Below, in pieces: positions 1-64,000 of a DNA stretch of 64,000 bases. Source of the DNA: an uncultured Gammaproteobacteria bacterium (lineage in GTDB: Bacteria > Patescibacteriota > Patescibacteriia > CAYZDG01); assembly GCA_964536515.1 (NCBI GenBank), contig CAZHXI010000003.1, positions 9,112 through 73,111 on the forward strand, in the 5' to 3' direction. A program made the translations under genes and the position numbers. Each line of letters starts with the position of its first letter. Positions within the stretch are counted from its first letter, which is position 1. The notes beneath the pieces are model-generated. The model was not told where the DNA came from. It ran no database searches and worked only from the letters and a program-made list of their open reading frames with translations.

Positions 1-11
1 CTTTGTCGTAC

Positions 12-818
12 CTACCTCCACTTCACTAGGTACTTCACCCAGCTGGCAATGTGCGCCCTGGTGATTGGATTCAGCAGGTCGCCCAGTCCCCCGCCGTCTA
101 GGCTGTCGCGCTGGTGGAAGTGGACCACCCTGCTGCTCGGCACGTACCACACCTCGTAGCCAGCAGAGTGGAAGCGGCGGCACCAGTCTAGGTCTTCGAA
201 GTAGAGGAAGAATCGCTCGTCCAACAGGCCGACCTTATCCATGGCGCTGCGACGAACCATTAGGGCAGCGCCGAACAGCCAGTCTACCTGGCGCGCATCC
301 GCATGATTCCACTGCCGCATGTAGACGTTATCTAGCCAGGCTTTGCCCACCTTGGTCTTGCCCATCCAGGTGCGGCGGAAGAGCGGCAGCCGCCAGTCTG
401 GGAACTTGGCACACGATAGCTGGTATGTGCCATCTGCATTGGTCAGCTTCGGTCCAGCAATACCAGCCTGCGGGTGCGCCTGCATAAACTGGTACAGCTC
501 AACTAGGCTCTGGGCAGATGGGGCAACGTCTGGGTTTAGGATGAGCACGTACTCCCCCGTCGCTGCCTTGATACCGATGTTGTTGCCGGCGGCGTAGCCC
601 GCGTTCCTGTTGGCGCCGATGAACTTAACGTCTGGGAACTGGTCTGCCAGCGCCAGGGCGCTCTTGGTGGGTGAGGCGTTGTCTACCACAATCGTCTCCA
701 CGGCAAAGGGCAGCTGGAACTCGGCCAGGAGCTTGAGCAGCTGCTTTACCAGGCCCGCCTGGCAGTAGCTTAGGATGACTATGGAGACGTCCGGTTTCAT
801 AGCAGAAGTAGGCCACAT
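12..818 (-). CDS. Glycosyltransferase family 2 (268 aa; alternative ATG at 800)
   Basis: N-terminal VSIVILSY...DNAS GT2 fold with a DxD-like motif and a conserved FFLYFEDLDWCRR region. Confidence 0.8.
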   Translation of the reverse strand: MWPTSAMKPDVSIVILSYCQAGLVKQLLKLLAEFQLPFAVETIVVDNASPTKSALALADQFPDVKFIGANRNAGYAAGNNIGIKAATGEYVLILNPDVAPSAQSLVELYQFMQAHPQAGIAGPKLTNADGTYQLSCAKFPDWRLPLFRRTWMGKTKVGKAWLDNVYMRQWNHADARQVDWLFGAALMVRRSAMDKVGLLDERFFLYFEDLDWCRRFHSAGYEVWYVPSSRVVHFHQRDSLDGGGLGDLLNPITRAHIASWVKYLVKWR

Positions 819-853
819 CCGGATGTGTCAGTCAAAGGCGACTGCCATAGCCT

Positions 854-969
854 CGTCATCCTGAGCGGAGGGCGCCCCGAGCGACCGCAGCCGAAGGATC
901 TGGTCTAAATCTGAGTAGCTAGATCCTTCGGCTCCATCCCGTTGCTGCGTGATTCCGCTCAGGATGACG
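854..969. repeat. Nested perfect inverted repeat: outer 16-bp arms CGTCATCCTGAGCGGA/TCCGCTCAGGATGACG, inner 12-bp arms GCCGAAGGATCT/AGATCCTTCGGC
   Basis: Read directly; lies in an intergenic gap between two minus-strand genes. Confidence 0.7.
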
Positions 970-985
970 ATTTTATATCGATATC

Positions 986-1017
986 AAAAGCCGCCCGATT
1001 ACGGACGGCTTCTGTTT
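986..1017 (-). terminator. Rho-independent terminator (GCCGCCCG-atta-CGGACGGC) flanked by T/A runs on both strands
   Basis: Hairpin just downstream of the stop of the 1017..1433 gene, followed on the minus strand by TTTTGATAT. Shares the AGCCGCCC...GGCGGCTTCTGT motif with the terminators at 42.6 and 43.1 kb. Confidence 0.55.
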
Positions 1018-1433
1018 CACCGTGGCTTTGGCTTCTTGCGCTTTCGGCGATTTCCCTTGGTCGACTTCTTCTTGGCGGCAACCTTACGGGGCGGCAGGCT
1101 CGCCAGCTGCTCCAGCAGATCTATAGCTGCATTTATTTCTGCCCGAACAGCTCGGTCCACCGTTGCAGAGCCAGAGCGGTACTGCTGGTACTTGCGCAGG
1201 CGCACGGTAGCCTCGGGCAAATCATTGATCTCCATTCGCGGTGCGAACTGGCAGACATTGATCAGCGCGCAGTGGATGCGGTTGAGCTCGCCACCGAGCG
1301 CCCCGGCTGCCTCGTCCACCCTCTTCTTGCCCCGCAGCTGTTTGCACAGCCTGGCCAGGATCTTGGCGTACGAACCAATGGCTTCCAGCGCATCGGATAC
1401 CCGCTGCTTGGGAGATGGCAATCCTCTACTCAA
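1017..1433 (-). CDS. Hypothetical protein (138 aa) with Lys/Arg-rich C-terminal tail
   Basis: Protein-like composition and the only ORF here followed by a terminator; no family recognised. Confidence 0.5.
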   Translation of the reverse strand: MSRGLPSPKQRVSDALEAIGSYAKILARLCKQLRGKKRVDEAAGALGGELNRIHCALINVCQFAPRMEINDLPEATVRLRKYQQYRSGSATVDRAVRAEINAAIDLLEQLASLPPRKVAAKKKSTKGNRRKRKKPKPR

Positions 1434-1503
1434 GTATGTTTCCTTTCCTAGGAATGTTCAGTAATCGGATACTTTTACACCCGTCACCGAACCCTGTAAA
1501 GCC

Positions 1504-2532
1504 CTAGGCGAACCACTGGCGAATCGCGGAGGACTTAACCTGCCTGTTCTTCTGGATGCTGCGTCGCTTGGACCAGGTCCGCGGCAGCAGGCGCATGACG
1601 CCCCCGATCCCCTTCCAGAACGTTCCCGGCTCGCGGACGAAGGTGTAGGCAGCCTTGCCCAGCTCGAACGGCACCCACCACGGCGCGAGCAGGATGAGGT
1701 TAAGCAGCGTCTGGTTGGCCAGGACGGCGAGCGCGTGGTTGCGGTAAGACATCTGCCGTACCAGGGGGCGCCTATCCCCGCGACGGAGGAACCCGGTCCT
1801 GCGCACGGTGCGGACGTGGTAGGCCGCGGCTGCCGGGACAAGCGCGGCGTGGAAGCCGGCGAGCTGCAGGCGCCAGGCTAGGTCTATGTCCTCCTTGTAG
1901 GCGAAGAAGTCTTCGTCGAAGTACTCCTCACGGCTGCCTCGGCGCAGGGCAACCTCCTCCAGGCTCGAGCGGCGGTACAGAACGGCGGTGGCGGGCAGGC
2001 CGAAGACCTGGGCGGGGGCGCTGGATCGCCGCTCGTCGTGCTGCCCCTCGGCGATGTTGAACACCCGCATGGTTCGGCGGAAGGCGAGGCCCATGGAATC
2101 CACCACCGTGGTGCCCTCCCCGTTCTCGGGATCGAACCTGAGCAGCTTGCCGCTGCAGCTGGCGCAGCGCGGGTGGCTATCGGCGTAGGCTACGAGCTCC
2201 TCTATGTAGCCTGGCTCAAGGAAGCAGTCCTGGTTCAGGCACAGCGCGTAGTCAGAACCTGTGGCCCAGGTTATGCCGTCGTTGTAGGCCCGGCTGAAGC
2301 CCAGGTTCTCGCGCCGCAGCACCACGCGCACGTGGGGGAACTCCTGCTGCACTACGGCTACCGTCCTATCCGTGGAGCCGTTGTCTATCACCAGCACGCT
2401 GAAGTCCCGGAACGTCTGCCTCGCCAGCGCCTCCAGGCACTGCCGAACGTAGCGCTCGGCGTTGTAGGTAACCAGGACTACGGCGACGCGCGCCTTAGCT
2501 GCCTGGGGAACCGTGTCTGGCGTACTTTCCAT
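1504..2532 (-). CDS. Glycosyltransferase family 2 (342 aa)
   Basis: VAVVLVTYN...VIDNGSTD, a DxD-containing GT2 catalytic region and a C-terminal amphipathic/membrane segment. ATG confirmed at 2530-2532. Confidence 0.85.
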   Translation of the reverse strand: MESTPDTVPQAAKARVAVVLVTYNAERYVRQCLEALARQTFRDFSVLVIDNGSTDRTVAVVQQEFPHVRVVLRRENLGFSRAYNDGITWATGSDYALCLNQDCFLEPGYIEELVAYADSHPRCASCSGKLLRFDPENGEGTTVVDSMGLAFRRTMRVFNIAEGQHDERRSSAPAQVFGLPATAVLYRRSSLEEVALRRGSREEYFDEDFFAYKEDIDLAWRLQLAGFHAALVPAAAAYHVRTVRRTGFLRRGDRRPLVRQMSYRNHALAVLANQTLLNLILLAPWWVPFELGKAAYTFVREPGTFWKGIGGVMRLLPRTWSKRRSIQKNRQVKSSAIRQWFA

Positions 2533-2535
2533 AGC

Positions 2536-3936
2536 TTAAAGCTTGGTCCTCGGCTGCAGGGCGCTCAAGAAGAGCAGCAGGCCCAAGCCGAGCGGGTGGT
2601 TTAGGTACGGCGTGAAGATGTGTACCACGGCCAGCATTGCTACGGCCAGAACGGTAATGGCTCCCACGGCTGACTGGCGAGCCACGGCCATGCCAGACTT
2701 CCACAGACGGCGGAGCCACCACAGCAGCGCCAGGACGCCGACCAAGCCAATATCTAGCCAGGTATCTAGCCAGCCGAGCTCAAAGGTATCCGTGGTTACC
2801 TCCGCAGACTCCGAGGCGCGACGCGGATCTACGGCGCGGTAGGTTACGGTTGTTCCGAATCCATTGCCCAGTAGGGGGTGCGACTTTACGGCAGACCACA
2901 GCGGGCCAGCCTGAGCGGTGCGTGCTGCCGCAGCCGGCTCATTCACGTCCAGACGCTGCTGCAGCGACAGCGGGAAGTTGCCGGTGACGAGCTGCAGGCC
3001 GTAGAAGGCTACGGCGGCGGCAGCAGCTCCAATCGCGCCGTATTCAATTACGCGACGCATACCTCGGCCGGTCTTCAGTAGCATCCACCCCAGTACAGCG
3101 GCGCCGACGATTCCCGCAACCCAGAAGCTACGGCTCAGAGATGCAACGACCGTTACCAGTCCAACGGCAGATGCCGTGAGGGCGGCGCGGCGCGACCACG
3201 GGCTACTCGTCCATAGGTAGGCTGCGCTGCCACCTAGCGCCAGCACCAGGGCGTACACATGCGACTGCATGAACACGCGGTAGTACGTTCCGGCCACCGG
3301 GGTGATCTCGCCCAGGCGAACGTCGCGGACCCAGGTGTACAGGCCGTCCAGCTGCTCGCGGGGTATCCAGCCGAAGGCAACCAGCGTAGCAACGGTGGCA
3401 ACGGCCAGAGCAATGGCTCCGCCGGAGAGGATGCGGCCGTACAGCGCCCAGTCCCCCGCCCTGACCGACGCGAAGACTAGTGGCGCCGCCAGCAGGTAGA
3501 TGTAGCCGTTGAAATCGTGGAACGCATTGCTCCCGCCTACGCCCACCAGCACGCCGACGATCGCGGCGAACCACAGCAGCTGCATAGGACCGCGGAAGGG
3601 CTGCGGGAACCACTCGATGCGTCGCCGATCAGCCAGCTGGCTGAATGACCAGCCAAGCATTGCCCCGACGAACAGCGCCTGGCGCAGCGACAGGTCGTAG
3701 CCGAGCACGTCTGCACTCGTCAGCCGTCCGAACGATCCAACTACCAACTCCAGTGCAATGGCGGCGGCTGCCCACCGAGGCCTGTGCCAGCCGAGGGCGA
3801 GTACACCGGCTCCGGCAAGGATAGTGGCCACAATCGCCACCTCGGGAACCTGGTGCCCGACAGCCGACACAGCGTACAGCCCTAAGCCAGCAATGGCGCT
3901 GGCTAGAACGACGTGCTTACGGATCCAATTGATCAT
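2536..3936 (-). CDS. O-antigen ligase/polymerase-like polytopic membrane protein (Wzy_C/WaaL family, 466 aa)
   Basis: About 10-12 predicted TM helices and an ...HPLLGNGFG... motif typical of O-antigen ligase-like proteins. ATG confirmed at 3934-3936. Confidence 0.7.
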   Translation of the reverse strand: MINWIRKHVVLASAIAGLGLYAVSAVGHQVPEVAIVATILAGAGVLALGWHRPRWAAAAIALELVVGSFGRLTSADVLGYDLSLRQALFVGAMLGWSFSQLADRRRIEWFPQPFRGPMQLLWFAAIVGVLVGVGGSNAFHDFNGYIYLLAAPLVFASVRAGDWALYGRILSGGAIALAVATVATLVAFGWIPREQLDGLYTWVRDVRLGEITPVAGTYYRVFMQSHVYALVLALGGSAAYLWTSSPWSRRAALTASAVGLVTVVASLSRSFWVAGIVGAAVLGWMLLKTGRGMRRVIEYGAIGAAAAAVAFYGLQLVTGNFPLSLQQRLDVNEPAAAARTAQAGPLWSAVKSHPLLGNGFGTTVTYRAVDPRRASESAEVTTDTFELGWLDTWLDIGLVGVLALLWWLRRLWKSGMAVARQSAVGAITVLAVAMLAVVHIFTPYLNHPLGLGLLLFLSALQPRTKL

Positions 3937-3939
3937 AGG

Positions 3940-4818
3940 CTAGGCACGGTACCACCTACGGCGCGCTGCCTGCAGCAGGCGCCGGGGGACGAGGCTGGTA
4001 GCTGCCGCGAGGACGAGCGAGATCGGCGCGGCGAGGTAGACCGCGGTTCCCCGCCAGCCCAGGTGGCGCGCGGCGTACAGCGCGGCGCTGCGGGCGAACT
4101 GCCACTGCTGCCACAGAGACGAGCGTCGGCCGAAGCTGCTGCCGCCGAGGTGCGTAATGCTTACCGAGGGCTCGTACCAGACCTTTAGCCCAGAGGCAGC
4201 TACCGCGGCGCAGTAGTCTACATCCTCGAACCATATTGGGTAGCGCTCGCTCAATCCGCCCAAGCGTCGGTAGACCTCAGCCGGCGTCAGCAGGGCCGCG
4301 CCCATGACCTGCTGCACCTCCGCGGGCTGGCCGTAGTCGAAGCCGCGCTGCATGTAGGCATCCAGCAAGCTGGGTGATATCCGATGCAGCTTGAGCAGCA
4401 GCGTAGCTAGCGCAGCCCCGCTGGGCAGGCTACGCACCGATGGCTGCAGCGTGCCGTCTGCGTTCAGCAGCCTGGGTCCGCTCACCCCCACGCCGGGGAT
4501 TCGCTCCACGGCTTGGATCCACCTGCCAATGGTGCCGGGCGGCACGTCCGTATCCGGATTCAGCAGCAAGATCCACGGCGCATCGGCGTGCCTGGCACCC
4601 TGGTTGCAGGCCCTGGCGAAGCCGTGGTTGGTTGCGTTGCGCACCAGCTCCACGCCTGGGAACCGCTGCGCCACGTCCGCGCTGCCGTCTGCCGAGGCGT
4701 TGTCTACCACAATCACCTGCAGCGTCGCCCCCTGGTCCTGCGCCAGGGAAGCCAGGCAGCGTTCCAAATCCTCTGCCGAGTTCCAGCTGACGATGACTAC
4801 TGCTACGCGGCTACTCAT
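3940..4818 (-). CDS. Glycosyltransferase family 2 (292 aa)
   Basis: VAVVIVSWNS...VVDNAS GT2 N-terminus. ATGA overlap with the downstream gene. Confidence 0.85.
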   Translation of the reverse strand: MSSRVAVVIVSWNSAEDLERCLASLAQDQGATLQVIVVDNASADGSADVAQRFPGVELVRNATNHGFARACNQGARHADAPWILLLNPDTDVPPGTIGRWIQAVERIPGVGVSGPRLLNADGTLQPSVRSLPSGAALATLLLKLHRISPSLLDAYMQRGFDYGQPAEVQQVMGAALLTPAEVYRRLGGLSERYPIWFEDVDYCAAVAASGLKVWYEPSVSITHLGGSSFGRRSSLWQQWQFARSAALYAARHLGWRGTAVYLAAPISLVLAAATSLVPRRLLQAARRRWYRA

Positions 4819-5966
4819 ACAAGCTTGAGAATGGCATCTAGCCGGTGCGACCAGCCAGCCGCAGCTGCGGCAGCCTTCCTCGCCTCCCTATCCAACGGCT
4901 GGTTACCAACGGCGCGTAGTACCGCTGCTGTGAATGCCTCCGGCGTACTAGCCTCGGCAATGAACTTCGCCGTGGAAGCAGAGCCTGCGCCCGGGGTAGC
5001 GACGATGGGTAGCCCGGCAGCCAGGTACTCGTACACCTTCATTGCCTCGGTCGAGGCCACGAATTCGCTCTGGCGATGCGGCACTATGCCCACGTCGAAG
5101 TGCTGCACGTAGGCGGGCGTATCCCACCGTGGCTGACGGCCGAACAGGGTTACATTGGGCAGGCTCGCCAGCTGCTTTGCCAGGCTGCGGTACCACACCG
5201 GCCCGATGAGAACGATGGAGCCCTGCCCCATGTTGGCGCTGAGGTGCCGAATGATTTCGGTATCCAGGCGCCCCTGGATGGTGCCCACGTAGCCGACGAT
5301 TGGCCGCGGCAGCGTGGCTAGGTCGAACGGCACGGGTAGATCCTCGCCGTAGCGCTCGACGGCGACGCCGTTCGGCACGTGTACCACGTCTGTCCGTGAC
5401 GGGAACAGCTCAGCGTTGCGCGGGTTAACCGTGGCAATCGCATCTGCGCTCCGCTCGTACGCCGCGTACCCATCTCGAATCGCCGCAGCGTGGGTGCCGT
5501 AGAAGGGATGGGTAAGCCAGTTATCTACGGCGTCGAACAGTAGCTTGCCGCGAGAAATCTGGCTGAGGTAGCTACCCAGGGTTGGGACGTACGACCAGAC
5601 CAGGGAGCCCTCTAGCCCCAGCATTCGCCGCGCTGCGCCAACGTCACGCCTGAACTGGGAGCTGGGCACTCCGTTTATCGCCGCGAACGAGCTGAGCACG
5701 TACAGCTTCTCGGATACACGCTGCAGCGTACGCCACGGCAAGCAGTAGCCGGGCACCGGCTGCCCCAGGCGGCGCCTGGCCATACCCAGAGCTGCCTTGG
5801 CGACGTCGCGCGCCCGCCACGGAATGGGATCCACTGCGAGCACGGTGCGTACATCACCGCGGCGGCGCAGCACGTCCAGCAGCTCCAGCTGCCGGTTGCT
5901 GAACCCAGCTACCCAGTCGGCGTACCGCGCCATGCCGAACATCGTTACATCCAGCTGCTGGCTCAT
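4815..5966 (-). CDS. Glycosyltransferase family 1 (GT4-like, about 383 aa from the ATG at 5966)
   Basis: C-terminal EX7E-like GT1 region (EAMKVYEYLAAGLPIVAT). ATGA overlap with the upstream gene's stop at 5963. Confidence 0.8.
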   Translation of the reverse strand: MSQQLDVTMFGMARYADWVAGFSNRQLELLDVLRRRGDVRTVLAVDPIPWRARDVAKAALGMARRRLGQPVPGYCLPWRTLQRVSEKLYVLSSFAAINGVPSSQFRRDVGAARRMLGLEGSLVWSYVPTLGSYLSQISRGKLLFDAVDNWLTHPFYGTHAAAIRDGYAAYERSADAIATVNPRNAELFPSRTDVVHVPNGVAVERYGEDLPVPFDLATLPRPIVGYVGTIQGRLDTEIIRHLSANMGQGSIVLIGPVWYRSLAKQLASLPNVTLFGRQPRWDTPAYVQHFDVGIVPHRQSEFVASTEAMKVYEYLAAGLPIVATPGAGSASTAKFIAEASTPEAFTAAVLRAVGNQPLDREARKAAAAAAGWSHRLDAILKLV

Positions 5967-6994
5967 AGCGCCGCTTCCAATGCACGGATTGAAGCATCCG
6001 CGCTCCGCTGCCACGTGAACTGGCTAGCCCACGCCAGGCCAGAAGCTGACATAGAGGCGCGGCGAGGTGCATCTGTGAGTAGCCCAGCAATTGCTGCTGC
6101 GAGAGCGGCGACGTCTCCGGCAGGAACGAGAATCCCGCTACGGCCGTCATCCACCGCCTCCGGAATGCCACCGGTAGCGCTCGCGATAACCGGGACGCCG
6201 TGGGCAGTAGCTTCCACGCACACCATGCCGAAGCCCTCCACGTCGGCGCCCTCAGACCTAGCTGGCAGAACGAAGGCCCAGGCTCGGCTGTAGGCATCGG
6301 CTAGCTGGCCATCGTCCACATTCCCGAGCAGCTGAACCTTGTCTGGCTGCGAGCTGGCAGCAGCCGCAGCCTGCAGCTTGCTCCGCTCCGGCCCCCCGCC
6401 AATGATCTGGAGCCTTGCGTCCGGTACATCCTCCCAGATCTGCTCTATGGCTTGGATGAGGAGGTCGAAGCCCTTGCGGCGAACCAGACGACCCACGGCT
6501 AGAACTATCGGATGGGTAGACTCTACCCTAGTCGCTGCCGGTAGCTCCGCTGGGGCTGGGTACACCACGGTGATAGCCTCAGCGGGAATGCCGTAGCTGC
6601 GATGAATTGCCTCTAGGGTAAAGCGGCTGTTCGCCGTTATTCCAGCTGCGCCACGGAGGATCCTGGTTGCTAGCCAACGCTTCCAGACGTTCCGCAGCGG
6701 CAGCAGCACGTCCATGCCGTGCGTAGACACCACGTAGGGCTTGCCGCCCAGTAGACGGAGGATCCAAGCCACGGTCCCGGCTGGTAGCACCTGGCCAACC
6801 CAAACCACGTCGCACCCACGGCTCGCCGCACGCACGGTGGCGAGCCAAGGCAGCCACCTCGGCCAGATGCGACCGGGCTTGGGAACCAGCACCTCTACGC
6901 TGCCGGCGGGCATGTGGGCAACCAGGCTGGAGTAGTAGCGCGCAACCCCGCCGCGGCTGGGCAGGTAGTCGGTAGTTACCAGCAGCGCTTTCAT
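5963..6994 (-). CDS. Glycosyltransferase family 1 (GT4, 343 aa)
   Basis: GFGMVCVEATAHGVPVIASATGGIPE GT4 signature. ATG confirmed at 6992-6994, ATGA-coupled to the wzx-like stop. Confidence 0.85.
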   Translation of the reverse strand: MKALLVTTDYLPSRGGVARYYSSLVAHMPAGSVEVLVPKPGRIWPRWLPWLATVRAASRGCDVVWVGQVLPAGTVAWILRLLGGKPYVVSTHGMDVLLPLRNVWKRWLATRILRGAAGITANSRFTLEAIHRSYGIPAEAITVVYPAPAELPAATRVESTHPIVLAVGRLVRRKGFDLLIQAIEQIWEDVPDARLQIIGGGPERSKLQAAAAASSQPDKVQLLGNVDDGQLADAYSRAWAFVLPARSEGADVEGFGMVCVEATAHGVPVIASATGGIPEAVDDGRSGILVPAGDVAALAAAIAGLLTDAPRRASMSASGLAWASQFTWQRSADASIRALEAAL

Positions 6995-8433
6995 GTTCGT
7001 TTCGCAATGCTGACCAGCTTACGAAGATCATGCTTCGTCAGCACACCGGAGCCACCTGCGAGCGCAAGGAAGGTGCCGAGCGTCAGCGCCATGGGCACAG
7101 GCCAGGGCCCGACGTTACGTAGGGCTAGGCCAACGGCAGTGGCAACGGCGGCGCAGATTGCGCCCATCACCAGGCTGCGGCCCAGCGGATCTCCCCACAC
7201 GGGCAGGCTCCCCGCTCCACGCCACTGGATTGCCACCAGGACGGCGGTTGATGCAGCGGATGCCACCGCAGCGCCGACGATGCCCCAGGCTGGGTACAGC
7301 GCCAGCAGCAGCAGGATGTCCGTAACGAGCGCCGCGCCCATTGCGAGCGTGGTCGTCCGCTGCCGGTCGGTAGCGTTCAGCAGCGACCCGAGCGGGAAGC
7401 TAATGAAAAGCAGCGGCACCTGCAGCATCAGCACGGCGAGGACCGGCACGGACGGCGCATAGTCAGATCCGTACAGCCCGCGGACGAGGGGGCCAGCTCC
7501 GGCGATGAGCGCCGCTGCGGCGGCGCAGCCGAGCAGCCACAGGATCCGGGCTCCCTCCTGGAACAGCTGCTTCATTGCGCCACGGTTCCGCTGCCCGAAG
7601 GCCCAGCTGAGCGCCGGGTAGAGCGCGGCGACGAACGCGAGCGGCACGAACTGCAGCGCCGTGAGGATCCTGGCGGGCAAGCTGTAGAGCCCAGCCGCCA
7701 CCGTGCCGTCCAGCTTCGCCACAATCACGGTATCGGCGTAGCCGTACATTCTGGTCAGCACCAGGCCGAGGGCGAAGGGCCAGGCGATCGCCGCGAGACG
7801 TCGAAGCTCCCCCGGGGGAACGGCGACCGGCACGCGCAGGGCGGGGCCCGAGATTATCCAGCTGCTGTAGGCAACGTTGAGCACGCTCCCGGCTAGCAGG
7901 GCGACGATGAGGCTGGCCGCCGTGGGGCTTACCAGCAGCAGCGGGACGCCGACGGCAGCTACGGCCAGCTGCGTTGCGATGCTCCCCCACCCCTCACGCT
8001 GCAGCTTGCCCTGGGCTCTGGCCACGGCGTAGTTGAGCAGCGTAACGGCGTCCAGAACCATGGCGACGCCCGCAGCCCACAGCAGGGTTCGAACCTCCTG
8101 GCTGCCGGTAGCCGCAAGCCCAAGAATCTGCAGGATGACGAACGCGGCGGCGACCAGGCATATCTTCGACAGCAGCGCCGTGGCGTACAGGGGCGCCAAG
8201 CGTGACGGCTGCCGCGCAACCTCGCGGGTGAGCACGTTGGATAGCCCCAGGTCTGCAATTGCACCCGCGGCCATGGCCAGGTTCACCGCCACGGCGAAGC
8301 TGCCCAGCTCAGCTGGGCCGACGACGATTGCGGCGAACGAGAAGTAGGCGAAGGCGAAGACCCTCTGGATGACCAGGGCCAACGTGAACCTACCGGCGCT
8401 CCTCGCAACGTTCGGTGCTTCTGCTTGCTCCAT
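6991..8433 (-). CDS. Polysaccharide biosynthesis protein / Wzx-type flippase (MOP superfamily); probable start MEQAEAP at 8433, track ORF extends to 8517
   Basis: About 12-14 TM helices and a Wzx-like layout; sits at the end of the glycosyltransferase locus. Confidence 0.75.
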   Translation of the reverse strand: MEQAEAPNVARSAGRFTLALVIQRVFAFAYFSFAAIVVGPAELGSFAVAVNLAMAAGAIADLGLSNVLTREVARQPSRLAPLYATALLSKICLVAAAFVILQILGLAATGSQEVRTLLWAAGVAMVLDAVTLLNYAVARAQGKLQREGWGSIATQLAVAAVGVPLLLVSPTAASLIVALLAGSVLNVAYSSWIISGPALRVPVAVPPGELRRLAAIAWPFALGLVLTRMYGYADTVIVAKLDGTVAAGLYSLPARILTALQFVPLAFVAALYPALSWAFGQRNRGAMKQLFQEGARILWLLGCAAAAALIAGAGPLVRGLYGSDYAPSVPVLAVLMLQVPLLFISFPLGSLLNATDRQRTTTLAMGAALVTDILLLLALYPAWGIVGAAVASAASTAVLVAIQWRGAGSLPVWGDPLGRSLVMGAICAAVATAVGLALRNVGPWPVPMALTLGTFLALAGGSGVLTKHDLRKLVSIAKRT

Positions 8434-8482
8434 AAGGCCAGTGTAGCAGCCCACGGCTGGGCTCACGACTGGGCCTACCCGA

Positions 8483-8875
8483 CTAGCGCTTCTGCCACTG
8501 CGGGGCTCGACGGGCACGCTTGAGGCCGTACTTCTTGCGCTCCTTCACGCGGGGGTCACGGGTGAGCAGGTGGCTGGCGCGCATGACCGGCTTGGTGCCG
8601 ACGTCCTGGGCTACCAGCGCCCTGGCAATGCCCAGGCGGATCGCCTCAGCCTGCCCGCGCATTCCGCCGCCGCGCACGATGGCCGTAACGTCGAGGTCTT
8701 CACGTCCGGCAGCCGCCAGCGGCTCGCGCACCTGCGACTGGTACTCGAAGTAGGTGAAGAACGACTCCATGGGCTTACCGTTGACGGTAATGCTGCCCTT
8801 GCCGGGCATGATGCGGACCTGGGCCGAGGCCTCCTTGCGGCGGCCGACCGCGCTGATGTGGCGAGCTGCGGGCAT
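8483..8875 (-). CDS. rpsI: 30S ribosomal protein S9
   Basis: Clear S9 sequence ending ...KKYGLKRARRAPQWQKR. Confidence 0.95.
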   Translation of the reverse strand: MPAARHISAVGRRKEASAQVRIMPGKGSITVNGKPMESFFTYFEYQSQVREPLAAAGREDLDVTAIVRGGGMRGQAEAIRLGIARALVAQDVGTKPVMRASHLLTRDPRVKERKKYGLKRARRAPQWQKR

Positions 8876-8880
8876 AGTTG

Positions 8881-9270
8881 CTACTTGGTAATGGTGAGGC
8901 GACGCATCTGCACGGCGCGCTGGTGGTTGCGGGGCAGCATGCGAGAGACGGCGAGGCGGATAGCTCGGGCGGGGTCCTTAGCCAGCACCTCGGCGGCAGA
9001 CTCGAAGCGTGCTCCGCCCGGGTGGCCGGTGTAGGTGCGGTACTGCTTCAGCCTAAGGGCGGTGGGGTTGAACGTAGCCTGGCTGGCGTTCGTAACGAGA
9101 ACCTTTACGCCGGTCTTCTGGTTGGGCGTGAACGTCGCCAGGTGCTTGCCGCGTAGGTAGGTGGCGATCTGCGTTGCCAGCCGACCTACGGGCTTGCCCG
9201 CGGCGTCGATGGTCACGGCGGCGGGCGCGTGCGGCTTGTACGGCTTGGTGGAACGGGTGAGCGTGGTCAT
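8881..9270 (-). CDS. rplM: 50S ribosomal protein L13 (start MTTLTR at 9270 with upstream AGGAAG; track ORF to 9291)
   Basis: L13 signature ...AAGKPVGRLATQIATYLRGKH... Confidence 0.9.
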   Translation of the reverse strand: MTTLTRSTKPYKPHAPAAVTIDAAGKPVGRLATQIATYLRGKHLATFTPNQKTGVKVLVTNASQATFNPTALRLKQYRTYTGHPGGARFESAAEVLAKDPARAIRLAVSRMLPRNHQRAVQMRRLTITK

Positions 9271-9274
9271 ATGT

Positions 9275-9643
9275 CTACTTTGCTTCCTCATCGCCGACGA
9301 GCTGCAGCACCGCCATGGGGGCGCGGTCGCCGGTGCGCTGGCCGAGCTTAATTATTCGGGTATAGCCACCGGGGCGGGCGGCGAACCGCTTGCCCAGCAC
9401 ATCCAGAGCCTTGGCTGCCCCCTTCTCGGTTGGCAGGGCGGCGATCAGGCGGCGGCGGGCGGTGAGGTCACCCTTCTTGGCGGTCGTAATCAGGCGCTCG
9501 ACGACCGGGCGCAGCGCGCGAGCCTTGGCCAGCGTGGTGGTAACCTGCTCGTAGAGCAGCACCTGCTCCGCGGCCACCTTCAGCAGGGCCTTCCGCGGGC
9601 CCGCCTTGCGGCTGAGGGTAGTCTTACGGACTCGGTGGCGCAT
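9275..9643 (-). CDS. rplQ: 50S ribosomal protein L17
   Basis: MRHRVRKTTLSRKAGPRKALL... typical L17. Confidence 0.95.
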   Translation of the reverse strand: MRHRVRKTTLSRKAGPRKALLKVAAEQVLLYEQVTTTLAKARALRPVVERLITTAKKGDLTARRRLIAALPTEKGAAKALDVLGKRFAARPGGYTRIIKLGQRTGDRAPMAVLQLVGDEEAK

Positions 9644-9651
9644 ACGTATCG

Positions 9652-10419
9652 CTACTCCTTGGCGGCCTTAGCCTTTGCCTTCTTGGCGGGCTTAGCCGGC
9701 TCGTCCGCCGCTGCCGAAGCTGCCTGCTCCAGCGCCTCGCTGCTGCCGATGAAGTTGAAGTGCTCCAGCAGAATCTGGTTGGCGGCTGCGACGGCAGCTG
9801 CCGGGGCAATGGTGCCGTCGGTCTCTACGCTCAGAGTTACCTTCTCGTAGTTGGTGAACTGCTCCACGCGGACGTTCTCTACCTTCATGCCGACGGTTAC
9901 GACGGGCGAGAACAGGGCGTCGATGGCGAGCGTGCCGATCTCCAGCCGCTCCTTCTCGCGCACCTCGACCGGCAGGTAGCCGCGGCCGCGCTGCACCGTT
10001 ACCTCCATGGACAGGGTCGCCTTGGCGTCGGTCAGCGTGCAGATGACGTGGTCGGGGTTGGCAATGGTTACCTGGGCGTTCGCGGCGAAGTCGCCCGCGG
10101 TGACGACCGTTGCACCCTTCGCCTTCAGGGTCAGGGTTACCGGCTCATCGCTGAAGCAAGCCAGGCGAACCTTCTTCAGGTTCAGGATGATGTCGATGCT
10201 GTCCTCCTTGACGAAGGGGATGCTGGAGAACTCGTGGGATACGCCGTCGAACTTTACCGCGGTAATGGCAGCGCCGGGCAGGGACGACAGCATGACGCGA
10301 CGGAGCGCGTTGCCGAGCGTGGTGCCGTAGCCGGGGTAGCAGGGCTCGATGGTAACCGTGGCCTGCTTGGGGCCCAGCTCCTCAACGGCTAGCGTCTGGG
10401 GGAGCGGAATGGTGCTCAT
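9652..10419 (-). CDS. rpoA: DNA-directed RNA polymerase alpha subunit, N-terminal domain only (255 aa; no alpha-CTD; Ala/Lys-rich tail)
   Basis: RpoA NTD motifs (LGNALRRVMLSSLPGAAIT...). The protein ends ...AAADEPAKPAKKAKAKAAKE with no helix-hairpin-helix CTD. Confidence 0.9.
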   Translation of the reverse strand: MSTIPLPQTLAVEELGPKQATVTIEPCYPGYGTTLGNALRRVMLSSLPGAAITAVKFDGVSHEFSSIPFVKEDSIDIILNLKKVRLACFSDEPVTLTLKAKGATVVTAGDFAANAQVTIANPDHVICTLTDAKATLSMEVTVQRGRGYLPVEVREKERLEIGTLAIDALFSPVVTVGMKVENVRVEQFTNYEKVTLSVETDGTIAPAAAVAAANQILLEHFNFIGSSEALEQAASAAADEPAKPAKKAKAKAAKE

Positions 10420-10443
10420 GGTAGCAGAGGTTTTGTTAGCGGC

Positions 10444-11058
10444 TTACTTAGAGTAGAACTCGATGATGACCTGGGGGTTGACCACGCCCTCGCCGTCCTG
10501 CAGCTCGGGCAGAGCGGTAACCTTGCCAGAGGCAGCGGTTCCCTTGGCCTCCACCTGCTGCAGCCAGCGCGGCGTGTCGTGCTTCATGATTGCCTCCGAC
10601 CGTGCAGCCCACGTGCCGCGGTCTGCGACGGCGTTGCGCATGCTGATGGTCTGGCCTACCTCTACCAGGCTGCTGGGCATGGTTACCCGCTTGCCCTCTA
10701 CCAGCACGTCTCCGTGGCTCACCATCTGGCGGGCGCCCTGCCTGGTCGGCGACCACCCCAGGCGGTAGATGACGTTGTCTAGCCGGCGCTCCAGCAGCTC
10801 CACCAGCCCCTGGGCGCTATCGCCCTTGCGGCTCATGGCCTGCCTAACGGTATTGCTGAACTGCCGCTCCATAATGCCGTACAGCCGCTTAGCCTTCTGC
10901 TTCTCGCGCAGCTGCAGCCCGTACTGGCTCACCTTGCGGGGTCGGCCCTTGGGGCCGTGCTGCCCCGGCGGGTAGTCGCGCTTGAGCACGCTGACGCCCG
11001 GCAGCAGCACGCCTTCGCGGCGGGCAAGTCGGGTTCGTGGTCCTGTGTATCGTGCCAT
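10444..11058 (-). CDS. rpsD: 30S ribosomal protein S4
   Basis: MARYTGPRTRLARREG... S4. Confidence 0.95.
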   Translation of the reverse strand: MARYTGPRTRLARREGVLLPGVSVLKRDYPPGQHGPKGRPRKVSQYGLQLREKQKAKRLYGIMERQFSNTVRQAMSRKGDSAQGLVELLERRLDNVIYRLGWSPTRQGARQMVSHGDVLVEGKRVTMPSSLVEVGQTISMRNAVADRGTWAARSEAIMKHDTPRWLQQVEAKGTAASGKVTALPELQDGEGVVNPQVIIEFYSK

Positions 11059-11068
11059 AGTTGTTACG

Positions 11069-11497
11069 CTAGACGCGGCGCGGCCGAGGTCGGCGGCAGC
11101 CGTTGTGCGGGATAGGGGTAACGTCGCGGATGGTGAGCACGTTCAAGCCGGCGGCGAACAGCCCGCGGACAGCCGACTCACGCCCAGACCCGACGCCCTT
11201 AACGTAGACGTCTACCTCCTGGAGCTCGAAGTTCTTCGCCTTCTCAACGGCCTGCTTAGAGATGAGGCTGGCGGCGTAGGGCGTAGACTTCTTGGGGCCC
11301 TTGAAGCCGAGGCGGCCGGCCGAGCTCTGCGCCAGGACGTTGCCGGTGGCATCGGTGAGGGTAACGACGGTGTTGTTGTAGGTGGCGAGCACGTAGGCGC
11401 GGCCCTTGTGGACGACACGCTTCGCCTTCTTGGTGCGCCTGGCCACCTTCGGGGCCTCCGCCTCTGCCTGCTCTACCTGCTTCTTATCGTCAGCCAT
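11069..11497 (-). CDS. rpsK: 30S ribosomal protein S11
   Basis: S11 core ...YVLATYNNTVVTLTDATGN... Confidence 0.95.
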   Translation of the reverse strand: MADDKKQVEQAEAEAPKVARRTKKAKRVVHKGRAYVLATYNNTVVTLTDATGNVLAQSSAGRLGFKGPKKSTPYAASLISKQAVEKAKNFELQEVDVYVKGVGSGRESAVRGLFAAGLNVLTIRDVTPIPHNGCRRPRPRRV

Positions 11498-11524
11498 AGT
11501 GCTTGTGTTCTAGGTTCTAGTCCC

Positions 11525-11914
11525 CTACTTCTTATCCACGCTGCGGCGGCCGCTGCCCATGGTGTGGCGTACGTTGCCGCGGATGGTACGGGAGTTGGTC
11601 TTGGTTCGCTGGCCCCGAACCGGCAGGCGACGGGTGTGCCTGGTGCCGCGGTACGAGCCAATCTCCTTCAGCCGCTTGATGTTGAGCAGAACCTCACGGC
11701 GGAGGTCACCCTCCACGTGGAGCTGCTTCTCGACCAGAGGTCGCAGCGCGGCAACCTCTGACTCGGTCAGGTCCTTGACCCGGGTATCGGGGCTAACCTT
11801 GGCAGCCGCTACCACCTTCTTGGCGGTAGTCATGCCCACGCCGTAGATGGCGGTGAGCCCGTGCTCGATGCGCTTGGCGTTGGGCAGTACGATGCCGGCG
11901 ATACGGACAGCCAT
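11525..11914 (-). CDS. rpsM: 30S ribosomal protein S13
   Basis: [27 protein letters not shown]... S13. Confidence 0.95.
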
Positions 11915-11923
11915 AGGTGATAG

Positions 11924-12037
11924 TTAGCCCTGGCGCTGCTTGTGCTTAGGGTTCGGGCAGATGCACACCAGCCGGCGGCGGCGTCGTACGACGCGGCAGT
12001 CGCGGCACATTGGTTTTACTGATGCTCGAACCTTCAT
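11924..12037 (-). CDS. rpmJ: 50S ribosomal protein L36 (37 aa; absent from the ORF track)
   Basis: Manual translation gives [37 protein letters not shown] with the L36 zinc-ribbon C-x2-C...C-x4-H pattern, positioned between rpsM and infA. Confidence 0.9.
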
Positions 12038-12055
12038 AAAGCAGTGTTAGAAACA

Positions 12056-12307
12056 TTAGTAACGGTACACGAGGCGGCCCTTGGTGAGGTCGTAGGACGA
12101 CAGCTCTACACGAACCTTGTCCCCCGGAACGATGATAATGCGGTGCATCCGCATCTTGCCCGACAGGTGCGCCCGAACTTCGATGCCGTTCTCCAGCTTA
12201 ACCTTGAAGGTGGTGGAGGGCAGCACTTCCGTAACCTCCCCGTCGATCTCCAGGTTACCCTTACGGTTCGTCTGGATACCAACGTAGTCGAATGGATTTT
12301 CACTCAT
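12056..12307 (-). CDS. infA: Translation initiation factor IF-1
   Basis: S1-like OB fold: ...[38 protein letters not shown]... Confidence 0.95.
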
Positions 12308-12418
12308 GAACCCGGGCGGGCAACGTACTGAATGTACCGATTTAGTTTCTATGGAAACCTTCTAGCCTCCATAGAGCGTGGGAAGTATGCGGTTCCGGGC
12401 CCTCCCCTGTCAAGGGAA

Positions 12419-14221
12419 TCAGGCCCAAATACCCTTAATTCGCCTCACCCCCTGGCTAACCGCCTCTTCCTTAGCAATTTTGAAGGTTCCCAGCTCAGAG
12501 GTATTGTCCACATGGGGGCCGCCACAGATTTCCTTCGAGTAGTCCCCTACCGTATAGACCTTGACCTTTTCGCCATACTTATGTCCAAAGAGTCCGATTG
12601 CCCCGGCAGCCTTAGCCTCCTCCACCGTCATCTCTTGGCTAGTTACCGGCAGCTTGCGAGAAATCTGCTCGTTTACGGCAGCCTCCACACGTGCAATTTC
12701 ATCATCAGACATCTTGCCGGTGTGGCTGAAGTCGAAACGGAGTCGCTCGGCGGTTAGGTTGCTGCCGCGCTGCTCTACGTGCGAGCCGAGGACATCACGC
12801 AGCGCGCGGTGGAGCAGGTGCGTGGCGGTATGGAACCGCTTGACCTCATCGGAGTGGTCGGCGAGGCCGCCCTTGAACTGGCCAGCGGTGGCGGTGCGAG
12901 ATAGCTCCTGGTGCCTGCCAAGCTCCGCTCGGAAGGCCTCTAGGTCAACCGTCATCCCGCGCTCAGATGCGAGCTCCTGCGTCAGCTCGATGGGGAAGCC
13001 GTAGGATTGGTACAGGTCGAACGCCTGCTCGCCGCTCATCCCCGAGCCGCCGGAAGCCAGCTTCTCGAACTGCCTCAGCCCCGTGGTGAGCGTAGCCGCA
13101 AACTTCGCCTCCTCCTCGGCCAGCGCGGTGAATACGGCCTCGCGCCGCTCGGCTAGGTCGGGGTAGACGTGGGCGAAGCGCTCCAGCACAGCCCGGGCGA
13201 CGTCCACGACGAAGGCTCCCCGGATGCCCAGGGTCCTGCCCGCTCGAATCGCCCGGCGGATGAGACGCCGCACGACGTATCCCTGCCCCACGTTGGAGGG
13301 CAGCACCCCACGGCGGTCTCCGATGATGAATGTGGCAGCCTTTATGTGGTCGGCTACAACCCTCAGCCAACGGGTAGAGGCTCCGTCGGTGCCGTAGCGG
13401 ACGCCGGAGAGGCGCTCGACCGCAGCCACGATCGGCTGCACCAGGTCGGTGCGGTAGGCGTCGCCGCCGGTGCGGGCGTAGTCCAACACCGCCACCGTCC
13501 GCTCCAGGCCCATGCCGGTATCCACATTCTTCTGCGCCAATGGCTCGTAAGCCCCAGATTCGGTCTTACGGTACTGCATGAACACATTGTTCCAAATCTC
13601 CACCCACTCAGCTGGGTTCGTCTGGGGGTTAGTGGCCTGAGGATCGCCGGTGCCAACGTAGTAGAAAATTTCTGTGTCTGGCCCGCACGGGCCGGTAGTA
13701 CCCGCAGGACCCCACCAGTTGTCCTCTCGGCCCAGGAATACAATCCTAGACTCGGGGACGCCCTGGCCACGCCACAGCGCAGCTGCCTCGTCATCCTGGC
13801 CTATGCCAGCAGCGGCATCGCCGATGAAGCAGGTAACGCACAGCTTGCCGGGCTCGATGCCCAGCCAGTCGGGAGAGGTCAGGAACTCCCACGACCACGC
13901 AATGGACTCCGCCTTGAAGTAGTCACCCAGGCTCCAGTTGCCAAGCATCTCGAACACCGTCAGGTGGGTCTGGTCCCCCACCTCGTCTATGTCGCCGGTC
14001 CGCACGCACGGCTGGCAGTCTGCTAGCCGTCGGCCGGAGGGGTGATCTTGCCCTAGCAGGTACGGCACCAGCGGGTGCATGCCCGCCGTGGTGAACAGCA
14101 CCGTGGGATCGTTCTCGGGAATGAGGGATGCCGGCGAGATGATGGCGTGGCCCTTAGACTTAAAGAAGTCTAGGAACTTCTGCCTCAGCACGTCTCCGTC
14201 GATGGGCTTATCCATAGACAT
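12419..14221 (-). CDS. alaS: Alanyl-tRNA synthetase, truncated form lacking the C-terminal C-Ala/DHHA1 domain (600 aa)
   Basis: Class II AlaRS catalytic core plus editing-domain motifs (HTATHLL, CGGPHV); ends right after the editing domain. Confidence 0.9.
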   Translation of the reverse strand: MSMDKPIDGDVLRQKFLDFFKSKGHAIISPASLIPENDPTVLFTTAGMHPLVPYLLGQDHPSGRRLADCQPCVRTGDIDEVGDQTHLTVFEMLGNWSLGDYFKAESIAWSWEFLTSPDWLGIEPGKLCVTCFIGDAAAGIGQDDEAAALWRGQGVPESRIVFLGREDNWWGPAGTTGPCGPDTEIFYYVGTGDPQATNPQTNPAEWVEIWNNVFMQYRKTESGAYEPLAQKNVDTGMGLERTVAVLDYARTGGDAYRTDLVQPIVAAVERLSGVRYGTDGASTRWLRVVADHIKAATFIIGDRRGVLPSNVGQGYVVRRLIRRAIRAGRTLGIRGAFVVDVARAVLERFAHVYPDLAERREAVFTALAEEEAKFAATLTTGLRQFEKLASGGSGMSGEQAFDLYQSYGFPIELTQELASERGMTVDLEAFRAELGRHQELSRTATAGQFKGGLADHSDEVKRFHTATHLLHRALRDVLGSHVEQRGSNLTAERLRFDFSHTGKMSDDEIARVEAAVNEQISRKLPVTSQEMTVEEAKAAGAIGLFGHKYGEKVKVYTVGDYSKEICGGPHVDNTSELGTFKIAKEEAVSQGVRRIKGIWA

Positions 14222-14259
14222 GTATAGTCGCCAGAGCAGCCCCCGGCGTCAAGCAGGAG

Positions 14260-14484
14260 CTAAAGACCGAGGTGATCCTCAATTGCAACCACCCGACGGC
14301 TGAGCTGAGAGTGCTCAACCGTAGTAGCGAACTTCGGCAACTCAGCCTTAACCTCCACCATATCCGACTTCAGCTGACCCACGTCAGATTCCAGCCTATC
14401 GAACCTCTCCCCCATATCCAGGAAACCTTCCTGGACCATCTCCGCTAACCTACCGAGGGTCATTGCTGACGCATTGGACTCCAT
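14260..14484 (-). CDS. Hypothetical small coiled-coil protein (about 74 aa from the ATG at 14484; track ORF GTG at 14532)
   Basis: ORF between alaS and a membrane-protein gene in the same orientation; no Shine-Dalgarno. Confidence 0.35.
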   Translation of the reverse strand: MESNASAMTLGRLAEMVQEGFLDMGERFDRLESDVGQLKSDMVEVKAELPKFATTVEHSQLSRRVVAIEDHLGL

Positions 14485-14543
14485 ACGAGTTGATCTATGA
14501 CCCCTGTGGATTAGTGAGCGGTAAGGTGCCACCGGTAAGCTAC

Positions 14544-15245
14544 CTAGCCAACTTTCTCTGAATTACCCCGCCGACGCGGCCGGACGTCACGCAGGAAGTC
14601 ACGCCAGCGGTGCCAGTGCTGCAGCGCCGGGTAGTAGCGGCGAATGGTGAACGCAGCTACCAGCATGGCAGCGCCGCTCGCCAGCAAGTCGTACAGCGTA
14701 TCCAACGCCTCCCCTGGCTGGCCCGATAGGCGGTCGGCGGCGGAGAAGCCCGGGTGGAGGTAGCCGAGCGCTACGTCTACCGCTGCCTCGAACAGCTCCC
14801 AGCCTAAAGCTATGGCGAGGCCGCCGATCGCTACCACACCCAGGAGCCTTGCCTGGCTGGTACCCCGACGGTAGCGATGCCAGCGGTACGAGACGTACAC
14901 AATGGACAGCAGCACCAGCGTCAGCAGCTTGCCGAAGAAGTGCATGAAGGTGTCGTACCCAAACCCAAGGAGGTACGAATTGAATAGGCCGAGGTACCCC
15001 ACGGCATTCAGGAGGAGCAGCGTGGTCAGCACCAGCTCAGCCACGAAGACAAGCCTGGGGCGGAACGTGCCGGCGAACCCGGGAACGCCGTAGTACAGCC
15101 AGTGCGGCAGGTACAGCAGCAGCGCGATTACCGAGAAGCCGACCAGGTTCCACCACGTGCCCCTAGAGAGCGATAGGTAAACCCCTAGACCGGCGACCAG
15201 CAGGGCGCTCGAATTTACCAGCCATCGAACCCACTGGAGCTTCAT
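14544..15245 (-). CDS. Hypothetical polytopic membrane protein (233 aa)
   Basis: Six or more hydrophobic helices; ATG confirmed at 15243-15245. Confidence 0.6.
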   Translation of the reverse strand: MKLQWVRWLVNSSALLVAGLGVYLSLSRGTWWNLVGFSVIALLLYLPHWLYYGVPGFAGTFRPRLVFVAELVLTTLLLLNAVGYLGLFNSYLLGFGYDTFMHFFGKLLTLVLLSIVYVSYRWHRYRRGTSQARLLGVVAIGGLAIALGWELFEAAVDVALGYLHPGFSAADRLSGQPGEALDTLYDLLASGAAMLVAAFTIRRYYPALQHWHRWRDFLRDVRPRRRGNSEKVG

Positions 15246-15254
15246 TGCTCAATG

Positions 15255-16328
15255 CTACCGTATCACGCCCCCGCCGAGAACCTCGCGCCCCCGGTACAGC
15301 ACGGCATGCTGCCCGGGGGTTACCGCGCGTTCGGGCTGGTCCAGCGTTACCACCCAATGTCCCCTGACGCTAGCTACCGTCCCCCGCCTGGGCTTCTGCT
15401 GGTGGTAGCGGACCTCCACCGTGCAGCGCAGCGGCTCGGCTGGCTCTACGCCGCTGACCCAGTGCATATCCTCCAGCTGAAAGCGCCGCGAGAAGAGACG
15501 TGGATCGTGAGGGTCATTCGTAACGCGCACCACGTTCCTGCGCACGTCGGTAGCTACAACGTACCAGGGGCCGTCCGGCAGCCCCAGTCCATCCCGCTGG
15601 CCGACCGTGTAGAGCCACGCGCCCCGGTGCTTGCCCAGCTCACGTCCGCGGAGGTCTACGATCTTCCCCTGCCGTTCACGAATGTGGTGGCTGAGGAAGT
15701 CGAAGAGCTTAACCTCTCCCACGAAGCAGATGCCCTGGCTATCTGGCCTGGTCGCATTGGGCAAACGGACCTTCTTGGCCAAAGCTCTAACCTGGGCCTT
15801 CGTCATTCCACCGAGCGGGAACAGCGACCGCGCCAAAGTCTGCTGGCTGCTGCGGTACAGGAAGTAGCTCTGGTCTTTGCTCGGATCCGTCCCGCGCAGT
15901 AGACGGTACCTTCGGTGTCCCCGTGTTCCCGTATTCAGAACTCCGGCGTAGTGCCCGGTAGCCACGTAGTCGGCACCAACCTGCACGGCTCGGCGGAGGA
16001 ATGTGCCGAACTTTATCTGCTGGTTGCAGCGCACGTCGGGGTTCGGCGTACGGCCCCGCCGGTACTCGGCAAAGAACTCACGCAGCACCTGCCGGCGGTA
16101 CTCTGCGGCAAAGTTCCAGGTGTACAGGGGAACCTTAAGGTGCTCCGCGGCAGCCTTAGCTGCGTCATAGTCTGACTCCCAGCGGCAGTCGGAGCCCGGC
16201 AGCTGCGCCGGATCTACGTTCACCATGAACACGCCGAACACGTCGTAGCCCTGCCGCTTGAGCAGGTACGCTGCGACTGCCGAATCCACGCCGCCCGATA
16301 GGCCGACGGCCACCTTCCCCCTGCCCAT
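15255..16328 (-). CDS. mnmA: tRNA-specific 2-thiouridylase MnmA (start MGRGKVAVGLSGGVDS at 16328; track ORF to 16388)
   Basis: SGGVDS PP-loop, catalytic-Cys region and MnmA C-terminal barrel. The ATG lies 2 nt after the upstream gene's TAG. Confidence 0.9.
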   Translation of the reverse strand: MGRGKVAVGLSGGVDSAVAAYLLKRQGYDVFGVFMVNVDPAQLPGSDCRWESDYDAAKAAAEHLKVPLYTWNFAAEYRRQVLREFFAEYRRGRTPNPDVRCNQQIKFGTFLRRAVQVGADYVATGHYAGVLNTGTRGHRRYRLLRGTDPSKDQSYFLYRSSQQTLARSLFPLGGMTKAQVRALAKKVRLPNATRPDSQGICFVGEVKLFDFLSHHIRERQGKIVDLRGRELGKHRGAWLYTVGQRDGLGLPDGPWYVVATDVRRNVVRVTNDPHDPRLFSRRFQLEDMHWVSGVEPAEPLRCTVEVRYHQQKPRRGTVASVRGHWVVTLDQPERAVTPGQHAVLYRGREVLGGGVIR

Positions 16329-16330
16329 AC

Positions 16331-17230
16331 CTAACGGCGCGCGACCTGCTGGCTCTGCTGCGGCCACTCGTGCACCTTCCAGGCCCACTGCGCCAGAGCC
16401 TTTGCCGCGGCGAAAGAGGCGTCCTTGGTCGGGCTTCCGAACACTACTACCACCACGTCGCCCTTCCTATTCTTTGGCTGGCTCATGGGCCTCAGCTGGG
16501 CGACAAAGTTATTCTTAGATTCCTCCAGGTAGCCCGTCTTGCCGCCCACGACGTAGATAGAGGGATCGTTGGTCAGCAGCTTATTGGTGTTGACGATGTT
16601 CTTAACTTCGCCGGTGGACCGAACCACGAAGGTGTACTTACCCGTCTGGGCCGCACGCTGGATGGTCGGCTGCTGGAAAGCGTACGTAGCTAGCTTGGCG
16701 GCATCCAGAGCCGTAGCGCGGTTCTCCACTGCCATGCCGCTCGCATCGGCGAACGTAGCCTGCGTCATGCCGATCTCAGCCGCCTTCTGGTTCATCCTGG
16801 CTAGGAAGCGGTCGGAACCCAAGCCCGAGGTGCGCATCATGGCGGTGGCGGTATTGTTGGCTGAGCCGACGACGGCGCAGTACAGCAGGTCGCGCTTGCT
16901 CAGCTGGCTGCCCACGTCCACGCGTAGCCTGCCGCCGCCGACTTCGTCCTCCTGCGCCAGGGATACCGTGGCGTCCCAGTTCGGGTCCTGCTCGGCGTAC
17001 ACCAGCGAGGTCATCAGCTTGGTCACGCTGGCCAGCGGCCACTGCCAGTCCTGGTGGTACTGGTACAGTAGCTGGCCGGACGAGGCATCAACGACCACCG
17101 CCGCCTCCGCCTTAATTGACTGCTGGCTGAAGGCTCTGAACTGGGTATTGCGCACGGGAGCACTAGCGGCACTGGCCCCCATGGGGACTAGCAGGAAGGC
17201 TGCTGCTGCAACGGCGGCTACGGTTCGCAT
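16331..17230 (-). CDS. D-alanyl-D-alanine carboxypeptidase (peptidase S11/PBP5-like) with signal peptide
   Basis: Signal peptide; SxxK motif (ASVTKLMT), SAN-like motif (GSANN), KTG motif (GGKTG). Confidence 0.85.
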   Translation of the reverse strand: MRTVAAVAAAAFLLVPMGASAASAPVRNTQFRAFSQQSIKAEAAVVVDASSGQLLYQYHQDWQWPLASVTKLMTSLVYAEQDPNWDATVSLAQEDEVGGGRLRVDVGSQLSKRDLLYCAVVGSANNTATAMMRTSGLGSDRFLARMNQKAAEIGMTQATFADASGMAVENRATALDAAKLATYAFQQPTIQRAAQTGKYTFVVRSTGEVKNIVNTNKLLTNDPSIYVVGGKTGYLEESKNNFVAQLRPMSQPKNRKGDVVVVVFGSPTKDASFAAAKALAQWAWKVHEWPQQSQQVARR

Positions 17231-17289
17231 AGACGGAAGGCTAGCAAATATGGAAGCCGCCGGGAAGTTCCCGACGGCTTACCTGCGAA

Positions 17290-17460
17290 CTAGGCAGGGC
17301 GCACCCTGCGTCTCCCCGCTCGGTTCAGGAGCAGACATAGCCTGAATAGGCACCAGAAGGCAGCCATTGCGGCCAGGCCGAGAACTAGCTCAAGCAAGCC
17401 AACCGCTACGCTGGCTGTGCCTATGGCGAGTAGCTTGAGGGGCGATGGATATGTCCACAT
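17290..17460 (-). CDS. Small membrane protein (56 aa from ATG 17460, preceded by AGGAGG; track ORF to 17553)
   Basis: Strong Shine-Dalgarno 7 nt upstream of the ATG; one or two TM helices. Confidence 0.55.
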   Translation of the reverse strand: MWTYPSPLKLLAIGTASVAVGLLELVLGLAAMAAFWCLFRLCLLLNRAGRRRVRPA

Positions 17461-17556
17461 GTCCGGACCTCCTTTGAATGTGCAATCCTCGTTGGCGAGA
17501 AAGTACAGCCCAAACCTATGCGCTGTCAACGCATCACTGGGCGTCCCAGCCAACAG

Positions 17557-19050
17557 CTAGCGGACCTGCACCACGTCCAGCTTGGGCAGGACCTGCTTGG
17601 CCAGCTCGATCCTATCGACGGTAGCTGCGTAGCAGGTGAACAGGCGCTCGCCCTTGGCTACGCTGTCCCCAATCTTCTTGTTCAGGTAGACGCCGGCCAG
17701 CTTCTGCGACGGCGCACCCAGCGTCCGGGCCAGGTCGTTCAGGGCGCGGTTGTCTATCATCTTCACCTTGCCGGCGCGCGGAGCGTTGACGTACAGCTTG
17801 TTGGCGCCGAGCGTTACCTTCTCGGAATCAATGGTCGAGTCGCCGCCCTGGGCAGCAATGATCTGCTGCATCTTCTTCCAGGCTGCGCCGCTAGCAAGCT
17901 GCTTCCTAGCCATTTCGGCACCCCTGCCCTTGGCTGCCTTGCCCGCCAGCTCCAGCAGCTCGCTCGCCAGCTTAATCGCCTTCTCCTCCAGGTCTACGGG
18001 GCGGTCCGGCTTCTGCTGCAGCACGCGCAGCACGTCGCGCGCCTCCAGCGCCGGGCCAATGCCCTGGCCCACCGGGTCTGACGACAGAATCTTCATCACC
18101 TTTATCTTCATGCCGAAGCGCTTGGCCAGCATTACGAAACGCGCCTCCAGCTCCTCGGCCTTGGCCATGTCGGGAATCTTGGTCGTGGGGCCAACGGGCA
18201 TGTCGATGATGAGCGTATCCACGCCGCAGGCGACCTTCTTAGCCATGATGCTGACAAGCATCTTGGTGTACGGCTCCAGCGCCAGCGGGTAGCTGACCTT
18301 GATGATCTTGTCGTCGGCCGGCGCCAGGTTAAGGCCGCCGCCCCACACCAGGCAGGCGCCGACCTTGGCGACGATCTTCTGGATCTGCGCGGCGGTGAAG
18401 CTGACGGGCGCCAGCACCTCCATTGTATCCGCCGTGCCCGAGGGCGACGTAATTGCACGAGATGAAGTCTTGGGCATGAGCAGCCCCAGGCTGGAGACAA
18501 TGGGAATGGCGACCATGGTCGTCCTGTTGCCGGCGAGCCCACCCACCGAGTGCTTATCTACCACGGTGCCGCGGAACTTGAGCATCTCCCCCGTCTCGGC
18601 CATTGACTTGGTCAAGCTATACAGCTCGCCGTCGGTGTACTCGTGCGCAAAACTGGCGGCGACGAAGTAGGTAATCTGAATATCCGAGAGGTGGCCGGCG
18701 ACAATGTCGTCGATGATGGCCCTAATCTCAGCCTCGCTCAGCGTCTTGCCCAGCAGCTTCTTCTGAATCGCCACGATAGACTTGGGTCGCTCGGCGAGCA
18801 GCACCTGGATGGGCTCCATCGGCTTCACCTTTCGCTTCTGCCAAATCTCCTTGAATAGGCCAACCTCTCCGCGAGAAACCATCGAGGTAGCCGTGTTCAC
18901 CAGCACGGTAACGCTGGAGCTGCCCCACCGTAGCTCTAGCCGGTCGCCCGGCCGAATGCCGGCGTGGAAGGCATCGCGCTCGTGCAGGACTGCGACGAGC
19001 GGGTTGCCAGCTTCAAAGTTTAGCGCCTTGGCGCGGAGGAAGAGGGCCAT
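17557..19050 (-). CDS. AMP phosphorylase / thymidine phosphorylase family protein (archaeal-type long form, 497 aa)
   Basis: Pyrimidine-nucleoside phosphorylase glycosyltransferase domain (SVGGLAGNRTTM..., PVSFTAAQIQKI...) plus an about 80-aa N-terminal extension typical of AMP phosphorylases. Confidence 0.75.
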   Translation of the reverse strand: MALFLRAKALNFEAGNPLVAVLHERDAFHAGIRPGDRLELRWGSSSVTVLVNTATSMVSRGEVGLFKEIWQKRKVKPMEPIQVLLAERPKSIVAIQKKLLGKTLSEAEIRAIIDDIVAGHLSDIQITYFVAASFAHEYTDGELYSLTKSMAETGEMLKFRGTVVDKHSVGGLAGNRTTMVAIPIVSSLGLLMPKTSSRAITSPSGTADTMEVLAPVSFTAAQIQKIVAKVGACLVWGGGLNLAPADDKIIKVSYPLALEPYTKMLVSIMAKKVACGVDTLIIDMPVGPTTKIPDMAKAEELEARFVMLAKRFGMKIKVMKILSSDPVGQGIGPALEARDVLRVLQQKPDRPVDLEEKAIKLASELLELAGKAAKGRGAEMARKQLASGAAWKKMQQIIAAQGGDSTIDSEKVTLGANKLYVNAPRAGKVKMIDNRALNDLARTLGAPSQKLAGVYLNKKIGDSVAKGERLFTCYAATVDRIELAKQVLPKLDVVQVR

Positions 19051-19080
19051 AGCTAGGCTGCCAGTATAGCAGCCGAGGCC

Positions 19081-27697: not shown

Positions 27698-28819
27698 TTA
27701 CTCTACCAGACGGTAGCGTCCGCCGGGAAGCTTGGCGAACCGCTTGCGGTTCATCAGCGCCAGGGCAACGGTGGAAGACTTCACCACCCGCTGCTTCAGC
27801 ACGCGCTCCACAATCTCGTCCTTGGTAAGGGGCTCGGCTGCATCGCGGAGCACCCGCTCGATTACGTCGGCGACCACGCCGGGCTGGTAGCCCCACTCGC
27901 GCAGTGCGTAGGTGCCGCGGCCGACCAGCACGTACTTGGAGTCGAGGATCAGCTCGTTGTGCACCGTGGCCGGGTAGGCGGTCTTGTGGTCGAAGCCCGT
28001 CTCGTTGATAGCCTTGGCGATGTCGGTGAAGTGCATGGGCTTGCCGTACTTCTTGAGCACCAGGTAGATCTTGTCGCTCATGCGGCGCGGGTTGACCGTC
28101 TTCCAGTCCGCCAGGCCCCACTCGCCGTACGGGTTCACCCGCAGCTTGTTGCTGGCGCGCATGTACGACTCGACCGCGTCATCGGTGAGGGAGTCGCTGT
28201 TCTCGCTGTAGTGCGGGTGGGCCTTAACGGCAGCCAGGACGTCATCCATAGGCTTCGGCTCGCCCAGCTTGTCGATGACGGTGTGGAGCGACAGCAGCGT
28301 CTTCTCGATGAACTCCCACGGGGTGGCTGCGAGGCGCCAGGAGGGGTGCAGCTCGTCGCGATACTTCAGCCGCTCGACCTCGTCCACCAGCTTATCGATG
28401 AGCATGAGGGCGGCTGCGCGCTGCTCGCGGACCGAAGACTGCTGGCCGAGCACGCGGTCCAGGCCCATGTCCTCGGGAATGAGGCCGCCGTGCTGCTCGA
28501 GCACGCGGCGAGACACGGCGCCCAGCGGGGCGACCAGGCCCTCGCGCTCGTCAGCCTGGCGCAGCTTGCGCAGAGCCGAAGCCTCGATCTGGCGGACACG
28601 CTCACGGGTAATCTTGTACTGCTGGCCAATGGCCTCCAGCGTCTGCGGCTCCGGGTTCTTGCCCAAGCCGAAGCGTAGGTGAATCACCTCACGCTCGCGT
28701 GCGCTCAGCCCCTGGCCAAGCTTGATGATGATCTCGTACGGATTCAGGTCCTTAGCTAGCGACTCGTGCTGGCTAGAGAGCACCCGATCGAGGATGGAAT
28801 TTTCCTTGCTGTCGGCCAT
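27698..28819 (-). CDS. Sigma-70 region-4-like domain fused to three HARE-HTH-like repeats (about 373 aa from ATG 28819; track ORF TTG at 28867)
   Basis: N-terminal [51 protein letters not shown] matches the sigma70 region 4 consensus. Three repeats starting (K/E)P(M/L) and ending ...[11 protein letters not shown] / ...[10 protein letters not shown] / ...GGRYRLVE resemble the HARE-HTH of RNAP delta subunit. Confidence 0.7.
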
Positions 28820-28927
28820 ATATTTATTGCTATTGCGCACAGTACCACAGTATGTTTTAAGCGTCAAGCAAGCCTGTGCACAGGCAGCCCCGGCGGTAGC
28901 CGGGGCTAGCAGAACCGCTGCAGTCCC

Positions 28928-29827
28928 CTACCGGGGCTTTAGGTACCTACGGCTAGCCCACAGCAGCACGGGGCTGGCCACGAAAATCGACGAGTAGCTT
29001 CCCACGATAATGCCTACGCTCATGACGAATGCTAGGGGCCGAACGCTGGCGCCGCCGAACAGCATGATGGCGACGGCAACGAACAGCGTGGTGAGCGAGG
29101 TGTTCAGCGAACGGACGATGGTCTGGTTGATGCTGGTATTCACCACATCCTCGAAGGTTCCGGGGGTATGGTGCCTCAGGTTCTCACGCAGCCGGTCGAA
29201 GGTAACAATGGTGTCGTGCACCGAGAAACCCAGCAGCGTGAGCAGCGCGGTTACGAGCAAGCTGTCTGCCTGCCAGCCTGTGTAGTGCGCCACGAAGGCG
29301 AAGGCGCCCAGGCTGATCGTAACGTCGTGGATGAGGGCGACCGCTGCGGCCAGTCCGTACTGGAAGGCCGGCACCGGCTTGGTGATGCCGCGGAAGACGT
29401 ACGTTAGGTAGAAGATGATCGCCAGGATGACGCCCAGGATAGCCCAAACTGCTTTACGCTGGAGCTCGGCGCCGATAGTCGGACCCACGGAGTCGAACCG
29501 GAGCTCGTCTACCGACTCGGGGGCGTCGCCCCTCAGCGCGGCCAGGGCGGCCTGGTGGGTAGCCTCATCCATGGTGGCAGCCCGCAGCAGGTAGCGGTCG
29601 CTGTCGCTGGGCTGAATGCTGAGGTTCACCAACTCGACGGGCTCCAGGCTCCTACGAACGGCCTCGATGTCGGGACGCTCGACGGTGTAGCGGACCTCCA
29701 GCAGGCTGCCGCCGGTGAAGTCTAGACCCAGGCTCAGGCCCCGGGTGAGCAGCACCACTACGCTGGCAGCCACCAGCACGCAGCTGATGCCTACCCACCA
29801 CTTCCTGGTCTGAATGATGCGGTACAT
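28928..29827 (-). CDS. secF: Protein translocase subunit SecF
   Basis: Six-TM SecF layout; LDFTGGSLLEV periplasmic start. Confidence 0.9.
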   Translation of the reverse strand: MYRIIQTRKWWVGISCVLVAASVVVLLTRGLSLGLDFTGGSLLEVRYTVERPDIEAVRRSLEPVELVNLSIQPSDSDRYLLRAATMDEATHQAALAALRGDAPESVDELRFDSVGPTIGAELQRKAVWAILGVILAIIFYLTYVFRGITKPVPAFQYGLAAAVALIHDVTISLGAFAFVAHYTGWQADSLLVTALLTLLGFSVHDTIVTFDRLRENLRHHTPGTFEDVVNTSINQTIVRSLNTSLTTLFVAVAIMLFGGASVRPLAFVMSVGIIVGSYSSIFVASPVLLWASRRYLKPR

Positions 29828-29830
29828 AGG

Positions 29831-31486
29831 CTAGCGTGGGGTAACAATCCACCGCGGCGGCTGCCACTTGCCGCTGAATACGACTCGCATGAGCGTACGG
29901 GTGAAGGTGATAGCTGTGAACATGCTGACGACGATGCCAATGGCCAGGGTAATGGCGAAGCCCTTTACGATGCCGGTGCCGAACCAGGCCAGAATGACGC
30001 AGGTGATGAGCGAGCTGACGTTGGAGTCACGAATGGCCAGCCAGGCGCGGCTGAAGCTGTCCTCTACCGCCAGGGCCATGGGCTTGCCGGCGCGCAGCTC
30101 CTCCCGTAGGCGCTCGAAGATGAGCACGTTGGCGTCCACCGCCATGCCGATTGAGAGGATGAACCCGGCGATGCCGGCCAGGGTCAACGTTACCGGCCAG
30201 ACCTCGAACACAGCCATCGAAACTACGGCGTAGGCTAGCAGCGCCACCACGGCCATGAGGCCGGGCAGGCGGTAGTACAGCAGCATGAACAGGGCTACGG
30301 CGAGCAGGCCGAGCAAGCCGGCGATTAGGCTCTGCTGCACCGAGACCTTGCCCAGCGTGGGGCCGACGGTCTGCTGGCTGATGAGGTTGATGGGGACCGG
30401 CAGCGCACCGGCGTTCAGCCGCTGAGCCAGCAGCTTGGCATCCTTAAGGCTGAAGTCTCCGGTAATAATGGCACGGCCCTCGGTAATAGCCGTCTGCACC
30501 GTGGGCACGCTAATGGCCTGCCCGTCTAGGAAGATGGCAATAGGCTTGCCGATGTTCGCCTGGGTCAGCTCGGCGAACAGCTGCCTGCCCTGGTCGTCGA
30601 AGGTCAGGGCGACGTGCGGCTGGCCGGTGTTCTGGTCGAACTCCACCTGCGAGCGCTTCAGGTTCTTGCCGGTCAGCTGGGTGTTCCTCCACTCGCCCTC
30701 GCCCGCTGCGGCAGCCTTGAACAGGATGTGGGACGATCGAACCTCGCGGCTGAAGGCATCGCCGCGTACGTCGGTAACCTTGATGATGTGGTAGCCGAAC
30801 TGGCTGCGCACCAGCTGCGGCAGCACGGCGCCGGGCTTCAGGCCGGGCGCGAGAATAGCATCCTTGTACTCGGGCACGAAGCTGGTTTCGGAGCTTGCCC
30901 AGCCGACGTCGCCGCCCTGCACCTTGCTGCCCTCGTCCTCGCTGAACTCGGCAGCGAGCTTGGCGAAGTCCTCGCCCTTGGCTGCGCGGCCCAGCACCAG
31001 CAGCGCCCTATCCTGCACCGCTGAGTCTGCTGGGGCGGCCGATGCGGTGCCGGTAGCGACCTGCTCCTTGAACTCCAGCAGCGGCGTCTCGCCGATGAGC
31101 TTAATTGCCTGGCCTACGTCGCTTATGCCCGCCAGCTCTGCAATTACACGGTAGCTGTCGCCGTAGCGGCTGGTCTGGATGACCGGCTCGCTGACGCCGA
31201 AGGCGTTCACCCGGCGCTCGATGACGTCGCGGACGCCGTCCATGGCCTCGGTGCGCTCGGAGCTATCCAGCTGGCTGACGTCTGCCTCGTACACCAGGTG
31301 GGTTCCCCCCTGTAGGTCTAGCCCCAGGTGGGAGGTGAAGCTGTTCAGCTTCTTGGCGAACGGCAGGCTCTCGGGCACCCGCACGGGCAGGCTAATGGCC
31401 GAGGCAATAGCCAATACAGCAACCAGTGCCGCGAATGAGTACCACACCCGGTGGCGGGTAACGGTGCTGGTTGGTCGGTTCGCCAT
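29831..31486 (-). CDS. secD: Protein translocase subunit SecD carrying an inserted PpiC/parvulin-type PPIase-like domain in the periplasmic head (551 aa)
   Basis: SecD motifs (LGLDLQGGTHLVYEAD..., IAIFLDGQAISVPTVQTAITEGRAIITG, C-terminal 6 TM). The insert ...EDFAKLAAEFSEDEGSKVQGGDVGWASSETSFVPEYKDAIL...QFGYHIIKVTD matches the parvulin rotamase consensus. Confidence 0.85.
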   Translation of the reverse strand: MANRPTSTVTRHRVWYSFAALVAVLAIASAISLPVRVPESLPFAKKLNSFTSHLGLDLQGGTHLVYEADVSQLDSSERTEAMDGVRDVIERRVNAFGVSEPVIQTSRYGDSYRVIAELAGISDVGQAIKLIGETPLLEFKEQVATGTASAAPADSAVQDRALLVLGRAAKGEDFAKLAAEFSEDEGSKVQGGDVGWASSETSFVPEYKDAILAPGLKPGAVLPQLVRSQFGYHIIKVTDVRGDAFSREVRSSHILFKAAAAGEGEWRNTQLTGKNLKRSQVEFDQNTGQPHVALTFDDQGRQLFAELTQANIGKPIAIFLDGQAISVPTVQTAITEGRAIITGDFSLKDAKLLAQRLNAGALPVPINLISQQTVGPTLGKVSVQQSLIAGLLGLLAVALFMLLYYRLPGLMAVVALLAYAVVSMAVFEVWPVTLTLAGIAGFILSIGMAVDANVLIFERLREELRAGKPMALAVEDSFSRAWLAIRDSNVSSLITCVILAWFGTGIVKGFAITLAIGIVVSMFTAITFTRTLMRVVFSGKWQPPRWIVTPR

Positions 31487-31546
31487 AATTGAGCAGGTAT
31501 CGTACCCGCCGGCCGTAGGGTTGGCAAGCGTCTAAACTTGGGCAAT

Positions 31547-31978
31547 CTACCGACCCACGAGGGCTGCGTAGGCTGCCAGAGCATCACCAATCCCGCTCAT
31601 CAGGGTGAAGCCGCCTAGGTCCTTGGGGTCTGCCCACACGAACTCGTCGTGGTCCTGGCTCAGCACAACGTCACCGGATTCCGACGTGCACTCGAAGTAG
31701 ATGCCCACGATGTGGTGCGGCACCCCCTTGATGACCGGGTACCACTCGGTTACGTACACCGGCCGGCCGACCTCAACCTGCAGCCCGCACTCCTCCACTG
31801 CCTCGCGCTTGAGCTCGTCTACCAGCGGCTGCCCGGGAACGATGCGCCCGCCCGGCATGTCGTACTTGCCCACGTTAGTCCCCTCTTCGTACTTGCCGGA
31901 CTCACGGATGAGCAGAACTTTGCCGTCGCGCACGATGATTGCGCGGCAGGCCACGCGGAGCTGGATGTCGTCGGGCAT
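31547..31978 (-). CDS. NUDIX hydrolase (143 aa)
   Basis: Nudix box GGRIVPGQPLVDELKREAVEECGL. Confidence 0.85.
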   Translation of the reverse strand: MPDDIQLRVACRAIIVRDGKVLLIRESGKYEEGTNVGKYDMPGGRIVPGQPLVDELKREAVEECGLQVEVGRPVYVTEWYPVIKGVPHHIVGIYFECTSESGDVVLSQDHDEFVWADPKDLGGFTLMSGIGDALAAYAALVGR

Positions 31979-31979
31979 A

Positions 31980-32570
31980 CTATCGCTTTTTTGCTAGGAG
32001 CCAATCGGGCTCGGGGATGAAGGTGATCTCTGGCCAGTGGTCTATCTCCGCCTCGGTGAAGTCGTAGTGCATCTGGTACACCGTCTCTACGCTGCCGTGC
32101 ATTGCCTCGCTCCAGTCGAAACCGAGAGCCTGCGCCGCAGCCCGCACGGCCTCCTCGGAGGGACCCTCTAGCTCCACGAAGGTCGGTACCCAGGGCCACG
32201 TATCAATGGTTACCTCAACGTCACCCAGCTTCCACAGCTCACGCTTCGTCTCCTGGTACGCTCGGCTCTCTAGTCCTATGCCGCGGAAGATAGCGCAGGC
32301 CTGGTCGTAGCTATCCACCGTAACGGTTGCATCCAATGTCCCGTGCAAGCTGCGGTCGTTGAGCTGCTTGTAGCTCATGGTGATCTTGCTGCCCTCGTCG
32401 CGAACCCTAGCCCATCCGCCGATCTCCTCTAGCCGTTGATCTGGGAAGTCGAACACGTTGCGACGCATCATGATTTCCGGATGGACCAGAACTGCACCGA
32501 CCTCAGCCAGCTTGGCACGGACGGCGGTCGGATCAACGTTGGGAAATTTGGCCTCGATTTCGGTCTGCAT
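31980..32570 (-). CDS. CYTH-domain protein (triphosphate tunnel metalloenzyme; 196 aa)
   Basis: N-terminal EIEAKF (ExExK) motif and the length and acidic pattern typical of CYTH. Confidence 0.7.
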   Translation of the reverse strand: MQTEIEAKFPNVDPTAVRAKLAEVGAVLVHPEIMMRRNVFDFPDQRLEEIGGWARVRDEGSKITMSYKQLNDRSLHGTLDATVTVDSYDQACAIFRGIGLESRAYQETKRELWKLGDVEVTIDTWPWVPTFVELEGPSEEAVRAAAQALGFDWSEAMHGSVETVYQMHYDFTEAEIDHWPEITFIPEPDWLLAKKR

Positions 32571-32579
32571 TGCTGCATG

Positions 32580-32837
32580 CTACTCCCCCGCCTCGATACG
32601 CTCAAACCTAGGCACTGCGCGACCATCGACCTCTACAGATTCTAAAAACATAACGAGGGGACGGACCCACAGGCTGCCGTCCTTCTGCGCGCGATAGACC
32701 ACCAGCTCCTCCAGGGTCTCGCTGTGCCGGGCTACACCCAGCACCTCGTACATCCCGCCCTTGTAGTGGCGGTATTCCCCGGGTTGGAGATTTACAGCCT
32801 CGGGAGACGGTGGCGGTAGTTGATCCACGCTAATCAA
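32580..32837 (-). CDS. DUF1653-family small protein (85 aa; TTG start in track)
   Basis: YRHYKGGMYEVLGVARHSETLEELVVYR motif characteristic of DUF1653. Confidence 0.6.
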   Translation of the reverse strand: MISVDQLPPPSPEAVNLQPGEYRHYKGGMYEVLGVARHSETLEELVVYRAQKDGSLWVRPLVMFLESVEVDGRAVPRFERIEAGE

Positions 32838-33239
32838 TTAGACCCAAATTACCGTTGAGAATCACCGGCTTCACGGCCTCGATCTCCGTTCGGTAGTACG
32901 GGATATCGGGAACCGGGTTCAGAAGGAATATCTTCTGATCTAGTACGTGGGCGAACCCTATCTCCATCAGGGTATTGCCGCCGATGTAGTTCGGTACGCC
33001 GTTCTTCTCTACGTTGTAGACCAGGACCGCGTCCGCGCCCTGCATCGCTCGCCAGAACTCACGAATCGCATCGTGGTTATTCTTCTGGTCAATCTTGATA
33101 GCCTCTTTCTCCTCGTCTGTTTTGCCGACGAATGGCGCGGCGAGGCTGGTGACGAACGCATCGTGGCCGAGACGGACGAGCTCATCGCGAGCTTCAATCA
33201 TCCGCTCGGTAAACTGCATGCTACCGATGACGCCGATCT

Positions 33240-33243
<4 letters not shown>
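32830..33243 (-). CDS. Nucleoside 2-deoxyribosyltransferase-like protein (start MKIGVIGS at 33243; ATGA overlap with the HIT stop)
   Basis: MKIGVIGS Rossmann-like start and the ...ADAVLVYNVEKNG...GGNTLMEIGFAHVLDQKIFLL pattern of the NDT/YtoQ-like family. Confidence 0.55.
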
Positions 33244-36309
<3,066 letters not shown>

Positions 36310-36436
36310 AGTTGCTGGTGAACCGTACAATGCGCCGCCTCTTCCGGCAACCCTAATCTTGACTTTATCTAGATAGTATTATAGAACTGTCGCGAATAGC
36401 ACCGTAACAATCGACACCTACCAGAAGGAGCTTCCA

Positions 36437-36727
36437 ATGTCTGAAGGCCAAGGCCAAATATTCATCCTCCACTATACGGGAGGAAATGGGGACGCGAAGA
36501 ACGACTACCACTTCATCGGCTCGAGCCGAGAAGCAATCACCGCCGACGCTCTGCAGTTCGTCAAGAAGCCGTCGAAGTTCATCGGCGAGATTACGCTGGA
36601 GAGGGCGCGGGAGCTGAACCTGGAGTTCCTGGAATCTGGGCTCGAATCCGTTCGCGCCGGCAACAAGAGCTACCTGCTCGGCCTGCCCAACGGCAAGCAG
36701 GTCCGCGGCCAACTAGCCCAAGCATAG
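36437..36727 (+). CDS. Hypothetical small protein (96 aa) with strong Shine-Dalgarno (GAAGGAG)
   Basis: RBS 8 nt upstream of the ATG. Lower-GC codon usage; divergent from secA. Confidence 0.6.
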   Translation: MSEGQGQIFILHYTGGNGDAKNDYHFIGSSREAITADALQFVKKPSKFIGEITLERARELNLEFLESGLESVRAGNKSYLLGLPNGKQVRGQLAQA

Positions 36728-36788
36728 GGCGAAATAATCCAACGAAGCAGAGGGCGTCCACACCGGGCGCTCTCTTTTCTATGCCACG

Positions 36789-37106
36789 CTACTCGCTGCG
36801 ACGCCTGGGCGTGGCCTTCGCCTTCTTGGTCGCCAGCTGCCGAGCCAGCTTCTCGATTACCTCGTTCGCCGCGCCGATGATGGTGGCGGCGCTGGCTACG
36901 CCACGGATGCTGGGGCCGGTAACTGGCGTTAGGTTAATCTCCAGCCGGTACACCTCGCCCCGCTTGTGGTGCCTATCCTTGCTTATATCCACCTGCGCCT
37001 TATCTAGCGACCGCGAGATGCGACGCAGCGCCAGCAGCTTACGCTCAACCGCCGCGTGCGCCGCCGCCGGCAGGGGGATGTTAGAGAGGTAGAACTGGAT
37101 GTTCAT
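36789..37106 (-). CDS. hpf: Ribosome hibernation promoting factor / RaiA (S30AE family; start MNIQFY at 37106; track ORF to 37154)
   Basis: ...KRGEVYRLEINLTPVTGPSIRGVASAATIIGAANEVIEKL... typical HPF fold. Confidence 0.85.
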   Translation of the reverse strand: MNIQFYLSNIPLPAAAHAAVERKLLALRRISRSLDKAQVDISKDRHHKRGEVYRLEINLTPVTGPSIRGVASAATIIGAANEVIEKLARQLATKKAKATPRRRSE

Positions 37107-37231
37107 AGCGTTGGTTTGGTTAGTACCTTGAGCATACAGCAATTCATGGATCAACGGGCAGCTGTGGATTCATAGCCCAGCACGTCTGCTATATTGATAA
37201 ACTATCTCCGTAATAATCCACAGGCCGATGC

Positions 37232-37795
37232 ATGGTAGTCGCGGCCGTAAGTGCGTTCGATATGCGCATTTCGGTTTACGCCCCAACCCTGCTGCAGACC
37301 TGCGCCGCCAGCCTTAGGACAATTGGCGCCGAGCCAGTGTCGGCGGTAGCCGAACGGACCGCTAGCCTGCCGACCGGCGTGTGCGGAGTAATTGTTGAAG
37401 CTAGCCATTCCGATGCTGCGGCTGGCTTCGTGCTGGCCGTAGCGGTGCAGAAGCAGCTGCCCACGCTGTGCCTGGTACCCAAGGGCGTGCCGTTGCCGGA
37501 GCCGCTGGCCAGCGTCCGAGCCGACCCAATGTGCAACCGTAACCTACGGCTCGTCCGCTATGAACCCGGACAGCTACGCCGCATAGTCGAGCAGTTCGCC
37601 GCCACATGCACCGGGCGTGGCCCCGAGCAGCCGACAATCAAATTTACCCTGCGGCTGACCCCCAGCCAGGAGAGGTACCTGGCGTGGCGATCCTCCAATG
37701 ACAGGTTAGAGAAAGCGCAGGTGCTGAGGCAGGTCATCGAGAAGCTGGTCGCCGACGACCCGAGCTACATAGGCTTCCTTGACAAAAATGCATAA
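37232..37795 (+). CDS. Hypothetical protein (187 aa), possible C-terminal ribbon-helix-helix-like segment
   Basis: Long ORF divergent from hpf; no Shine-Dalgarno. C-terminal KFTLRLTPSQERYLAW is RHH-like (weak). Confidence 0.35.
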   Translation: MVVAAVSAFDMRISVYAPTLLQTCAASLRTIGAEPVSAVAERTASLPTGVCGVIVEASHSDAAAGFVLAVAVQKQLPTLCLVPKGVPLPEPLASVRADPMCNRNLRLVRYEPGQLRRIVEQFAATCTGRGPEQPTIKFTLRLTPSQERYLAWRSSNDRLEKAQVLRQVIEKLVADDPSYIGFLDKNA

Positions 37796-37932
37796 TTAGT
37801 GGTAATAGTAGTTCATTAGCGACCATTGACAAAAGCCTTAATTTACTTGCTTTCTCCCCTACTCCCCACGGTCGGGGCGAGCGGAAGTAAATTAAGGGCA
37901 AAAGTCACACGAAAAAATAGAAGGAGACAGAG

Positions 37933-39039
37933 ATGTCTAGTAATGGAAATGGGAACGGAAACGGCTCGAGCTGCCTGGTACCCAGCGTGCTGGTGCGCCC
38001 GAGCGAGGGCACGAGCAAGACGATCGTGAAGCTGGGAAGCATCCCGGCCGACGCAGGATCACTGAACGTCCGCATCGAAGAGGAACTGAAGGGCATTCGC
38101 CTGGTTCCAGTTGAAATCGGTTCGGACGCGGCCGATTGGCCGTTCGTGGTACGCGGTCCGGTCGTTGACGCTTCGGCAGATCGCCCGCACCAGGTATTCA
38201 TCTGCATCGAGATCGATGCAGCATACGAGTATGTAGACCTCTACATTACGGTCGTGGGTGACGACTCCCAGGCCAATGGAGAGCTGTTCCGCATCCCGAT
38301 AGTCGTCGTAGACGAGAGCAACGATGCGGCTAAGGCACAGCAGCCTATGACGCAGCTGCAGCTCGGAGCCATGGCGACCACGGCGATGGCGAACTGGCGC
38401 CTGCTGCAGCAACGGCAGGCGGCGCAAGCTGCAGAAGCGGCAGACCACGTAATTCAGACCACCGACGAGCCGATAGTCGAAGCGCTCGTTCTCAGCGAGA
38501 CGGCGCGCGAACCGGGATCTACCGACCCGGTGGCCGGTGGAGCAACAACGGCAGGCGGCACCCAGCCGACCGACGCGCCGACTACGATTGCAACGCAGCC
38601 CACGGCTGCAGCGACTCCGACAGCCGTCCAAACGGCAGCGTCAAGCGATGGTCGGACGACCGTACACATTGTGGCGAGCGGTACAGAGCAGGTCCTCGTA
38701 GGACCGATCAGCATCACGCCCGTCGTATCTGGCGCAGCTAGCTGTGCGCCCCAAGGCCCGACCGCAGCCGCAACAACGGGAGATCCGGATGCCCCAGTGG
38801 GGGCTTCACAGCTGCGGTGGGTAACCCTCGCCATGGCGGGCACGCTATTCCTAATTAGCTTCTTCGCCGCTGCTGAGAAGACGCCCGAGTGGATTCGCAT
38901 GGTTCCGAGCCTGCTCGGAGCTGGCATGTTCGGATTCCTCACGCTATGGCTGGGCGGCGCAAGACGCAACAACATCTGGCTGGCACTGGCCGCACTGTTT
39001 GCGGTTGCGACGTTAATCAGCGCAGGCTTGGGAGGCTAG
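37933..39039 (+). CDS. Hypothetical membrane-anchored protein (368 aa): N-terminal (NG)4 repeat, beta-rich domain, Thr/Ala/Pro-rich linker, two C-terminal TM helices
   Basis: AGGAGA RBS 6 nt upstream of the ATG; first gene of a three-gene plus-strand operon. Confidence 0.7.
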   Translation: MSSNGNGNGNGSSCLVPSVLVRPSEGTSKTIVKLGSIPADAGSLNVRIEEELKGIRLVPVEIGSDAADWPFVVRGPVVDASADRPHQVFICIEIDAAYEYVDLYITVVGDDSQANGELFRIPIVVVDESNDAAKAQQPMTQLQLGAMATTAMANWRLLQQRQAAQAAEAADHVIQTTDEPIVEALVLSETAREPGSTDPVAGGATTAGGTQPTDAPTTIATQPTAAATPTAVQTAASSDGRTTVHIVASGTEQVLVGPISITPVVSGAASCAPQGPTAAATTGDPDAPVGASQLRWVTLAMAGTLFLISFFAAAEKTPEWIRMVPSLLGAGMFGFLTLWLGGARRNNIWLALAALFAVATLISAGLGG

Positions 39040-39040
39040 C

Positions 39041-39625
39041 ATGGCAGACGCAAGAACCGGCTCGGTATTCACCGACGCCATTACCGACCTGCTGCTGCCT
39101 GCCCTCGGCATCCGTCTCTTCATGAAACGGAGCGAGGGTGGGCACAGCGATCCGACCGCGAGCAGCCAAGACGAATTCGCCCTACTGCACGCGCTCGAGA
39201 CGCTGGAGGGCGAGGACGCGAAGATGAAGGAGTTCATCCTCGGGTACCTAAGGTACCTCAAGTCTGAGAACAAGTCTCGCATAATTCCCCGACTCCGCGA
39301 GACCATAGCCCGGGCCGGGGGAAAAGATGGAGCGAAAGCTGAAGAGGTACAGAAGCTACTGGTCTCCATCTTTAAGGAAGAATTCGCGAAACTGGCTGAT
39401 GCCGCTGGGAACCAAAACACCACGGCAGCATACAGAAAGATCAGCGATGATTTGGACATAATTCTTACGCAGAGGCTGATGGCAACGCTGAGGGATCGGT
39501 GGGGTCAGTTTGCCGACTTCTTTGCCGACCTCGAGCAGCAGCACGTTGAGGCTGCAGATGATCTGGATGAGTTCTTCAGGAGCAGACGCGAGCGGAGACG
39601 TAACAGAAACCAAGGAAGGAGCTGA
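39041..39625 (+). CDS. Hypothetical acidic cytoplasmic protein (194 aa)
   Basis: GGGAGG RBS; start 1 nt after the upstream stop, so translationally coupled. Confidence 0.7.
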   Translation: MADARTGSVFTDAITDLLLPALGIRLFMKRSEGGHSDPTASSQDEFALLHALETLEGEDAKMKEFILGYLRYLKSENKSRIIPRLRETIARAGGKDGAKAEEVQKLLVSIFKEEFAKLADAAGNQNTTAAYRKISDDLDIILTQRLMATLRDRWGQFADFFADLEQQHVEAADDLDEFFRSRRERRRNRNQGRS

Positions 39626-39627
39626 AA

Positions 39628-41481
39628 GTGGAAATCAATCTGAAGGAGGGGAAGTTCAAGGTAGACCCCATAGCCGGTGAGGGCACCATCAAGAGCTTCC
39701 TACGGGCGCTGTTCTGGCTCTCACTCGCAGCCCTGCTCGGAGCGCTGTTCATGCCTAAGGCAGCAGCGAGCTGGCTGAAAAAGGCCGTGGACTACGCAGA
39801 CGAAGCCTGGGATGCCTGGGAGCCCAAGCTGAAGGGCTGGGGCCGGTGGCTGGTGAACCACGTAAGGACGTGGGGCCAGTTCCTGCTGGACGGATCGCTG
39901 AGACTCGTCAGCGCGACGCTGATCATCTCGGCATTCCTACTCCTGTTCTACACCGCTGGATTGGCGTACGCAGGCCCATTCGCAGTGGCTATGGCCGTAC
40001 CGATCGGCATCCTGGTACTGGTAGCTACATCGGTGGTCAACCTGCTGCCCCGACGCCTGTTCCCCAATAAGGGCAAGCTGAAGGATGTCGTTGGCATCAT
40101 AGGCATGTGGCCCATTGCCATAGCCGTGCTCATTGCCACGCTCGACATCCGTAAGCTGGGTGAGGGCGCGGTCGCCGTACTTTTACTGGTGGTACTCTTC
40201 TACCTCATCAGGGGTGGAGACATGCAGAGGGCACGGAAAGTTGCCCTGGCCGTACTGTGGTTCGGAATTGTGTTCCACTCGGTGAAGGTTGGCTTGCCGG
40301 CACTCGAAACCGGAGTCGCCGGTGGATGGGCCAAGGAGATGGCCAGCCACGTTTCGTTCTGGGATACAGAGCGAGACAAGGCTGCCGACATTCTGCGGGA
40401 ACGTGAGCTGGTATACAGCCAACGAACCTTCGGAGTCGCTACCGACACCATTGACGTTGTCCTGCTGCCGACCTACGCCAACGGCAACGTAACCTTGGGT
40501 GAAATAGCTACCAGCATTCTGCCGCAGGATGTTCTGGAAATTCTGACGGACGAGAAGGCGGCAGCCTGGGGCGCAGAGTTCAACGATCCCCTGCTCGCGG
40601 CGCTCGGCGATACAGCCAAGCACGCCCGCGCGGCGGCCAAACGTGGGCTGGGATTCGTGGACGTCTCCCTGGTTGCCTTCAAGGACCCGGGCAAGCGTAG
40701 GGTGTTCGAGCTGGAGCATGGCTCGGTAGCATTCTACGTACCCTGGGGCTCCGTCAGCGCGGACGCCAAGCTGACGGCGCAGAACGGCCAGGCAGCCACG
40801 CCGCGGGGGGAAGAGGTACCGAGAGACTTCTCCCTCACCGGGACGGTCAACGGCCGACGGGTCGGCGGGTCGGTATCGATTCGGGATACCGTCGGCACGG
40901 TAGACGAAGACGGCTGGATCACTGTCGTCTACAACGCCACTAAGAATCCGGTTATCCGCATCCCGCTCAAGACGCAGCCCGGAGACATCGTGGAGTTCGA
41001 ATACCTAGACGGCACGGTGGCCCACAGCCGCCTGCCGGACGGGTCGCAGGACCCAAAGTACCATGATAGGAACGGCTACCACTACGCCCACGACGTTGGG
41101 CCTAGCGGCTACGAGCCAGACCAAACAATGGGCCAGAGCTGGCAGCTGGCCCAGACGCAGCTGCTGAACCAGGGCGCGCCGTACATGTCGCTGCAGGTGG
41201 GCACATCGCCCAGCAACGTAGACCTACGCACGGTCTTCGCCTACGGCGAGAGCTACGCCACAGTAGAGGTAGCCAAGCCTGGAAGCTACCTGTACCTGGC
41301 GTTCAACGATGCATTCTACGACAGGAACTGGAGCGGCTCGGCAGCCACGTACCTCCAGTCCCAGTGCAACAGACGCATCGGATGGATAAAGTTCAGGGTC
41401 AGGATTGCGCCAGCGTACGACGCTGACGCTGACTCTGACGAAGAGTACGAGGAGCTGGGCTACGCCAGCAGAAGAAGATGA
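39628..41481 (+). CDS. Hypothetical polytopic membrane protein with a large, about 400-aa C-terminal extracytoplasmic domain (617 aa; GTG start with AAGGAG RBS)
   Basis: Five or six N-terminal TM helices; the C-terminal domain is rich in Gly/Tyr/Asn (beta-rich). Confidence 0.7.
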   Translation: MEINLKEGKFKVDPIAGEGTIKSFLRALFWLSLAALLGALFMPKAAASWLKKAVDYADEAWDAWEPKLKGWGRWLVNHVRTWGQFLLDGSLRLVSATLIISAFLLLFYTAGLAYAGPFAVAMAVPIGILVLVATSVVNLLPRRLFPNKGKLKDVVGIIGMWPIAIAVLIATLDIRKLGEGAVAVLLLVVLFYLIRGGDMQRARKVALAVLWFGIVFHSVKVGLPALETGVAGGWAKEMASHVSFWDTERDKAADILRERELVYSQRTFGVATDTIDVVLLPTYANGNVTLGEIATSILPQDVLEILTDEKAAAWGAEFNDPLLAALGDTAKHARAAAKRGLGFVDVSLVAFKDPGKRRVFELEHGSVAFYVPWGSVSADAKLTAQNGQAATPRGEEVPRDFSLTGTVNGRRVGGSVSIRDTVGTVDEDGWITVVYNATKNPVIRIPLKTQPGDIVEFEYLDGTVAHSRLPDGSQDPKYHDRNGYHYAHDVGPSGYEPDQTMGQSWQLAQTQLLNQGAPYMSLQVGTSPSNVDLRTVFAYGESYATVEVAKPGSYLYLAFNDAFYDRNWSGSAATYLQSQCNRRIGWIKFRVRIAPAYDADADSDEEYEELGYASRRR

Positions 41482-41504
41482 GACGCACATTCAACCGAAC
41501 GAGA

Positions 41505-41536
41505 ACGCACCCGGAACCCGGGTGCGTTTTTCTATT
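41505..41536 (+). terminator. Rho-independent terminator GCACCCGG-aa-CCGGGTGC + TTTTTCTATT
   Basis: Immediately after the stop of the operon ending at 41481. Confidence 0.8.
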
Positions 41537-41547
41537 CCGGTGTAAGC

Positions 41548-42096
41548 CTAAACGTCCTCAGCCTCGTACGCGGGGCGCCGGCGGCGGCGCAGCTTCTTGC
41601 CCACTATGGTCATGGCCACCAGGGGGATAACGTGCCACGCCAGCTGGGCCTCACCGGTTGCGAACGCACGCTTGGTATTGGCCGACAGCTGCTCAATTGC
41701 CTGCGGGGGCAGGTAGCTTATGACCGCGGCGATCATCAGCCCAACCAGCGTGAACGACAGGATGATGCTGTGGTACCACGCGCCGTCCTCTCCCCTATTG
41801 CCCACCAGGTTGCGCATTAGCCCGGCGTGCGAGAACAGGAAGAACACCAGCACGAAGACGGCCAGGAAGCCAACGGTCTGCACCATGGGGTGCTTGGCAA
41901 TGCCGTCGCCCAGCAGCTTCTCGGCTACCGGCGCGTACTTTTCCACCGCCAGGGCCATGTAGACGCTGACGATGGTAACCACCGTGCGCTGCCGACCCAG
42001 TGACAAGCCGAATATCACCGAGGCCACCACCAGGAACAGCAGGATGATGAAGTCCCAGCTCGGGGCACCCCAGTTGATTGCGTCTAGTGCGGGCAT
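41548..42096 (-). CDS. CvpA-like/hypothetical small membrane protein (182 aa)
   Basis: Four TM helices and a basic C-terminal tail; ATG confirmed at 42094-42096. Confidence 0.55.
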   Translation of the reverse strand: MPALDAINWGAPSWDFIILLFLVVASVIFGLSLGRQRTVVTIVSVYMALAVEKYAPVAEKLLGDGIAKHPMVQTVGFLAVFVLVFFLFSHAGLMRNLVGNRGEDGAWYHSIILSFTLVGLMIAAVISYLPPQAIEQLSANTKRAFATGEAQLAWHVIPLVAMTIVGKKLRRRRRPAYEAEDV

Positions 42097-42183
42097 ACTG
42101 TGGTTAAAGTATACAACAACAATTGACAGGAACCACCCTATGCGGCGCAGCTAGCCAGCGAATTGCTGGTTAAGATCATCTTA

Positions 42184-42212
42184 TTGACAGCTTAGCGCTA
42201 ATATGCTATTAT
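42184..42212 (+). promoter_or_regulatory. Canonical sigma70 promoter TTGACA-N17-TATTAT upstream of the 42262 gene
   Basis: Hexamers and spacing counted from the sequence. Confidence 0.6.
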
Positions 42213-42261
42213 ACATATATTACTTGAATAGTTTCACGTTTCATTGAAAAAGGAGTCCGTC

Positions 42262-42621
42262 ATGGACGTCATATATCTGGTATTCGGAGGCCCCAACTGG
42301 GCGACAATGCTCGGCCTCATGGCCGCATCTACCCTACTTATGGCTTCGTACATCTTCTCGTTGTCTCGGGCCTTTCGGCACCCGAAAGTTGCAGCTATCT
42401 CGCTCTTGGCTTGGGTGCCCCTGTGGTTCCTCTGCGTCGGACGAATCGACTCAAACTACGATGCAGCTGTAGCTATGGGCGCGCCGTACGACGGCGAGTA
42501 CCTCATCAGCGCTATCGTAGTTGCTCTGCTGCTGAACATTGTGGCCGCAGCAATGGTCCAGCCGCTGTTCCATCGAGTCCATGATTCGTTTCGGAACCAG
42601 CAAGCTCACCCTGTTGCCTAA
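42262..42621 (+). CDS. Hypothetical small membrane protein (119 aa from ATG 42262, AAGGAG RBS; track ORF TTG at 42244)
   Basis: RBS plus ATG; three TM helices. Confidence 0.65.
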   Translation: MDVIYLVFGGPNWATMLGLMAASTLLMASYIFSLSRAFRHPKVAAISLLAWVPLWFLCVGRIDSNYDAAVAMGAPYDGEYLISAIVVALLLNIVAAAMVQPLFHRVHDSFRNQQAHPVA

Positions 42622-42635
42622 CGCACCAAACAACT

Positions 42636-42669
42636 AGCCGCCCCCAAATCGGGGCGGCTTCTGTTATCT
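42636..42669 (+). terminator. Rho-independent terminator AGCCGCCCCC-aaat-CGGGGCGGCT + TCTGTTATCT
   Basis: Follows the stop at 42621. Motif shared with the terminators at 986..1017 and 43109..43138. Confidence 0.75.
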
Positions 42670-42754
42670 CAAGAGCCTTTGACAGACGCCCTGCCTGGGC
42701 GCATAAATATTCGGTCGCCATTCGTTCCTTAACCCGTAAAGCCCAGGAGGCCCC

Positions 42755-43093
42755 GTGAACATCTTCGACCTTCTCTACTCGTACCTCTCCGAGAGGTACA
42801 GCGTCGCAACTATGCTGCTCTCGGCCTGTAGCTCGCTAGCGCTCGCCGTGGCGATAGTCATCGCCGTCAACCTGCGCCGACGTGACCAGGCCATGGTCGC
42901 GCTGCTCATCTGGTTCGTCCTCATGTCTGCCGCCGCCGTTAGCGCCTCGGGGTGGGACAGGGTCGCCAGCAAGCTGGTGGCGGTCCACATCTGGAAGATC
43001 ATCCTGATGGGAGGTGTGATCTACGGCGTCTTCTGGCTGGGCCGCTTCCTACTGGGGCACGCGATTCGGTCATTCAACAGCAGCGATTGCTAG
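42755..43093 (+). CDS. Hypothetical small membrane protein (112 aa; GTG start with AGGAGG RBS)
   Basis: Strong RBS; three TM helices. Confidence 0.65.
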   Translation: MNIFDLLYSYLSERYSVATMLLSACSSLALAVAIVIAVNLRRRDQAMVALLIWFVLMSAAAVSASGWDRVASKLVAVHIWKIILMGGVIYGVFWLGRFLLGHAIRSFNSSDC

Positions 43094-43108
43094 CTGCCGT
43101 AAGTAAAT

Positions 43109-43138
43109 TAGCCGCCCCCCGTGGGCGGCTTCTGTGCG
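43109..43138 (+). terminator. Rho-independent terminator AGCCGCCCC-ccgt-GGGCGGCT + TCTGTG
   Basis: Follows the stop at 43093; same motif family as the terminator at 42636. Confidence 0.7.
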
Positions 43139-43385
43139 TCTGGACACACTATTCGGGTCGCCTAGAACCTACTCATTGCGAGGGAGGCCACCGAAGCCTT
43201 GCGGAGGTGGCCGACCGCGGCAATCCCCTACTCAAAGCTCCAGGGCTTGATGAGGAGATTGCTTCGCTCCGCTCGCAATGAATAGAAAGTAGAGACTGTC
43301 ATGCCGGGCTCGACCCGGCATCTATTCAGCTCGAACCAATAAGACCCCGGATCGAGTCCGGGGTGACAGGCAGTCGTCTATTCAT

Positions 43386-43928
43386 CTATTCGTTCACTGT
43401 AAGAATTGCAAAATGCTTTTGCTTAAGCCGTTGCATTACTGTGGGATCAGTACTAGCCAGTAGCTTCCTGCAAGCAGACTCGAAATCGCTGAAAAAATCC
43501 TCAGCGATAAAGACCAGCTGAGTTTTCCCCTCTACCTCTACAATATCTAAATGAGAGTGCTCACCTGCGCCTGACTTCTGGGTTAGCATCAATCCACCGA
43601 CGCCCTCCAAATATACAGGTCGATGCAGATGGACCAATTTACCTCTGAATAGAACCTTCAAATCTAAAGCTTTGTCTTTTCCTACATACGAACGGTACTT
43701 TTGAGGGAATAGTTCATGCAAAGCTAATTCAAAATGCTCAAACGCCTTCCTGTCGTTAACCCAATCATGCTTAGGATCTAAACAAGATCCCAGGAACTCA
43801 ATTGCTAGCGTTAAGAGAATGAAGCTTGTGAAGTGGTGATCGTGTGCAATGGCACGATACTCATTCAACAGAACGCTTTCTATATATTGGGCTGTTGAGA
43901 TGTCAGAGCGACTCTCGATCTCCGCCAT
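43386..43928 (-). CDS. Low-GC (about 45%) hypothetical protein (180 aa) immediately downstream of dnaJ; possible HEPN-like R-x4-H motif (FRGKLVHLH)
   Basis: Composition contrasts sharply with the roughly 65% GC flanks. Its ATG sits 2 nt after the dnaJ stop codon. Confidence 0.6.
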   Translation of the reverse strand: MAEIESRSDISTAQYIESVLLNEYRAIAHDHHFTSFILLTLAIEFLGSCLDPKHDWVNDRKAFEHFELALHELFPQKYRSYVGKDKALDLKVLFRGKLVHLHRPVYLEGVGGLMLTQKSGAGEHSHLDIVEVEGKTQLVFIAEDFFSDFESACRKLLASTDPTVMQRLKQKHFAILTVNE

Positions 43929-43929
43929 A

Positions 43930-45015
43930 CTAGAACAGCTCCTCCAACGCGCGCTTCTGCTCCTTGGTCAGCTTATCGGGGGTGCGGACGTGAACGGTAA
44001 CCAGCTGGTCGCCGCGGCCGGAGCGGTGCAGGTGCGGCATGCCCTTGCCCGCCATCTTTAGGATGGTGCCGCTCTGGGTGCCAGCCGGGATCTTTAGCTT
44101 GGCTTCACCCTCGATGGTGGGCACGGCAACGGTGTCGCCCAGCGCCGCCTGCTTAATGGAGATGTGAAGGCTGCAGCGCAGGCTATCGCCGTCACGGGCT
44201 AGCTTGGGGTGCGGGGTAACTCGGATGGTTACGTACAGGTCGCCGGGGTGGCCGCCCTTAAGGCCAGCCTCGCCCTGGTGCTGCAGCCGCAGCGTCTGCC
44301 CGTCCGCAATGCCGGCGGGAATGGTTACGTCCAGCGTACGGCGGCGGCGCACCCTGCCCTGGCCGGTGCACTCCTTGCAGGGGGCAGACACCGTGGTGCC
44401 CTCGCCGTTGCACGTGGGGCAGAGCGTAGAGGTCTGGAAGGCGCCGAAGAACGTATCCTGCCGGCTGTTCACCGCGCCGCTGCCCTTGCACGTGGCGCAG
44501 GTGCTGCGGCTGCTGCCCGGCTCTCCCCCGCTGCCCTTGCACCTCTCGCACATTGCAGCCACGTCCATCTGCACCGTGCGCTTTGCTCCGCTGGCAGCCT
44601 CGGCCAGCGAGATGGTCAGCTGAGCCTCTACGTCGGCGCCGGCTTGGCGGCCGCCGTTGCCGCGGGCGGAGCTCCTACCCCGTCCTCCGCCACCGAAAAA
44701 TGATCCGAACAGGTCGTTGAGGTCAGCGCCCTGGCCGAAGTCGAACTGCACGCCGCCGGCGCCGAACGGGTTGCCCCCTCGGCCTGCTCCCCCGCCGCTG
44801 AACCTGGCGCCGTCGTGGCCGAACTGGTCGTAGGCCTGGCGCTTCTGCGTATCCGACAGCGCCTGGTAGGCCTCGTTCAGCTCCTTGAACTTGGCTTCGT
44901 CGCCGCCCTTCTTGTCGGGGTGCAGCTCGTGGGCCTTCTTACGGAAGGCCTTCTTGATCTCGTCCGCGGACGCACCCCGCGCCACTCCGAGGATTTCGTA
45001 GTAGTCGCGGGGCAT
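43930..45015 (-). CDS. dnaJ: Chaperone DnaJ
   Basis: J-domain with HPD, Gly/Phe-rich region, four CxxCxGxG zinc-finger repeats. Confidence 0.95.
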
Positions 45016-45027
45016 AGCTTCTTCAAC

Positions 45028-45126
45028 ACGTCATTGCGAGGAGCGAGCCGCAGGCGAGAGACGTGGCAATCCGCTACTAATCAGCAACACGATTGCCACG
45101 CTCCCTACGGTCGCTCGCAATGACGT
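45028..45126. repeat. Nested inverted repeat in the dnaK-dnaJ spacer (outer 13-bp ACGTCATTGCGAG/CTCGCAATGACGT; inner 10-bp CGTGGCAATC/GATTGCCACG)
   Basis: Read directly. Confidence 0.6.
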
Positions 45127-45133
45127 TGTTCAT

Positions 45134-47041
45134 TTACTTCTTCTCCTCGAACTCGGCGTCTACGGTCTCGCCGGCTGGCTTGGCCTGGCCATCTGCGCCC
45201 GGCTGCTCGGCGGCTGCGGACTGGGCGGCCTCCTGCGCCTTCTGAGCGTTGTACATCTCTTCGCCCAGCTTGCTGATTGCTGCCTGGTGCGTGTCTAGCT
45301 CGCGCCGGATTTCAGCAGCATCCTCGCTATCCTTTACCTTCTTGATAGCCTCAATGGCGGCCTCAGCTGCCGTCTTAACGTCGGCCGGCACCTTGTCGCC
45401 AGCCTCACGGATGGTGCGCTCGCCGGCGGCAATGGTGGCGTCTGCCGTATTGCGCATGTCCACCAACTCGCGCTTCTTCTGGTCCTCCTCGGCGTGCAGC
45501 TCGGCGTCCTTCTTCATCTTCTCCACCTCGTCCTTGCTCAAGCCAGAGGATGCGGTGATGGTAATGTTCTGCTCCTTGCCGGTCGCCTTATCCCTGGCGG
45601 CAACCTTGAGGATGCCGTTGGCGTCGATGTCGAAGCTGACCTCGATCTGCGGCACGCCGCGCGGCGCAGCCGGAATGCCAGACAGCTGGAACCTACCCAG
45701 GCTCTTATTATCCGGGGCCATCTCGCGCTCGCCCTGCAGCACGTGGATCTCCACCGTATCCTGGTTATCCGCCGCCGTAGAGAACGTCTCGCTCTTGGCC
45801 GTGGGCACGGTGGTGTTGCGCGGGATGAGGACGGTGCGCACGTGGCCCATGGTCTCGATGCCCAACGACAGCGGCGTTACATCCAGCAGCAACACGTCCT
45901 TTACGTCGCCCTGCAGAATGCCGGCCTGCACCGCGGCGCCGATGGCCACCACCTCGTCCGGGTTCACGCTCACGTTCGGCTTCTTGCCGAAGAACTCCTC
46001 CACCGTCTTCTGCACCAGGGGCATGCGCGTCATGCCGCCGACCAAGATGACCTCGTTGATATCCTTAGCCGTGAGCTTGGCATCGGCCAGGGCCTTGCGG
46101 CACGGCTCCAGCGTGGCCTGCACCAGGTCGTGCACCAGCTCCTCCAGCTTGGCGCGGCTGAGCTTTAGCACCAGGTGCATGGGGCCGCTGGCGCCGGTGG
46201 TGATGAACGGCTGGTTGATCTCGGTCTCGGCGCTGCTGGAGAGCTCCACCTTGGCCTTCTCGGCTGCCTCCTTAACGCGCTGCAGAGCCATGGGGTCTCC
46301 CGAGATGTCTACGCCAGACTCCTTCTTGAACTCGTCCAGGATCCACTTCATGATCCGCTGGTCGAAGTCGTCGCCGCCAAGGTGGGTGTCGCCGTTGGTG
46401 GCCTTAACCTCCACCGTGTCCGCGGCAATGTCGAGGACAGACACGTCGAACGTACCGCCGCCCAGGTCGTAAACCGCAATCTTCTGCTCGCCCTTCTTGT
46501 CGAAGCCGTAAGCCAGAGCTGCCGCGGTAGGCTCGTTGATAATGCGCCGAACGGTGAGGCCCGCAATCTCGCCCGCGTCCTTGGTGGCCTGGCGCTGGCT
46601 GTCGTCGAAGTAGGCCGGCACGGTGATGACCGCCTCGGTAACTGGCTCGCCCAGGCGCGCCTCGGCGTCTGCTTTCAGCTTCTGCAGCACCATGGCCGAC
46701 ACCTCCTGCGGGCGGTACGACTTGTCGCCCATTACTACCTCTACCCCGTCGCCGGCGCGCTGGATCTTGTACGACACCGTCTTCAGGTCGCGCTGAACCT
46801 CGGGGTCTTCGTATCGCCGACCGATGAGCCGCTTGACGGAGGCGACGGTGTTGGCCGGGTTGGTTACCGCCTGGCGCTTAGCCAGCAGGCCAACCAGGCG
46901 CTCGCCGTTCCTGCCGATAGCTACAATCGAGGGCGTGGTACGGCTGCCCTCTGCGTTCTCCAGAACCTTGGGCTGGCCGCCCTCCACCACGGCGACGGCG
47001 GAGTTGGTGGTGCCCAGGTCGATACCTAGAATCTTTGCCAT
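45134..47041 (-). CDS. dnaK: Chaperone DnaK (Hsp70)
   Basis: [18 protein letters not shown]... canonical Hsp70. Confidence 0.97.
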
Positions 47042-47056
47042 AGCTTTTAAGTATTG

Positions 47057-47401
47057 CTAGCTGATTAGAGAGGCACGCACCGCGGGCATTAGCCTGCCGC
47101 TGGCGGCCATATCCCAGGCGTCCAGCACGTCGTCAGCCGAAACGTCTTCGGCGGCGGCGAAGCGGGAAACCTCGTCGGATTCGAGATCGGTTAGGATGGC
47201 GTTGCCCACCAGCCCCTGGGGCATGGCCGCCACGCGGACGATGAGGCTGGCGCCGCACTTGGTGCACGACAGGTAGGCCAGGAAGCCGCCGGCGCCCTCC
47301 TCCAGAATGTCCACGTTAGCAGACACCTGCTCGGCGCGGCACATGGGGCACCGCTGCATCAGGCGGACATTGAAGGGGCTGGCGTTGAAGTCGTGCTCCA
47401 T
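47057..47401 (-). CDS. Hypothetical zinc-ribbon protein (114 aa; CPMC...CTKC) between hsp20 and dnaK
   Basis: Two CxxC pairs; co-oriented within the heat-shock operon. Confidence 0.45.
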   Translation of the reverse strand: MEHDFNASPFNVRLMQRCPMCRAEQVSANVDILEEGAGGFLAYLSCTKCGASLIVRVAAMPQGLVGNAILTDLESDEVSRFAAAEDVSADDVLDAWDMAASGRLMPAVRASLIS

Positions 47402-47448
47402 GGGTTCAGTGTAGGCGGAGGTATGAGTGGGCGCAAAGCATTGCGCCC

Positions 47449-47862
47449 CTACGCTACGTCAATTTTAACCTGGGTCGGCTTGGCGCGCTCCTGGATGGGC
47501 ACGGTAATGGTCAGCACGCCGCTCTCGTACCTGGCCTTAGCCTTCTGGCCGTCTACGGCCGTGGGCAGGGCCACCGAGCGGTGGAACTGGCCGCGCCGAA
47601 CCTCGCGCCGGTAGTAGCGCTGGTCGTCTACCTCGGTCTTCTGCTCGTGCTGGCCGCTGATGGTTAGCACGTCGTTCTCGATGGCTACCTGCACCTTGCT
47701 GGGGTCGATGCCCGGCAGCGGAACCTCGGCCACTACGTCGTGGTCGGTCTGGTACACGTCCAGGCTGGGTGTCATGCCGGCCACGCGGCTGCCCCACAGC
47801 TCGGGCAGCAGCTGCTCGAATTCTCGCATTGGATCTACGGGGGTGAAACGGATGAGTGACAT
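47449..47862 (-). CDS. Small heat-shock protein, Hsp20/alpha-crystallin family
   Basis: Alpha-crystallin domain with the ...GVLTITVP... C-terminal motif. Confidence 0.9.
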   Translation of the reverse strand: MSLIRFTPVDPMREFEQLLPELWGSRVAGMTPSLDVYQTDHDVVAEVPLPGIDPSKVQVAIENDVLTISGQHEQKTEVDDQRYYRREVRRGQFHRSVALPTAVDGQKAKARYESGVLTITVPIQERAKPTQVKIDVA

Positions 47863-47901
47863 ATTGGTAGGATTAAGGATTCAGGGTTAAGGGGATTAAA
47901 T

Positions 47902-48414
47902 TTATGTCTCGGCCGTGGGCGCCTCGGGCGGGGGTAGGCCGCTGGAGACCACCACCTGCGCCGGCTGTATAACCTTGCCGTTCATGGTGTAGCCCGGGCG
48001 CACGGTGCGAATGACGGCCCCGGCCGGCTGGTCGCTGGGCTCGTGGCCAACGGCCTCCTGCAGCAGCGGGTCGAACACCCTTGGCTCGGGCATGGCCTGC
48101 ACACCCATCTTCTCCAGCAGCTGCTGCACCTGCCGCTGGATGTGGACCACGCCCTGCACCCAGGCCTCGGACTTCGCCTGCGCCGGGATGTGCTCCACGG
48201 CTAGGTCGAAGTTGGCGGAGACGGGCAGCAGCTCCAGCGCCAGCGCGCCCCGCGCCATCTCCATGAACTGGCCCTGCCGCTCCTGCCAGCTCTTGTCTAG
48301 GTTCACGTAGTCAGCCTGGGCGCGCTGCCAGCCCGCCAGGTTGGCGGCGGCCTGCTCGCGCAGCTGCTCCAGCTCGTCGGCGCCCTCGATTGGGTTCTGG
48401 TTCTCGGTGTCCAT
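47902..48414 (-). CDS. grpE: Nucleotide exchange factor GrpE
   Basis: GrpE coiled-coil and C-terminal beta domain (...FDPLLQEAVGHEP...). Confidence 0.9.
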   Translation of the reverse strand: MDTENQNPIEGADELEQLREQAAANLAGWQRAQADYVNLDKSWQERQGQFMEMARGALALELLPVSANFDLAVEHIPAQAKSEAWVQGVVHIQRQVQQLLEKMGVQAMPEPRVFDPLLQEAVGHEPSDQPAGAVIRTVRPGYTMNGKVIQPAQVVVSSGLPPPEAPTAET

Positions 48415-48424
48415 AGGTTCTGAT

Positions 48425-49108
48425 TTAACGGTGCGATGTAACGAAGGAAACGATGCCGCGGCTCAGGCCGTAGTCCATACGCTGCGGGCCGATGATGCCG
48501 AACAGGGCGCCGTCGGAGGTGCGGCCGTAGACCGTGCCGAAGGCGCTGCCGAACGGGCAGGCGCTGCCGATGCGCACGTCAACGTCGCCCACGTCCTTCC
48601 ACATCCGCTCCAGCGTAGAGCCGAAGTGGTCCAGCACCTCGGCCAGCGAGCAGACCATGCTGACCTCGGCGAACTCCGGTCGGCTGAAGACGGACGACAG
48701 GCCGGTGTAGTAGTAGCTGCTGGGCTGGAACGCCACGAACACCGCCGCGTCCGCGGCCTGGCTGCCGACCCTAGCCATTGCCTTCAGGCTCTCCTCGGTC
48801 TTGCCCACGTTGCGCTCCAGCTGCTGCTGAACGGACCGGGGCAGCCGGGGCTCGTCCGGCAGCTGGCCCACGTAGAAGCGGTAGCCCAGCTCGGTGGGTA
48901 CGCGGCCGGCAGACGTGTGGGGCTGGCGCAGGTACCCAGCCTCCTCTAGGGCAGCCAGGTCGTTGCGGATGGTGGCGGAGCTGCAGTCCAAGCCCAAATC
49001 CACCAGCTGGTGGCTGGAGACTGGCTCGGCCTGGGCAATGTACTGCCTCACCAGGGCGGCCAGGAGCTGCTGCTGCCGGGGCGTAATGGCGTTTACCATA
49101 GTTAGCAA
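48425..49108 (-). CDS. hrcA: Heat-inducible transcription repressor HrcA, short form (about 224-227 aa; likely start MVNAITPRQ)
   Basis: N-terminal winged HTH (...[17 protein letters not shown]...SSHQL...) and its position upstream of grpE-dnaK. Confidence 0.8.
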
Positions 49109-49128
49109 TCTATATACTAGACTGCTAA
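49101..49128. promoter_or_regulatory. CIRCE-like operator TTAGCAATC-N9-GACTGCTAA at the hrcA start
   Basis: Two mismatches to the TTAGCACTC-N9-GAGTGCTAA consensus. Confidence 0.65.
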
Positions 49129-49145
49129 TTGGACCCGCGCAAGCC

Positions 49146-50264
49146 CTACCTGAACCCCAGCCGGCTGCGGAGGGCGACGCTCTGGGCTATGCCCAGGGCG
49201 ATGAGCAGGGTTAGCAGCGAGCTGCCTCCGGCGCTCACCAGGGGCAGGGTTACGCCGGTGAGCGGCAGCAGCCCCAGAGCGCCGCCGAGGTTGATGATCG
49301 CCTGGCACCCAATCCAGCCCGCGAGGCCCAGGCACACAAGGGTACCGAAGTCGTCTTCGCTGCTGCGGGCAATGATGATGAGCCTAGCGAGCAGCAGGCC
49401 TAGCAGCGCCAGGATTGCGAGGGCGCCCACCAGCCCCAGCTCCTCGGCCAAGCCGGAGAAAATGAAGTCGGTATGCTGCTCGGGGAGGAAGTTGAGCTGG
49501 CTCTGCGAGCCCAGGCCAATCCCCCGCCCCAGCACCTGGCCCGAGCCGACGGCCACAATGGACTGGCGGACGTTGTACCCGCTGCCCAGCGGGTCGGCGC
49601 CTGGGTTGAGGAAGTTGAGCACGCGGTCGTGCTGGTAGGGCGAGAGCAGCGCGAACCAAGCGAACACAGCTAGCGCAACACCCCCGCCGATGAGCAGTAG
49701 CCACTGCTTCCAGCTGGCACGGTAGAAGAACAGCAGCACCAGCCAGATAGCCACGAGCACGAGCGCCGAGCCAAGGTCGGGCTGCAGCAGCACCAGGCCG
49801 GCCAGGCCGGCTAGCCATAGGCCGCTGGCCACGAACGGCTTCCACCGACCGGCCTCGCCGATGCGAGCGCTGAAGTAGCGCGAGAGGATGAGCAGCAGCG
49901 CCAGCTTTGCGAACTCCACCGGCTGGAGGGTAGCGCCGAACAGGTTGAGCCATGCCTGGCTGCCGCGAATGGTGCGGCCCGCGACCAGCACCACCACCAG
50001 CAGCAGCGCCACGCCTATGTACATCAGCTTGCTGTACGAGCGGAAGGCTCGGTAGTCGGCCAAGCTAATGGCCAGCATCAAGGCTACGCCAACAACCGCC
50101 ACGGCTAGCTGCTTGCGCAGCAGGCCAGCGTTGGCGGGGTCTGCCAGCGTTGCGCTGTACAGGGCCACGAGCCCGAAGCAGACCAGCAGCGCGGCCGCAC
50201 CCAGCATGAACCAGTCCAGGCTGGCGAACCGCGACCCGAGCGACGAGCGTGCCAACGACCTCAT
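49146..50264 (-). CDS. SEDS-family peptidoglycan glycosyltransferase FtsW/RodA
   Basis: Ten-TM SEDS layout; conserved ...[16 protein letters not shown]...[11 protein letters not shown]... Confidence 0.85.
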
Positions 50265-51085
50265 TCAGGCAGCAGGACGTTGGAGCGGTCGAAGGGGTCG
50301 GTAACCAGCTGAACCTCAACCTGCGCCGACGGTGAAATTGGGTGGTACCAGGTAACCGCGCTCGGGCGCTCCTCCCCCGCCGCCAGGTTGCCAATCTCCA
50401 GCCTGGCCACGGCCACCACCGACCCGCCCTCTCGCGCCACAGCCACAGCAGCTACAGACCGGTAGCCGACCTGGTCGCCATTGACGGCCGTGAAGGTCGC
50501 GCGGCTGGGCTGCCCGCTCTCCAGCTGCAGCGAAACATCCTTAGCTGCCAGCTGCAGCGCCGGAATGGGGTCGTCCTCGCTGTCTCGTACCCAGCGGAGG
50601 CCGACGATTGCCAGCTCGGCATCTGCCGCCTCGCCGGCAGCTACGCCGGCGGCGTACCGGGTCTCGCCCGGCATCAGCCACATCCAGCCGGTGGCGACCA
50701 CGTCTCCGTCGGGCAGCCTGAACTCGTAGGTAACCCCCGTGGCTACCCTACCGTCGTTGGGGTTCGTAACGGTAGCAAGCAGCTGGGTAGAGCCGGGCAG
50801 CAGCACAGCAGAGACTTCGCCCACCTCCAATGGATCCGGCTTGGGGGCAACGTAAGGCTGCATCGCCGTAACCTCCCGGTAGATACGGTCTACCAGGCCG
50901 GGGTCTTGAATGATCGGCAACGCTCGCCAGGCCGCCCAGCCGTACAGCAGCACAGAAGCTGCGACGAGTACGTATATGGAGGCACGTCGAATTGTGGAAA
51001 AGTGGGTCAGCACCCAGTAGTTCGCCCGAACCAGCAGCGAGGTGCTGGCTAGCGGCTCGAAGTCATTCTTGGGAACGGGAAGCAT
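50261..51085 (-). CDS. Hypothetical membrane-anchored protein (about 274 aa from ATG 51085; track ORF GTG at 51121), ATGA-coupled to ftsW/rodA
   Basis: Single N-terminal TM helix plus a beta-rich extracytoplasmic domain. Confidence 0.55.
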   Translation of the reverse strand: MLPVPKNDFEPLASTSLLVRANYWVLTHFSTIRRASIYVLVAASVLLYGWAAWRALPIIQDPGLVDRIYREVTAMQPYVAPKPDPLEVGEVSAVLLPGSTQLLATVTNPNDGRVATGVTYEFRLPDGDVVATGWMWLMPGETRYAAGVAAGEAADAELAIVGLRWVRDSEDDPIPALQLAAKDVSLQLESGQPSRATFTAVNGDQVGYRSVAAVAVAREGGSVVAVARLEIGNLAAGEERPSAVTWYHPISPSAQVEVQLVTDPFDRSNVLLPE

Positions 51086-51095
51086 AAGCTCAGAA

Positions 51096-51165
51096 TACAG
51101 AACACCAGAACACCTGTACACGGGAACGAAGGTGTTCGAGTGTTCCGGTGTTCCGACTGCTGCTA
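51096..51165. promoter_or_regulatory. Palindromic array of GAACACC/GGTGTTC heptads around TGTACA (copy A)
   Basis: GAACACCAGAACACC-TGTACA-...GGTGTTCGAGTGTTCCGGTGTTCC. Shares about 30 bp with copy B at 55.6 kb. Confidence 0.5.
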
Positions 51166-51175
51166 TACTAATCCC

Positions 51176-51517
51176 ATGTTCGAGACGTCACGAGATATCC
51201 TCAACTGGGCAATCGCCGTCAGCGTGGTCGCCGTGGCCATTTCGATGGTGTGGGCCATGGCCTACGTCATCGGCATGCTGCGGACGGTGAACGAGCTCAA
51301 CCGTCGCATCCGCGGCGCCGTGGAGGGCTTCACCGTCGTCATGGCGCACCTGCAGGATAAAATCCAGTCTACCGCCGGGTACCTACCCATGATCGTTCAG
51401 GCAGTAACCAGGCTGGTAGACTACTTCATGAAGCAGCGAGCCGAACGCCGAGCCGCTGCCGACGATTCAGATTTTGAACAGAGTGCACCGCCGCGTCCGA
51501 GAAAAACCAAAAAGTAA
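51176..51517 (+). CDS. Hypothetical small membrane protein (about 113 aa from MFETSRDIL)
   Basis: ORF followed by a clean terminator; one TM helix. Confidence 0.45.
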   Translation: MFETSRDILNWAIAVSVVAVAISMVWAMAYVIGMLRTVNELNRRIRGAVEGFTVVMAHLQDKIQSTAGYLPMIVQAVTRLVDYFMKQRAERRAAADDSDFEQSAPPRPRKTKK

Positions 51518-51565
51518 TCCTGTAATGGGTAAATCCTAAACAGTAACCGGCTCAGCTGCGGAAAC

Positions 51566-51600
51566 AAAAAGGGACCACGGGGTCCCTTTTCTTTCGTTTC
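51566..51600 (+). terminator. Rho-independent terminator GGGACC-acgg-GGTCCC + TTTTCTTTCGTTTC
   Basis: Read directly. Confidence 0.8.
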
Positions 51601-51634
51601 TCCTACGTTCCGATTCGAGCAGGCCTCCGCCAGC

Positions 51635-52198
51635 TCAACGGATGAGCACGCTGCGCCTCACGCCCGGATCGATGCAGACCTTGGTTACGCCCTCCCAGCG
51701 GCTGAGTGGAGAGGAGTACCTGCTGAGGACGACCCGCGCCGCGTCTAGCCTAACCTCGGCGAGGTACAGGTTGCCCTCGATGACCGAGACGTCGAACGCG
51801 GGCTCGGACCTACCTGCGGCCAGCAGCAGCAGCGTCCCGGCGATGTCGAGGATGTCCTCACGGTTCGACACGATCACCGAGCCGGTAGCCAGGGATGCAT
51901 CGATCTTCAGCAGCTCGCCGAAGAGCTCGGCTACGTCATCGGCTACGGACACCGCAGACGCCACCGCGCCGTGATCCTTCAGCGGAGCGCAGCAGACCGG
52001 GGCGATGGCCTTAACGCCCAGGATGCCGGCGGCAACGTTGGCCGCGGGCTGCAGCGCCGGCTGGGTAACGAGCACCGCTCGCGGCAGCTTGCCCTTCGCC
52101 ACCAGAGCTCGGCAGCTGCGGGTCAATGCCAGGTCCAGCTCGGATCCACGCGGCAGCGCTCCCGGAGCCGCGCACAGGAAACAGAGGCTTTTCTTCAA
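51635..52198 (-). CDS. Hypothetical protein (187 aa), divergent from dnaE
   Basis: ORF with a mixed alpha/beta-like pattern; no confident family. Confidence 0.4.
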   Translation of the reverse strand: MKKSLCFLCAAPGALPRGSELDLALTRSCRALVAKGKLPRAVLVTQPALQPAANVAAGILGVKAIAPVCCAPLKDHGAVASAVSVADDVAELFGELLKIDASLATGSVIVSNREDILDIAGTLLLLAAGRSEPAFDVSVIEGNLYLAEVRLDAARVVLSRYSSPLSRWEGVTKVCIDPGVRRSVLIR

Positions 52199-52394
52199 GA
52201 CTTACTCCTTGGTTTCTTTGGAACGTTCGAATTGGCTTCTGAATGAGCCTACAGCGGCGAAAGCTACACCCGAGACGTGCGGGGGTCAATCGTTGCCGCG
52301 CACCGTAGCCATCGGGTAGAATTCAGGCGTAGAAAAATTTACCGGCCTAGCGGCAGAACGGCTACACGCCTCTCGCCGCACTGGGATACGTCCT

Positions 52395-55300
52395 ATGCCC
52401 ACCCCGTTCGTACACCTGCACGTCCACAGCCACTACAGCCTGCTCGACGGCCTGAGCAAGGTTCCCGACCTGGTGGCTCGCGTGAAGGAGCTAGAGATGC
52501 CAGCCGTGGCCCTGACCGACCACGGCGTCATGTACGGCAGCGTTGAGTTCTACCAGGCCTGCCGCAAAGCCGAAATCAAGCCAATCATAGGCGTAGAGGC
52601 TTACGTGGCGCACGGGGGCCTGCACCTACGCGGGAAGGGCGAGGAGAAGCCGTACCACTTCATTCTGCTGGCCAAGGACTACGACGGATACCGCAACCTG
52701 CTGCGGCTGACCAGCATCGCGCACCTGGAAGGCTACTACTACAAGCCGCGCGTCGACTGGGATGCGCTACGCCAGCACGGCAAGGGGCTGATCGCCATGT
52801 CCGCCTGCAGGGCGGGCGAGGTGCCACGCGCCATTACCAGCGGCGACATGGACGGCGCCAGGCGGGCCATTGCCCGGGCGGTGGAGGTCTTCGGGCAGGG
52901 CAACTACTACCTGGAGCTGCAGCACCACCCCGCCGACCCCCAGCAGGGCGAGGTCAACGACGCGCTCATCCAGCTCGGCCGCGAGATGGGCGTGCCCCTG
53001 GTCGCGACCAACGACAGCCACTACCTTCGGCCGGAGGACGCAGAGGCGCAGGATGCCCTGCTGTGCATCCAGACCAAGTCGCTGCTCGCCGAGGAGGGCC
53101 GCATGAGCTACCGCAAGTTCGACCTCAGCCTGCGCAGCCCCGACGACATGGCCGCAGCCTTCGCCCACGTGCCCGAGGCGATCGCCAACACCGTGGCTAT
53201 CGCCGAGAGCTGCAACGTCGAGCTGCCGCTGGGCAAGATTGTGCTCCCCCAGTACAGCCTGCCGGCCGGCCACACCCCCGACGCCGAGCTACGCCTGCTG
53301 GCCGAGGCCGGCATCCCCAGGCGGTTCCCCGCCTCGGGTGACGACGCCGCCATGCGCGAACGGCTGGACTACGAGCTGGGCGTCATCGCCAAGACCGGCT
53401 ACGCCGCGTACTTCCTCATCGTTCAGGACTTCGTAAACTGGGCGCGGAGCCAGGGCATAATGGTCGGGCCGGGCCGTGGCTCTGCCGCCGGCAGCCTGGT
53501 CTCGTACCTGTGCGGCATAACCAACCTCGACCCCATCCGCTACGAGCTGATGTTCGAACGCTTCTTGAACCCCGACCGCGTGAGCATGCCGGATATCGAC
53601 CTCGACTTCGCCGACGCCCGGCGCGAGGAGGTCATCGGCTACGTAGCCAAGAAGTACGGCCACGACAAGGTGAGCCAGATAATTACCTTCGGGACAATGG
53701 CCGCCCGAGCCGGCATCCGCGACGTGGGCCGCGTGCTGGGGTTCAGCTACGGCTACTGCGACCGACTCGCCAAGCTGGTGCCGCCCTTCGCCAGCCTGGC
53801 CGATGCCCTGCGCGACGTGCCCGAGCTGAGGGCGGCCTACGAGCAGGACGCCGAGGCCAAGCGGCTGATTGACCTGGCCTCACGGGTGGAGGGCGTGGCG
53901 CGCCACAGCTCCATCCACGCCTGCGGCGTCCTCATTACCCCCGAGAGGCTGGACGACTACGTGCCGCTGCAGCGCGCCAGCTCGGCCGACGAGACCATAG
54001 TCTCGCAGTACTCGCTGCACCCGGTAGAGGACCTGGGCCTGCTGAAGATGGACTTCCTCGGCCTGTCGAACCTCACCATCATCGAGACGGCGCTGAAGAT
54101 AATCCGCAAGACGACGGGCGTAGAGATAGACCTCGATAGCCTGCCCCTGGATGACGCCAAGACGTACCGCCTCTTCCAGGCCGGCGACACCGTGGGCGTA
54201 TTCCAGTTTGAATCCTCGGGCATGCGGCGGTACCTGCGGCAGCTCAGGCCGTCGGAGTTCGAGGACATCGTGGCCATGGGCGCGCTGTACCGCCCCGGGC
54301 CAATGGAGTTCATCCCCGACTACATTGCGGGCAAGCACGGCACCAAGAAGGTGACCTACATCCACCCAGGCCTCAAGCCCATCCTGGACCGTACGTACGG
54401 CATCGCCGTCTACCAGGAGCAGGTGCTGGAGATCGCCCGCAAGATGGCCGGATTCACCTACGGCCAGGCCGACGTGCTGCGCAAGGCCGTAGGCAAGAAG
54501 ATTAAGAGCCTGCTGGACGAGCAGGGCGACCGCCTGGTGAGCGGGCTGGTGGCCAACGGCATCGAGAAGCGGACGGCCGAGCGGATATGGGAGTTCATTA
54601 TCCCGTTCGCCCGCTACGGCTTCAACCGTGCCCACGCCGCATGCTACGGCATGATCAGCTACCAGACGGCGTACCTCAAGGCCAACTACCCCGCCCACTT
54701 CATGGCGGCGCTGCTGGCTTCGGACCAGGCGCACATTGACCGCATCGCCATCGACGTGGCCGAGGCCAAGCACCTGAAGCTGAAGGTACTGCCGCCGGAC
54801 GTGAACGAGAGCTTCCCCAGCTTCGCCGTGGTCCCCCACCCCGACGGCGGCCAGACCGACACCATCCGCTTCGGCCTGGCGGCGGTAAAGAACGTGGGGC
54901 ACGCCGTAGCAGAGGCAATAGTGGAGGAGCGCAAGGCCCGCGGCCCCTTCGCGTCGCTCACCAGCTTCCTGGAGAGGGTGCAGCACCACGGGGTCAACCG
55001 GCGGGCGCTGGAGTGCCTTATAAAGACCGGCGCGCTAGATAGGTTCGGGGAGCGCGGCAACCTGCTGGCCAACATAGACCGGCTGACCGAGTTCAACCGG
55101 CGCTCGTCACAGGGCTCCGGCAGCGGCCAGGGCGGGCTCTTCGATGCGCACGGCGGTCTGGCCGCCAAGCTGCAGCTCGATGCCTCTCCCCCAGCCGCTA
55201 AGTCCGACATCCTGCAGTGGGAGAAGGAGCTGCTGGGCCTGTACATCAGCGACCACCCGCTTCGGCAGCTGGCCACGCCCTCCGCCGGTCCGACGACGGC

Positions 55301-55577
55301 AATCGCCGCCCTGGGCGAGCACGTAGATTCCACCGTGCACGTGCGGCTGGTGGTCAACACCGTCAAGCGGATCGTGACCAAAGCTGGCCAGGCAATGGTC
55401 GCGTGCGTGGTGGAAGACGAGCACGGCAGCTCGTGCGAGCTCATCGTCTTCCCCAAGGTGCTGGAAGGCAGCTACGCCCTGTGGCGGCCGGGTACGCCCC
55501 TGCAGGTAGCCGCCAAGGTGTCAGATAAGGACGGCGTCCCCAAGCTGCTGGCGGAATCGGCGACGTACCTCCGGTAG
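52395..55577 (+). CDS. dnaE: DNA polymerase III alpha subunit (1060 aa)
   Basis: PHP domain start (HLHVHSHYSLLDG), palm/fingers motifs, C-terminal OB fold. Confidence 0.95.
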   Translation: MPTPFVHLHVHSHYSLLDGLSKVPDLVARVKELEMPAVALTDHGVMYGSVEFYQACRKAEIKPIIGVEAYVAHGGLHLRGKGEEKPYHFILLAKDYDGYRNLLRLTSIAHLEGYYYKPRVDWDALRQHGKGLIAMSACRAGEVPRAITSGDMDGARRAIARAVEVFGQGNYYLELQHHPADPQQGEVNDALIQLGREMGVPLVATNDSHYLRPEDAEAQDALLCIQTKSLLAEEGRMSYRKFDLSLRSPDDMAAAFAHVPEAIANTVAIAESCNVELPLGKIVLPQYSLPAGHTPDAELRLLAEAGIPRRFPASGDDAAMRERLDYELGVIAKTGYAAYFLIVQDFVNWARSQGIMVGPGRGSAAGSLVSYLCGITNLDPIRYELMFERFLNPDRVSMPDIDLDFADARREEVIGYVAKKYGHDKVSQIITFGTMAARAGIRDVGRVLGFSYGYCDRLAKLVPPFASLADALRDVPELRAAYEQDAEAKRLIDLASRVEGVARHSSIHACGVLITPERLDDYVPLQRASSADETIVSQYSLHPVEDLGLLKMDFLGLSNLTIIETALKIIRKTTGVEIDLDSLPLDDAKTYRLFQAGDTVGVFQFESSGMRRYLRQLRPSEFEDIVAMGALYRPGPMEFIPDYIAGKHGTKKVTYIHPGLKPILDRTYGIAVYQEQVLEIARKMAGFTYGQADVLRKAVGKKIKSLLDEQGDRLVSGLVANGIEKRTAERIWEFIIPFARYGFNRAHAACYGMISYQTAYLKANYPAHFMAALLASDQAHIDRIAIDVAEAKHLKLKVLPPDVNESFPSFAVVPHPDGGQTDTIRFGLAAVKNVGHAVAEAIVEERKARGPFASLTSFLERVQHHGVNRRALECLIKTGALDRFGERGNLLANIDRLTEFNRRSSQGSGSGQGGLFDAHGGLAAKLQLDASPPAAKSDILQWEKELLGLYISDHPLRQLATPSAGPTTAIAALGEHVDSTVHVRLVVNTVKRIVTKAGQAMVACVVEDEHGSSCELIVFPKVLEGSYALWRPGTPLQVAAKVSDKDGVPKLLAESATYLR

Positions 55578-55589
55578 GGCTCAAGAAAC

Positions 55590-55660
55590 ACGACAACACT
55601 AGAACACCGCAGCGCCCGTGTTCCGGTGTACAGGTGTTCCGGTGTTCTGTATCCTTTACC
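55590..55660. promoter_or_regulatory. GTGTTC/GAACAC heptad array with TGTACA core (copy B), upstream of the 55662 gene
   Basis: ...GAACACCGCAGCGCCCGTGTTCCGG-TGTACA-GGTGTTCCGGTGTTCTGTAT. Confidence 0.5.
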
Positions 55661-55661
55661 T

Positions 55662-56828
55662 ATGCCGACCCCGAAACGCCCATCAATCCGTAAGCGAGCC
55701 CTAGATGCCGACCCGGTGCCGGAGACGCACGTAGCTGCAACCAGAACCATTAGCCGGGCCTACGGCCGGGCGGTGGCGGGCTTCACGCTCGTCGCCGTGC
55801 TGCTCGCCGGCGTAATCCTCACCGTTACCGGCAGCCGCGCCACGGTTACCGTGGTTGCCAAGGTTAACGAGCGGTCGGTGCCGTTCATCTTCTCCGTTGC
55901 CTCGGGCCAGTCCAGCAGCTCGGACAGCCTCCCCGGACGCCTGCTGGAGTTGGCCACTACTACCAGCGAGACCGTAGCTGTAACCCCCGAGCCGCAGGCA
56001 GCAGACCCCAGCGCCAAGGCTGGCGGCGAGGTAACAATTTCCAACTCATCCGGCGTCCCCCAGCAGCTCGTTGCGACCACGCGGCTGCAGACTGCTGACG
56101 GCAAGCTGTTTCGACTGCAGCGTGCGGTTACGGTTCCCGCGAACGGGTCGGTCACCGGCTCGGTGCTGGCGGATGAGGCGGGCGCCCAGTACGCCATCGG
56201 CCCCAGCAGCTTCACCATTCCCGGCCTCAACCCAAGCAGGCAGCAGCAGGTTACAGCAGCCAGCAGCCAGGCTTTCACCCAGAAGGCAGCGGGCAGAGGG
56301 CTGACCGAGGCGCAGCTGGCGGAGGCACGTAGCAGAGCGCTAGCAGCAATCACCGCCAAGCTGAGCCCGCTGCTCAAGGCCTCGCTATTCGAGAACGAAT
56401 CCCTCACGGACGAAGCTGTTACGACCACGGCCCTAGAGCTGGCCACGGATGCCGAGGCAGGTGACGAGGTAACATCGGTAACCTTTGCCGGCACCGTTCG
56501 GGTGAGCGCTACCCTATTCAACGAGCAGGAGCTGCGGCGACGCGCGGCGGCAGCAGCCGGCGCGGGAGCCAACGCGGGCACCGTTCGCTACGCGGTGCAG
56601 CGTGCTGCATCTGGATCTGAATCCATTGCCACCGTCGCGGGCACCGTAAACGTACGGAGCGCCGACGTCTCTGTGCAGGCAACAGACCTAACCGGCAGGA
56701 CCAAGGCTGAGGCACAGGTGTACCTAGAGCTGCTGCCCGGCGTGGAATCTGCCGAGGTTAAGCTGCGGCCACGATGGTTCACACGTCTGCCGCAGGACGC
56801 CAGCCGGATTACGATTCGAATTGAATAG
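55662..56828 (+). CDS. Hypothetical membrane-anchored protein (about 388 aa from MPTPKRPS; track ORF GTG at 55626)
   Basis: N-terminal TM helix plus a Ser/Thr/Ala-rich extracytoplasmic domain. Confidence 0.55.
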   Translation: MPTPKRPSIRKRALDADPVPETHVAATRTISRAYGRAVAGFTLVAVLLAGVILTVTGSRATVTVVAKVNERSVPFIFSVASGQSSSSDSLPGRLLELATTTSETVAVTPEPQAADPSAKAGGEVTISNSSGVPQQLVATTRLQTADGKLFRLQRAVTVPANGSVTGSVLADEAGAQYAIGPSSFTIPGLNPSRQQQVTAASSQAFTQKAAGRGLTEAQLAEARSRALAAITAKLSPLLKASLFENESLTDEAVTTTALELATDAEAGDEVTSVTFAGTVRVSATLFNEQELRRRAAAAAGAGANAGTVRYAVQRAASGSESIATVAGTVNVRSADVSVQATDLTGRTKAEAQVYLELLPGVESAEVKLRPRWFTRLPQDASRITIRIE

Positions 56829-56910
56829 GACGGAGGACCGAGGACGTAGGACTTTGGGGTATAGAATTAACCAGGAACCAGTCCTCTGTCCTAAGTCCTA
56901 AGTCCTACTG
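56826..56910. promoter_or_regulatory. Heptad-repeat palindrome: 4x NAGGACN (TAGGACG GAGGACC GAGGACG TAGGACT), 28-bp spacer, then 4x inverted copy (AGTCCTC TGTCCTA AGTCCTA AGTCCTA), upstream of thrS
   Basis: Read directly; ends 13 nt before the thrS ATG. Confidence 0.7.
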
Positions 56911-56922
56911 TATCCTGCTCCC

Positions 56923-58671
56923 ATGGACGACGCACAGCTCGCATCGGTACGACACTCCCTGGCCCACCTGCTGGCCATGGCCGTGCTGGAGCGCGACCCC
57001 AAGGCCAAGCCCACCATCGGCCCAGCCGTTGACGACGGCTTCTACTACGACTTCGAACTCTCGCAGCCCATCGGAGAGGACCAGCTCGATTCGCTGCAGG
57101 CTCGGATGGTTGAGCTGGCAGAGTCCGGCATTACCTTCGAACGCTCCGAGGCTAAGGACCGAGCAGAGGCGAGGTCTCGCGTAGCCGGCAACCAGTACAA
57201 GGAGCAGCTGGTAGACGAGCTGCCCCAGGGCGAGGCTATTACCTTCTACACCAGCGGCAGCTTCACCGACCTGTGCCGCGGCGGGCACGTTGCCAGCACC
57301 TCGCAGATCGCCCCGGGATCCTTCTGCCTCGACCGCGTCGCCGGAGCCTACTGGCGTGGCGACGAGAAGAACGCCATGCTCACCCGCATCTACGGCCTGG
57401 CCTTCGCCACGGCTGATGACCTGGCCGCCTACAAGCTGCAGCGGGAGGAGGCACGAAAGCGTGACCACAAGAAGCTGGGGCCAGAGTTGGACCTATTCAC
57501 ATTCTCCGACCTCGTGGGCAGCGGCTTGCCGCTGTGGACGCCCCGCGGAGCCACCCTACGTCAGGTTCTGGACGACTACGTCTGGCAGCTCCGTTCCGCC
57601 GCCGGCTACGAGCGTGTGGAGATTCCCCACATCACCAAGAAGGACCTGTACGAGAGGAGCGGCCACTGGCAGAAGTTCCAGGACGAGCTGTTCAAGATAA
57701 CCACGCGGGAGGGCCACCTATTCGCGATGAAGCCCATGAACTGCCCGCACCACACGCAGATCTACGCCCGCCGACAGTGGAGCTACCGCGAGCTGCCGCA
57801 GCGCTACGCCAACACCACCATGTGCTACCGCGACGAGCAGTCCGGCGAGCTCTCGGGCCTCTCGCGCGCCCGCAGCTTCACCCAGGACGACGCCCACGTA
57901 TTCTGCCGCATGGCCCAGGCGCGGGAGGAGTTCCTTAAGATCTGGGACATTGTCCACGCCTTCTACGGCACGTTCGGCTTCCAGCTGCGCGTACGGCTGT
58001 CGCTGCACGACCCCGCGAATCCGGATGCCTACCTGGGCGACGAGGCTCGGTGGGCCGAGGCCGAGGGCATGCTGCGCGAGATAATTACCCAGAAGGGCGG
58101 CGACTGGTTCGAGGGCGTGGGCGAGGCAGCCTTCTACGGCCCCAAGCTGGACTTCATGGCCAAGGATAGCCTGGGCCGCAGCTGGCAGGTGGCCACCATC
58201 CAGCTGGATATGAACATGCCCGAGCGGTTCGACCTCACCTGCGTCAGCGAGTCCGGCGAGGCCGAGCGCATCGTCATGATCCACGCCGCCATCATGGGCT
58301 CCATCGAGCGGTTCCTCTCCATTGCCATCGAGCACTTCGCCGGCGCCTTCCCCCTGTGGCTCTCGCCCGAGCAGGTACGCGTGGCAAGTGTCTCGGAGGC
58401 GCACATCCCCGCTGCCCAGCAGCTCGCCGCCCAGCTGCGGCAGGCAGGCCTGCGCGTGCACGTAGACGCCAGCAATGAGTCGGTCGGCAAGAAGATCCGC
58501 GCCGCGGAAATGGGAAAGGTCCCCTACTCCATTGTATTCGGCGACAAGGAAGCCTCCGGCGAGCCGCTGCAGGTACGCGTCCGCGGCCAGAGGGACCCCT
58601 GGACCGGAGACCTAGCTAGCTTCATCGCACGAGCCAGCGACCTGAATGCCAGCCGCTCGCTAGAGCTGTAG
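56923..58671 (+). CDS. thrS: Threonyl-tRNA synthetase lacking the N-terminal TGS domain (582 aa)
   Basis: Second editing subdomain (HSLAHLLA), class II motifs 1-3, C-terminal anticodon-binding domain. Confidence 0.92.
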   Translation: MDDAQLASVRHSLAHLLAMAVLERDPKAKPTIGPAVDDGFYYDFELSQPIGEDQLDSLQARMVELAESGITFERSEAKDRAEARSRVAGNQYKEQLVDELPQGEAITFYTSGSFTDLCRGGHVASTSQIAPGSFCLDRVAGAYWRGDEKNAMLTRIYGLAFATADDLAAYKLQREEARKRDHKKLGPELDLFTFSDLVGSGLPLWTPRGATLRQVLDDYVWQLRSAAGYERVEIPHITKKDLYERSGHWQKFQDELFKITTREGHLFAMKPMNCPHHTQIYARRQWSYRELPQRYANTTMCYRDEQSGELSGLSRARSFTQDDAHVFCRMAQAREEFLKIWDIVHAFYGTFGFQLRVRLSLHDPANPDAYLGDEARWAEAEGMLREIITQKGGDWFEGVGEAAFYGPKLDFMAKDSLGRSWQVATIQLDMNMPERFDLTCVSESGEAERIVMIHAAIMGSIERFLSIAIEHFAGAFPLWLSPEQVRVASVSEAHIPAAQQLAAQLRQAGLRVHVDASNESVGKKIRAAEMGKVPYSIVFGDKEASGEPLQVRVRGQRDPWTGDLASFIARASDLNASRSLEL

Positions 58672-58687
58672 CTCCTAGATTACAGAG

Positions 58688-58724
58688 AGGCGCCCGAGCT
58701 TTGCTCGGGCGCCTTCGTTCCTTC
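58688..58724 (+). terminator. Rho-independent terminator AGGCGCCCGAG-cttt-GCTCGGGCGCCT + TCGTTCCTTC
   Basis: Read directly, just after the thrS stop. Confidence 0.75.
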
Positions 58725-58738
58725 ACACCGTTCCCAGG

Positions 58739-59185
58739 CTACTGCGTAATTCGAAATGTCCACGTGCTGGTTGAGAGGTTGCCCGCTCGGTCGTGCGCGT
58801 AGGCGTTAATGGTCCACACGCCCGACATCAGAATCCCCAGCTTGGGTGCCTGCAGCTTAATGCTGGCCATAGACTTATCCCGGATAATGAAATCTTCCGA
58901 GTCCTCGTAGCGCAGCAGCTCGCCCCTGGGGGGTACGACCACGAACGTGACATTCCGTGGATCGACGCCCGTACCGTCATCCCGGTACTCTACGCTCACC
59001 AGAACCGGACTCATGCCCGATACGTTCTCGTTCGATGCCGGGCTGTGGTACGTGAAGCTGGGTGCCGAGTCATCCCTACCCCGCAGCGACCAGAGCGACG
59101 AGCACCCAACGGCCATGAGCAACATGACAGTGCAGATCAGCCGCGCCGACGTTGCGGCAGCAGCTCTTGCGGTAACCATTCTCAA
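58739..59185 (-). CDS. Putative lipoprotein (148 aa; lipobox LMAVGC)
   Basis: Signal peptide with LxxC; beta-rich mature domain. Confidence 0.55.
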   Translation of the reverse strand: MRMVTARAAAATSARLICTVMLLMAVGCSSLWSLRGRDDSAPSFTYHSPASNENVSGMSPVLVSVEYRDDGTGVDPRNVTFVVVPPRGELLRYEDSEDFIIRDKSMASIKLQAPKLGILMSGVWTINAYAHDRAGNLSTSTWTFRITQ

Positions 59186-59334
59186 ACTCCTCTTCGGTTG
59201 GTTGGTGTTAAGGGGCCCCGAGCGCCTCCGATCGCAGAAATGTACACGCTTACCCAGAGACGATCAAGGGCGAGCGTGGGCAGCAGATGTTACGAGAGCC
59301 CGCCTGTAGGCGGGCCCTGTTGCTCGGCGTTGCT

Positions 59335-59922
59335 CTACGGCACCTGGTCGGTAGACACCGTAACGTAGAAGAGCTGGCTGGAGTCTGGCCGGGCTACCCG
59401 TAGCTCACGGTACCTGGTAGCGGCAACCAACGTCTGGTACGGGCCCCCGGCGATTGTCGAGGCGTACACCCTGAAGAACGGTCCCCCGCCCTGCCAACGC
59501 AGCAGCAGCGAGTCGCCCTGTGCGGCAACTGTCAGCTGCTGAGGCGGGTAGAGCGTATCGGGAGCCGTCCCCGTGCCGCTGACGTCGCTGAAGCTGAAGA
59601 AGATGCTCCAACGACCAACCAGTACTCGGTGCCTATAGCCGGAGCCCGAGGGCTGGAAGAGCACGGCCACAGGTGCGCTATCCCCCGGCGCCAAGTTCCA
59701 CACGTACGGCGCCTGCTGGGGGTCCAGCACCAACCCCTGGCCAATGCCGCTCATCTCGAACCGTACGTTACCGGTATCGTTGCCGGTATTGGTAACGTAG
59801 AAGCTGAAGCTTACCGTATCCCCCACCTGTACCTGCCCGAAGCCGTGATCCGAGGGGTTCACATCGAACCACTGGGCTAGGGCGGTCGCCGCTGCCAGCA
59901 GAGCCACAAGTATAGCTCTCAT
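59335..59922 (-). CDS. Secreted hypothetical protein (195 aa), Ig/Fn3-like beta-rich
   Basis: N-terminal signal peptide MRAILVALLAAATALA. Confidence 0.6.
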   Translation of the reverse strand: MRAILVALLAAATALAQWFDVNPSDHGFGQVQVGDTVSFSFYVTNTGNDTGNVRFEMSGIGQGLVLDPQQAPYVWNLAPGDSAPVAVLFQPSGSGYRHRVLVGRWSIFFSFSDVSGTGTAPDTLYPPQQLTVAAQGDSLLLRWQGGGPFFRVYASTIAGGPYQTLVAATRYRELRVARPDSSQLFYVTVSTDQVP

Positions 59923-60059
59923 GTTATTGCTCCTACCTCTTTTGAATGTTCAGCTACATCCCACTTAACCCGAACGGCAACGCAGGTCAACCCCTTCCAC
60001 TACCTGGCCTGGAATGGTATACTACCGGAAGGTAGAAAAACAAAAATCAAAAAAACTAT

Positions 60060-61283
60060 ATGGAAAAACTGCAGCGACGGCTGCGTCTGTTCATAGTTCT
60101 CGCCCTGCTCACCGGAGCGGCGGCGGCTCTGTTCGTTGGCACCGCCAGCGCCCAGACGAGCACCGCCGAGACCGTAACCATTGGGGATATGGGGCTAACG
60201 GCTACCCCGCCGGCGGGTGGCTTCGCCCGGTGGTGGGACAGCTTCACGGACGGCGTAAGGCTGCAGTTTACCTTCAATGACCAGAGGAAAGCCGAGCTGC
60301 AGCTGCAGCGGGCCGCCAAGCTCCTCGCCCGACTAGAGCAGGCCGGGGGCGACGCCCAGGCAGAGCAGCTGCTGGCCAAGTACCGGGCCGCGGTGAACAA
60401 GATCGAAGCGGAAGCCGAGCTGAGCGACACGTTCCTGGGTAGGCTCCTGGCCCAGCAGAGCTTCATTACCCAAATCGAGGGCTCGGGCCGCTTCAGCTTG
60501 GGCGACCAGCTAGCCGTTACGCGCAACCAGAACTGGGAGAAGCTGAACGCAACCTTCGGCGATGCCGGAGCGCTTAGCCAGCGCCTAGCCAACCTACCTA
60601 CCGCCTCGCCCGAGGCAATTGCCAGGCGTGCGGCCATGCTGGAGGAGTGGCGGCAGCGCCTCTCGCCCGAGCAGCAGGCTAAGGCCGAGGCTGCCATAGG
60701 TGCACTGGTAGAGAAGCTCCGCAGCCTATCCCCCGCCCAGGCAGCGGCCATTGCCGAACGTCTGCACGCCTTCACCGCCAGCCAAGAAGCCCAGGCGTAC
60801 ATCGGGGCGCTCCTGGAGAAGGTGCAGCCTAGCCTGGAGGGGCTGGCTAAGCAGCTGGCGCAGCCCCGGCAGCCCAACCAAGACCCGACGCCGGCCAATG
60901 CCGCTGCCGGCATCCTGGGCAACGTTGCGGTGCCCCCCATGTCAGCCGGGGAGATTGCCGCCCGTCGCGCCGAGCTTGCCGAGGCGACCACCAAGGATGA
61001 GCTGCTGGCCCTACGCCAGCGCTGGTACGGCAACCCGGTGCTCTACCGGCAGCTATCGCAGTACCAGCGCACGCTGCTGGACCAGCTCAACGCCAAGCTG
61101 GTCAAAGCCCTGGGCAGGGGCTCGCAGCCGGTAACCCCCGCTGCTCCGACGGATCCGGACGCCGGCGTAACTCCCCTCCCCACCCAGCAGCTGACCCCCG
61201 AGCAGCAGGCAATGGGCCAGGCCTTCATCCAGATGCAGGGCATAGACTCCAGCGACCTACCGCCGCCCACGGTCTCTTACTAG
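60060..61283 (+). CDS. Secreted hypothetical alpha-helical protein (407 aa)
   Basis: Signal peptide; Ala/Gln/Leu-rich helical repeats. An extended -10-like TGGTATACT lies about 40 nt upstream. Confidence 0.65.
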   Translation: MEKLQRRLRLFIVLALLTGAAAALFVGTASAQTSTAETVTIGDMGLTATPPAGGFARWWDSFTDGVRLQFTFNDQRKAELQLQRAAKLLARLEQAGGDAQAEQLLAKYRAAVNKIEAEAELSDTFLGRLLAQQSFITQIEGSGRFSLGDQLAVTRNQNWEKLNATFGDAGALSQRLANLPTASPEAIARRAAMLEEWRQRLSPEQQAKAEAAIGALVEKLRSLSPAQAAAIAERLHAFTASQEAQAYIGALLEKVQPSLEGLAKQLAQPRQPNQDPTPANAAAGILGNVAVPPMSAGEIAARRAELAEATTKDELLALRQRWYGNPVLYRQLSQYQRTLLDQLNAKLVKALGRGSQPVTPAAPTDPDAGVTPLPTQQLTPEQQAMGQAFIQMQGIDSSDLPPPTVSY

Positions 61284-61422
61284 GTATGGGCAAGCTGGTT
61301 AAGGCCGAGCGAAGAGACAGGAAGCGCAGGAGAGTTGTCGCCAACCAGAGGCGCGGCGGCACGGTAGCTGGACAGCTACGAAAGATGCAGGTAAGCCGTG
61401 GGTACGCCAGGCGGCGTACTCC

Positions 61423-62283
61423 ATGATCGAACGCTCTCCCCTGCTCGCCGTCGTCGGCCCAACGGCCAGCGGCAAGACCAAGCTGGCTGTACTGCTGGCG
61501 GAGCTGCTAGACGGCGAAATTGTTAGCGCCGACTCGCGACAGGTGTACCGCGGGCTAGACATTGGCAGCGGCAAAGACCGTGCCGAGTACGGAGACGTTC
61601 CGGTACACCTGCTGGACGTTGCCTCGCCCAAGCGGGTCTTTACCGTGGCGCAGTTCCAGAGGCTAGCGACGAGGGCTATCGCCGATATACACCGCCGCGG
61701 CAAGCTACCCATCCTGTGCGGCGGGTCTGGGCTGTATGTAGACTCTATTATTCGTGGGCTGGATATTCCAAACAGCAAGCCAGACGCAAAGCTGCGAAGG
61801 CAGCTGGCATCCAGAACTCTGCCGCAGCTGCTAGCCCAGCTCCGACGGTTGGATCCTGTCGCCCACCGAACCATAGACCGCAAGAATCGCCGTCGCGTTG
61901 AGCGTGCCGTCGAAACATTGATCCACACCGGCAAGCCGCTGGACCAGAGCCGCCAGCTAAAGCCTGTCCCCTACCGCGTGACTACCATTGGCATCTCCGT
62001 GCCGCTGGACCAGCTCAAGCTACGAATACAGCAGCGCCTTAAGGATCGTCTAGAGCAGGGCTTGGTCGCCGAGGTTCGGGGCCTACGTCGGTCCGGCGTT
62101 TCGGACAGACGGCTTAGGGCGCTCGGACTCGAGTACGCCTGGGTCGGCCGGTACCTGCGCGGCGAGGTCACCCGGGCCGAGCTAGAATCCGGCCTGGCGC
62201 GCGACATCTACCATTTTGCCCGGCGGCAAATGACCTGGTTCCGGCGGAATCCAAGCATCCGCTGGATGGCAGCTGAAAAGTAA
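61423..62283 (+). CDS. miaA: tRNA dimethylallyltransferase MiaA
   Basis: P-loop GPTASGKT and a ...DSRQVYRGLDIGSGK... motif. Confidence 0.92.
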   Translation: MIERSPLLAVVGPTASGKTKLAVLLAELLDGEIVSADSRQVYRGLDIGSGKDRAEYGDVPVHLLDVASPKRVFTVAQFQRLATRAIADIHRRGKLPILCGGSGLYVDSIIRGLDIPNSKPDAKLRRQLASRTLPQLLAQLRRLDPVAHRTIDRKNRRRVERAVETLIHTGKPLDQSRQLKPVPYRVTTIGISVPLDQLKLRIQQRLKDRLEQGLVAEVRGLRRSGVSDRRLRALGLEYAWVGRYLRGEVTRAELESGLARDIYHFARRQMTWFRRNPSIRWMAAEK

Positions 62284-62318
62284 GAACCCACCTCAGCGGT
62301 GGGTTCCTTCGTTCGTTT
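62284..62318. terminator. Bidirectional-looking terminator GAACCCACC-tcagc-GGTGGGTTC + TTCGTTCGTTT
   Basis: Read directly, just after the miaA stop. Confidence 0.75.
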
Positions 62319-62675
62319 GGGCGGGGGGCTGTTGAAATTACTTAATTGAAACTAATAGTTACCATCGAGGTGCTCCAACGATTGCGCTGGTTGAACCTCG
62401 TCGTAGAACTTTTTCTTAAATGTTTAAATATTGCGAGCCAGAATCGTACAGCGAAGCGGTTGTGCAGCTGGTGCTGCGGTTTCTGTCGGACGAAGCGCCG
62501 ACGGCTTAGGATACTGGTAATGTAGTGTCTATAATTTTCTCTGATTGTATTCATGGAGACTCCAATTCTATCCGCGGTTGCGGACGGTTTACTGTGGAGC
62601 CACCCGCCTTGTGAATGAACTGGAAACATACTAGCGACGGGCCAGACGTTCGTCAATGCCGTACTGCCGCGAGGC

Positions 62676-62915
62676 CTACGACAGCAAACATCCCCGCACC
62701 ATTGGCGAGGGGATGTACTTTTCTTTGCGCTTCGCTGGCGTGTTGGTGTCTCGGAGCGGACTCAGATCCAACATCTGGGACACCAAGAGGCCGAGGGCGA
62801 TGCCTGCCGCTATCGTGGCTACGCCGATGATGCGCCGCATCCTGCTGGTACGTCGCAGCAGATGGTCGAGCTCTGCCTGAACGGCAGGGTCCTCAATATT
62901 TGGCTCGATTGCCAT
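62676..62915 (-). CDS. Small single-TM protein (79 aa) with strong Shine-Dalgarno (GAGGAGGAAG)
   Basis: RBS 7 nt upstream of the ATG at 62915; TM helix IIGVATIAAGIALGLLV. Confidence 0.6.
   Translation of the reverse strand: MAIEPNIEDPAVQAELDHLLRRTSRMRRIIGVATIAAGIALGLLVSQMLDLSPLRDTNTPAKRKEKYIPSPMVRGCLLS
62689..62728 (+). terminator. Hairpin CATCCCC-gcaccattggcga-GGGGATG followed by TACTTTTCTTTG (plus-strand U-tract); overlaps the 3' end of the minus-strand small gene
   Basis: Read directly. Confidence 0.5.
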
Positions 62916-63001
62916 GCCTTGGCTTCCTCCTCTGTAGCCTAATGTGAATGCAATGAACAACTCACATAGCTTGTACCATGGGTAGGTGCGCCGGTCAAAG
63001 C

Positions 63002-63035
63002 GAAGCCCCCGCGATTGCGGGGGCTCGTTCGTTCA
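63002..63035 (-). terminator. Hairpin AGCCCCCGC-gatt-GCGGGGGCT downstream of the 63033..63224 gene
   Basis: Read directly. Confidence 0.55.
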
Positions 63036-63224
63036 CCGCGGGCTTACGGCAGCCACCAGCCCGGCGATAGCTACGAAGCAGACCAAGAGCGCCAGTAGGA
63101 GCTTTCCGGTGCTCCAAACCTTGGTGGGGCTCTCGCGGTGCTTCTGATCTTGCCGCAAATCTACGATTGGACCTGCGGTTCTAGACGGCTTAGTGCCTCC
63201 GCCGATTGAGGCTCGTACTGACAT
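63033..63224 (-). CDS. Small single-TM protein (63 aa) with strong Shine-Dalgarno (AGGAGGAGGAAG)
   Basis: RBS about 6 nt upstream of the ATG; C-terminal TM helix. Confidence 0.6.
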   Translation of the reverse strand: MSVRASIGGGTKPSRTAGPIVDLRQDQKHRESPTKVWSTGKLLLALLVCFVAIAGLVAAVSPR

Positions 63225-63291
63225 GGATGCTTCCTCCTCCTGTTTTCTACGGTGCGCTACAGAAGAGTTATAGAGCTGCTATGGTCTAGCG

Positions 63292-64000
63292 TCAACTCTT
63301 TCCTCCGGCGAAGGCAGCGTAGGTAACCGGGAAGGCATCAATATCCTCGATCATCGTTGCGCCCATCAGCGACTGGACCACCCGGTTCATGCCGAAGCCG
63401 CAGCCGGCGTGGGGGGTGCCCTTGGCTGCCACGGCGTCGATGTACCACTGGAAGTCGGCCCACACCGAAGCCTCGGCTGCGGCCTGCTCCGCCGGCAGGC
63501 CCTTCTTGGCTAGCCACTCAAGCCGGCGCTTAACCAGCATCCCGAACATTATCGACCCGCCCAGTCGCTCCTTGAGCACCTTCACGTCGTGCACTCGGAC
63601 TGCGGCGCCCACGCTCTCACCCGCCCCGGGCAGGATGAGGTCGGCGCTATTGATACGCCCCTCGCCGTCGGGCCACATGTTGAAGAACTTGATGATCTGC
63701 AGCTCACGTCCCTCCAGCTCGGGGTGCGGGAAGGTGGGGTCGGGGAACTTCATCAGGAACACCGGGCCGTTCTTCTCGGCTAGCCACAGCTCCTGCTTGT
63801 GCGAGAAGTCGTCGCCCCACTGGATAGGCTCCCCCGCCGCCTTAAGCTGATCCACGGCCTCGCCGTACGTGAGGCGGGCGAACTTCTCGGGCCAGGCCTG
63901 CAGCTTAGACTTCTGCTCGGCGGAGAGGCCGACGGCTTCTGCGCTGGCCAGAACGGCTAGGCGCTGCGCGTTGACGAAGGCGTTTATCTCGTCCAAGAGC
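63292..64000 (-). CDS. Class II aminoacyl-tRNA synthetase, Asn/Asp-type catalytic domain (C-terminal part; 5' end beyond window)
   Basis: Motif 3 region ...GTPHAGCGFGMNRVVQSLMGATMIEDIDAFP resembles AsnRS/AspRS (or AsnA). The reading frame stays open to the window edge. Confidence 0.65.
   Translation of the reverse strand, partial: LLDEINAFVNAQRLAVLASAEAVGLSAEQKSKLQAWPEKFARLTYGEAVDQLKAAGEPIQWGDDFSHKQELWLAEKNGPVFLMKFPDPTFPHPELEGRELQIIKFFNMWPDGEGRINSADLILPGAGESVGAAVRVHDVKVLKERLGGSIMFGMLVKRRLEWLAKKGLPAEQAAAEASVWADFQWYIDAVAAKGTPHAGCGFGMNRVVQSLMGATMIEDIDAFPVTYAAFAGGKS

Follow-up and report, generated by a model that had tools for sequence, protein, structure and literature searches.

A stand-alone protein of Patescibacteria that joins a group-1-like sigma region 4 to four winged helices

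We find that a gene in the 64-kb window (the whole stretch of DNA analysed here) encodes a stand-alone protein, here called FAM, in which a group-1-like region 4 of sigma is followed by winged helices of HARE type, and that this gene is promoter-proximal in a conserved operon that also encodes a split VirB4/T4CP-like ATPase. The family is Patescibacteria-wide and appears to derive from the C-terminal domain of a primary sigma factor. As a tentative reading that could well prove right, we suggest that FAM is a sigma-4-derived DNA-binding factor, predicted to read -35-type hexamers and to act on transcription initiation.

Results

The gene and its parts

The open reading frame begins with ATG at 28819 and ends with the last letter of the stop codon at 27698 on the minus strand, and the same start codon appears in the gene call of a public assembly. 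The ORF list, the sequence and the public assembly agree with the original prediction that a stand-alone protein is encoded at 27698-28819. An AF2 model of the protein (pLDDT 90.3, pTM 0.78) and the family alignment divide it as follows.

27698..28819, minus strand: complete coding sequence of FAM, a protein of sigma region 4 plus four winged helices (373 aa plus stop)
28748..28798, minus strand: N-terminal helix, aa 8-24, with the family-conserved SILD+V motif (alignment and model)
28541..28741, minus strand: sigma-70 region 4 (4.1 and 4.2), aa 27-93
28583..28609, minus strand: core of the recognition helix, T71-R-E-R-V-R-Q-I-E79, equivalent to T583-E591 of E. coli sigma70, the -35 reading head
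28325..28537, minus strand: winged-helix unit A, aa 95-165, acidic (model topology H-b-H-H-b-b; hhalign A-B)
28094..28324, minus strand: winged-helix unit B, aa 166-242, acidic, with a C-terminal GEWGLADW (model and hhalign)
27887..28093, minus strand: winged-helix unit C, aa 243-311, canonical HARE-HTH, basic, similar to the N-terminal domain of the delta subunit
27701..27886, minus strand: winged-helix unit D, aa 312-373, basic, marginal HARE-HTH (hhalign to B and C, and model)

We considered whether the SILD+V helix corresponds to the 'LGDFIED' motif of sigma region 3.2 and found no support for this, as hhalign against 61 RpoD linker segments came back empty and the spacing is mismatched. 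A frameshifted 3' fragment of an ordinary rpoD, which the original prediction had kept in mind, is practically inconceivable: the family comprises ~581 clusters at 50% identity that are strongly conserved, share the same layout and are uniformly about 340-400 aa long. Such a truncated or frameshifted pseudogene, for which nothing but the likeness to region 4 speaks, is also contradicted by the intergenic region of 108 nt that separates the gene from secF upstream, and by the absence of region 2/3 coding from the window.

Sigma region 4

The Pfam model Sigma70_r4 (PF04545; cutoff 24.1 bits) matches aa 37-88 of FAM at 59.8 bits (E=1.8e-16), so the N-terminal sigma70 region 4 that had been proposed from the sequence is significant in an HMM search. 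The family profile finds solved sigma region-4 chains at E of ~1e-19, and the AF2 model superposes on region 4 of Thermus aquaticus sigmaA with 1.0 A over 58 residues. In FAM there is no Pfam match to Sigma70_r2 or Sigma70_r3; the NCBIfam RpoD models align to it only by their last ~60 positions, and the RpoD, RpoS and ECF models reach it only via their region-4 ends, far under cutoffs. A tblastn search found no sigma region 2 or 3 elsewhere in the 64-kb window, and the neighbouring genes are secF and the DUF8128 gene, which together uphold the earlier statement that regions 1-3 are missing both here and next door. As a candidate for the sigma-70 family of sigma factors, FAM therefore has the region 4 and lacks the region 2.

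In an alignment of 263 FAM members, the TRER[VI]RQ motif is kept in 99-100% and is the same as in RpoD. Among the residues that contact the -35 element, the equivalents of E. coli R554, R562, T572, L573 and E574 are 87-100% conserved, and likewise those of R584, E585, R586, R588 and Q589, while the overall conservation of the region 4 domain is only 0.53. V45, I46, F50, L52, L83 and L86 are hydrophobic in 82-98% of the members. Across the same 263 members there is no conservation of K593, R596, the HPSRS turn and the C-terminal helix, all of which are invariant in RpoD. [quoted passage not shown] With neither the HPSRS turn nor this helix conserved, canonical docking of FAM on the beta-flap is doubtful.

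Winged-helix units

The remainder of the protein had been described as three HARE-HTH repeats. The winged helices themselves are borne out, but the AF2 model and profile-profile comparison give four of them (A 97-163, B 168-236, C 247-306 and D 316-371), unit A having been overlooked. The units are linked to one another by hhalign (B-D P=1e-6, B-C 3e-5, C-D 1.5e-4, A-B 2e-4). The HARE-HTH similarity holds in HMM searches for the whole protein, on which Pfam HARE-HTH (PF05066) scores 50.7 bits, above threshold, and for unit C scanned alone (aa 243-311, 36.2 bits), the sole unit to pass; unit D scanned alone (aa 312-373) stays at 22.2 bits, below the cutoff of 25.9, and units A and B scanned alone have no Pfam HARE-HTH match.

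Unit C is the best conserved portion of FAM. The family mean net charge is -2.6 for A, -3.1 for B and +4.4 for each of C and D, and region 4 is also basic. In structure comparison the array is similar to other winged helices in tandem, for instance SelB-C, and the structural matches include H1/H5, forkhead, MecI and delta winged helices as well as the triple winged helix of Dcc1. A PDB sequence search with the profile of the C-terminal part returned nothing significant.

Family and distribution

All named sources of the family are Patescibacteria, and no member was found in viral contigs. When genome contigs were scanned with the full-length alignment, ordinary rpoD dominated the results via TRER[VI]RQI and FAM members made up 13/80 loci; metagenome contigs were instead scanned with the alignment of the C-terminal part. 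Five Saccharibacteria loci (L004, L007-L009 and L012) encode proteins of 36-38% identity to the FAM protein of the window. In one lineage (5 contigs) a complete sigma factor with regions 2, 3 and 4 is fused to a FAM member; the fused paralogue has no ATPase neighbour and lies directly downstream of parB, an adjacency seen in this lineage only.

The original prediction knew of no described family with this layout. This was correct as regards function, for which we found no description, and incorrect as regards databases, which hold thousands of homologues under the names 'sigma factor-like HTH DNA-binding protein' or 'RNAP delta subunit'. We found no literature on the layout or on its function in Patescibacteria; the coverage was without the HARE-HTH paper of Aravind & Iyer 2012, in which a sigma-HARE fusion might be mentioned.

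The operon and its promoter

The FAM gene is followed on the same strand by two partner genes and preceded by a candidate promoter.

26046..27635, minus strand: DUF8128 membrane protein, 529 aa, downstream partner 1 (PF26449, public annotation)
24273..26042, minus strand: soluble ATPase of the TrwB/VirD4/DUF87 type, 589 aa, partner 2 (Pfam and NCBIfam)
28839..28867, minus strand: candidate FAM promoter, TTGACG at 28867-28862, 17 nt, TACTGT at 28844-28839 (read from the sequence)

The AF2 model of the DUF8128 protein resembles the N-terminal part of VirB4 (TrwK/VirB4, Foldseek E=2e-5), and the ATPase has a TrwB DNA-binding domain, weak TraM-recognition matches and a C-terminal treble-clef zinc finger at its end. 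DUF8128 lies directly downstream of the FAM gene in 71/77 loci, and the order FAM, DUF8128, ATPase is kept in 47/57. Among the exceptions are one locus in which the genes are non-adjacent (L005) and two without DUF8128 at its usual position (L119 and L120).

The pattern TTGACN-N15-19-TAnnnT is found within 150 nt upstream of the FAM gene in 53/67 loci (79%), as against 32/141 for other genes, and precedes DUF8128 in 2/79 and the ATPase in 0/63. The aligned promoters also show the TG of an extended -10, which the window's own site does not have. An automated promoter scan omitted the candidate FAM promoter of the window, its -10 hexamer being too weak. TTGACA is scarce in the window and nearly always stands just upstream of genes, a rarity and placement that fit canonical -35 usage in the organism. 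Two further sequence features were rejected. Extra TTGAC/GTCAA copies as autoregulatory operators are unspecific (19/64 FAM promoters, 13/54 others and 16% of background intergenic windows), and the GTGTTC/GAACAC arrays of the window as winged-helix targets are no family-wide feature, the pattern being present in 0/165 other loci.

With secF, DUF8128 and the ATPase as its neighbours, FAM has no adjacent or co-transcribed region 2 gene of the kind that a split sigma factor would have, and in 91 loci no sigma-like ORF besides FAM was seen within 8-10 kb on either side. No virB4, relaxase or mating-pair-formation genes are among the annotated genes of the window, and no Rfam families were found in it. 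In Patescibacteria at large, only 148 of 5,713 VirD4-like genes lie near virB4 (PMC12102498).

An apparent counterpart in Saccharibacteria is essential

SEML1_0294 of S. epibionticum, labelled 'RpoS', has the same Pfam layout as FAM (Sigma70_r4 at 27-72, HARE-HTH at 225-283), is 349 aa long and has the same downstream neighbour. From these table entries on domains, length and neighbour, rather than from an alignment, we infer that it is the FAM orthologue; the label RpoS is a misannotation. FAM in turn shows what characterizes the core family of SEML1_0294, namely region 4 plus HARE-HTH, a length of about 350-380 aa and a place upstream of a DUF8128/TrwB-like ATPase. SEML1_0294 was essential by Tn-seq at T0, T1 and T2, with 24 insertions in the input DNA and then 1, 1 and 2 (PMC10633639, Tables S1 and S2). 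It is listed by Wang et al. 2023, whose core family scheme is taken from Meheust et al., as an essential, Patescibacteria-enriched core family, in the tables only and not in the discussion of the text. The adjoining SEML1_0293 is non-essential and tolerated many insertions, and the species also has a canonical, essential RpoD, SEML1_0063 (PMC10633639). Going by this single genetically tested species, the data suggest that the FAM family is essential. Since RpoD there carries a region 4 itself, FAM is not a substitute for a missing region 4.

Discussion

We suggest that the region-4 module of FAM would bind TTGACA-type hexamers, the element that is also read by region 4 of sigmaA, and that the basic units C and D may supply further DNA contacts or a contact to RNAP. 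Hexamer binding combined with such contacts would make FAM a general initiation factor at promoters, competing or cooperating with sigmaA. FAM may control its own consensus TTGAC promoter and thereby the ATPase operon, and its essential role would be separable from the downstream ATPase. In favor of the initiation-factor reading we count the significant and superposable region 4 with its conserved -35-contacting residues, the confident winged-helix array, the basic charge of region 4 and of units C and D, the fusion to a complete sigma in one lineage, the essential SEML1_0294 beside a dispensable SEML1_0293 and an essential RpoD, the placement of TTGACA in the window and the TTGAC promoter of the FAM gene. 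We counted against it that the fusion to sigma is limited to a single lineage, that no sigma gene is nearby in the 91 loci, that docking on the beta-flap is doubtful, that the sequence likeness of unit C to delta is near or under threshold and that the synteny with a T4CP-like ATPase is very strong. A bolder and fairly unlikely version is that initiation by the patescibacterial RNAP involves an extra subunit, essential and specific to the lineage, which as a 'second region 4' acting in trans would read TTGACA-type DNA and dock on RNAP via a delta-like winged helix.

The original prediction had offered a sigma mimic or anti-sigma, or else an RNAP-associated DNA-binding factor. The last of these, an RNAP-associated or promoter DNA-binding factor, is plausible. 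As a mimic, the region 4 of FAM would take the tip of the beta-flap, compete with region 4 of sigmaA and remodel or inhibit the holoenzyme. This finds support in the intact region-4 fold with its hydrophobic core (kept in 82-98%) and in the precedent of AsiA, which takes over the contacts that sigma region 4 makes at the flap tip (PMC6755090). However, a pure protein-protein decoy needs no invariant residues for -35 DNA contacts, the HPSRS turn and last helix that RpoD keeps invariant are unconserved in FAM, and the gene is essential and not conditional. We regard this mimic as distinctly unlikely, and a pure beta-flap decoy or anti-sigma is less favored because it is the DNA-contact residues that are invariant and not the HPSRS turn and the last helix. 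Many members carry the JGI name of the Firmicutes RNAP delta subunit RpoE, and unit C compares with the delta N-terminal domain by hhalign (P=0.0046). Orthology to delta is very improbable and we reject it: TIGR04567 scores 37.8, below its cutoff of 42, and matches at aa 246-309 and not at the N-terminus, while FAM ends in the folded basic unit D without the disordered, polyanionic C-terminal region that defines delta, and has a region 4 and three winged helices in addition.

The neighborhood of the gene leads to another reading, in which FAM is a DNA-binding adaptor that hands over or anchors specific DNA at a membrane-bound DUF8128/TrwB-like translocase of the VirB4/T4CP-like kind. The adjacency to DUF8128 (71/77) and the three-gene order (47/57 loci), the partner genes without promoters of their own, the TrwB DNA-binding domain and weak TraM-recognition matches of the ATPase, and the likeness of DUF8128 to the N-terminal part of VirB4 all fit an adaptor, and so strong a synteny with a T4CP-like ATPase could place the primary role of FAM in DNA handling at the membrane and not in transcription. 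We nevertheless consider it rather unlikely, since the FAM gene of S. epibionticum is essential whereas the fused DUF8128-ATPase gene tolerates insertions, the sigma-fused lineage has no ATPase neighbour, and the loci L005, L119 and L120 lack the adjacency or the DUF8128 gene at its usual position. To an RNAP-independent role in chromosome organization, with the five HTH-type modules bridging or coating DNA as a nucleoid-associated protein does, possibly linked to segregation, we give little credence. Three of the modules are basic, the multi-winged-helix model is confident and has the globular domains of histone H1/H5 and the Dcc1 triple winged helix among its best matches, the sigma-fused paralogue lies directly downstream of parB and the gene is essential, all of which would suit such a protein. 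Yet the parB adjacency is confined to one lineage, and the invariant base-specific -35 contacts favor a defined hexamer target, as the initiation-factor reading has it, over general coating.

The ultra-small Patescibacteria (CPR) account for a large part of the diversity of bacteria, with tiny genomes, few recognizable regulators and only recent genetics, and FAM would be an unrecognized part of their basic machinery for gene expression or DNA handling. We point out that, of the housekeeping sigma, it retains precisely the head that reads the -35 element and nothing else. If a second region 4 does act at promoters, then promoter recognition in Patescibacteria differs in composition from the textbook holoenzyme of core plus sigma, and the operon partners might physically tie the extra initiation subunit to a VirB4/T4CP-like ATPase of the membrane. 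'Orphan' VirD4-like ATPases are found in most Patescibacteria, distant from type IV secretion genes, and are unexplained in the literature; as the genes share a conserved operon, FAM offers a first functional handle on them. S. epibionticum, with SEML1_0294, allows direct testing of these suggestions.

FAM shares features with several known systems and departs from each. With region 4 of group-1 sigma factors (sigma70/SigA) it shares the fold and all -35-contacting residues including TRER[VI]RQIE, but it is without regions 1.1-3.2, does not conserve K593, R596, the HPSRS turn and the C-terminal helix, and its region-4 helix continues into four winged-helix domains instead of terminating. The likeness to the delta subunit is that of the HARE-HTH of unit C to the delta N-terminal domain. 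With its net charge of -47 (PMC7749165), the C-terminal region of delta is an acidic tail that is absent from FAM, which instead has a sigma region 4 and four winged helices, of which C and D are basic. The T4 protein AsiA is said to mimic region 4 of sigma (PMC6755090), and the likeness of FAM to this case of sigma appropriation is a functional analogy, a second 'region 4' at the promoter; AsiA is a phage-encoded regulator with no relation to FAM in sequence or fold.

Sigma functions are split over separate polypeptides in SigO-RsoA of B. subtilis and in gp55/gp33 of phage T4. FAM resembles these in having a region-4-like function without region 2 in the same chain, but it has no region-2 partner nearby and coexists with a complete, essential RpoD that has its own region 4. 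TraM and TrwA are accessory DNA-binding proteins that work with the conjugative coupling proteins TraD and TrwB. Here, too, a gene for a protein of DNA-binding type adjoins that of a TrwB/TraD-type ATPase; however, the fold is another one, the FAM counterpart is essential while the ATPase is dispensable, and the system is a chromosomal one found phylum-wide, with neither relaxase nor virB4 among the annotated genes of the window and with few patescibacterial VirD4-like genes near virB4 (PMC12102498). The SEML1_0294 locus differs from the window in that DUF8128 and ATPase are fused there as one protein of 921 aa (SEML1_0293), and the two genes are likewise fused in locus L005.

A stand-alone sigma region 4 with four winged helices

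The family protein is a sigma region 4 DNA-reading head followed by four winged helices. Its gene and the two partners downstream are arranged as follows.

27698–28819, minus strand: family gene (ATG at 28819, stop codon ending at 27698), 373 aa
26046–27635, minus strand: DUF8128 gene, 529 aa
24273–26042, minus strand: ATPase gene, 589 aa
28867–28862 and 28844–28839, minus strand: candidate promoter (TTGACG, 17-nt spacer, TACTGT; no TG before the -10 hexamer)

The open reading frame lies where it was originally predicted, and a public assembly has the same start; the in-frame TTG at 28867 belongs to the promoter-like TTGACG, and homologues start at the position of the ATG. Pfam bears out the predicted N-terminal region 4, with Sigma70_r4 (PF04545) at aa 37–88 (E = 1.8e-16; 59.8 bits, cutoff 24.1), and also matches HARE-HTH (PF05066; E = 2.4e-13). 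Regions 1–3 had been said to be missing here and from the adjoining gene, and this holds: NCBIfam models of RpoD, RpoS and ECF factors match through their last ~60 positions only, with scores far under the cutoffs, tblastn found no sigma region 2 or 3 elsewhere in the 64-kb window, and the flanking genes are secF and that of the DUF8128 membrane protein. Because regions 2 and 3 are absent from the window and the flanks are secF and DUF8128, we take the region 4 to be stand-alone and rule out a fragmented or frameshifted rpoD, to which we give practically no chance.

An AF2 model from 34 homologues (pLDDT 90.3, pTM 0.78) divides the protein as follows, each winged-helix unit having the order H-b-H-H-b-b.

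Structural units of the family protein in the AF2 model
aa 9–24: N-terminal helix
aa 27–93: region 4 helices
aa 97–163: winged-helix unit A
aa 168–236: winged-helix unit B
aa 247–306: winged-helix unit C
aa 316–371: winged-helix unit D

The original prediction counted three HARE-HTH repeats, which are units B, C and D; the model has four, A having been overlooked, and when units are scanned singly only C exceeds the Pfam HARE-HTH cutoff (36.2 bits), D being marginal (22.2 bits) and A and B having no match to that model. Profile comparison of unit against unit (B–D, P = 1e-6; B–C, 3e-5; C–D, 1.5e-4; A–B, 2e-4) supports a common descent of the four. In 261 aligned sequences (260 family members and the query), the mean net charge is +3.7 for region 4, -2.6 for A, -3.1 for B and +4.4 for both C and D, and conservation peaks in unit C. 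We also examined whether the N-terminal SILD+V helix is homologous to sigma region 3.2; this found no support.

When 263 family members were aligned with 67 RpoD region-4 segments, the equivalents of E. coli R554, R562, T572, L573, E574, R584, E585, R586, R588 and Q589, which we take to be -35 contacts in sigma70, were 87–100% conserved in the family, and TRER[VI]RQ was 99–100% conserved, as in RpoD. Near-invariant RpoD positions that vary in the family are K593, R596, the HPSRS turn and the last helix (L..FL).

Distribution and gene fusions

A word-indexed search gave more than 5,800 matches, of which the best 120 are all ~370 aa long with the same two Pfam domains and have Parcubacteria, Kerfeldbacteria, Komeilibacteria and Patescibacteria as named sources. 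When 1.84 billion representatives were scanned exhaustively with HMMER, 581 clusters reached E ≤ 1e-30, with lengths of 340–400 aa in nearly every case; species-representative genomes added Saccharibacteria, Peregrinibacteria, Paceibacterota and Kaiserbacteria, and the viral contigs searched held no member. All named sources are Patescibacteria. This is a genuine family, on which purifying selection is strong.

Two protein records are fusions. P0246 joins the family protein to SecF and probably reflects read-through of secF, the gene normally found upstream. In P0241 (800 aa, on five contigs) a second, diverged region 4 (TRQRIQQIK) and the four-winged-helix array are appended to a complete sigma factor with regions 2, 3 and 4, which ties the family to sigma; its gene is directly downstream of parB (locus L081, 10001–12403; also L082–L084) and has neither DUF8128 nor the ATPase as neighbour.

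Genomic context

We compared 13 genome loci and 78 metagenome loci, 91 in all. In 71 of the 77 loci with enough sequence DUF8128 comes directly after the family gene, and in two more a tiny ORF intervenes; the median gap between the two genes is 54 nt. The family gene is followed by DUF8128 and then the TrwB/DUF87-type ATPase in 47/57 loci, and secF lies upstream in 43/59. No sigma gene was found within 8–10 kb on either side (0/91). In 53/67 loci a TTGACN-N15-19-TAnnnT promoter starts off the family gene from no more than 150 nt away on its upstream side, often with a TG extended -10 motif in the aligned promoters, against 32/141 for other genes with a gap of at least 80 nt, 2/79 for DUF8128 and 0/63 for the ATPase. 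As this consensus promoter is rarely or never found at the two partners, the family gene heads the operon, and it is co-transcribed with the split T4CP/VirB4-like ATPase described below. The nearest relatives of the three proteins of this cassette are on NCBI and Logan contigs.

The ATPase has TrwB_AAD_bind, DUF87 and TraG P-loop matches and a C-terminal treble-clef zinc finger, and no N-terminal membrane segment. DUF8128 has no match in our local Pfam copy and is PF26449 in public annotation; its model (pLDDT 75) resembles the N-terminal part of TrwK/VirB4 (Foldseek E = 2e-5), and the two genes are fused in a Peregrinibacteria locus (L005) and in SEML1_0293 of S. epibionticum (Saccharibacteria). 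From this likeness, the ATPase domains and the fusions, the pair resembles a VirB4/T4CP-like ATPase split in two. A survey of type IV secretion in Patescibacteria counted 5,713 VirD4-like genes in 2,918 genomes, only 148 of them near virB4 (PMC12102498), and the pair may account for such 'orphan' VirD4-like genes. At its C-terminus (26046–26075, minus strand), DUF8128 has ~110 predicted-disordered residues and then a nearly invariant PPxNLP (P523, L526 and P527 in the DUF8128 alignment, A3), which looks like a short candidate docking peptide for a partner.

Possible function

Published tables list an apparent Saccharibacteria counterpart, SEML1_0294 (Prokka name 'RpoS', 349 aa, PF04545 at 27–72, PF05066 at 225–283; PMC10633639 Tables S1/S2), with the DPAM domains 'tri-helical, winged, winged, winged' and marked as a core and Patescibacteria-enriched family (Wang et al., 2023, PMC10633639); the main text does not discuss it. 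At each of T0, T1 and T2 it is called essential (insertions fell from 24 in input DNA to 1, 1 and 2), whereas SEML1_0293 immediately downstream (921 aa, TrwB domain 402–719) is non-essential; the canonical RpoD, SEML1_0063 (regions 1.2, 2, 3 and 4), is present and also essential (PMC10633639).

We rate the family protein as a DNA or RNAP factor that derives from sigma and contains HARE-HTH. Our preferred reading, held tentatively, is that region 4 would bind TTGACA-type hexamers, that units C and D would add DNA or RNAP contacts, and that the protein would act at promoters in competition or cooperation with sigmaA, possibly autoregulating the consensus promoter of its own gene. That it is instead an adaptor for the ATPase is strongly supported by synteny with the ATPase operon but contradicted by the essentiality split between SEML1_0294 and SEML1_0293, and we think it unlikely. 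A flap-binding sigma mimic or anti-sigma, as originally proposed, seems somewhat less likely still: the last helix of sigma (S5) bears F610 and L611 and, by the title of a reference cited in PMC6755090, is the target of MotA and the beta-flap tip, and the alignment suggests to us that selection kept the DNA-reading head, not obviously the flap-docking tail. A nucleoid or segregation protein independent of RNAP is improbable in our view. Members are named 'DNA-directed RNA polymerase delta subunit' by JGI ('sigma factor-like helix-turn-helix DNA-binding protein' by NCBI), and DPAM assigns the third winged helix of SEML1_0294 to e7f75L1, 7f75 chain L being the B. subtilis delta subunit, but the acidic tail of delta (PMC7749165) is missing, and orthology to delta is very improbable.

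The original prediction knew of no described family with this layout. The layout is in fact visible in databases and one supplementary table, but our literature search, whose coverage did not extend to the original HARE-HTH paper, found no paper on the family or its function. The family is of interest as phylum-wide, apparently essential and directly testable.

Other features of the window

Only eight copies of TTGACA are present in the window (for example at 24271, 37779, 37826, 42123, 42184 and 42679), where chance would give 13.9. Nearly all of them sit immediately before genes, a pattern consistent with strong counter-selection away from promoters and with the canonical use of this -35 hexamer in this Patescibacterium. 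The copy at 24271–24276 extends over the stop codon of the ATPase gene. Next after that gene come three more on the minus strand, two for large paralogous secreted proteins and one for a CAP-domain protein; their products are probably surface adhesins.

20511–22187, minus strand: large secreted protein
22309–24177, minus strand: its paralogue
19081–20391, minus strand: CAP-domain protein

The two paralogues contain Big_9, cadherin-like and CHB_HEX_C domains.

GTGTTC/GAACAC hexamer arrays with 8-nt spacing in dyad arrangement lie at 51100–51153, in a divergent intergenic region at ~51.1 kb, and at 55594–55647, just after dnaE, with weaker matches at 15915–15936. The pattern has 11 matches in the window (at most two mismatches; one expected by chance), does not occur in any of the 165 other loci fetched and looks like a candidate operator; the arrays also give rise to spurious 'VYRCSGVLY' ORF starts. 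ARAGORN calls a 96-nt tRNA-Gly inside an ORF (61056–61151, minus strand); Rfam found neither a tRNA nor any further RNA family anywhere in the window. The ARAGORN result is probably spurious, the alternative being a tRNA of an unusual kind. The source contig measures 81,928 bp. At ~63%, the GC content of the window is uncommonly high among Patescibacteria.

Follow-up and report, generated by a model that had tools for sequence, protein, structure and literature searches.

The secD gene at 29831 to 31486 on the minus strand of the window, the 64-kb stretch of DNA analysed here, codes for the SecD subunit of a SecDF motor in which a parvulin domain follows the hinge strand of the periplasmic P1 loop. 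The domain reads as a complete parvulin whose first strand has been moved to its end, and on balance we favor a role in holding exported proteins at first contact and isomerising their prolyl bonds, with an origin in a SurA-like protein.

A parvulin domain in the P1 loop of SecD

The product of the open reading frame (ORF) is a bona fide SecD with an exact database match (P0001, 100% identity). It matches the NCBIfam model TIGR01129 (secD) with 402.2 bits against a cut-off of 244.4 bits, exceeds the Pfam gathering cut-offs for SecD_1st (residues 82-142), SecDF_P1_head (268-364), and SecD_SecF_C (367-533), with Sec_GG (54-69) at 20.0 against 20.3, and has the SecDF structures 5yhf, 5xan, and 3aqp as its top Foldseek matches. 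The topology is that of SecD (TM1, a large P1 loop, and five TMs), with AF2 helices at 11-32 and 380-537 and the P1 strands between them. Residue D451 (nucleotides 30134-30136) is invariant in 118 sequences and aligns with D340 in TM4 of Thermus thermophilus SecDF (TtSecDF), which we take to be the essential proton-relay Asp. The essential Asp is named 'esAspIV' in PMC5974789. The secF gene starts 3 nt past the secD stop codon and, with D451 conserved and secF adjacent, the motor is predicted to be intact. The features of the locus are as follows.

28928..29827, minus strand: secF, 299 aa (TIGR00966, 274 bits against a 160-bit cut-off)
29831..31486, minus strand: secD, 551 aa (single ORF; TIGR01129, Pfam layout, Foldseek)
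31391..31456, minus strand: TM1 of SecD, residues 11-32 (helix in the AF2 model)
31061..31330, minus strand: N-terminal part of the P1-base, residues 53-142 (Pfam Sec_GG and SecD_1st; aligns to TtSecDF 34 to ~117)
31034..31060, minus strand: N-terminal linker into the parvulin, residues 143-151 (pLDDT <50 at 146-150; variable in length and sequence)
30764..31033, minus strand: parvulin core, alpha1 to beta4, residues 152-241 (Rotamase and Rotamase_3 matches)
30746..30763, minus strand: six-residue hairpin loop GDAFSR, residues 242-247, the joint between beta4 and the relocated beta1 (AF2 secondary structure)
30716..30745, minus strand: relocated beta1 strand EVRSSHILFK, residues 248-257 (re-permutation tests, AF2)
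30692..30715, minus strand: C-terminal linker to SecD, residues 258-265 (variable columns; pLDDT ~72 for the block 261-270)
30395..30691, minus strand: P1-head proper, residues 266-364 (PF22599 at 268-364, E = 1.8e-32; TtSecDF from residue 160)
29867..30388, minus strand: P1-base return strand and TM2-TM6, residues 367-540 (SecD_SecF_C)
30935-30937, minus strand: catalytic tetrad, D184
30803-30805, minus strand: catalytic tetrad, S228
30788-30790, minus strand: catalytic tetrad, H233
30728-30730, minus strand: catalytic tetrad, H253

The initial annotation had described this protein as a SecD with a parvulin-type domain in its periplasmic P1 region, and both the family assignment and the domain are borne out. 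Residues 157-240 match Rotamase_3 (PF13616; E = 1e-17, 65.1 bits against a cut-off of 22.5), residues 152-239 match Rotamase (PF00639; E = 3.5e-15), far beyond chance at 57.2 bits against 21.7, and Rotamase_2 reaches 30.0 bits against 27; the peptides quoted at that stage are present in the ORF. Alignment with TtSecDF (3aqp) puts query residues 53-157 on 34-134 and 271-551 on 160-441, and because ~113 residues stand in place of ~25 the net insertion is roughly 90 aa, in keeping with the ~95 aa originally estimated. The strand TPLLEFKE, in which T134, P135, E138, and F139 are invariant, is the hinge that closes the N-terminal part of the P1-base, and the parvulin sits between this strand and the mobile P1-head, at the entry to the head. 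This placement, common to the Pfam, NCBIfam, 3aqp, and AF2 results, agrees with the earlier suggestion that a module of foldase type is stationed on the translocon's trans side.

AF2 models the core with helices at 152-169, 174-181, 185-188, and 205-211 and strands at 193-197, 226-228, and 231-241 (pLDDT ~90). The insert resembles the parvulin module of PrsA, SurA, and PpiD and is not a member of those families; its NCBIfam scores are 52.2 bits against 394 for SurA, 52.6 against 361 for PrsA, and 36.2 against 493 for the PpiD-type PRK10788, and the protein has no Pfam match to an NC, SurA_N, or PpiD chaperone domain.

Circular permutation of the domain

Canonical parvulins are ordered beta1-alpha1-alpha2-alpha3-beta2-alpha4-beta3-beta4. 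All of these elements are present in the insert, but the chain runs alpha1-alpha2-alpha3-beta2-alpha4-beta3-beta4-hairpin-beta1, and since the beta1 strand (residues 248-257) is placed after beta4, the domain is circularly permuted. At the level of sequence, the insert is demonstrably a complete, permuted parvulin. In native order, the Pfam matches begin at profile positions 13 of 97 (13-14 in Rotamase) and 36 of 116; when residues 242-264 are moved to the front, the Rotamase match reaches position 1 and gains 8.6 bits, compared with +0 for a shuffled strand. Re-permutation of 118 family members, scored with an HMM of 179 canonical parvulins from outside SecD, was positive for every one of them (mean +15.3 bits, range 8.4 to 22.2; shuffled control, +0.6), and the start of the alignment shifted from HMM position 28 to 6.

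Models made with AF2 without templates (full length, pLDDT 83.9; domain only, pLDDT 85.5 and pTM 0.76) both contain a strand at 231-241, a six-residue turn, and a strand at 248-257 at pLDDT ~90, consistent with a confidently predicted hairpin in which the relocated beta1 pairs with beta4; this pairing, and where the parvulin would lie with respect to the P1-head cavity, were read from DSSP strings and TM-score arithmetic. Among 120 homologs the turn shows a single gap, confined to one of its six positions. The only significant Foldseek matches of the isolated domain are 8hm3 and 8hm4, a Bacteroides fragilis SurA-like PPIase (105-107 columns, rmsd 1.8-2.5 Å, TMq 0.65-0.69, 34% identity), and these TM-scores imply an estimated ~95-100 superposed residues, above what alpha1 to beta4 alone supplies. 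The 8hm3 superposition and the predicted hairpin would both fit the parvulin sheet, in which four antiparallel strands place beta1 between beta4 and beta2. Streptococcus pneumoniae PrsA (5tvl) gives an equal column count at an rmsd of 12.8 Å, and the region past beta4 is not superposed.

The relocated strand also corrects the initial annotation, which took the first catalytic His to be replaced by ALLVLG. That segment, ALLVLGRAAKGEDF, aligns with parvulin helix alpha1 (AF2 helix 152-169), and the His thought to be lost is H253 in EVRSSHILFK, after beta4, which is kept in 119 of 120 homologs.

The SecD strand GGTHLVY (residues 60-66) was considered as the missing beta1 and rejected, since this motif belongs to the Sec_GG and P1-base region, which T. 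thermophilus SecDF also has although it carries no insert (LDLKGG...). Assignment of residues 248-257 to positions 1-17 of the P1-head profile was likewise rejected, with no HMMER alignment there and the residues scoring as parvulin beta1. Reports of a circularly permuted parvulin were not found in the searchable open-access literature, and this one appears to be the first described.

Active site, conservation, and spread

Residues H253, D184, S228, and H233 align to the Pin1 tetrad H59, C113, T152, and H157, and the proline-pocket residues V194, F203, and Y207 align to Pin1 L122, M130, and F134; the numbering of the Pin1 and Par10 reference sequences is self-consistent. With all four tetrad positions present, the earlier ground for doubting activity falls away. 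The tetrad (with S or T at 228) and the pocket are kept in 119 to 120 of the 120 homologs, which are 55 to 100% identical to the window protein, and the relocated strand is as well conserved (H253, 119/120; I254, 119/120; L255, 120/120). The window protein departs from the family consensus conservatively at two pocket positions, with V194 for L and Y207 for F. Conservation is focused on the catalytic and pocket residues and not on a separate surface patch. A site in use would account more readily for so high a degree of conservation of tetrad and pocket.

The SecD-parvulin architecture is widespread in Patescibacteria, and the survey of orthologs proposed in the initial annotation finds it well beyond this one gene. 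Rotamase and the SecD set of Pfam domains occur together in all 120 best homologs, the fusion is present in 31 of 149 analysed matches of a representative search, and it is found in 54 of the best 80 loci in a scan of GTDB species representatives, of which the closest is 51% identical and among which the window's own genome does not figure. Fusion-bearing metagenome-assembled genomes (MAGs) with candidate-phylum-level names are all Patescibacteria; the labels 'uncultured Gammaproteobacteria', 'Bdellovibrionales', and 'Bathyarchaeia' on other carriers were not counted as spread beyond this group. The fusion proteins are annotated in databases as plain SecD, and no paper on a SecD fusion with parvulin, PpiC, or rotamase, or on a SecD with a PPIase in the candidate phyla radiation (CPR), was found in the open-access literature. 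The initial annotation also proposed that the domain may stand in for separate PpiD- or PrsA-type chaperones in a reduced genome. No further parvulin gene lies within the 64-kb window or within 10 kb of the 54 related loci; PrsA annotations are present in all CPR classes according to one survey (PMC9166423). Some lineages have two parvulin cores, and in ~17 of 26 such relatives the His of the trailing strand has been lost, suggesting that the permuted unit can degenerate once a second domain exists. Exactly one complete His pair is nonetheless kept in all 26.

The strongest competing explanation, which we consider a realistic but clearly less probable one, is that the folded, permuted parvulin is a passive holdase surface that widens the capture area of the P1-head without isomerase chemistry. 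Certain chaperone parvulin domains, including those of PpiD and SurA P1, are catalytically inactive and work without such chemistry, and for both SurA and PpiD it is established that they can act as chaperones independently of PPIase activity. The P1-head itself already binds unfolded chains promiscuously, and the presence of V194 and Y207 in place of the consensus L and F also speaks for this explanation. The near-universal retention of tetrad and pocket runs counter to it, however, as does the one complete His pair of every double-domain relative, a pattern that suggests selection to keep a single site functional.

An action on SecDF itself or on a partner, with the insert as a lid or brake on the swing of the P1-head or as a dock for envelope components or a translocon subunit, is unlikely. 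The insert is tethered right at the hinge by two flexible linkers (pLDDT <50 at 146-150), and the P1 region varies greatly in length among SecDs, the stretch before the head strand being far longer in Escherichia coli SecD (query 268 corresponds to residue 325 of 5mg3_D). Nothing specific points to a lid or dock, however; the conserved residues are those of the active site and proline pocket rather than of a distinct patch, and the known partners of translocon parvulin domains are substrates.

It is highly improbable that the insert is an N-terminally truncated parvulin, probably a relic, without beta1 and the first His. The late start of the native-order profile matches (13/97 and 36/116) and the lack of an HILV-type strand before alpha1 would be expected of such a relic, but the sequence itself refutes it, with the strand present downstream, almost invariant, and giving a full-length profile match once moved; the AF2 models, too, have residues 248-257 in a confidently predicted hairpin with beta4. 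A chimera created by mis-assembly, or by a mis-called fusion of neighboring secD and prsA genes, has no point in its favor, was considered only since the source is probably a MAG, and is refuted by the continuous reading frame, the SecD sequence flanking the insert on both sides, and the identical architecture in independent assemblies that number well over 100 and come from several sources.

Known systems and proposed function

The SecDF proteins of T. thermophilus and Deinococcus radiodurans (3AQP, 5YHF, 5XAN) are the best sequence and Foldseek matches of the window SecD and share its TM1, P1-base, P1-head, five further TMs, and proton-relay Asp, but have ~25 residues from hinge to head where the window SecD has ~113 and the extra parvulin domain. 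Thermus SecDF is also one chain, whereas SecD and SecF of the window are separate genes, with SecF supplying the second half. The best sequence relatives of the insert are SurA-type proteins (SurA, E = 8e-19), such as E. coli SurA (1M5Y) and the essential B. fragilis PPIase (8HM3/8HM4), and its beta4-loop-beta1 junction copies their tandem parvulin junction; in the structural comparison, the match with 8hm3 seems to take in the trailing strand as well. These proteins are soluble, carry two parvulin domains beside a SurA_N chaperone domain, and deliver outer-membrane proteins, whereas the insert has no chaperone domain and is a single permuted unit, covalently part of SecD, in a lineage thought to be without an outer membrane.

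PrsA of Gram-positive bacteria is most likely the closest functional counterpart, as a parvulin-type foldase that acts, in monoderms, on proteins exported by Sec once they reach the membrane's outer face. It is, however, a separate lipoprotein dimer whose NC chaperone domain holds a canonical parvulin as an insertion. PpiD-YfgM at SecYEG and the Mdp436/444/489 dome of Mycoplasma pneumoniae, of which Mpn444 crosslinks to SecD, similarly place parvulin-containing chaperones at the translocon exit, but these are separate membrane-anchored proteins that associate non-covalently, whereas the window parvulin is part of the moving motor head. Fold elements, tetrad, and proline pocket are common to the insert and to E. 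coli Par10/PpiC, human Pin1, and Par14, in which beta1 comes first rather than last, and like non-phospho-specific parvulins the insert has no Pin1-type phosphate-binding loop.

Most likely, the domain functions as a foldase or holdase carried by the proton-driven P1-head. In canonical SecDF this head captures the chain leaving SecYEG and swings between membrane-facing and upright positions, and binding of the precursor by the swinging P1-head is described in PMC5974789. Placed on the head, the parvulin would be the first to meet exported proteins as they emerge on the outer side of the membrane, in a cell that is probably monoderm. The arrangement would be a covalent form of the coupling that SurA, PpiD/YfgM, PrsA, and the Mycoplasma Mdp dome achieve non-covalently. 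SurA parvulin domains P1 and P2 dock on the P1-head of SecDF in AlphaFold models (PMC9987972), and PrsA-like foldases form the dome on the Mycoplasma translocon, with crosslinks to SecD. The source of the permuted unit was most likely a tandem parvulin of SurA-like type, of which the first core and everything up to and including the beta1 strand of the next domain was taken over, since its beta4-RGD-loop-xxHIL junction corresponds to the one that links P1 to P2 in SurA-type proteins.

More speculatively, the parvulin may be a working part of the motor, with the P1-head cavity and the parvulin groove both holding the chain, so that a segment would be handed over, isomerised, and let go with every proton-driven stroke of the head; we hold this stronger version to be doubtful. 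If true, it would constitute an energy-coupled extracytoplasmic foldase in an ATP-free compartment, and the permuted order would be what lets the domain splice rigidly into the hinge.

It is still a matter of debate how extracytoplasmic folding factors receive exported proteins from the Sec translocon, and the links between SurA and SecDF, between PpiD and SecYEG, and in the Mycoplasma dome come mostly from weak interactions, low-resolution maps, and predicted models. Conservation of the parvulin-SecD P1-head fusion over many Patescibacteria lineages provides independent 'Rosetta-stone' evidence that the two work jointly on shared substrates, and as a single polypeptide it offers a compact system for testing whether folding catalysis is coupled mechanically to proton-driven head movement. 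It also hints at an equal strand arrangement in some SurA-like tandem parvulins (B. fragilis 8HM3, Hymenobacter), and with labels of 'SecD' only, counts of PrsA-type foldases in CPR bacteria may miss or mis-assign this parvulin domain. In the function proposed here, a candidate-phyla-radiation bacterium would have export and folding assistance on one polypeptide.

The secD-secF pair and its surroundings

The SecD gene is a 551-aa open reading frame that runs without interruption on the minus strand and occupies exactly positions 29831-31486, and a 299-aa frame begins 3 bases past its stop codon. NCBIfam models identify the first as SecD (TIGR01129, 402.2 bits versus a cut-off of 244.4) and the second as SecF (TIGR00966, 274 bits versus a cut-off of 160). 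The Pfam matches in SecD are organized as follows, by residue number:

54-69, Sec_GG
82-142, SecD_1st
about 152-241, three PpiC-type rotamase profiles (Rotamase_3, E 1e-17; Rotamase, E 3.5e-15; Rotamase_2, E 1e-6)
268-364, SecDF_P1_head
367-533, SecD_SecF_C

Residues 53-157 align to residues 34-134 of Thermus thermophilus SecDF and residues 271-551 to residues 160-441, and because of these flanking blocks the insertion site can be sized at about 113 residues, versus about 25 in the Thermus protein. The insert starts directly past TPLLEFKE, the invariant hinge strand running from P1-base into P1-head, and ends just ahead of the first P1-head strand, W..T.L(T/S)G. None of the SecDF motor parts is disrupted, with D451 (aligned to Thermus D340 and invariant in homologs) retained and SecF adjoining, and a full-length AlphaFold2 model matches SecDF structures 5yhf, 5xan, and 3aqp by Foldseek. 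The Pfam layout and the Thermus alignment bear out the initial annotation of a foldase-type, parvulin-like insert in SecD as to its place, size, and kind.

Several other features of the window, all on the minus strand, are of note:

20511-22187 and 22309-24177, two large Big_9/cadherin-like/CHB_HEX_C surface proteins
24273-26042, VirD4/TrwB-type coupling ATPase with a treble-clef zinc finger
26046-27635, 529-aa protein adjoining the coupling ATPase, with no Pfam match
27698-28867, 389-aa protein directly downstream of secF, with Sigma70 region 4 (residues 53-104) and HARE-HTH (residues 266-325)
31547 onward, five small genes between secD and secA: HIT hydrolase, a 147-aa protein, an 85-aa frame (32580-32837), CYTH, and NUDIX
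33628-36330, secA, 2.1 kb upstream of secD
61056-61151, 96-nt tRNA-Gly(GCC) called by ARAGORN, with the anticodon at position 37, inside long overlapping frames

At ∼63% overall, the G+C content is high for a candidate-phyla-radiation (CPR) genome; along the window it mostly lies at about 59 to 67% and falls to 53% in one place. The VirD4-type coupling protein and the large Ig/cadherin-repeat surface proteins fit a Patescibacteria genome, and the cluster at 20511-27635 is in line with the orphan T4CP genes reported to be frequent in this group (PMC12102498). The pairing of a sigma-factor fragment with HARE-HTH in one protein is unusual, and the secA-secD region is a loosely spaced Sec cluster with nucleotide-hydrolase genes in between. 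No Rfam family, including the tRNA model, reaches its gathering score at 61056-61151; the tRNA call reflects a false positive or else a tRNA carrying an insertion.

Element order and active site of the inserted parvulin

Sequence profiles and structural models both indicate that the insert is a circularly permuted parvulin, opened at alpha1 and closed by beta1, and not a decapitated one. The Rotamase match starts at profile position 13 of 97 in the native order and the Rotamase_3 match at position 36 of 116, so the N-terminal beta1 with the first catalytic His is absent in front. The ALLVLG that was initially read as a degenerate HILV lies in a segment, ALLVLGRAAKGEDF, that is helix alpha1, and a textbook-like parvulin beta1, EVRSSHILFK (residues 248-257, including H253), sits seven residues past the GYHIIKVTDVR strand (beta4).

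When residues 242-264 are moved ahead of the core, the Rotamase score rises from 61.0 to 69.6 bits, with the match now starting at profile position 1, and that of Rotamase_3 from 69.4 to 77.1 bits, with coverage extended from profile positions 36-115 to 15-115; with a shuffled copy of the moved residues, the Pfam matches stay as in the native order. A further HMM, built on canonical parvulins outside SecD (179 domains), was applied to 118 family members, giving 103.8 bits with alignment from HMM position 28 in the native order, and 119.1 bits from position 6 after re-permutation. The mean gain is 15.3 bits (range 8.4 to 22.2, positive in 118/118), compared with 0.6 for the shuffled control. 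The relocated strand is near-invariant among 120 homologs of 55 to 100% identity (H253 in 119, I254 in 119, and L255 in 120).

AlphaFold2 without templates predicts helices at residues 152-169, 174-181, and 185-188, a strand at 193-197, a helix at 205-211, and strands at 226-228 and 231-241, followed by a 6-residue turn and the strand at 248-257. The isolated-insert model (pLDDT 85.5, pTM 0.76) and the full-length model (118 sequences, pLDDT 83.9) contain the same parvulin elements, with pLDDT of ∼90 across the whole parvulin unit in both. Canonical parvulins have their two His side by side on beta1 and beta4, which are neighbouring strands, and their chain termini lie next to each other. A short hairpin from beta4 to beta1, with the chain opened between beta1 and alpha1, thus has the geometry expected of a classical circular permutant. 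This hairpin tolerates large insertions: in the single-parvulin SecD P0223 (a 624-aa database homolog), a low-complexity loop of ∼55 residues, rich in Gly, Val, and Glu, separates beta4 from the relocated SHIL strand (residues ∼245-300). Two short linkers tether the parvulin at the hinge entry to P1-head, the N-terminal one being of low confidence and variable length.

The re-permuted insert was aligned through the canonical HMM to Pin1 and Par10, using reference sequences whose numbering is self-consistent. Pin1 H59, C113, T152, and H157 correspond to H253, D184, S228, and H233, and Pin1 L122, M130, and F134 to V194, F203, and Y207. Par10 has C41 at the position of D184, and an Asp here is found in many bacterial parvulins; the phosphate loop of Pin1 is absent from the insert. 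D184, H233, and S/T228 are each present in 120/120 homologs and H253 in 119/120, and by residue content the insert is apparently catalytically complete. The initial proposal that the first catalytic His is lost is thus wrong, as H253 lies on the relocated strand, and its reason for doubting activity fails because all tetrad positions are present.

Distribution, double-parvulin variants, and SurA-like relatives

All 120 of the best database homologs have the rotamase and SecD Pfam set, and their names include Komeilibacteria, Kerfeldbacteria, Veblenbacteria, Parcubacteria, and Patescibacteria; the nearest named SecD relatives are only 55 to 60% identical to the window protein. When 1.84 billion cluster representatives were searched with residues 128-300, 31 of the 149 matches analysed were fusions. 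With each GTDB species represented by a single genome, 54 of the best 80 loci kept (L numbers below) were fusions, the others being ordinary SurA, PpiD, or PrsA-type proteins of other phyla. Titles of the 54 loci include Buchananbacteria, Komeilibacteria, Kerfeldbacteria, Moranbacteria, Magasanikbacteria, Uhrbacteria, and Parcubacteria, although some MAG labels are doubtful. L002, L004, L009, L010, L013, L016, L017, L020, L022, L023, L026, L027, L031, and others are titled uncultured Gammaproteobacteria, Bdellovibrionales, Bathyarchaeia, Binatia, or Lysobacteraceae, and these are probably wrong third-party labels on CPR-type genes and not true spread. In L036 (Moraniibacteriota MAG, 9761-12270) the gene lies over three frames (SecD_N and parvulin; head; transmembrane segments), reflecting either frameshift sequencing errors or a pseudogene. 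SecD with an embedded permuted parvulin is conserved across many Patescibacteria lineages and is, as far as we found, undescribed, with no description of the fusion or of a permuted parvulin found in the open-access literature.

The fusion might, as initially proposed, take the place of a stand-alone PrsA or PpiD. Neither the 64-kb window nor the DNA within 10 kb of each of the 54 fusion loci (836 kb altogether) encodes another parvulin. According to one survey, every CPR class has PrsA annotations (PMC9166423), and some of these might be the SecD parvulin domain itself.

About 20 of the 54 fusion loci (L034, L037 to L039, L041, L043 to L046, L049, L050, L053 to L055, L057, and L067) and several cluster representatives or homologs (P0122, P0128, P0135, P0136, P0144, P0158, P0186, P0200, P0204, and P0229) code for 650- to 730-aa proteins with two parvulin cores, in the order core 1, xSHILx, core 2, trailing strand. 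The catalytic His is present on core 1 beta4 in 1 of 26 double variants, on the middle strand and on core 2 beta4 in 26/26 each, and on the trailing strand in about 9. Because His is kept on these two elements together, the middle strand and core 2 may make up an active parvulin of canonical order, which would lie inside the beta4-beta1' hairpin of a permuted domain that has since degenerated. Often, though not in every double variant, a C-x6-C pair (sometimes C-x7-C) directly follows the middle SHIL(I/L) strand, as in P0135 (residues ∼276-290, SHLLLCHNEVEGCSND) and P0158 (SHILICWQGATACTQ), and the pair may form a disulfide-bonded loop in this extracytoplasmic domain.

Foldseek searches with the isolated insert give just three significant matches, 8hm3_B and 8hm4_A/B, which are an essential SurA-like periplasmic PPIase of Bacteroides fragilis (105 to 107 columns, rmsd 1.8 to 2.5 Å, TMq 0.65 to 0.69, TMt 0.21 to 0.22, 34 to 35% identity). 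From the TM-scores, an estimated 95 to 100 residues are superposed, more than the ∼86 that alpha1 to beta4 can supply, and the superposition thus appears to include the trailing strand. Streptococcus pneumoniae PrsA (5tvl) has an equal column count to the 8hm3 match but an rmsd of 12.8 Å. The order in 8hm3 is VEVQIITQQ (beta1-like, without His), core 1 ending in YGFHIIQLIEKRGDRINTRHILLK, and a degenerate core 2; its sole complete His pair is on core 1 and the next strand, which mirrors the SecD insert. The beta4-loop-beta1 junction of the window SecD also matches those of SurA-like proteins:

Window SecD, KVTDVRGDAFSREVRSSHILFK
Escherichia coli SurA, P1 to P2, a 25-residue stretch
Bacteroidota-labelled SurA-like L063, QLVERRGDAVRTRHILF
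Hymenobacter SurA-like L079, QLIERKGDQYSTRHILLK

These comparisons suggest that a SurA-like tandem parvulin gave rise to the insert. The captured stretch would run from core 1 to the end of the following beta1, a duplication-and-truncation route to circular permutation. Among tandem parvulin proteins, 89/109 have His at all four positions (HHHH), whereas 8hm3/8hm4, L065_9263_10738, L076_9206_10717, and L079_9356_10735 (Hymenobacter) have the pattern -HH-, lacking it on the first beta1 and the second core and retaining it on core 1 and the following strand. Together with the 1.8-Å superposition over ∼105 columns, this pattern hints that the active domain of such SurA-like proteins uses the strand after beta4 and may be strand-swapped or permuted.

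Predicted role at the translocon

The amphiphilic cavity of P1-head crosslinks to precursor, and the head swings among Super-F, F, and I forms as part of a proposed proton-driven capture-pull-release cycle (PMC5974789). Foldases are placed nearby in other bacteria: E. coli SurA associates with the holotranslocon, and in AlphaFold models its parvulin domains P1 and P2 dock on SecDF P1-head (PMC9987972); PpiD-YfgM is located at SecYEG (PMC9643414); and PrsA-like lipoproteins of Mycoplasma pneumoniae form a dome over the translocon and are crosslinked to SecD. We favor, with moderate confidence, a foldase or holdase riding on the SecDF motor. Catalysis is somewhat more likely than a pure holdase function because the tetrad is conserved, and the domain would hold the emerging chain and catalyse prolyl isomerisation during release. 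These bacteria have small genomes and are probably monoderm, and their SecD parvulin, travelling with P1-head, would be the first folding factor encountered by the emerging chain.

Follow-up and report, generated by a model that had tools for sequence, protein, structure and literature searches.

A lineage-fixed operon of orphan membrane proteins with a hypervariable cassette and a conserved leader hairpin

Three adjacent genes, here called g1, g2 and g3, lie between secA and dnaJ in the stretch of 64,000 nucleotides that we analyzed (the window). The initial annotation took the surrounding block, from 36.3 to 43.9 kb, for a possible acquired module of deviant composition. The locus raises two questions: whether these genes arrived in inserted DNA or belong to the lineage that carries them, and what their products might do.

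Organization and position of the operon

The three genes are translationally coupled on the + strand, with a sigma-70-like promoter in front of them and a strong intrinsic terminator behind. g1 (37933–39039; 368 aa) is followed after 1 nt by g2 (39041–39625; 194 aa), and g2 after 2 nt by g3 (39628–41481; 617 aa), which starts with GTG. Their Shine–Dalgarno sequences are AAGGAGA, GGGAGG and AAGGAAGGAG, respectively. The terminator (about 41503–41536, + strand), a GC-rich stem followed by UUUUUCUAUU, is common to the operon and to the convergent gene cvpA, and has a dG of −27.6 kcal/mol (z −4.1 relative to shuffles). On all of these points the initial annotation was sound: its gene coordinates and lengths are exactly right, the coupling is as tight as it reported, the ribosome-binding sites it gave as AGGAGA, GGGAGG and AAGGAG were found again before each gene, and the operon does end at a strong terminator. 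The promoter is predicted, read from the sequence at 37779–37808 (+ strand) as TTGACA, a spacer, and TGG followed by TAATAG, the last of which is TATATA in relatives. Its −35 hexamer overlaps the final codons of an upstream gene for a 187-aa protein, p187, and its elements TTGACAAAA and TGGTA are invariant across five loci. The g1 promoter did not pass a simple consensus scan; we infer the transcription start of the operon from the sequence.

Every sufficiently long related contig that we recovered keeps the same gene order: secA, hpf, (p187), g1-g2-g3, convergent cvpA, and dnaJ-dnaK. The operon is lineage-specific: in a small clade of uncultured bacteria, known from groundwater and other metagenomes, its place between hpf/secA and cvpA/dnaJ is fixed. 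The hpf and cvpA proteins are 93–96% identical to those of the closest relative. The cvpA gene (41548–42096, − strand) encodes a CvpA-family membrane protein (PF02674, E 5.8e-8; 33.3 bits, cutoff 29.3), is convergent with g3, and adjoins a g3-like gene in every locus recovered, with identities of 70–98%. CvpA (colicin V production) is unrelated to the products of g1, g2 and g3, and evolves 5–10 times slower than they do; its adjacency to the operon may simply be conserved synteny within a narrow clade.

Composition was judged by GC3 against a background of the 24 genes of this window only (0.826 ± 0.051). By this measure g1 (0.686, z −2.8) and g2 (0.677, z −2.95) are mildly atypical, whereas g3 (0.761, z −1.3) is inside the normal range, and hpf, cvpA and orf112, all within the supposed island, are normal too. 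The strongest GC3 outliers are two genes that the operon does not include, orf180 (43386–43928; 0.448, z −7.5) and orf125 (z −3.3). Relative to L002, the closest genome, the window has small insertions of its own downstream of the operon, at 42.1–42.7 kb and 43.1–43.9 kb. No integrase or transposase was matched by Pfam among the proteins scanned from 36.4 to 43.9 kb, and neither a tRNA nearby nor flanking direct repeats were found. We rejected insertion of the 36.3–43.9 kb block as an island, since the gene order is the same in all the related contigs recovered that are long enough, and since hpf and cvpA are housekeeping genes of normal GC3. Conserved synteny across the entire block contradicts its acquisition as a module. 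What survives of that proposal is narrower: part of the operon, and not the block, appears to have been exchanged between genomes.

A variable segment between conserved flanks

Sliding nucleotide identity delimits a hypervariable segment at 37933–40311 (+ strand) that takes in g1, g2 and the portion of g3 encoding its transmembrane (TM) domain. Compared with L002, DNA identity is 40–65% in this segment and 77–98% in its flanks. A second, independent pair of close genomes, L003 and L004, repeats the profile and shares its 3' junction; over the two pairs, the flanks are about 85–95% identical, and identity falls to 40–48% within 100 nt of flanks at 90–98%. The 5' junction lies at or near the leader of the operon, and the 3' junction exactly at the boundary between the TM domain and the ectodomain of g3. 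Between the window and L002, protein identity is 97% for SecA, 96% for HPF, 94% for DnaK and 93% for CvpA, and 32, 51 and 72% for g1, g2 and g3, respectively. Synonymous divergence (dS) follows suit: it is 0.35–0.47 for secA, cvpA, dnaJ and dnaK, with hpf at 0.69, while g1 reaches 1.7 and g2 is saturated. Inside g3 the values part at the same boundary: dS is 1.42 before it, in the TM part, and 0.60 after it, in the ectodomain. The two halves of g3 also differ in their affinities. The TM domain of the family member P0003 is closer to those of the window and of P0002 (64–67% identity) than to that of its sister, P0004 (36%), whereas the ectodomains agree with the genome tree (82 and 79% identity within pairs). 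Together, near-saturated synonymous sites and the conflict between domain tree and genome tree point to an allelic cassette, made up of g1, g2 and the g3 TM segment, that moves between genomes by recombination. The promoter and the leader hairpin stay nearly invariant beside this repeatedly swapped cassette.

Pneumococcal cps, type I hsdS domains, CDI/Rhs toxin-immunity tips and Proteus IdsD/IdsE are polymorphic cassettes between conserved flanks, and the last of these are identity determinants with variable TM regions. The present locus resembles them in its sharp drops in identity and its fixed junctions, in allele classes that seem older than the genomes carrying them, and in the apparent exchange of neighboring, interacting genes together. 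It differs from them in lacking homology and any toxin, immunity, glycosyltransferase or methylase domain. It differs, too, in what varies: here variation falls on the TM and cytoplasmic half, and the conserved arm is the lectin-like domain predicted to be exposed.

The encoded proteins and the leader RNA

Just as the initial annotation had recognized no family for any of the three proteins, g1, g2 and g3 found no match in Pfam, NCBIfam, PADLOC, PHROGs or PDB sequences. One search returned four proteins among 5.8e9, and in another the matches numbered eight, six of them credible, among 1.84e9 representatives. The family is tiny—about nine representatives among 1.8 billion—and, judged by these sequence comparisons, g3 is a new and very narrowly distributed protein family.

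g1 opens with (NG)4 and continues with a beta-rich N-terminal region and a low-complexity linker rich in Thr, Pro and Ala (69% T/P/A/G/S/Q over residues 176–300). It ends in two strongly hydrophobic segments and one weaker, equivalent to 2–3 TM segments; the (NG)4 and Thr/Pro-rich linker of the initial annotation are thus present, and its clean TM hairpin is not. The N-terminus, MSSNGNGNGNGSS, has no hydrophobic core and no signal peptide, and is predicted from charge distribution to be cytoplasmic, the topology coming from the positive-inside rule alone. g2, with no hydrophobic segment, is predicted to be helical and soluble, and carries a basic C-terminal tail, RRERRRNRN. It had been described as an acidic soluble protein of 194 aa, of which ‘acidic’ is only loosely right: with a pI of 6.0, and 33 D+E versus 31 K+R, g2 is near-neutral overall.

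g3 consists of an N-terminal domain of six TM helices (39628–40311, + strand; residues about 23–226), in which the motifs GMWPIAIA and GGWAKE are invariant, and an ectodomain of about 390 aa (40312–41481, + strand) made up of a stalk helix, an alpha/beta domain and a C-terminal beta-sandwich. The ectodomain is predicted by the positive-inside rule to be extracytoplasmic. This bears out the earlier description of five or six TM helices and a beta-rich domain of some 400 aa, the latter being mixed alpha/beta with a beta-sandwich. In a structure model of moderate confidence (pLDDT 62.7), the predicted beta-sandwich has a PA-IL/LecA-like fold, a likeness at the level of the fold only, and the domain might possibly bind carbohydrate. 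No sequence relationship to the galactophilic lectins PA-IL (LecA), PllA and EclA-N is detectable: none of the nine g3-family members matched PF07828 (PA-IL) in Pfam at E ≤ 0.1, and hhalign of g3 with the LecA sequence aligned 12 columns, elsewhere in the protein, at a probability of 0.3%. Lectins of the LecA type are small, soluble and tetrameric, whereas the g3 domain forms the C-terminal end of a membrane protein with six TM helices and carries insertions. Asn560 of g3 is invariant. The adjacent Asp561, which in our own tentative register would match the Ca-binding Asp100 of LecA, gives way to E or R in distant family members; this putative Ca-binding position varies within the family.

Upstream of g1 lies a 62-nt stem–loop (37836–37897, + strand), CCUUAAUUUACUU...AAGUAAAUUAAGG around a CCCC/GGGG inner helix. 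It occurs once per locus, always upstream of g1, and in minimum free energy (MFE) folds it leaves the ribosome-binding site unpaired. The hairpin is nearly invariant in four loci, and in distant L011 its fold is conserved with compensatory changes. When these five sequences, of which four hardly differ, are aligned, pairing extends to 97% of cells and both sides have changed in 5 of 23 pairs, a covariation score that none of 500 shuffles reached; slid controls are paired in 39–59% of cells. G-U pairs are found on the + strand only. Compensatory changes in the five sequences thus support a structured, cis-acting RNA on the transcribed strand. Rfam 15, searched with the whole window, gave no gathering-score match, and the region 37600–38050 yielded only chance-level miRNA and lncRNA matches (E 0.28 or worse). 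Highly expressed envelope genes, such as ompA and the S-layer gene slpA, carry 5' stem–loops that stabilize their mRNAs. Like those leaders, this one has a long, stable hairpin near its 5' end, a strong-looking promoter upstream and an unpaired Shine–Dalgarno sequence; unlike them, it has no sequence or Rfam relationship to go by, and its loop and bulge bases are so conserved that specific recognition is suggested. Most likely, the hairpin would stabilize the mRNA or be bound by a regulator.

Possible roles of the operon

Our best guess at the function of the operon is an envelope recognition complex. The products of g1, g2 and g3 would form one membrane complex, to judge from their coupling and co-variation only. 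g3 would span the membrane six times and hold out a stalked ectodomain, with its LecA-like, possibly carbohydrate-binding tip outside the cell. At the cytoplasmic face, g1, anchored through its C-terminal TM segments, and the soluble g2 with its basic tail would touch the g3 TM domain. These contacts would account for the joint exchange of g1, g2 and that domain. Replacement would proceed by homologous recombination, one arm being the leader, which hardly varies, and the other the conserved ectodomain and cvpA, and several old allele classes would be maintained in the population. Most likely, the whole would act as an abundantly expressed recognition or adhesion module, its target being a glycan carried either by the wall of the cell itself or by a partner or host cell. 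The membrane and cytoplasmic half would set a property that differs between strains and is subject to diversifying or frequency-dependent selection. That the hypervariable half is TM and cytoplasmic counts against this proposal, since simple variation of a surface antigen would be expected in the exposed ectodomain instead. We regard the reading in full—lineage-fixed operon, recombining cassette, and envelope recognition or adhesion complex—as plausible, if short of probable. Should its evolutionary part be true, the locus would be a compact case of exchange at a domain boundary, in which two proteins and the membrane part of another move as a single interacting module, in a group of organisms whose cell-surface biology is almost entirely uncharted. 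New in it are a narrow protein family with a predicted lectin-like ectodomain, a conserved leader RNA hairpin and a fixed recombination junction. Practical value is limited by uncultured organisms and a tiny family, and orphan membrane operons are common in such genomes.

In a plainer account, these would be ordinary, lineage-specific envelope proteins that diverged in situ under relaxed constraint, with no exchange of a cassette. Genomes of this kind abound in orphan membrane proteins, many substitutions can be accommodated in TM segments and T/P-rich linkers, and g3 is normal in GC3 for the window. We consider this account unlikely: it leaves unexplained synonymous sites near saturation beside a flank dS of about 0.4, the fall in identity within 100 nt of the flanks, a TM-domain tree at odds with both ectodomain and genome trees, and the very strong constraint on leader and promoter. 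Exchange of alleles and extreme divergence would be expected of an arms race, and so of a horizontally acquired defense or immunity module, whether mobile anti-phage or toxin-immunity. The lowered GC3 of g1 and g2 and the strain-specific insertions close by favor such a module as well, and abortive-infection systems commonly contain variable proteins tethered to the membrane. The initial annotation had raised this role, and the defense models return nothing for it: in PADLOC-DB 2.0, g1, g2, g3, p187 and the small neighbors had no match at E ≤ 1, and CvpA alone matched, to 2TM-TIR at a chance-level E of 0.014. PHROGs are equally silent, phage, plasmid and viral-contig collections gave no relative, and no enzymatic effector domain is recognizable. 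The operon, moreover, is not sporadic but stands in the same place in every related contig recovered that covers the position, with no integrase, tRNA target or flanking repeats. An acquired module of this kind is improbable in our judgment; the evolutionary pattern of the operon is nonetheless compatible with a defense or immunity role.

Alternatively, the operon might encode a major surface protein of the S-layer type, with g1 abundant and anchored at its C-terminus, g2 and g3 aiding its export or anchoring, and the hairpin stabilizing the mRNA. The conserved, strong-looking promoter and the stable hairpin that leaves the Shine–Dalgarno sequence free would suit this, as would the architecture of g1 (beta-rich domains, T/P-rich linker, C-terminal membrane anchor), a faint resemblance of one homologue to TIG/Ig-like domains (E 0.066) and hypervariability between close strains, which is typical of surface-layer genes. 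g1, however, has no signal peptide, and its frame is closed by an in-frame stop 12 nt upstream of the ATG. A signal-peptide-like frame in the leader is out of frame with g1 in the window, L002 and L011, and in L011 is interrupted by a stop codon; the g1 N-terminus, too, is predicted from charge distribution to be cytoplasmic. We consider the S-layer account unlikely. Much further from credible is a divergent part of a monoderm-type T4SS of Patescibacteria, with g3 as a VirB6-like protein working with a VirD4-like coupling protein. g3 is polytopic, and a TrwB/VirD4-like protein, the T4SS-like gene product nearest to the operon, is encoded 12 kb upstream, at 24273–26042; in Patescibacteria, T4CP genes usually lie apart from virB4, and VirB6 homologues have often diverged beyond detection (PMC12102498). 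Against this, no g3-family member has a Pfam match, TrbL/VirB6 included, at E ≤ 0.1, no virB4 or virB3 is nearby, the family is far narrower than the distribution of T4SSs, and the context is one of housekeeping genes. A last reading is a long shot: an undescribed, polymorphic ‘compatibility’ locus of an episymbiotic, CPR-like bacterium, in which the conserved, lectin-like ectodomain would contact a partner cell, the cassette would set a strain-specific intracellular response or identity, its several ancient allele classes being maintained by frequency-dependent selection, and the new leader RNA would both control the unit and serve as the upstream homology arm in cassette exchange.

The upstream protein, p187 (37232–37795, + strand; likely true start M11), is possibly a regulator. 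Its C-terminus has a ribbon–helix–helix-like (RHH) pattern (TIKFTLRLTPS...) that, set by hhalign against five RHH sequences, falls in the expected strand–helix–helix register, at only E 0.015 and 3% probability; neither Pfam (RHH included) nor PDB gave a match. p187 is a doubtful member of the operon unit, because it is absent upstream of g1 in L003; it is kept in L002 (81% identity) and in distant L011 (41%).

The operon and its leader

The genes g1 (37933-39039, +, 368 aa), g2 (39041-39625, +, 194 aa) and g3 (39628-41481, +, 617 aa, GTG start) form one transcription unit with coupled translation. The Shine-Dalgarno sequence of g1 is AAGGAGA; g2 starts 1 nt past the g1 stop with GGGAGG ahead of it, and g3 starts 2 nt past the g2 stop with AAGGAAGGAG ahead. 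An intrinsic terminator 3' of g3 (~41503-41536), a GC-rich hairpin followed by UUUUUCUAUU (dG -27.6 kcal/mol, z -4.1), also serves the convergent gene downstream. The reading frames are exactly those of the initial annotation, and the ribosome-binding sites, 1-2 nt spacing and strong terminator that it described are present. The g1 product has the (NG)4 N-terminus and the T/P linker ascribed to it (T, P, A, G, S and Q make up 69% of residues 176-300), but the clean C-terminal TM hairpin gives way to two strong hydrophobic segments and a third, weaker one. g2, described as acidic and soluble, is soluble in that it has no hydrophobic segment, but it is near-neutral (pI 6.0), with a very basic tail. 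For g3, five or six TM helices and a domain of ~400 aa had been proposed; six hydrophobic helices occupy residues 23-226, and a soluble domain of ~390 residues follows. By the positive-inside rule, the basic loop 139-154, the amphipathic stretch 43-91 and the loop 197-204 of g3 face inward, and because of this the N-terminus and the C-terminal domain would both lie outside, a predicted six-TM topology that is self-consistent.

Exact and profile look-ups identified related loci in GCA_964589475.1 (L002), JGI 3300063078 (L003), GCA_964477165.1 (L004/L008) and groundwater fragments (L005-L007); L011, L013, L014 and L018 are more distant. Groundwater metagenomes are among the source records. The 125 nt ahead of g1 are the best-conserved DNA in the locus. 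The promoter reads TTGACA, spacer, TGG-TATATA (TAATAG in the window), and the leader behind it, near-identical across four loci, holds a stem-loop of 62 nt (37836-37897, +), with one copy per locus. The distant L011, whose g3 is 25% identical, retains the hairpin via compensatory changes. When the hairpin was tested, 97% of cells were paired, with two-sided change in 5 of the 23 pairs; none of 500 shuffles matched the score, and slid controls paired in 39-59% of cells. Its G-U pairs are consistent with the + strand only, the Shine-Dalgarno sequence is free in the MFE folds, and Rfam has no match to it.

Translation of the leader, MTKALIYLLSPLL..., resembles a signal peptide and shares the g1 frame in L003 and L004. 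A coding role, as signal peptide or uORF, was nevertheless rejected: the frame does not match that of g1 in L002 or the window, nor in L011, where a stop interrupts it and compensatory changes preserve the hairpin. An attenuator or terminator was set aside because no U-tract follows the hairpin on the + strand, and an outer helix, UUGAC/GUCA, because it is unconserved in L003 and L004. The leader would most likely act as an mRNA stabiliser or a regulator binding site, roles suggested by analogy with the leaders of ompA and S-layer genes. The 187-aa protein encoded upstream of g1 (p187, 37232-37795, +) has an RHH-like pattern at its C-terminus, with weak profile support.

Conserved gene order and local composition

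Comparison with related genomes gives the same gene order on every contig that is long enough: secA, small ORF(s), hpf, p187, g1-g2-g3, convergent cvpA, small TM ORF(s) and dnaJ-dnaK. p187 is missing upstream of g1 in L003. Since this order places hpf (ribosome hibernation factor; PF02482, E 1.5e-9) and cvpA (PF02674, over gathering score) inside the 36.3-43.9 kb interval that had been taken for an inserted island, the 'island' holds two housekeeping genes. Both have normal codon composition, and together with the shared order they refute an insertion of this extent. The claim of deviant GC survives in part. Against a GC3 baseline of 0.826 +/- 0.051 from 24 window genes, g1 (0.686) and g2 (0.677) are about 3 sd low, whereas g3 (0.761) falls inside the range of other envelope genes, and hpf and cvpA do not deviate.

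The strongest GC3 outliers, both missing in L002, are orf125 (42244-42621, +; z -3.3) and orf180 (43386-43928, -; z -7.5). orf125 encodes a 125-aa TM protein and has a near-consensus promoter with TG (TTGACA-17-TATTAT, 42184-42212) and a bidirectional terminator behind it (42636-42659); the whole 42100-42700 segment is missing from L002. orf180 (180 aa, GC 0.436, GC3 0.448), the top compositional anomaly within the 'island', is without Pfam, PADLOC or PHROG match and has the look of foreign DNA recently inserted between orf112 and dnaJ. A palindromic, MITE-like intergenic element of ~95 nt, with ends CATTGCGAG...CTCGCAATG, is present in two copies, one adjoining the orf180 insertion (43173-43280) and one in the dnaJ-dnaK spacer (45030-45126); L002 has a related copy (3090-3197). 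A second, minor variable spot beside conserved genes lies between secA and hpf (36437-36727, +, in the window; 6372-7040 in L002): of the small ORFs there, orf96 shares 57% identity with the corresponding ORF of L002, which also has an additional one of 109 aa.

Divergence of the cassette among relatives

Protein identities between the window and L002, with dS in brackets, are 97% for SecA (0.44), 96% for HPF (0.69), 94% for DnaK (0.35), 93% for CvpA (0.47), 88% for DnaJ (0.47), 81% for p187 (0.96), 72% for g3 (0.83), 51% for g2 (saturated) and 32% for g1 (1.7). In a 100-nt sliding comparison, DNA identity is 77-98% in the flanks and 88% in the leader (37800-37900), falls to 40-65% from 37900 to ~40300, and returns to 77-88% beyond. 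The g3 TM domain ends at position 40300, and dS is 1.42 for g3 residues 1-228 and 0.60 for the remainder. L003 and L004, a second and independent close pair (CvpA 98% identical), display the same pattern. Their DNA is 98% identical in the leader, 70-78% in the 5' part of g1, and 38-48% through the 3' part of g1, g2 and the g3 TM domain; at the junction of g3 TM domain and ectodomain, the one seen between the window and L002, it rises sharply to 70-93%.

Identity matrices for the two domains of g3 conflict. The ectodomains (window/P0002 82%, P0003/P0004 79%, ~50% between pairs) follow the genome tree. The P0003 TM domain, by comparison, is 64-67% identical to those of the window and P0002 and only 36% identical to that of P0004, which clusters with P0005 (56%). 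Near-saturated synonymous sites beside lightly diverged flanks, along with these conflicting trees, indicate that a cassette of g1, g2 and the g3 TM domain has probably been replaced by recombination among old allele classes and exchanged as a unit. Hypermutation of the DGR type was rejected: there is no template/variable repeat pair at the operon, and the 2.4 kb of divergent sequence is much more than such a mechanism would account for.

Two distant loci differ in gene content. In L013, the gene at the g1 position (4890-5663, -) retains the C-terminal TM anchor, and its N-terminus resembles a fragment of a PolB-type 3'-5' exonuclease (VYDTEVYP...SFNGIKFDVPVM; PF10108, E 0.2 only). A real exonuclease fragment would make the soluble domain at the g1 position cytoplasmic and swappable in its own right; misassembly where the contig ends is another possible explanation. 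In L018, the g2 position is taken by a gene (3002-3649, -) that is not homologous to g2 and encodes a membrane protein (sub-threshold DUF2207_C, E 2.3e-5). The cassette's middle gene is therefore open to replacement by an unrelated gene.

Relatives, possible role and suggested lineage

No component of the operon fits a known family, as the initial annotation had remarked, and the unit as a whole is unlike any described system. Pfam, NCBIfam, PADLOC and PHROGs returned no match for g1, g2, g3 or p187, and profiles of the four found none among PDB sequences. An AF2 model of g3 from nine sequences reached pLDDT 62.7 (42 with four sequences), its beta-sandwich lying mostly at 70-87. From this model of moderate quality the C-terminal domain is predicted to be PA-IL-like at the level of the fold, a likeness invisible to sequence methods; Foldseek found no match to the model in PDB or BFVD at E < 0.001. 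Asn560 of g3 is invariant. The Asp beside it, which in a register drawn by eye would presumably match a Ca-binding Asp of LecA, varies across the family. We do not class g3 as a member of the LecA family.

The g3 family is tiny: four proteins among 5.8e9 clusters, and eight matches, six of them credible, when 1.84e9 representatives were searched exhaustively with an HMMER profile. A word-indexed search with the nine-sequence profile returned the same four proteins. A scan of genome contigs gave one locus, already among those known, and a metagenome contig collection scanned with the g3 profile gave none; the leader 22-mer had no match in metagenome and viral contig collections. The neighbouring CvpA subfamily is likewise narrow (seven relatives, 56-91% identity). 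A phage or plasmid origin was rejected, tblastn of phage and plasmid records being empty and viral contigs holding no relative.

The locus has conserved neighbours and a conserved leader structure, and g3 is a six-TM protein that ends in a large soluble domain. We suggest that the products of g1, g2 and g3 would form one membrane complex in which g3 would point its ectodomain and the lectin-like tip outward and, on the cytoplasmic side, g1 and g2 would touch its TM domain. Such contact would explain why these three parts are exchanged together. The locus would then serve envelope or partner recognition, its inner half being strain-specific. The anatomy and the evolutionary pattern are, on their own, well supported. 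Joined to a recognition complex they make a composite reading that we put forward tentatively, as a fair possibility short of a probable one; its functional part alone is doubtful.

Other readings must be set beside this one. A defence or immunity module, which had been suggested earlier, is unlikely, and PADLOC has no match to the operon proteins. We rate a major surface protein operon no higher. Every idea of surface variation is strained, the recognition complex included, in that conservation lies with the exposed ectodomain and variability with the TM/cytoplasmic half. Ordinary fast-evolving orphans, diverging without exchange, are an equally improbable account: relaxed constraint in place cannot give near-saturated synonymous sites beside lightly diverged flanks, or the tree conflict. 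We give very little credence to a divergent T4SS part, for which the family searches are equally silent. Two features place the locus above ordinary orphan operons, a cassette junction found reproducibly at a domain boundary and the near-invariant structured leader; its weight is limited by the tiny distribution and by the moderate quality of the g3 model.

Gene content suggests a Patescibacteria/CPR-like organism: the window has a short AlaRS of 600 aa, a CIRCE element, Big_9/cadherin surface proteins and an orphan VirD4-like gene, and its dnaK locus is of the hrcA/CIRCE type. The record of one relative is labelled 'uncultured Gammaproteobacteria'. Two unusual architectures also hint at the lineage, a Sigma70_r4 + HARE-HTH fusion protein (27698-28867, -) and a SecD whose periplasmic head contains an inserted PPIase (rotamase) domain (29831-31486, -). 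The interval 24273-27635 (-) encodes a TrwB/VirD4-like coupling protein of 589 aa that carries a treble-clef zinc finger and, beside it, a 529-aa protein without family match; virB4 is not nearby. This fits the orphan T4CP genes reported for Patescibacteria (PMC12102498).

Two paralogous surface proteins of 558 and 622 aa (20511-24177, -), with Big_9, cadherin-like and CHB_HEX_C domains, have common internal DNA repeats (families D1, D4 and D17) in their genes and adjoin a CAP-domain protein (19081-20391). ARAGORN calls an unusually long tRNA-Gly(GCC) of 96 nt at 61056-61151 (-), and Rfam at gathering score finds no tRNA within the window; the call is either an intron-containing or otherwise atypical tRNA, or false. 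The CIRCE-like inverted repeat, TTAGCAATC-N9-GACTGCTAA (49102-49128, +, 2 mismatches), lies between the ORFs 48425-49108 and 49146-50264 and suggests that HrcA may control the nearby chaperone genes. In L003, two HSP70 ORFs of 329 and 309 aa (8161-10027, -) stand in place of an intact dnaK, probably because of a frameshift or an assembly error in the JGI contig.

What the first reader, a model, noticed from the sequence alone, without database searches (positions are those of the whole stretch)
43386..43928. Low-GC foreign gene grafted onto the 3' end of the dnaK-dnaJ operon
The 180-aa ORF is about 45% GC in a roughly 65% GC context. Its ATG sits 2 nt after the dnaJ stop codon, so it is very likely co-transcribed with the heat-shock operon. 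It contains an R-x4-H motif (RGKLVH) in a predicted helical protein, reminiscent of HEPN/Abi-type RNase toxins. This is a weak motif-level inference. Heat-shock-coupled expression of a horizontally acquired putative toxin or defence gene would be unusual.
Basis: partly seen in the sequence, partly recalled or inferred. Interest (0 to 1): 0.6.

Follow-up and report, generated by a model that had tools for sequence, protein, structure and literature searches.

The report
Foreign HEPN-like gene after dnaJ
A small AT-rich, horizontally acquired gene sits on the very end of a probable candidate-phyla-radiation bacterium's heat-shock chaperone operon; it belongs to an undescribed, widely scattered protein family whose conserved Arg-x4-His signature and predicted helix layout resemble HEPN RNase toxins, but that kinship is not statistically proven.

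Summary
ORF180 (43386-43928, minus strand) has 43.6% GC and 45% GC3, against 63% and about 85% around it. It is the lowest-GC stretch of the window (z -4.9). Its ATG lies one base after the dnaJ stop codon. It is the last gene of a CIRCE/HrcA-type operon (hrcA-grpE-hsp20-orf114-dnaK-dnaJ), and a terminator-like hairpin follows it. No homolog lies near dnaJ in 80 Patescibacteria loci or in two syntenic metagenome relatives, where dnaJ ends the operon. The window's DnaJ tail is shorter than in 11 relatives.

ORF180 is a real gene. It has 213 distant relatives, all unannotated, and its AlphaFold pLDDT is 93.8. It matches no Pfam, NCBIfam, PADLOC or PHROG family and no PDB fold.

R-x4-H is present in 179 of 186 family proteins. 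It sits at the end of the third core helix, and an invariant Glu lies in helix 2, as HEPN domains require. All direct HEPN matches are sub-threshold.

Homologs are AT-rich relative to their hosts, have no conserved partner, and often lie in defence, toxin-antitoxin or phage contexts.

Best reading: a mobile, stand-alone, HEPN-like RNase gene accidentally wired to heat-shock expression. The acquisition is well supported. The RNase or toxin function is plausible (about 0.35-0.4) but unproven.

The parts
43386..43928 (-). ORF180: a 180-aa protein of an undescribed family. It has R95-x4-H100, E44, D51, H126, E143 and D148. GC is 43.6%.
43926..43932 (-). Junction TAG-T-ATG: the dnaJ stop codon, one base, then the ORF180 start. 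This arrangement is typical of translational coupling.
   Evidence: sequence read directly
43939..43945 (-). Shine-Dalgarno-like GGAGGAG, with 10 nt between it and the ATG. It is formed by the dnaJ codons for L-E-E-L.
   Evidence: sequence read directly; its function is inferred
43344..43364 (-). Terminator-like GC-rich hairpin with a T-rich tail, 22 nt after the ORF180 stop codon. It is the likely end of the operon transcript.
43280..43386 (-). A hairpin structure of about 100 nt that encloses the terminator hairpin (dG -54.2 kcal/mol, z -4.9).
43930..45015 (-). dnaJ (Pfam DnaJ, DnaJ_CXXCXGXG and DnaJ_C domains). Its C-terminal tail is 3-12 aa shorter than in 11 relatives.
45134..47041 (-). 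dnaK
47057..47401 (-). orf114: a lineage-conserved small CxxC...CxxC protein between hsp20 and dnaK, with no Pfam match.
47449..47862 (-). hsp20
47902..48414 (-). grpE
48425..49108 (-). hrcA (Pfam HrcA C-terminal domain plus a DeoR-like HTH domain). The true start codon may lie downstream of the listed TTG.
49102..49128 (.). CIRCE-like operator TTAGCAATC-N9-GACTGCTAA, with 2 mismatches to the consensus. 0.01 matches are expected by chance.

Best explanation
ORF180 is a horizontally acquired accessory gene inserted at the 3' end of dnaJ. The insertion probably replaced the last few dnaJ codons. ORF180 is now the last cistron of the HrcA/CIRCE-controlled hrcA-grpE-hsp20-orf114-dnaK-dnaJ transcript, and its translation is coupled to that of dnaJ (TAG-N-ATG).

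Its product belongs to an undescribed, sporadically distributed family found in bacteria and phages. I interpret this family as a divergent branch of the HEPN superfamily: a metal-independent endoribonuclease. In this reading R95 and H100 at the end of core helix 3, together with E44 in helix 2, form the active site, probably across a homodimer. The protein would act as a stand-alone abortive-infection or toxin-like effector.

Shown: the foreign composition, the absence from relatives, the operon position, the existence of the family, the conservation of the motif, and the predicted topology. Inferred: co-transcription, HEPN homology, RNase activity and a defence role. The heat-shock wiring is most likely an accident of where a promoter-less gene landed, because family members are often appended to unrelated upstream genes.
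For: Acquisition. GC is 0.436 and GC3 0.448, against about 0.64-0.69 and 0.85 in neighbouring genes, and ORF180 is the lowest-GC window of the 64 kb at z -4.9. A profile HMM of the family finds no homolog in 80 Patescibacteria dnaJ loci with 6-kb flanks. Two metagenome relatives (L095, L096) keep grpE-hsp20-orf114-dnaK-dnaJ; L096 also keeps hrcA. In both, dnaJ is the last gene and is followed by convergent genes. L096 also has the CvpA-like orf182 homolog downstream, so both flanks of ORF180 are native. The DnaJ tail is shorter than in 11 relatives.

Operon. The spacing is 1 nt, no promoter-like or terminator-like site lies on the minus strand between 49128 and 43364, a terminator-like hairpin follows ORF180, and CIRCE lies upstream of hrcA.

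Family. There are 213 relatives at E<=1e-3 and none carries an annotation. The two AlphaFold2 models reach pLDDT 93.8 and 97.5.

HEPN-like features, judged against the definition in PMC3710099. R-x4-H occurs in 179 of 186 proteins and lies at the C-terminal end of helix 90-101. E44 is nearly invariant (at least 90% of sequences; invariant in the 21-sequence set) and lies in helix 32-50. Helical inserts lie between these two helices. [quoted passage not shown] Fifty-two members have E-x3-[KR], and 21 of them also have R-N-x3-H. Sub-threshold hits point the same way: HEPN_Cthe2314 over 116 residues (E 1.3e-3), CARF_HEPN in PADLOC, AbiV 9bj7 as the highest TM-score PDB hit for both models, and hhalign aligning RCGxxH or RNGxxH to the RNxxxH of a RiboL-PSP HEPN protein.

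Mobility and defence flavour. Homolog genes have lower GC than their flanks in all 6 loci tested. Eight of 13 contexts contain MNT/HepT pairs, HigB-like genes, an IS3 transposase, restriction-modification genes, ImmA, GmrSD or phage genes.
Against: No statistically significant sequence or structure match links the family to any HEPN family. The Pfam hit is a single member of 72 and falls below the gathering score. hhalign probability is at most 1% and covers only 12-13 columns. Foldseek gives AbiV E 1-2.5 and TM-score 0.28-0.32, which is in the random range.

The residue after the Arg is Cys in 73% of members and Gly in ORF180, not the usual Asn, Asp or His. ORF180 lacks the Lys/Arg of E-x3-[KR]. 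A beta-meander of about 35 residues lies between the putative helices 3 and 4, and terminal strands form a sheet; both are atypical for HEPN domains.

The conserved Cys49, Cys96 and Cys153 plus His and Asp residues could instead form a metal site. PADLOC contains no model for the family. There is no adjacent antitoxin and no conserved partner. Several homologs sit in plain housekeeping contexts. There are no expression or activity data, and co-transcription is inferred from the sequence only.
Confidence: 0.4

Rival explanations
1. ORF180 is a horizontally acquired accessory gene of an unknown, non-HEPN family. It could be a small metal-binding or thiol-dependent enzyme, or a binding protein. 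In this reading the conserved Cys, His, Asp and Glu residues form its site, the R-x4-H resemblance to HEPN is convergent, and the protein is not a toxin.
For: No significant match to any HEPN model or structure was found. The conserved residues include C49, C96 (73% of members) and C153, plus H100, H126, D51, E143 and D148. The fold is alpha+beta with a sheet of 4-5 strands. No antitoxin or partner exists, and some homologs are stably embedded among housekeeping genes.
Against: The position of R-x4-H at the end of the third core helix, together with an invariant helix-2 Glu, matches the HEPN definition closely. A subfamily has the full E-x3-[KR] plus R-N-x3-H signature. The weak hits in three independent libraries all point to HEPN.
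Confidence: 0.35
2. ORF180 is a phage-derived 'moron'. It could be an anti-defence protein or a superinfection-exclusion protein left behind by, or transferred from, a phage. Here it is fortuitously expressed from the heat-shock operon.
For: Family members occur in an IMG/VR phage contig (L103, next to a DNA transfer protein and a RuvC-like resolvase) and inside a prophage tail region (L098). Two BFVD phage proteins share the fold (TM-score 0.53-0.62). Three members hit phrog_18591. The family is AT-rich relative to its hosts.
Against: Most homologs are chromosomal, outside recognisable prophages. No phage genes flank ORF180 in the window. tblastn against 50,697 phage records finds nothing. 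This origin is also compatible with the HEPN/abortive-infection reading, since prophages often carry such genes.
Confidence: 0.15
3. ORF180 is a native, functionally integrated member of the heat-shock regulon, such as a co-chaperone or a stress RNA-quality-control factor. In this reading its odd composition reflects constraints other than horizontal transfer.
For: It is tightly coupled to dnaJ, sits inside a CIRCE/HrcA operon, keeps all conserved residues and is intact.
Against: It is absent downstream of dnaJ in all 82 related loci examined. Homologs elsewhere are never next to chaperone genes. GC3 is 45% against 85% in the neighbours.
Confidence: 0.04
4. The low-GC segment is an assembly or binning artefact: a chimeric join in a metagenome-assembled contig.
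For: The source is evidently a metagenome-assembled genome. The exact protein is known from a single contig only.
Against: The segment is a 0.55-kb island with native high-GC sequence on both sides. Synteny is conserved on both sides: the dnaK-dnaJ operon upstream, and the CvpA-like orf182 downstream as in L096. The reading frame is intact and positioned exactly after the dnaJ stop codon, which is not expected of a chimeric join.
Confidence: 0.03

Closest known systems
HEPN superfamily, stand-alone abortive-infection-type families (AbiV, PDB 9bj7; Pfam HEPN_AbiV)
   Same: Both are proteins of about 180-200 aa encoded by single genes. The conserved R-x4-6-H lies near residue 90-100 (AbiV R91/H97; here R95/H100). 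Both are mostly helical and occur in mobile or defence contexts. AbiV is the PDB entry with the highest TM-score to both models.
   Different: TM-score is only 0.28-0.32 and E is 1-2.5, so there is no significant sequence match. This family has an extra beta-meander and terminal strands. AbiV needs an upstream RNA antitoxin (abiV2), and nothing comparable is seen here because dnaJ lies upstream.
Pfam PF18730 HEPN_Cthe2314
   Same: It is a stand-alone bacterial HEPN family with a conserved Rx4-6H motif and no conserved gene neighbourhood (PMC3710099). One family member (P0012) aligns over 116 residues with profile positions 54-165 of 174.
   Different: The score of 19.2 bits is below the 27.1-bit cut-off. 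Only 1 of 72 members hits the model, and ORF180 itself does not.
Type II/VII HEPN toxins with antitoxins (HepT-MNT) and other toxin-antitoxin modules
   Same: They carry the same putative R-x4-H catalytic signature. HepT/MNT pairs lie near three homologs (L083, L099, L100).
   Different: The family has no cognate antitoxin, MNT gene or conserved partner. The downstream neighbours of different homologs are unrelated to one another. hhalign against a HepT protein finds nothing.
Prophage 'morons' and promoter-less accessory genes appended to host operons
   Same: The genes are AT-rich relative to the host, sporadically distributed, and often 0-37 nt behind an unrelated co-directional gene. Examples are an aminotransferase in L087, a patatin gene in a JGI contig, DUF2971 in L100 and dnaJ here.
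   Different: No phage or mobile-element genes, integrase or transposase were recognised next to ORF180 in the window.

Membership tests
HEPN superfamily (definition of Anantharaman et al. 2013, PMC3710099) | A conserved R-x4-6-H motif | tested here: met
   R-x4-H occurs in 179 of 186 family proteins. R95 and H100 are each at least 90% conserved, and ORF180 has RGKLVH.
HEPN superfamily | The motif lies at the end of core helix 3 and the start of the loop to helix 4 | tested here: met
   In the ORF180 model the helix spans 90-101, R95 and H100 lie at its C-terminal end, and the conserved P104 follows. The P0151 model is equivalent: helix 81-92 with R86 and H91. These are predicted structures, not solved ones.
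HEPN superfamily | A conserved acidic residue in helix 2, typically as E-x3-[KR] | tested here: inconclusive
   E44 is nearly invariant (at least 90% of sequences; invariant in the 21-sequence set) and lies in helix 32-50. Lys or Arg at position +4 is present in only 52 members, and ORF180 has Ser there.
HEPN superfamily | A polar residue (N, D or H) immediately after the Arg | tested here: not met
   The residue is Cys in 135 motif occurrences and Asn in 39. It is Gly in ORF180.
HEPN superfamily | [quoted passage not shown] | tested here: inconclusive
HEPN superfamily | A statistically significant profile match to an established HEPN family | tested here: not met
   The best match is HEPN_Cthe2314 at E 1.3e-3 and 19.2 bits, below the 27.1-bit cut-off, for 1 of 72 members. 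hhalign against a RiboL-PSP HEPN protein gives probability at most 1% over the motif only. The PDB profile searches found no HEPN entry.
HEPN superfamily | Metal-independent RNase activity and a dimeric composite active site | not testable with these tools
   This needs biochemistry or multimer modelling.
Toxin-antitoxin module | An adjacent cognate antitoxin gene (or RNA) conserved across homologs | tested here: not met
   Neighbouring genes of different homologs are unrelated. No plausible small ORF lies next to ORF180. Rfam finds nothing in the flank.
Known anti-phage defence systems (PADLOC-DB v2) | A match to a defence-system protein model | tested here: not met
   ORF180 has 0 hits. Among 72 members there are only four isolated hits, at E 0.005-0.009.
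HrcA/CIRCE heat-shock operon | Same strand, no intervening terminator or promoter, and CIRCE upstream of the first gene | tested here: met
   There is a 1-nt gap to dnaJ. No terminator-like site lies on the minus strand between 49128 and 43364. CIRCE (2 mismatches) is at 49102-49128.
HrcA/CIRCE heat-shock operon | The gene is conserved in that position in related genomes | tested here: not met
   It is absent from 80 Patescibacteria dnaJ loci and from the syntenic L095 and L096.

The most novel reading that the evidence does not exclude
ORF180 represents an undescribed clade of the HEPN superfamily with a beta-meander insert and a mostly R-C-x3-H motif. Its members are promoter-less, stand-alone RNase genes that spread by grafting onto the 3' ends of unrelated host or phage operons. 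In this CPR bacterium the graft places the RNase under HrcA/CIRCE control. Proteotoxic stress, including the chaperone demand caused by phage infection, would then switch on an abortive-infection-type RNase without any dedicated sensor or antitoxin.
Probability: 0.12. Interest if true: 0.75.

Novelty: new variant of a known kind. Interest (0 to 1): 0.5.

Why it matters
If the HEPN reading is right, this is a new family of stand-alone RNase effectors that is missing from Pfam, NCBIfam, PADLOC and the PDB. It has at least 213 cluster representatives across several bacterial phyla and phages. Its two very confident AlphaFold models have no solved structural neighbour.

The family's habit of sitting directly behind unrelated genes would illustrate how defence or toxin genes can borrow host regulation. 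In this case the borrowed regulation is the heat-shock regulon of a reduced-genome CPR bacterium, a group whose defence repertoire is poorly known.

If the HEPN reading is wrong, the family is still a well-defined, structurally novel, mobile protein family of unknown function that is worth a Pfam entry. The heat-shock coupling itself is a single-genome event and may have no adaptive meaning.

Tried and rejected
- **Family libraries.** Pfam, NCBIfam, PADLOC and PHROGs on ORF180 gave nothing except a spurious PEX-1N hit at E 0.025. The same libraries on 72-150 family members gave only scattered noise: SirC_C, Rad33 and others, phrog_18591 (3 members, unknown function), and no NCBIfam family.
- **PDB sequence searches.** The profile searches returned PARP1 BRCT (E 0.1) and GlcT CAT-PRD 3rio (E 0.016). 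I rejected both as noise. The GlcT alignment would place the family's helices 1 and 2 on what I recall, from my own knowledge rather than any check here, to be a beta-stranded CAT domain.
- **Annotated collections.** tblastn against the phage and plasmid collections found no match.
- **Conserved partner or antitoxin.** The downstream genes of four homologs are unrelated to one another. No small ORF lies next to ORF180.
- **Domain fusions.** The long family members are insertion variants, apart from one 503-aa protein whose extension has no Pfam match.
- **Reaching further homologs.** An iterated word-indexed search with 150 sequences at E<=10 found no new or annotated relatives.
- **Structured RNA.** Rfam found nothing in the ORF180 flank or in the dnaK-dnaJ spacer.
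- **Mobile-element ends.** The 14-nt inverted repeat at 43276-43289 and 43876-43889 that brackets the low-GC segment is at chance level among the 35 pairs reported, so I did not interpret it.
- **Paralogy of neighbours.** orf125 and orf112 are not related.
- **Source genome.** The window's own genome was not found in genome contigs, and the exact-protein look-up found no contig.

Full report
**1. Observation**

Read directly from the sequence, the dnaJ stop TAG occupies 43932-43930. One base follows it, and the ORF180 ATG occupies 43928-43926. A GGAGGAG stretch at 43945-43939, formed by the dnaJ codons for L-E-E-L, lies 10 nt upstream of the ATG. It would serve as a ribosome-binding site.

ORF180 has GC 0.436 and GC3 0.448. 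The operon genes dnaJ, dnaK, orf114, hsp20 and grpE have GC 0.64-0.69 and GC3 0.85-0.92. Among all 543-nt windows of the 64 kb (mean 0.632, sd 0.040), ORF180 is the minimum, at z = -4.9. The next-lowest patch (0.506) lies just 0.8 kb away, at 42094-42636.

**2. Genomic setting**

Pfam identifies the upstream co-directional genes as hrcA (48425-49108), grpE, hsp20 and dnaJ. dnaK is evident from 69% identity to relatives. orf114 has no Pfam match. A CIRCE-like inverted repeat, TTAGCAATC-N9-GACTGCTAA, lies at 49102-49128. It has 2 mismatches to the consensus, and 0.01 matches are expected by chance.

Gene spacings are 10, 39, 47, 15, 118 and 1 nt. The consensus scan finds no promoter-like or terminator-like site on the minus strand between CIRCE and ORF180. 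It does find a terminator-like hairpin at 43364-43344, 22 nt after the ORF180 stop codon. That hairpin is embedded in a structure of about 100 nt (dG -54 kcal/mol, z -4.9).

From the sequence alone, ORF180 is therefore the last cistron of a HrcA/CIRCE-type heat-shock operon. Its arrangement is typical of translational coupling. This is an inference; there are no expression data.

**3. Foreignness**

By DnaJ similarity the organism is a Patescibacteria/CPR-type bacterium. The best hits are 45-53% identical and come from Patescibacteria, Saccharibacteria and related MAGs. A profile HMM of the ORF180 family, searched against six-frame translations of all 80 dnaJ loci with 6-kb flanks, found no homolog.

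I then used the lineage-specific orf114 as bait. This recovered four metagenome contigs that share parts of the grpE-hsp20-orf114-dnaK-dnaJ order; L095 and L096 extend through dnaJ, and hrcA is matched in L094 and L096. In L095, dnaJ is followed by convergent dus and cysS. In L096 it is followed by a convergent MBL-fold hydrolase and then a homolog of the window's CvpA-like orf182.

Three things follow:
- dnaJ ends the operon in relatives.
- The dnaJ-to-cvpA interval is variable.
- Both flanks of ORF180 are native. This argues against an assembly chimera.

In 11 relatives DnaJ runs 4-13 residues past the L-L-E-E-L motif (for example ...LLEELQKEGL). The window's DnaJ stops at ...ALEELF. This is consistent with the insertion having replaced the last dnaJ codons and created the TAG-N-ATG junction.

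The first 30 nt of ORF180 are 57% GC. The N-terminus is about six residues longer than the family consensus. The 5' junction may therefore lie just inside the ORF. That last point is speculative.

**4. ORF180 is a real gene of an undescribed family**

The word-indexed search found only ORF180 itself. The exhaustive phmmer search of 1.84 billion cluster representatives found 213 proteins at E<=1e-3 and 27 at E<=1e-10. They are typically 155-195 aa long and 25-39% identical to ORF180. All that carry any name are called 'hypothetical protein'. They come from MAGs labelled Chlorobiota, Vicingus (Bacteroidota), Thermodesulfobacteriota, Pseudomonadota and Bacillota, and from unlabelled MAG and metagenome contigs, one of them (CAZRJL01, holding P0171) being the assembly that also supplied dnaJ locus L029.

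The near-invariant positions are F36, I43, E44, L46, G47, D51, F66, Y78, R95, H100, P104, H126, E143, D148 and A152. ORF180 keeps all 15, so it looks functional.

AlphaFold2 with the family alignment gives pLDDT 93.8 and pTM 0.89 for ORF180. For the consensus-like member P0151 it gives pLDDT 97.5 and pTM 0.92. No Pfam, NCBIfam, PADLOC or PHROG family covers ORF180.

Foldseek against the PDB finds nothing significant for either model. In BFVD, two uncharacterised phage proteins share the fold, with TM-scores of 0.53-0.62.

**5. Is it HEPN?**

I took the definition from Anantharaman et al. 2013 (PMC3710099):
- a four-helix up-down bundle made of two alpha-hairpins;
[quoted passage not shown] - a conserved acidic residue in helix 2, often as E-x3-[KR];
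- a polar N, D or H after the Arg;
- juxtaposed termini.

Features that fit:
- R-x4-H is present in 179 of 186 family proteins.
- In both models the motif lies at the C-terminal end of a helix: 90-101 in ORF180 and 81-92 in P0151. A conserved Pro follows it.
- The near-invariant Glu (at least 90% of sequences; invariant in the 21-sequence set) of the G-I-E-F-L-G motif lies in the second long helix.
- Two short helices (59-81) are inserted before the motif helix.
- The N- and C-terminal strands pair with each other.
- A last long helix (142-157) could be helix 4.
- Fifty-two members have E-x3-[KR], and 21 of them also have R-N-x3-H, which is the full canonical signature.

Four sub-threshold hits from independent libraries point the same way:
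- P0012 against Pfam HEPN_Cthe2314: E 1.3e-3 and 19.2 bits against a 27.1-bit cut-off. The alignment covers protein residues 26-141 and profile positions 54-165 of 174.
- One member against the PADLOC CARF_HEPN model, at E 4.8e-3.
- AbiV (9bj7) has the highest TM-score of any PDB hit for both models. The values are 0.28-0.30 for ORF180 and 0.32 for P0151, against at most 0.24 for the other hits.
- The only local alignment hhalign produces against a bona fide RiboL-PSP HEPN protein superimposes RCGxxH or RNGxxH on its RNKMVH.

Features that do not fit:
- Every one of these hits is statistically insignificant.
- The residue after the Arg is Cys in 73% of motif occurrences, and Gly in ORF180.
- ORF180 lacks the Lys/Arg of E-x3-[KR].
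- A beta-meander of about 35 residues interrupts the putative helix 3-helix 4 connection.
- Conserved cysteines (C49, C96, C153) might indicate a different chemistry.

I put HEPN-superfamily membership at roughly 45-50%. I do not file the family as a proven member.

**6. What the contexts of homologs say**

I examined thirteen independent contexts.

There is no conserved partner. The genes downstream of four homologs are unrelated to one another.

Eight contexts contain mobile or conflict genes:
- MNT/HepT pairs in L083, L099 and L100;
- a HigB-like Gp49 gene in L083;
- an IS3 transposase directly downstream in L090;
- Bro-N, an Eco57I-type methylase and an HTH/ImmA pair in L085;
- GmrSD and HEPN_RiboL-PSP in L093;
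- a prophage tail region in L098;
- an IMG/VR phage contig, L103.

The others are housekeeping contexts. In six contexts, including the window, the gene lies between an overlap and 37 nt behind an unrelated co-directional gene. These are dnaJ, an aminotransferase (0 nt), patatin (10 nt), DUF2971 (37 nt) and two unknown genes.

In all six loci tested, the homolog has lower GC than its flanks, for example 0.36 against 0.51 in L090.

The family therefore behaves as a mobile, often promoter-less, stand-alone accessory gene. That matches stand-alone abortive-infection or HEPN genes such as Cthe_2314, for which no conserved neighbourhood is known. AbiV was long thought to stand alone as well, but is now known to need an upstream RNA antitoxin.

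No protein antitoxin candidate lies next to ORF180. Rfam finds no known RNA in its flank.

**7. Most likely mechanism**

ORF180 was acquired horizontally and landed on the 3' end of dnaJ. It is transcribed with the heat-shock operon and translated by coupling to dnaJ. I infer that it encodes a HEPN-like, metal-independent RNase. In this model H100 acts as the general base, R95 stabilises the transition state or binds the backbone, and E44 assists. The enzyme probably works as a dimer and acts as an abortive-infection or toxin-like effector.

The heat-shock wiring is best explained as a by-product of the family's habit of piggy-backing on upstream genes. An adaptive link between stress or phage-induced chaperone demand and RNase expression is possible but unsupported.

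Confidence by step:
- Acquisition: about 0.9.
- Co-transcription: about 0.75.
- HEPN-like RNase with a conflict role: about 0.35-0.4.

**8. Rivals**

- A non-HEPN enzyme or binding protein of unknown function: 0.35.
- A phage-derived moron or anti-defence protein: 0.15. This overlaps with the main reading.
- A native heat-shock factor: 0.04.
- An assembly artefact: 0.03.

**9. Novelty and score**

The family is absent from Pfam, NCBIfam, PADLOC and the PDB, and it has a confident predicted structure without a solved neighbour. If it is HEPN, it is a new variant of a known kind of RNase effector. The operon graft is a single-genome event whose functional meaning is uncertain.

Interest is 0.5. 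This is a solid lead to a new family and a neat example of operon piggy-backing, but there is no functional proof and the direct HEPN matches are all sub-threshold.

Noticed in passing
window 45016-45133 (minus strand, dnaK-dnaJ spacer): The spacer folds into a near-perfect hairpin of about 110 nt (dG -68.3 kcal/mol, z -8.9). No T-run follows it and it has no Rfam match. Relatives L095 and L096 lack it; L096 has a 12-nt gap there. It could be a palindromic repeat or MITE-like insertion, or an attenuator or processing site that sets the dnaK:dnaJ(:ORF180) expression ratio.
   Followed up: partly
window 43165-43290: A second long palindrome lies between orf112 and ORF180. It shares the terminal TCATTGCGAG...CTCGCAATGA and the inner GCAATC...GATTGC with the dnaK-dnaJ spacer hairpin, which suggests a small family of palindromic intergenic elements. 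Only these two copies occur in the window.
   Followed up: partly
window 47057-47401 (minus strand): orf114 is a 114-aa protein with two CxxC pairs and no Pfam match. It is conserved (40-49% identity) at the same position between hsp20 and dnaK in four metagenome contigs. It looks like a lineage-specific, uncharacterised member of the CPR heat-shock operon.
   Followed up: partly
window 43930-43950 (3' end of dnaJ): DnaJ ends at ...ALEELF. In all 11 relatives checked the tail continues 4-13 residues further (for example ...LLEELQKEGL). The native tail appears to have been lost when ORF180 was inserted.
   Followed up: yes
window 42094-43093: The second-lowest-GC patch of the window (0.506) contains a near-consensus promoter (TTGACA-17-TATTAT with an upstream TG, at 42184-42212) and orf125. 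orf125 and orf112 are unrelated small membrane proteins. Each is followed by almost the same GC-rich terminator hairpin (42636-42659 and 43110-43130). The whole dnaJ-to-cvpA interval looks like a small variable islet.
   Followed up: partly
window 61056-61151 (minus strand): ARAGORN calls a 96-nt tRNA-Gly(GCC) here, but Rfam finds no tRNA at either the gathering or the E<=1 threshold. The site overlaps long ORFs, so it is probably a false positive.
   Followed up: yes
L087/L088/L089 6001-6516; JGI 3300075153 contig: In a probable Bacteroidota lineage the homolog starts at the base right after an aminotransferase gene (0-nt gap), and this arrangement is stable across at least 9 contigs. In another contig it lies 10 nt behind a patatin gene. 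This is the same grafted arrangement as behind dnaJ.
   Followed up: partly
proteins P0069, P0106, P0108, P0136, P0089: Some family members carry insertions of 100-150 residues between the G-I-E-F-L-G helix and the R-C-G-x-x-H helix. This is the position where HEPN domains tolerate inserts. One member has a 330-aa C-terminal extension with no Pfam match, and one has an N-terminal transmembrane segment.
   Followed up: partly
window 37933-41481 (plus strand): Three consecutive ORFs (368, 194 and 617 aa) have somewhat lower GC (0.56-0.63). The one I scanned has no Pfam match, and one has an NG-repeat N-terminus and membrane segments. They are possibly CPR surface proteins. I did not examine them further.
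   Followed up: no
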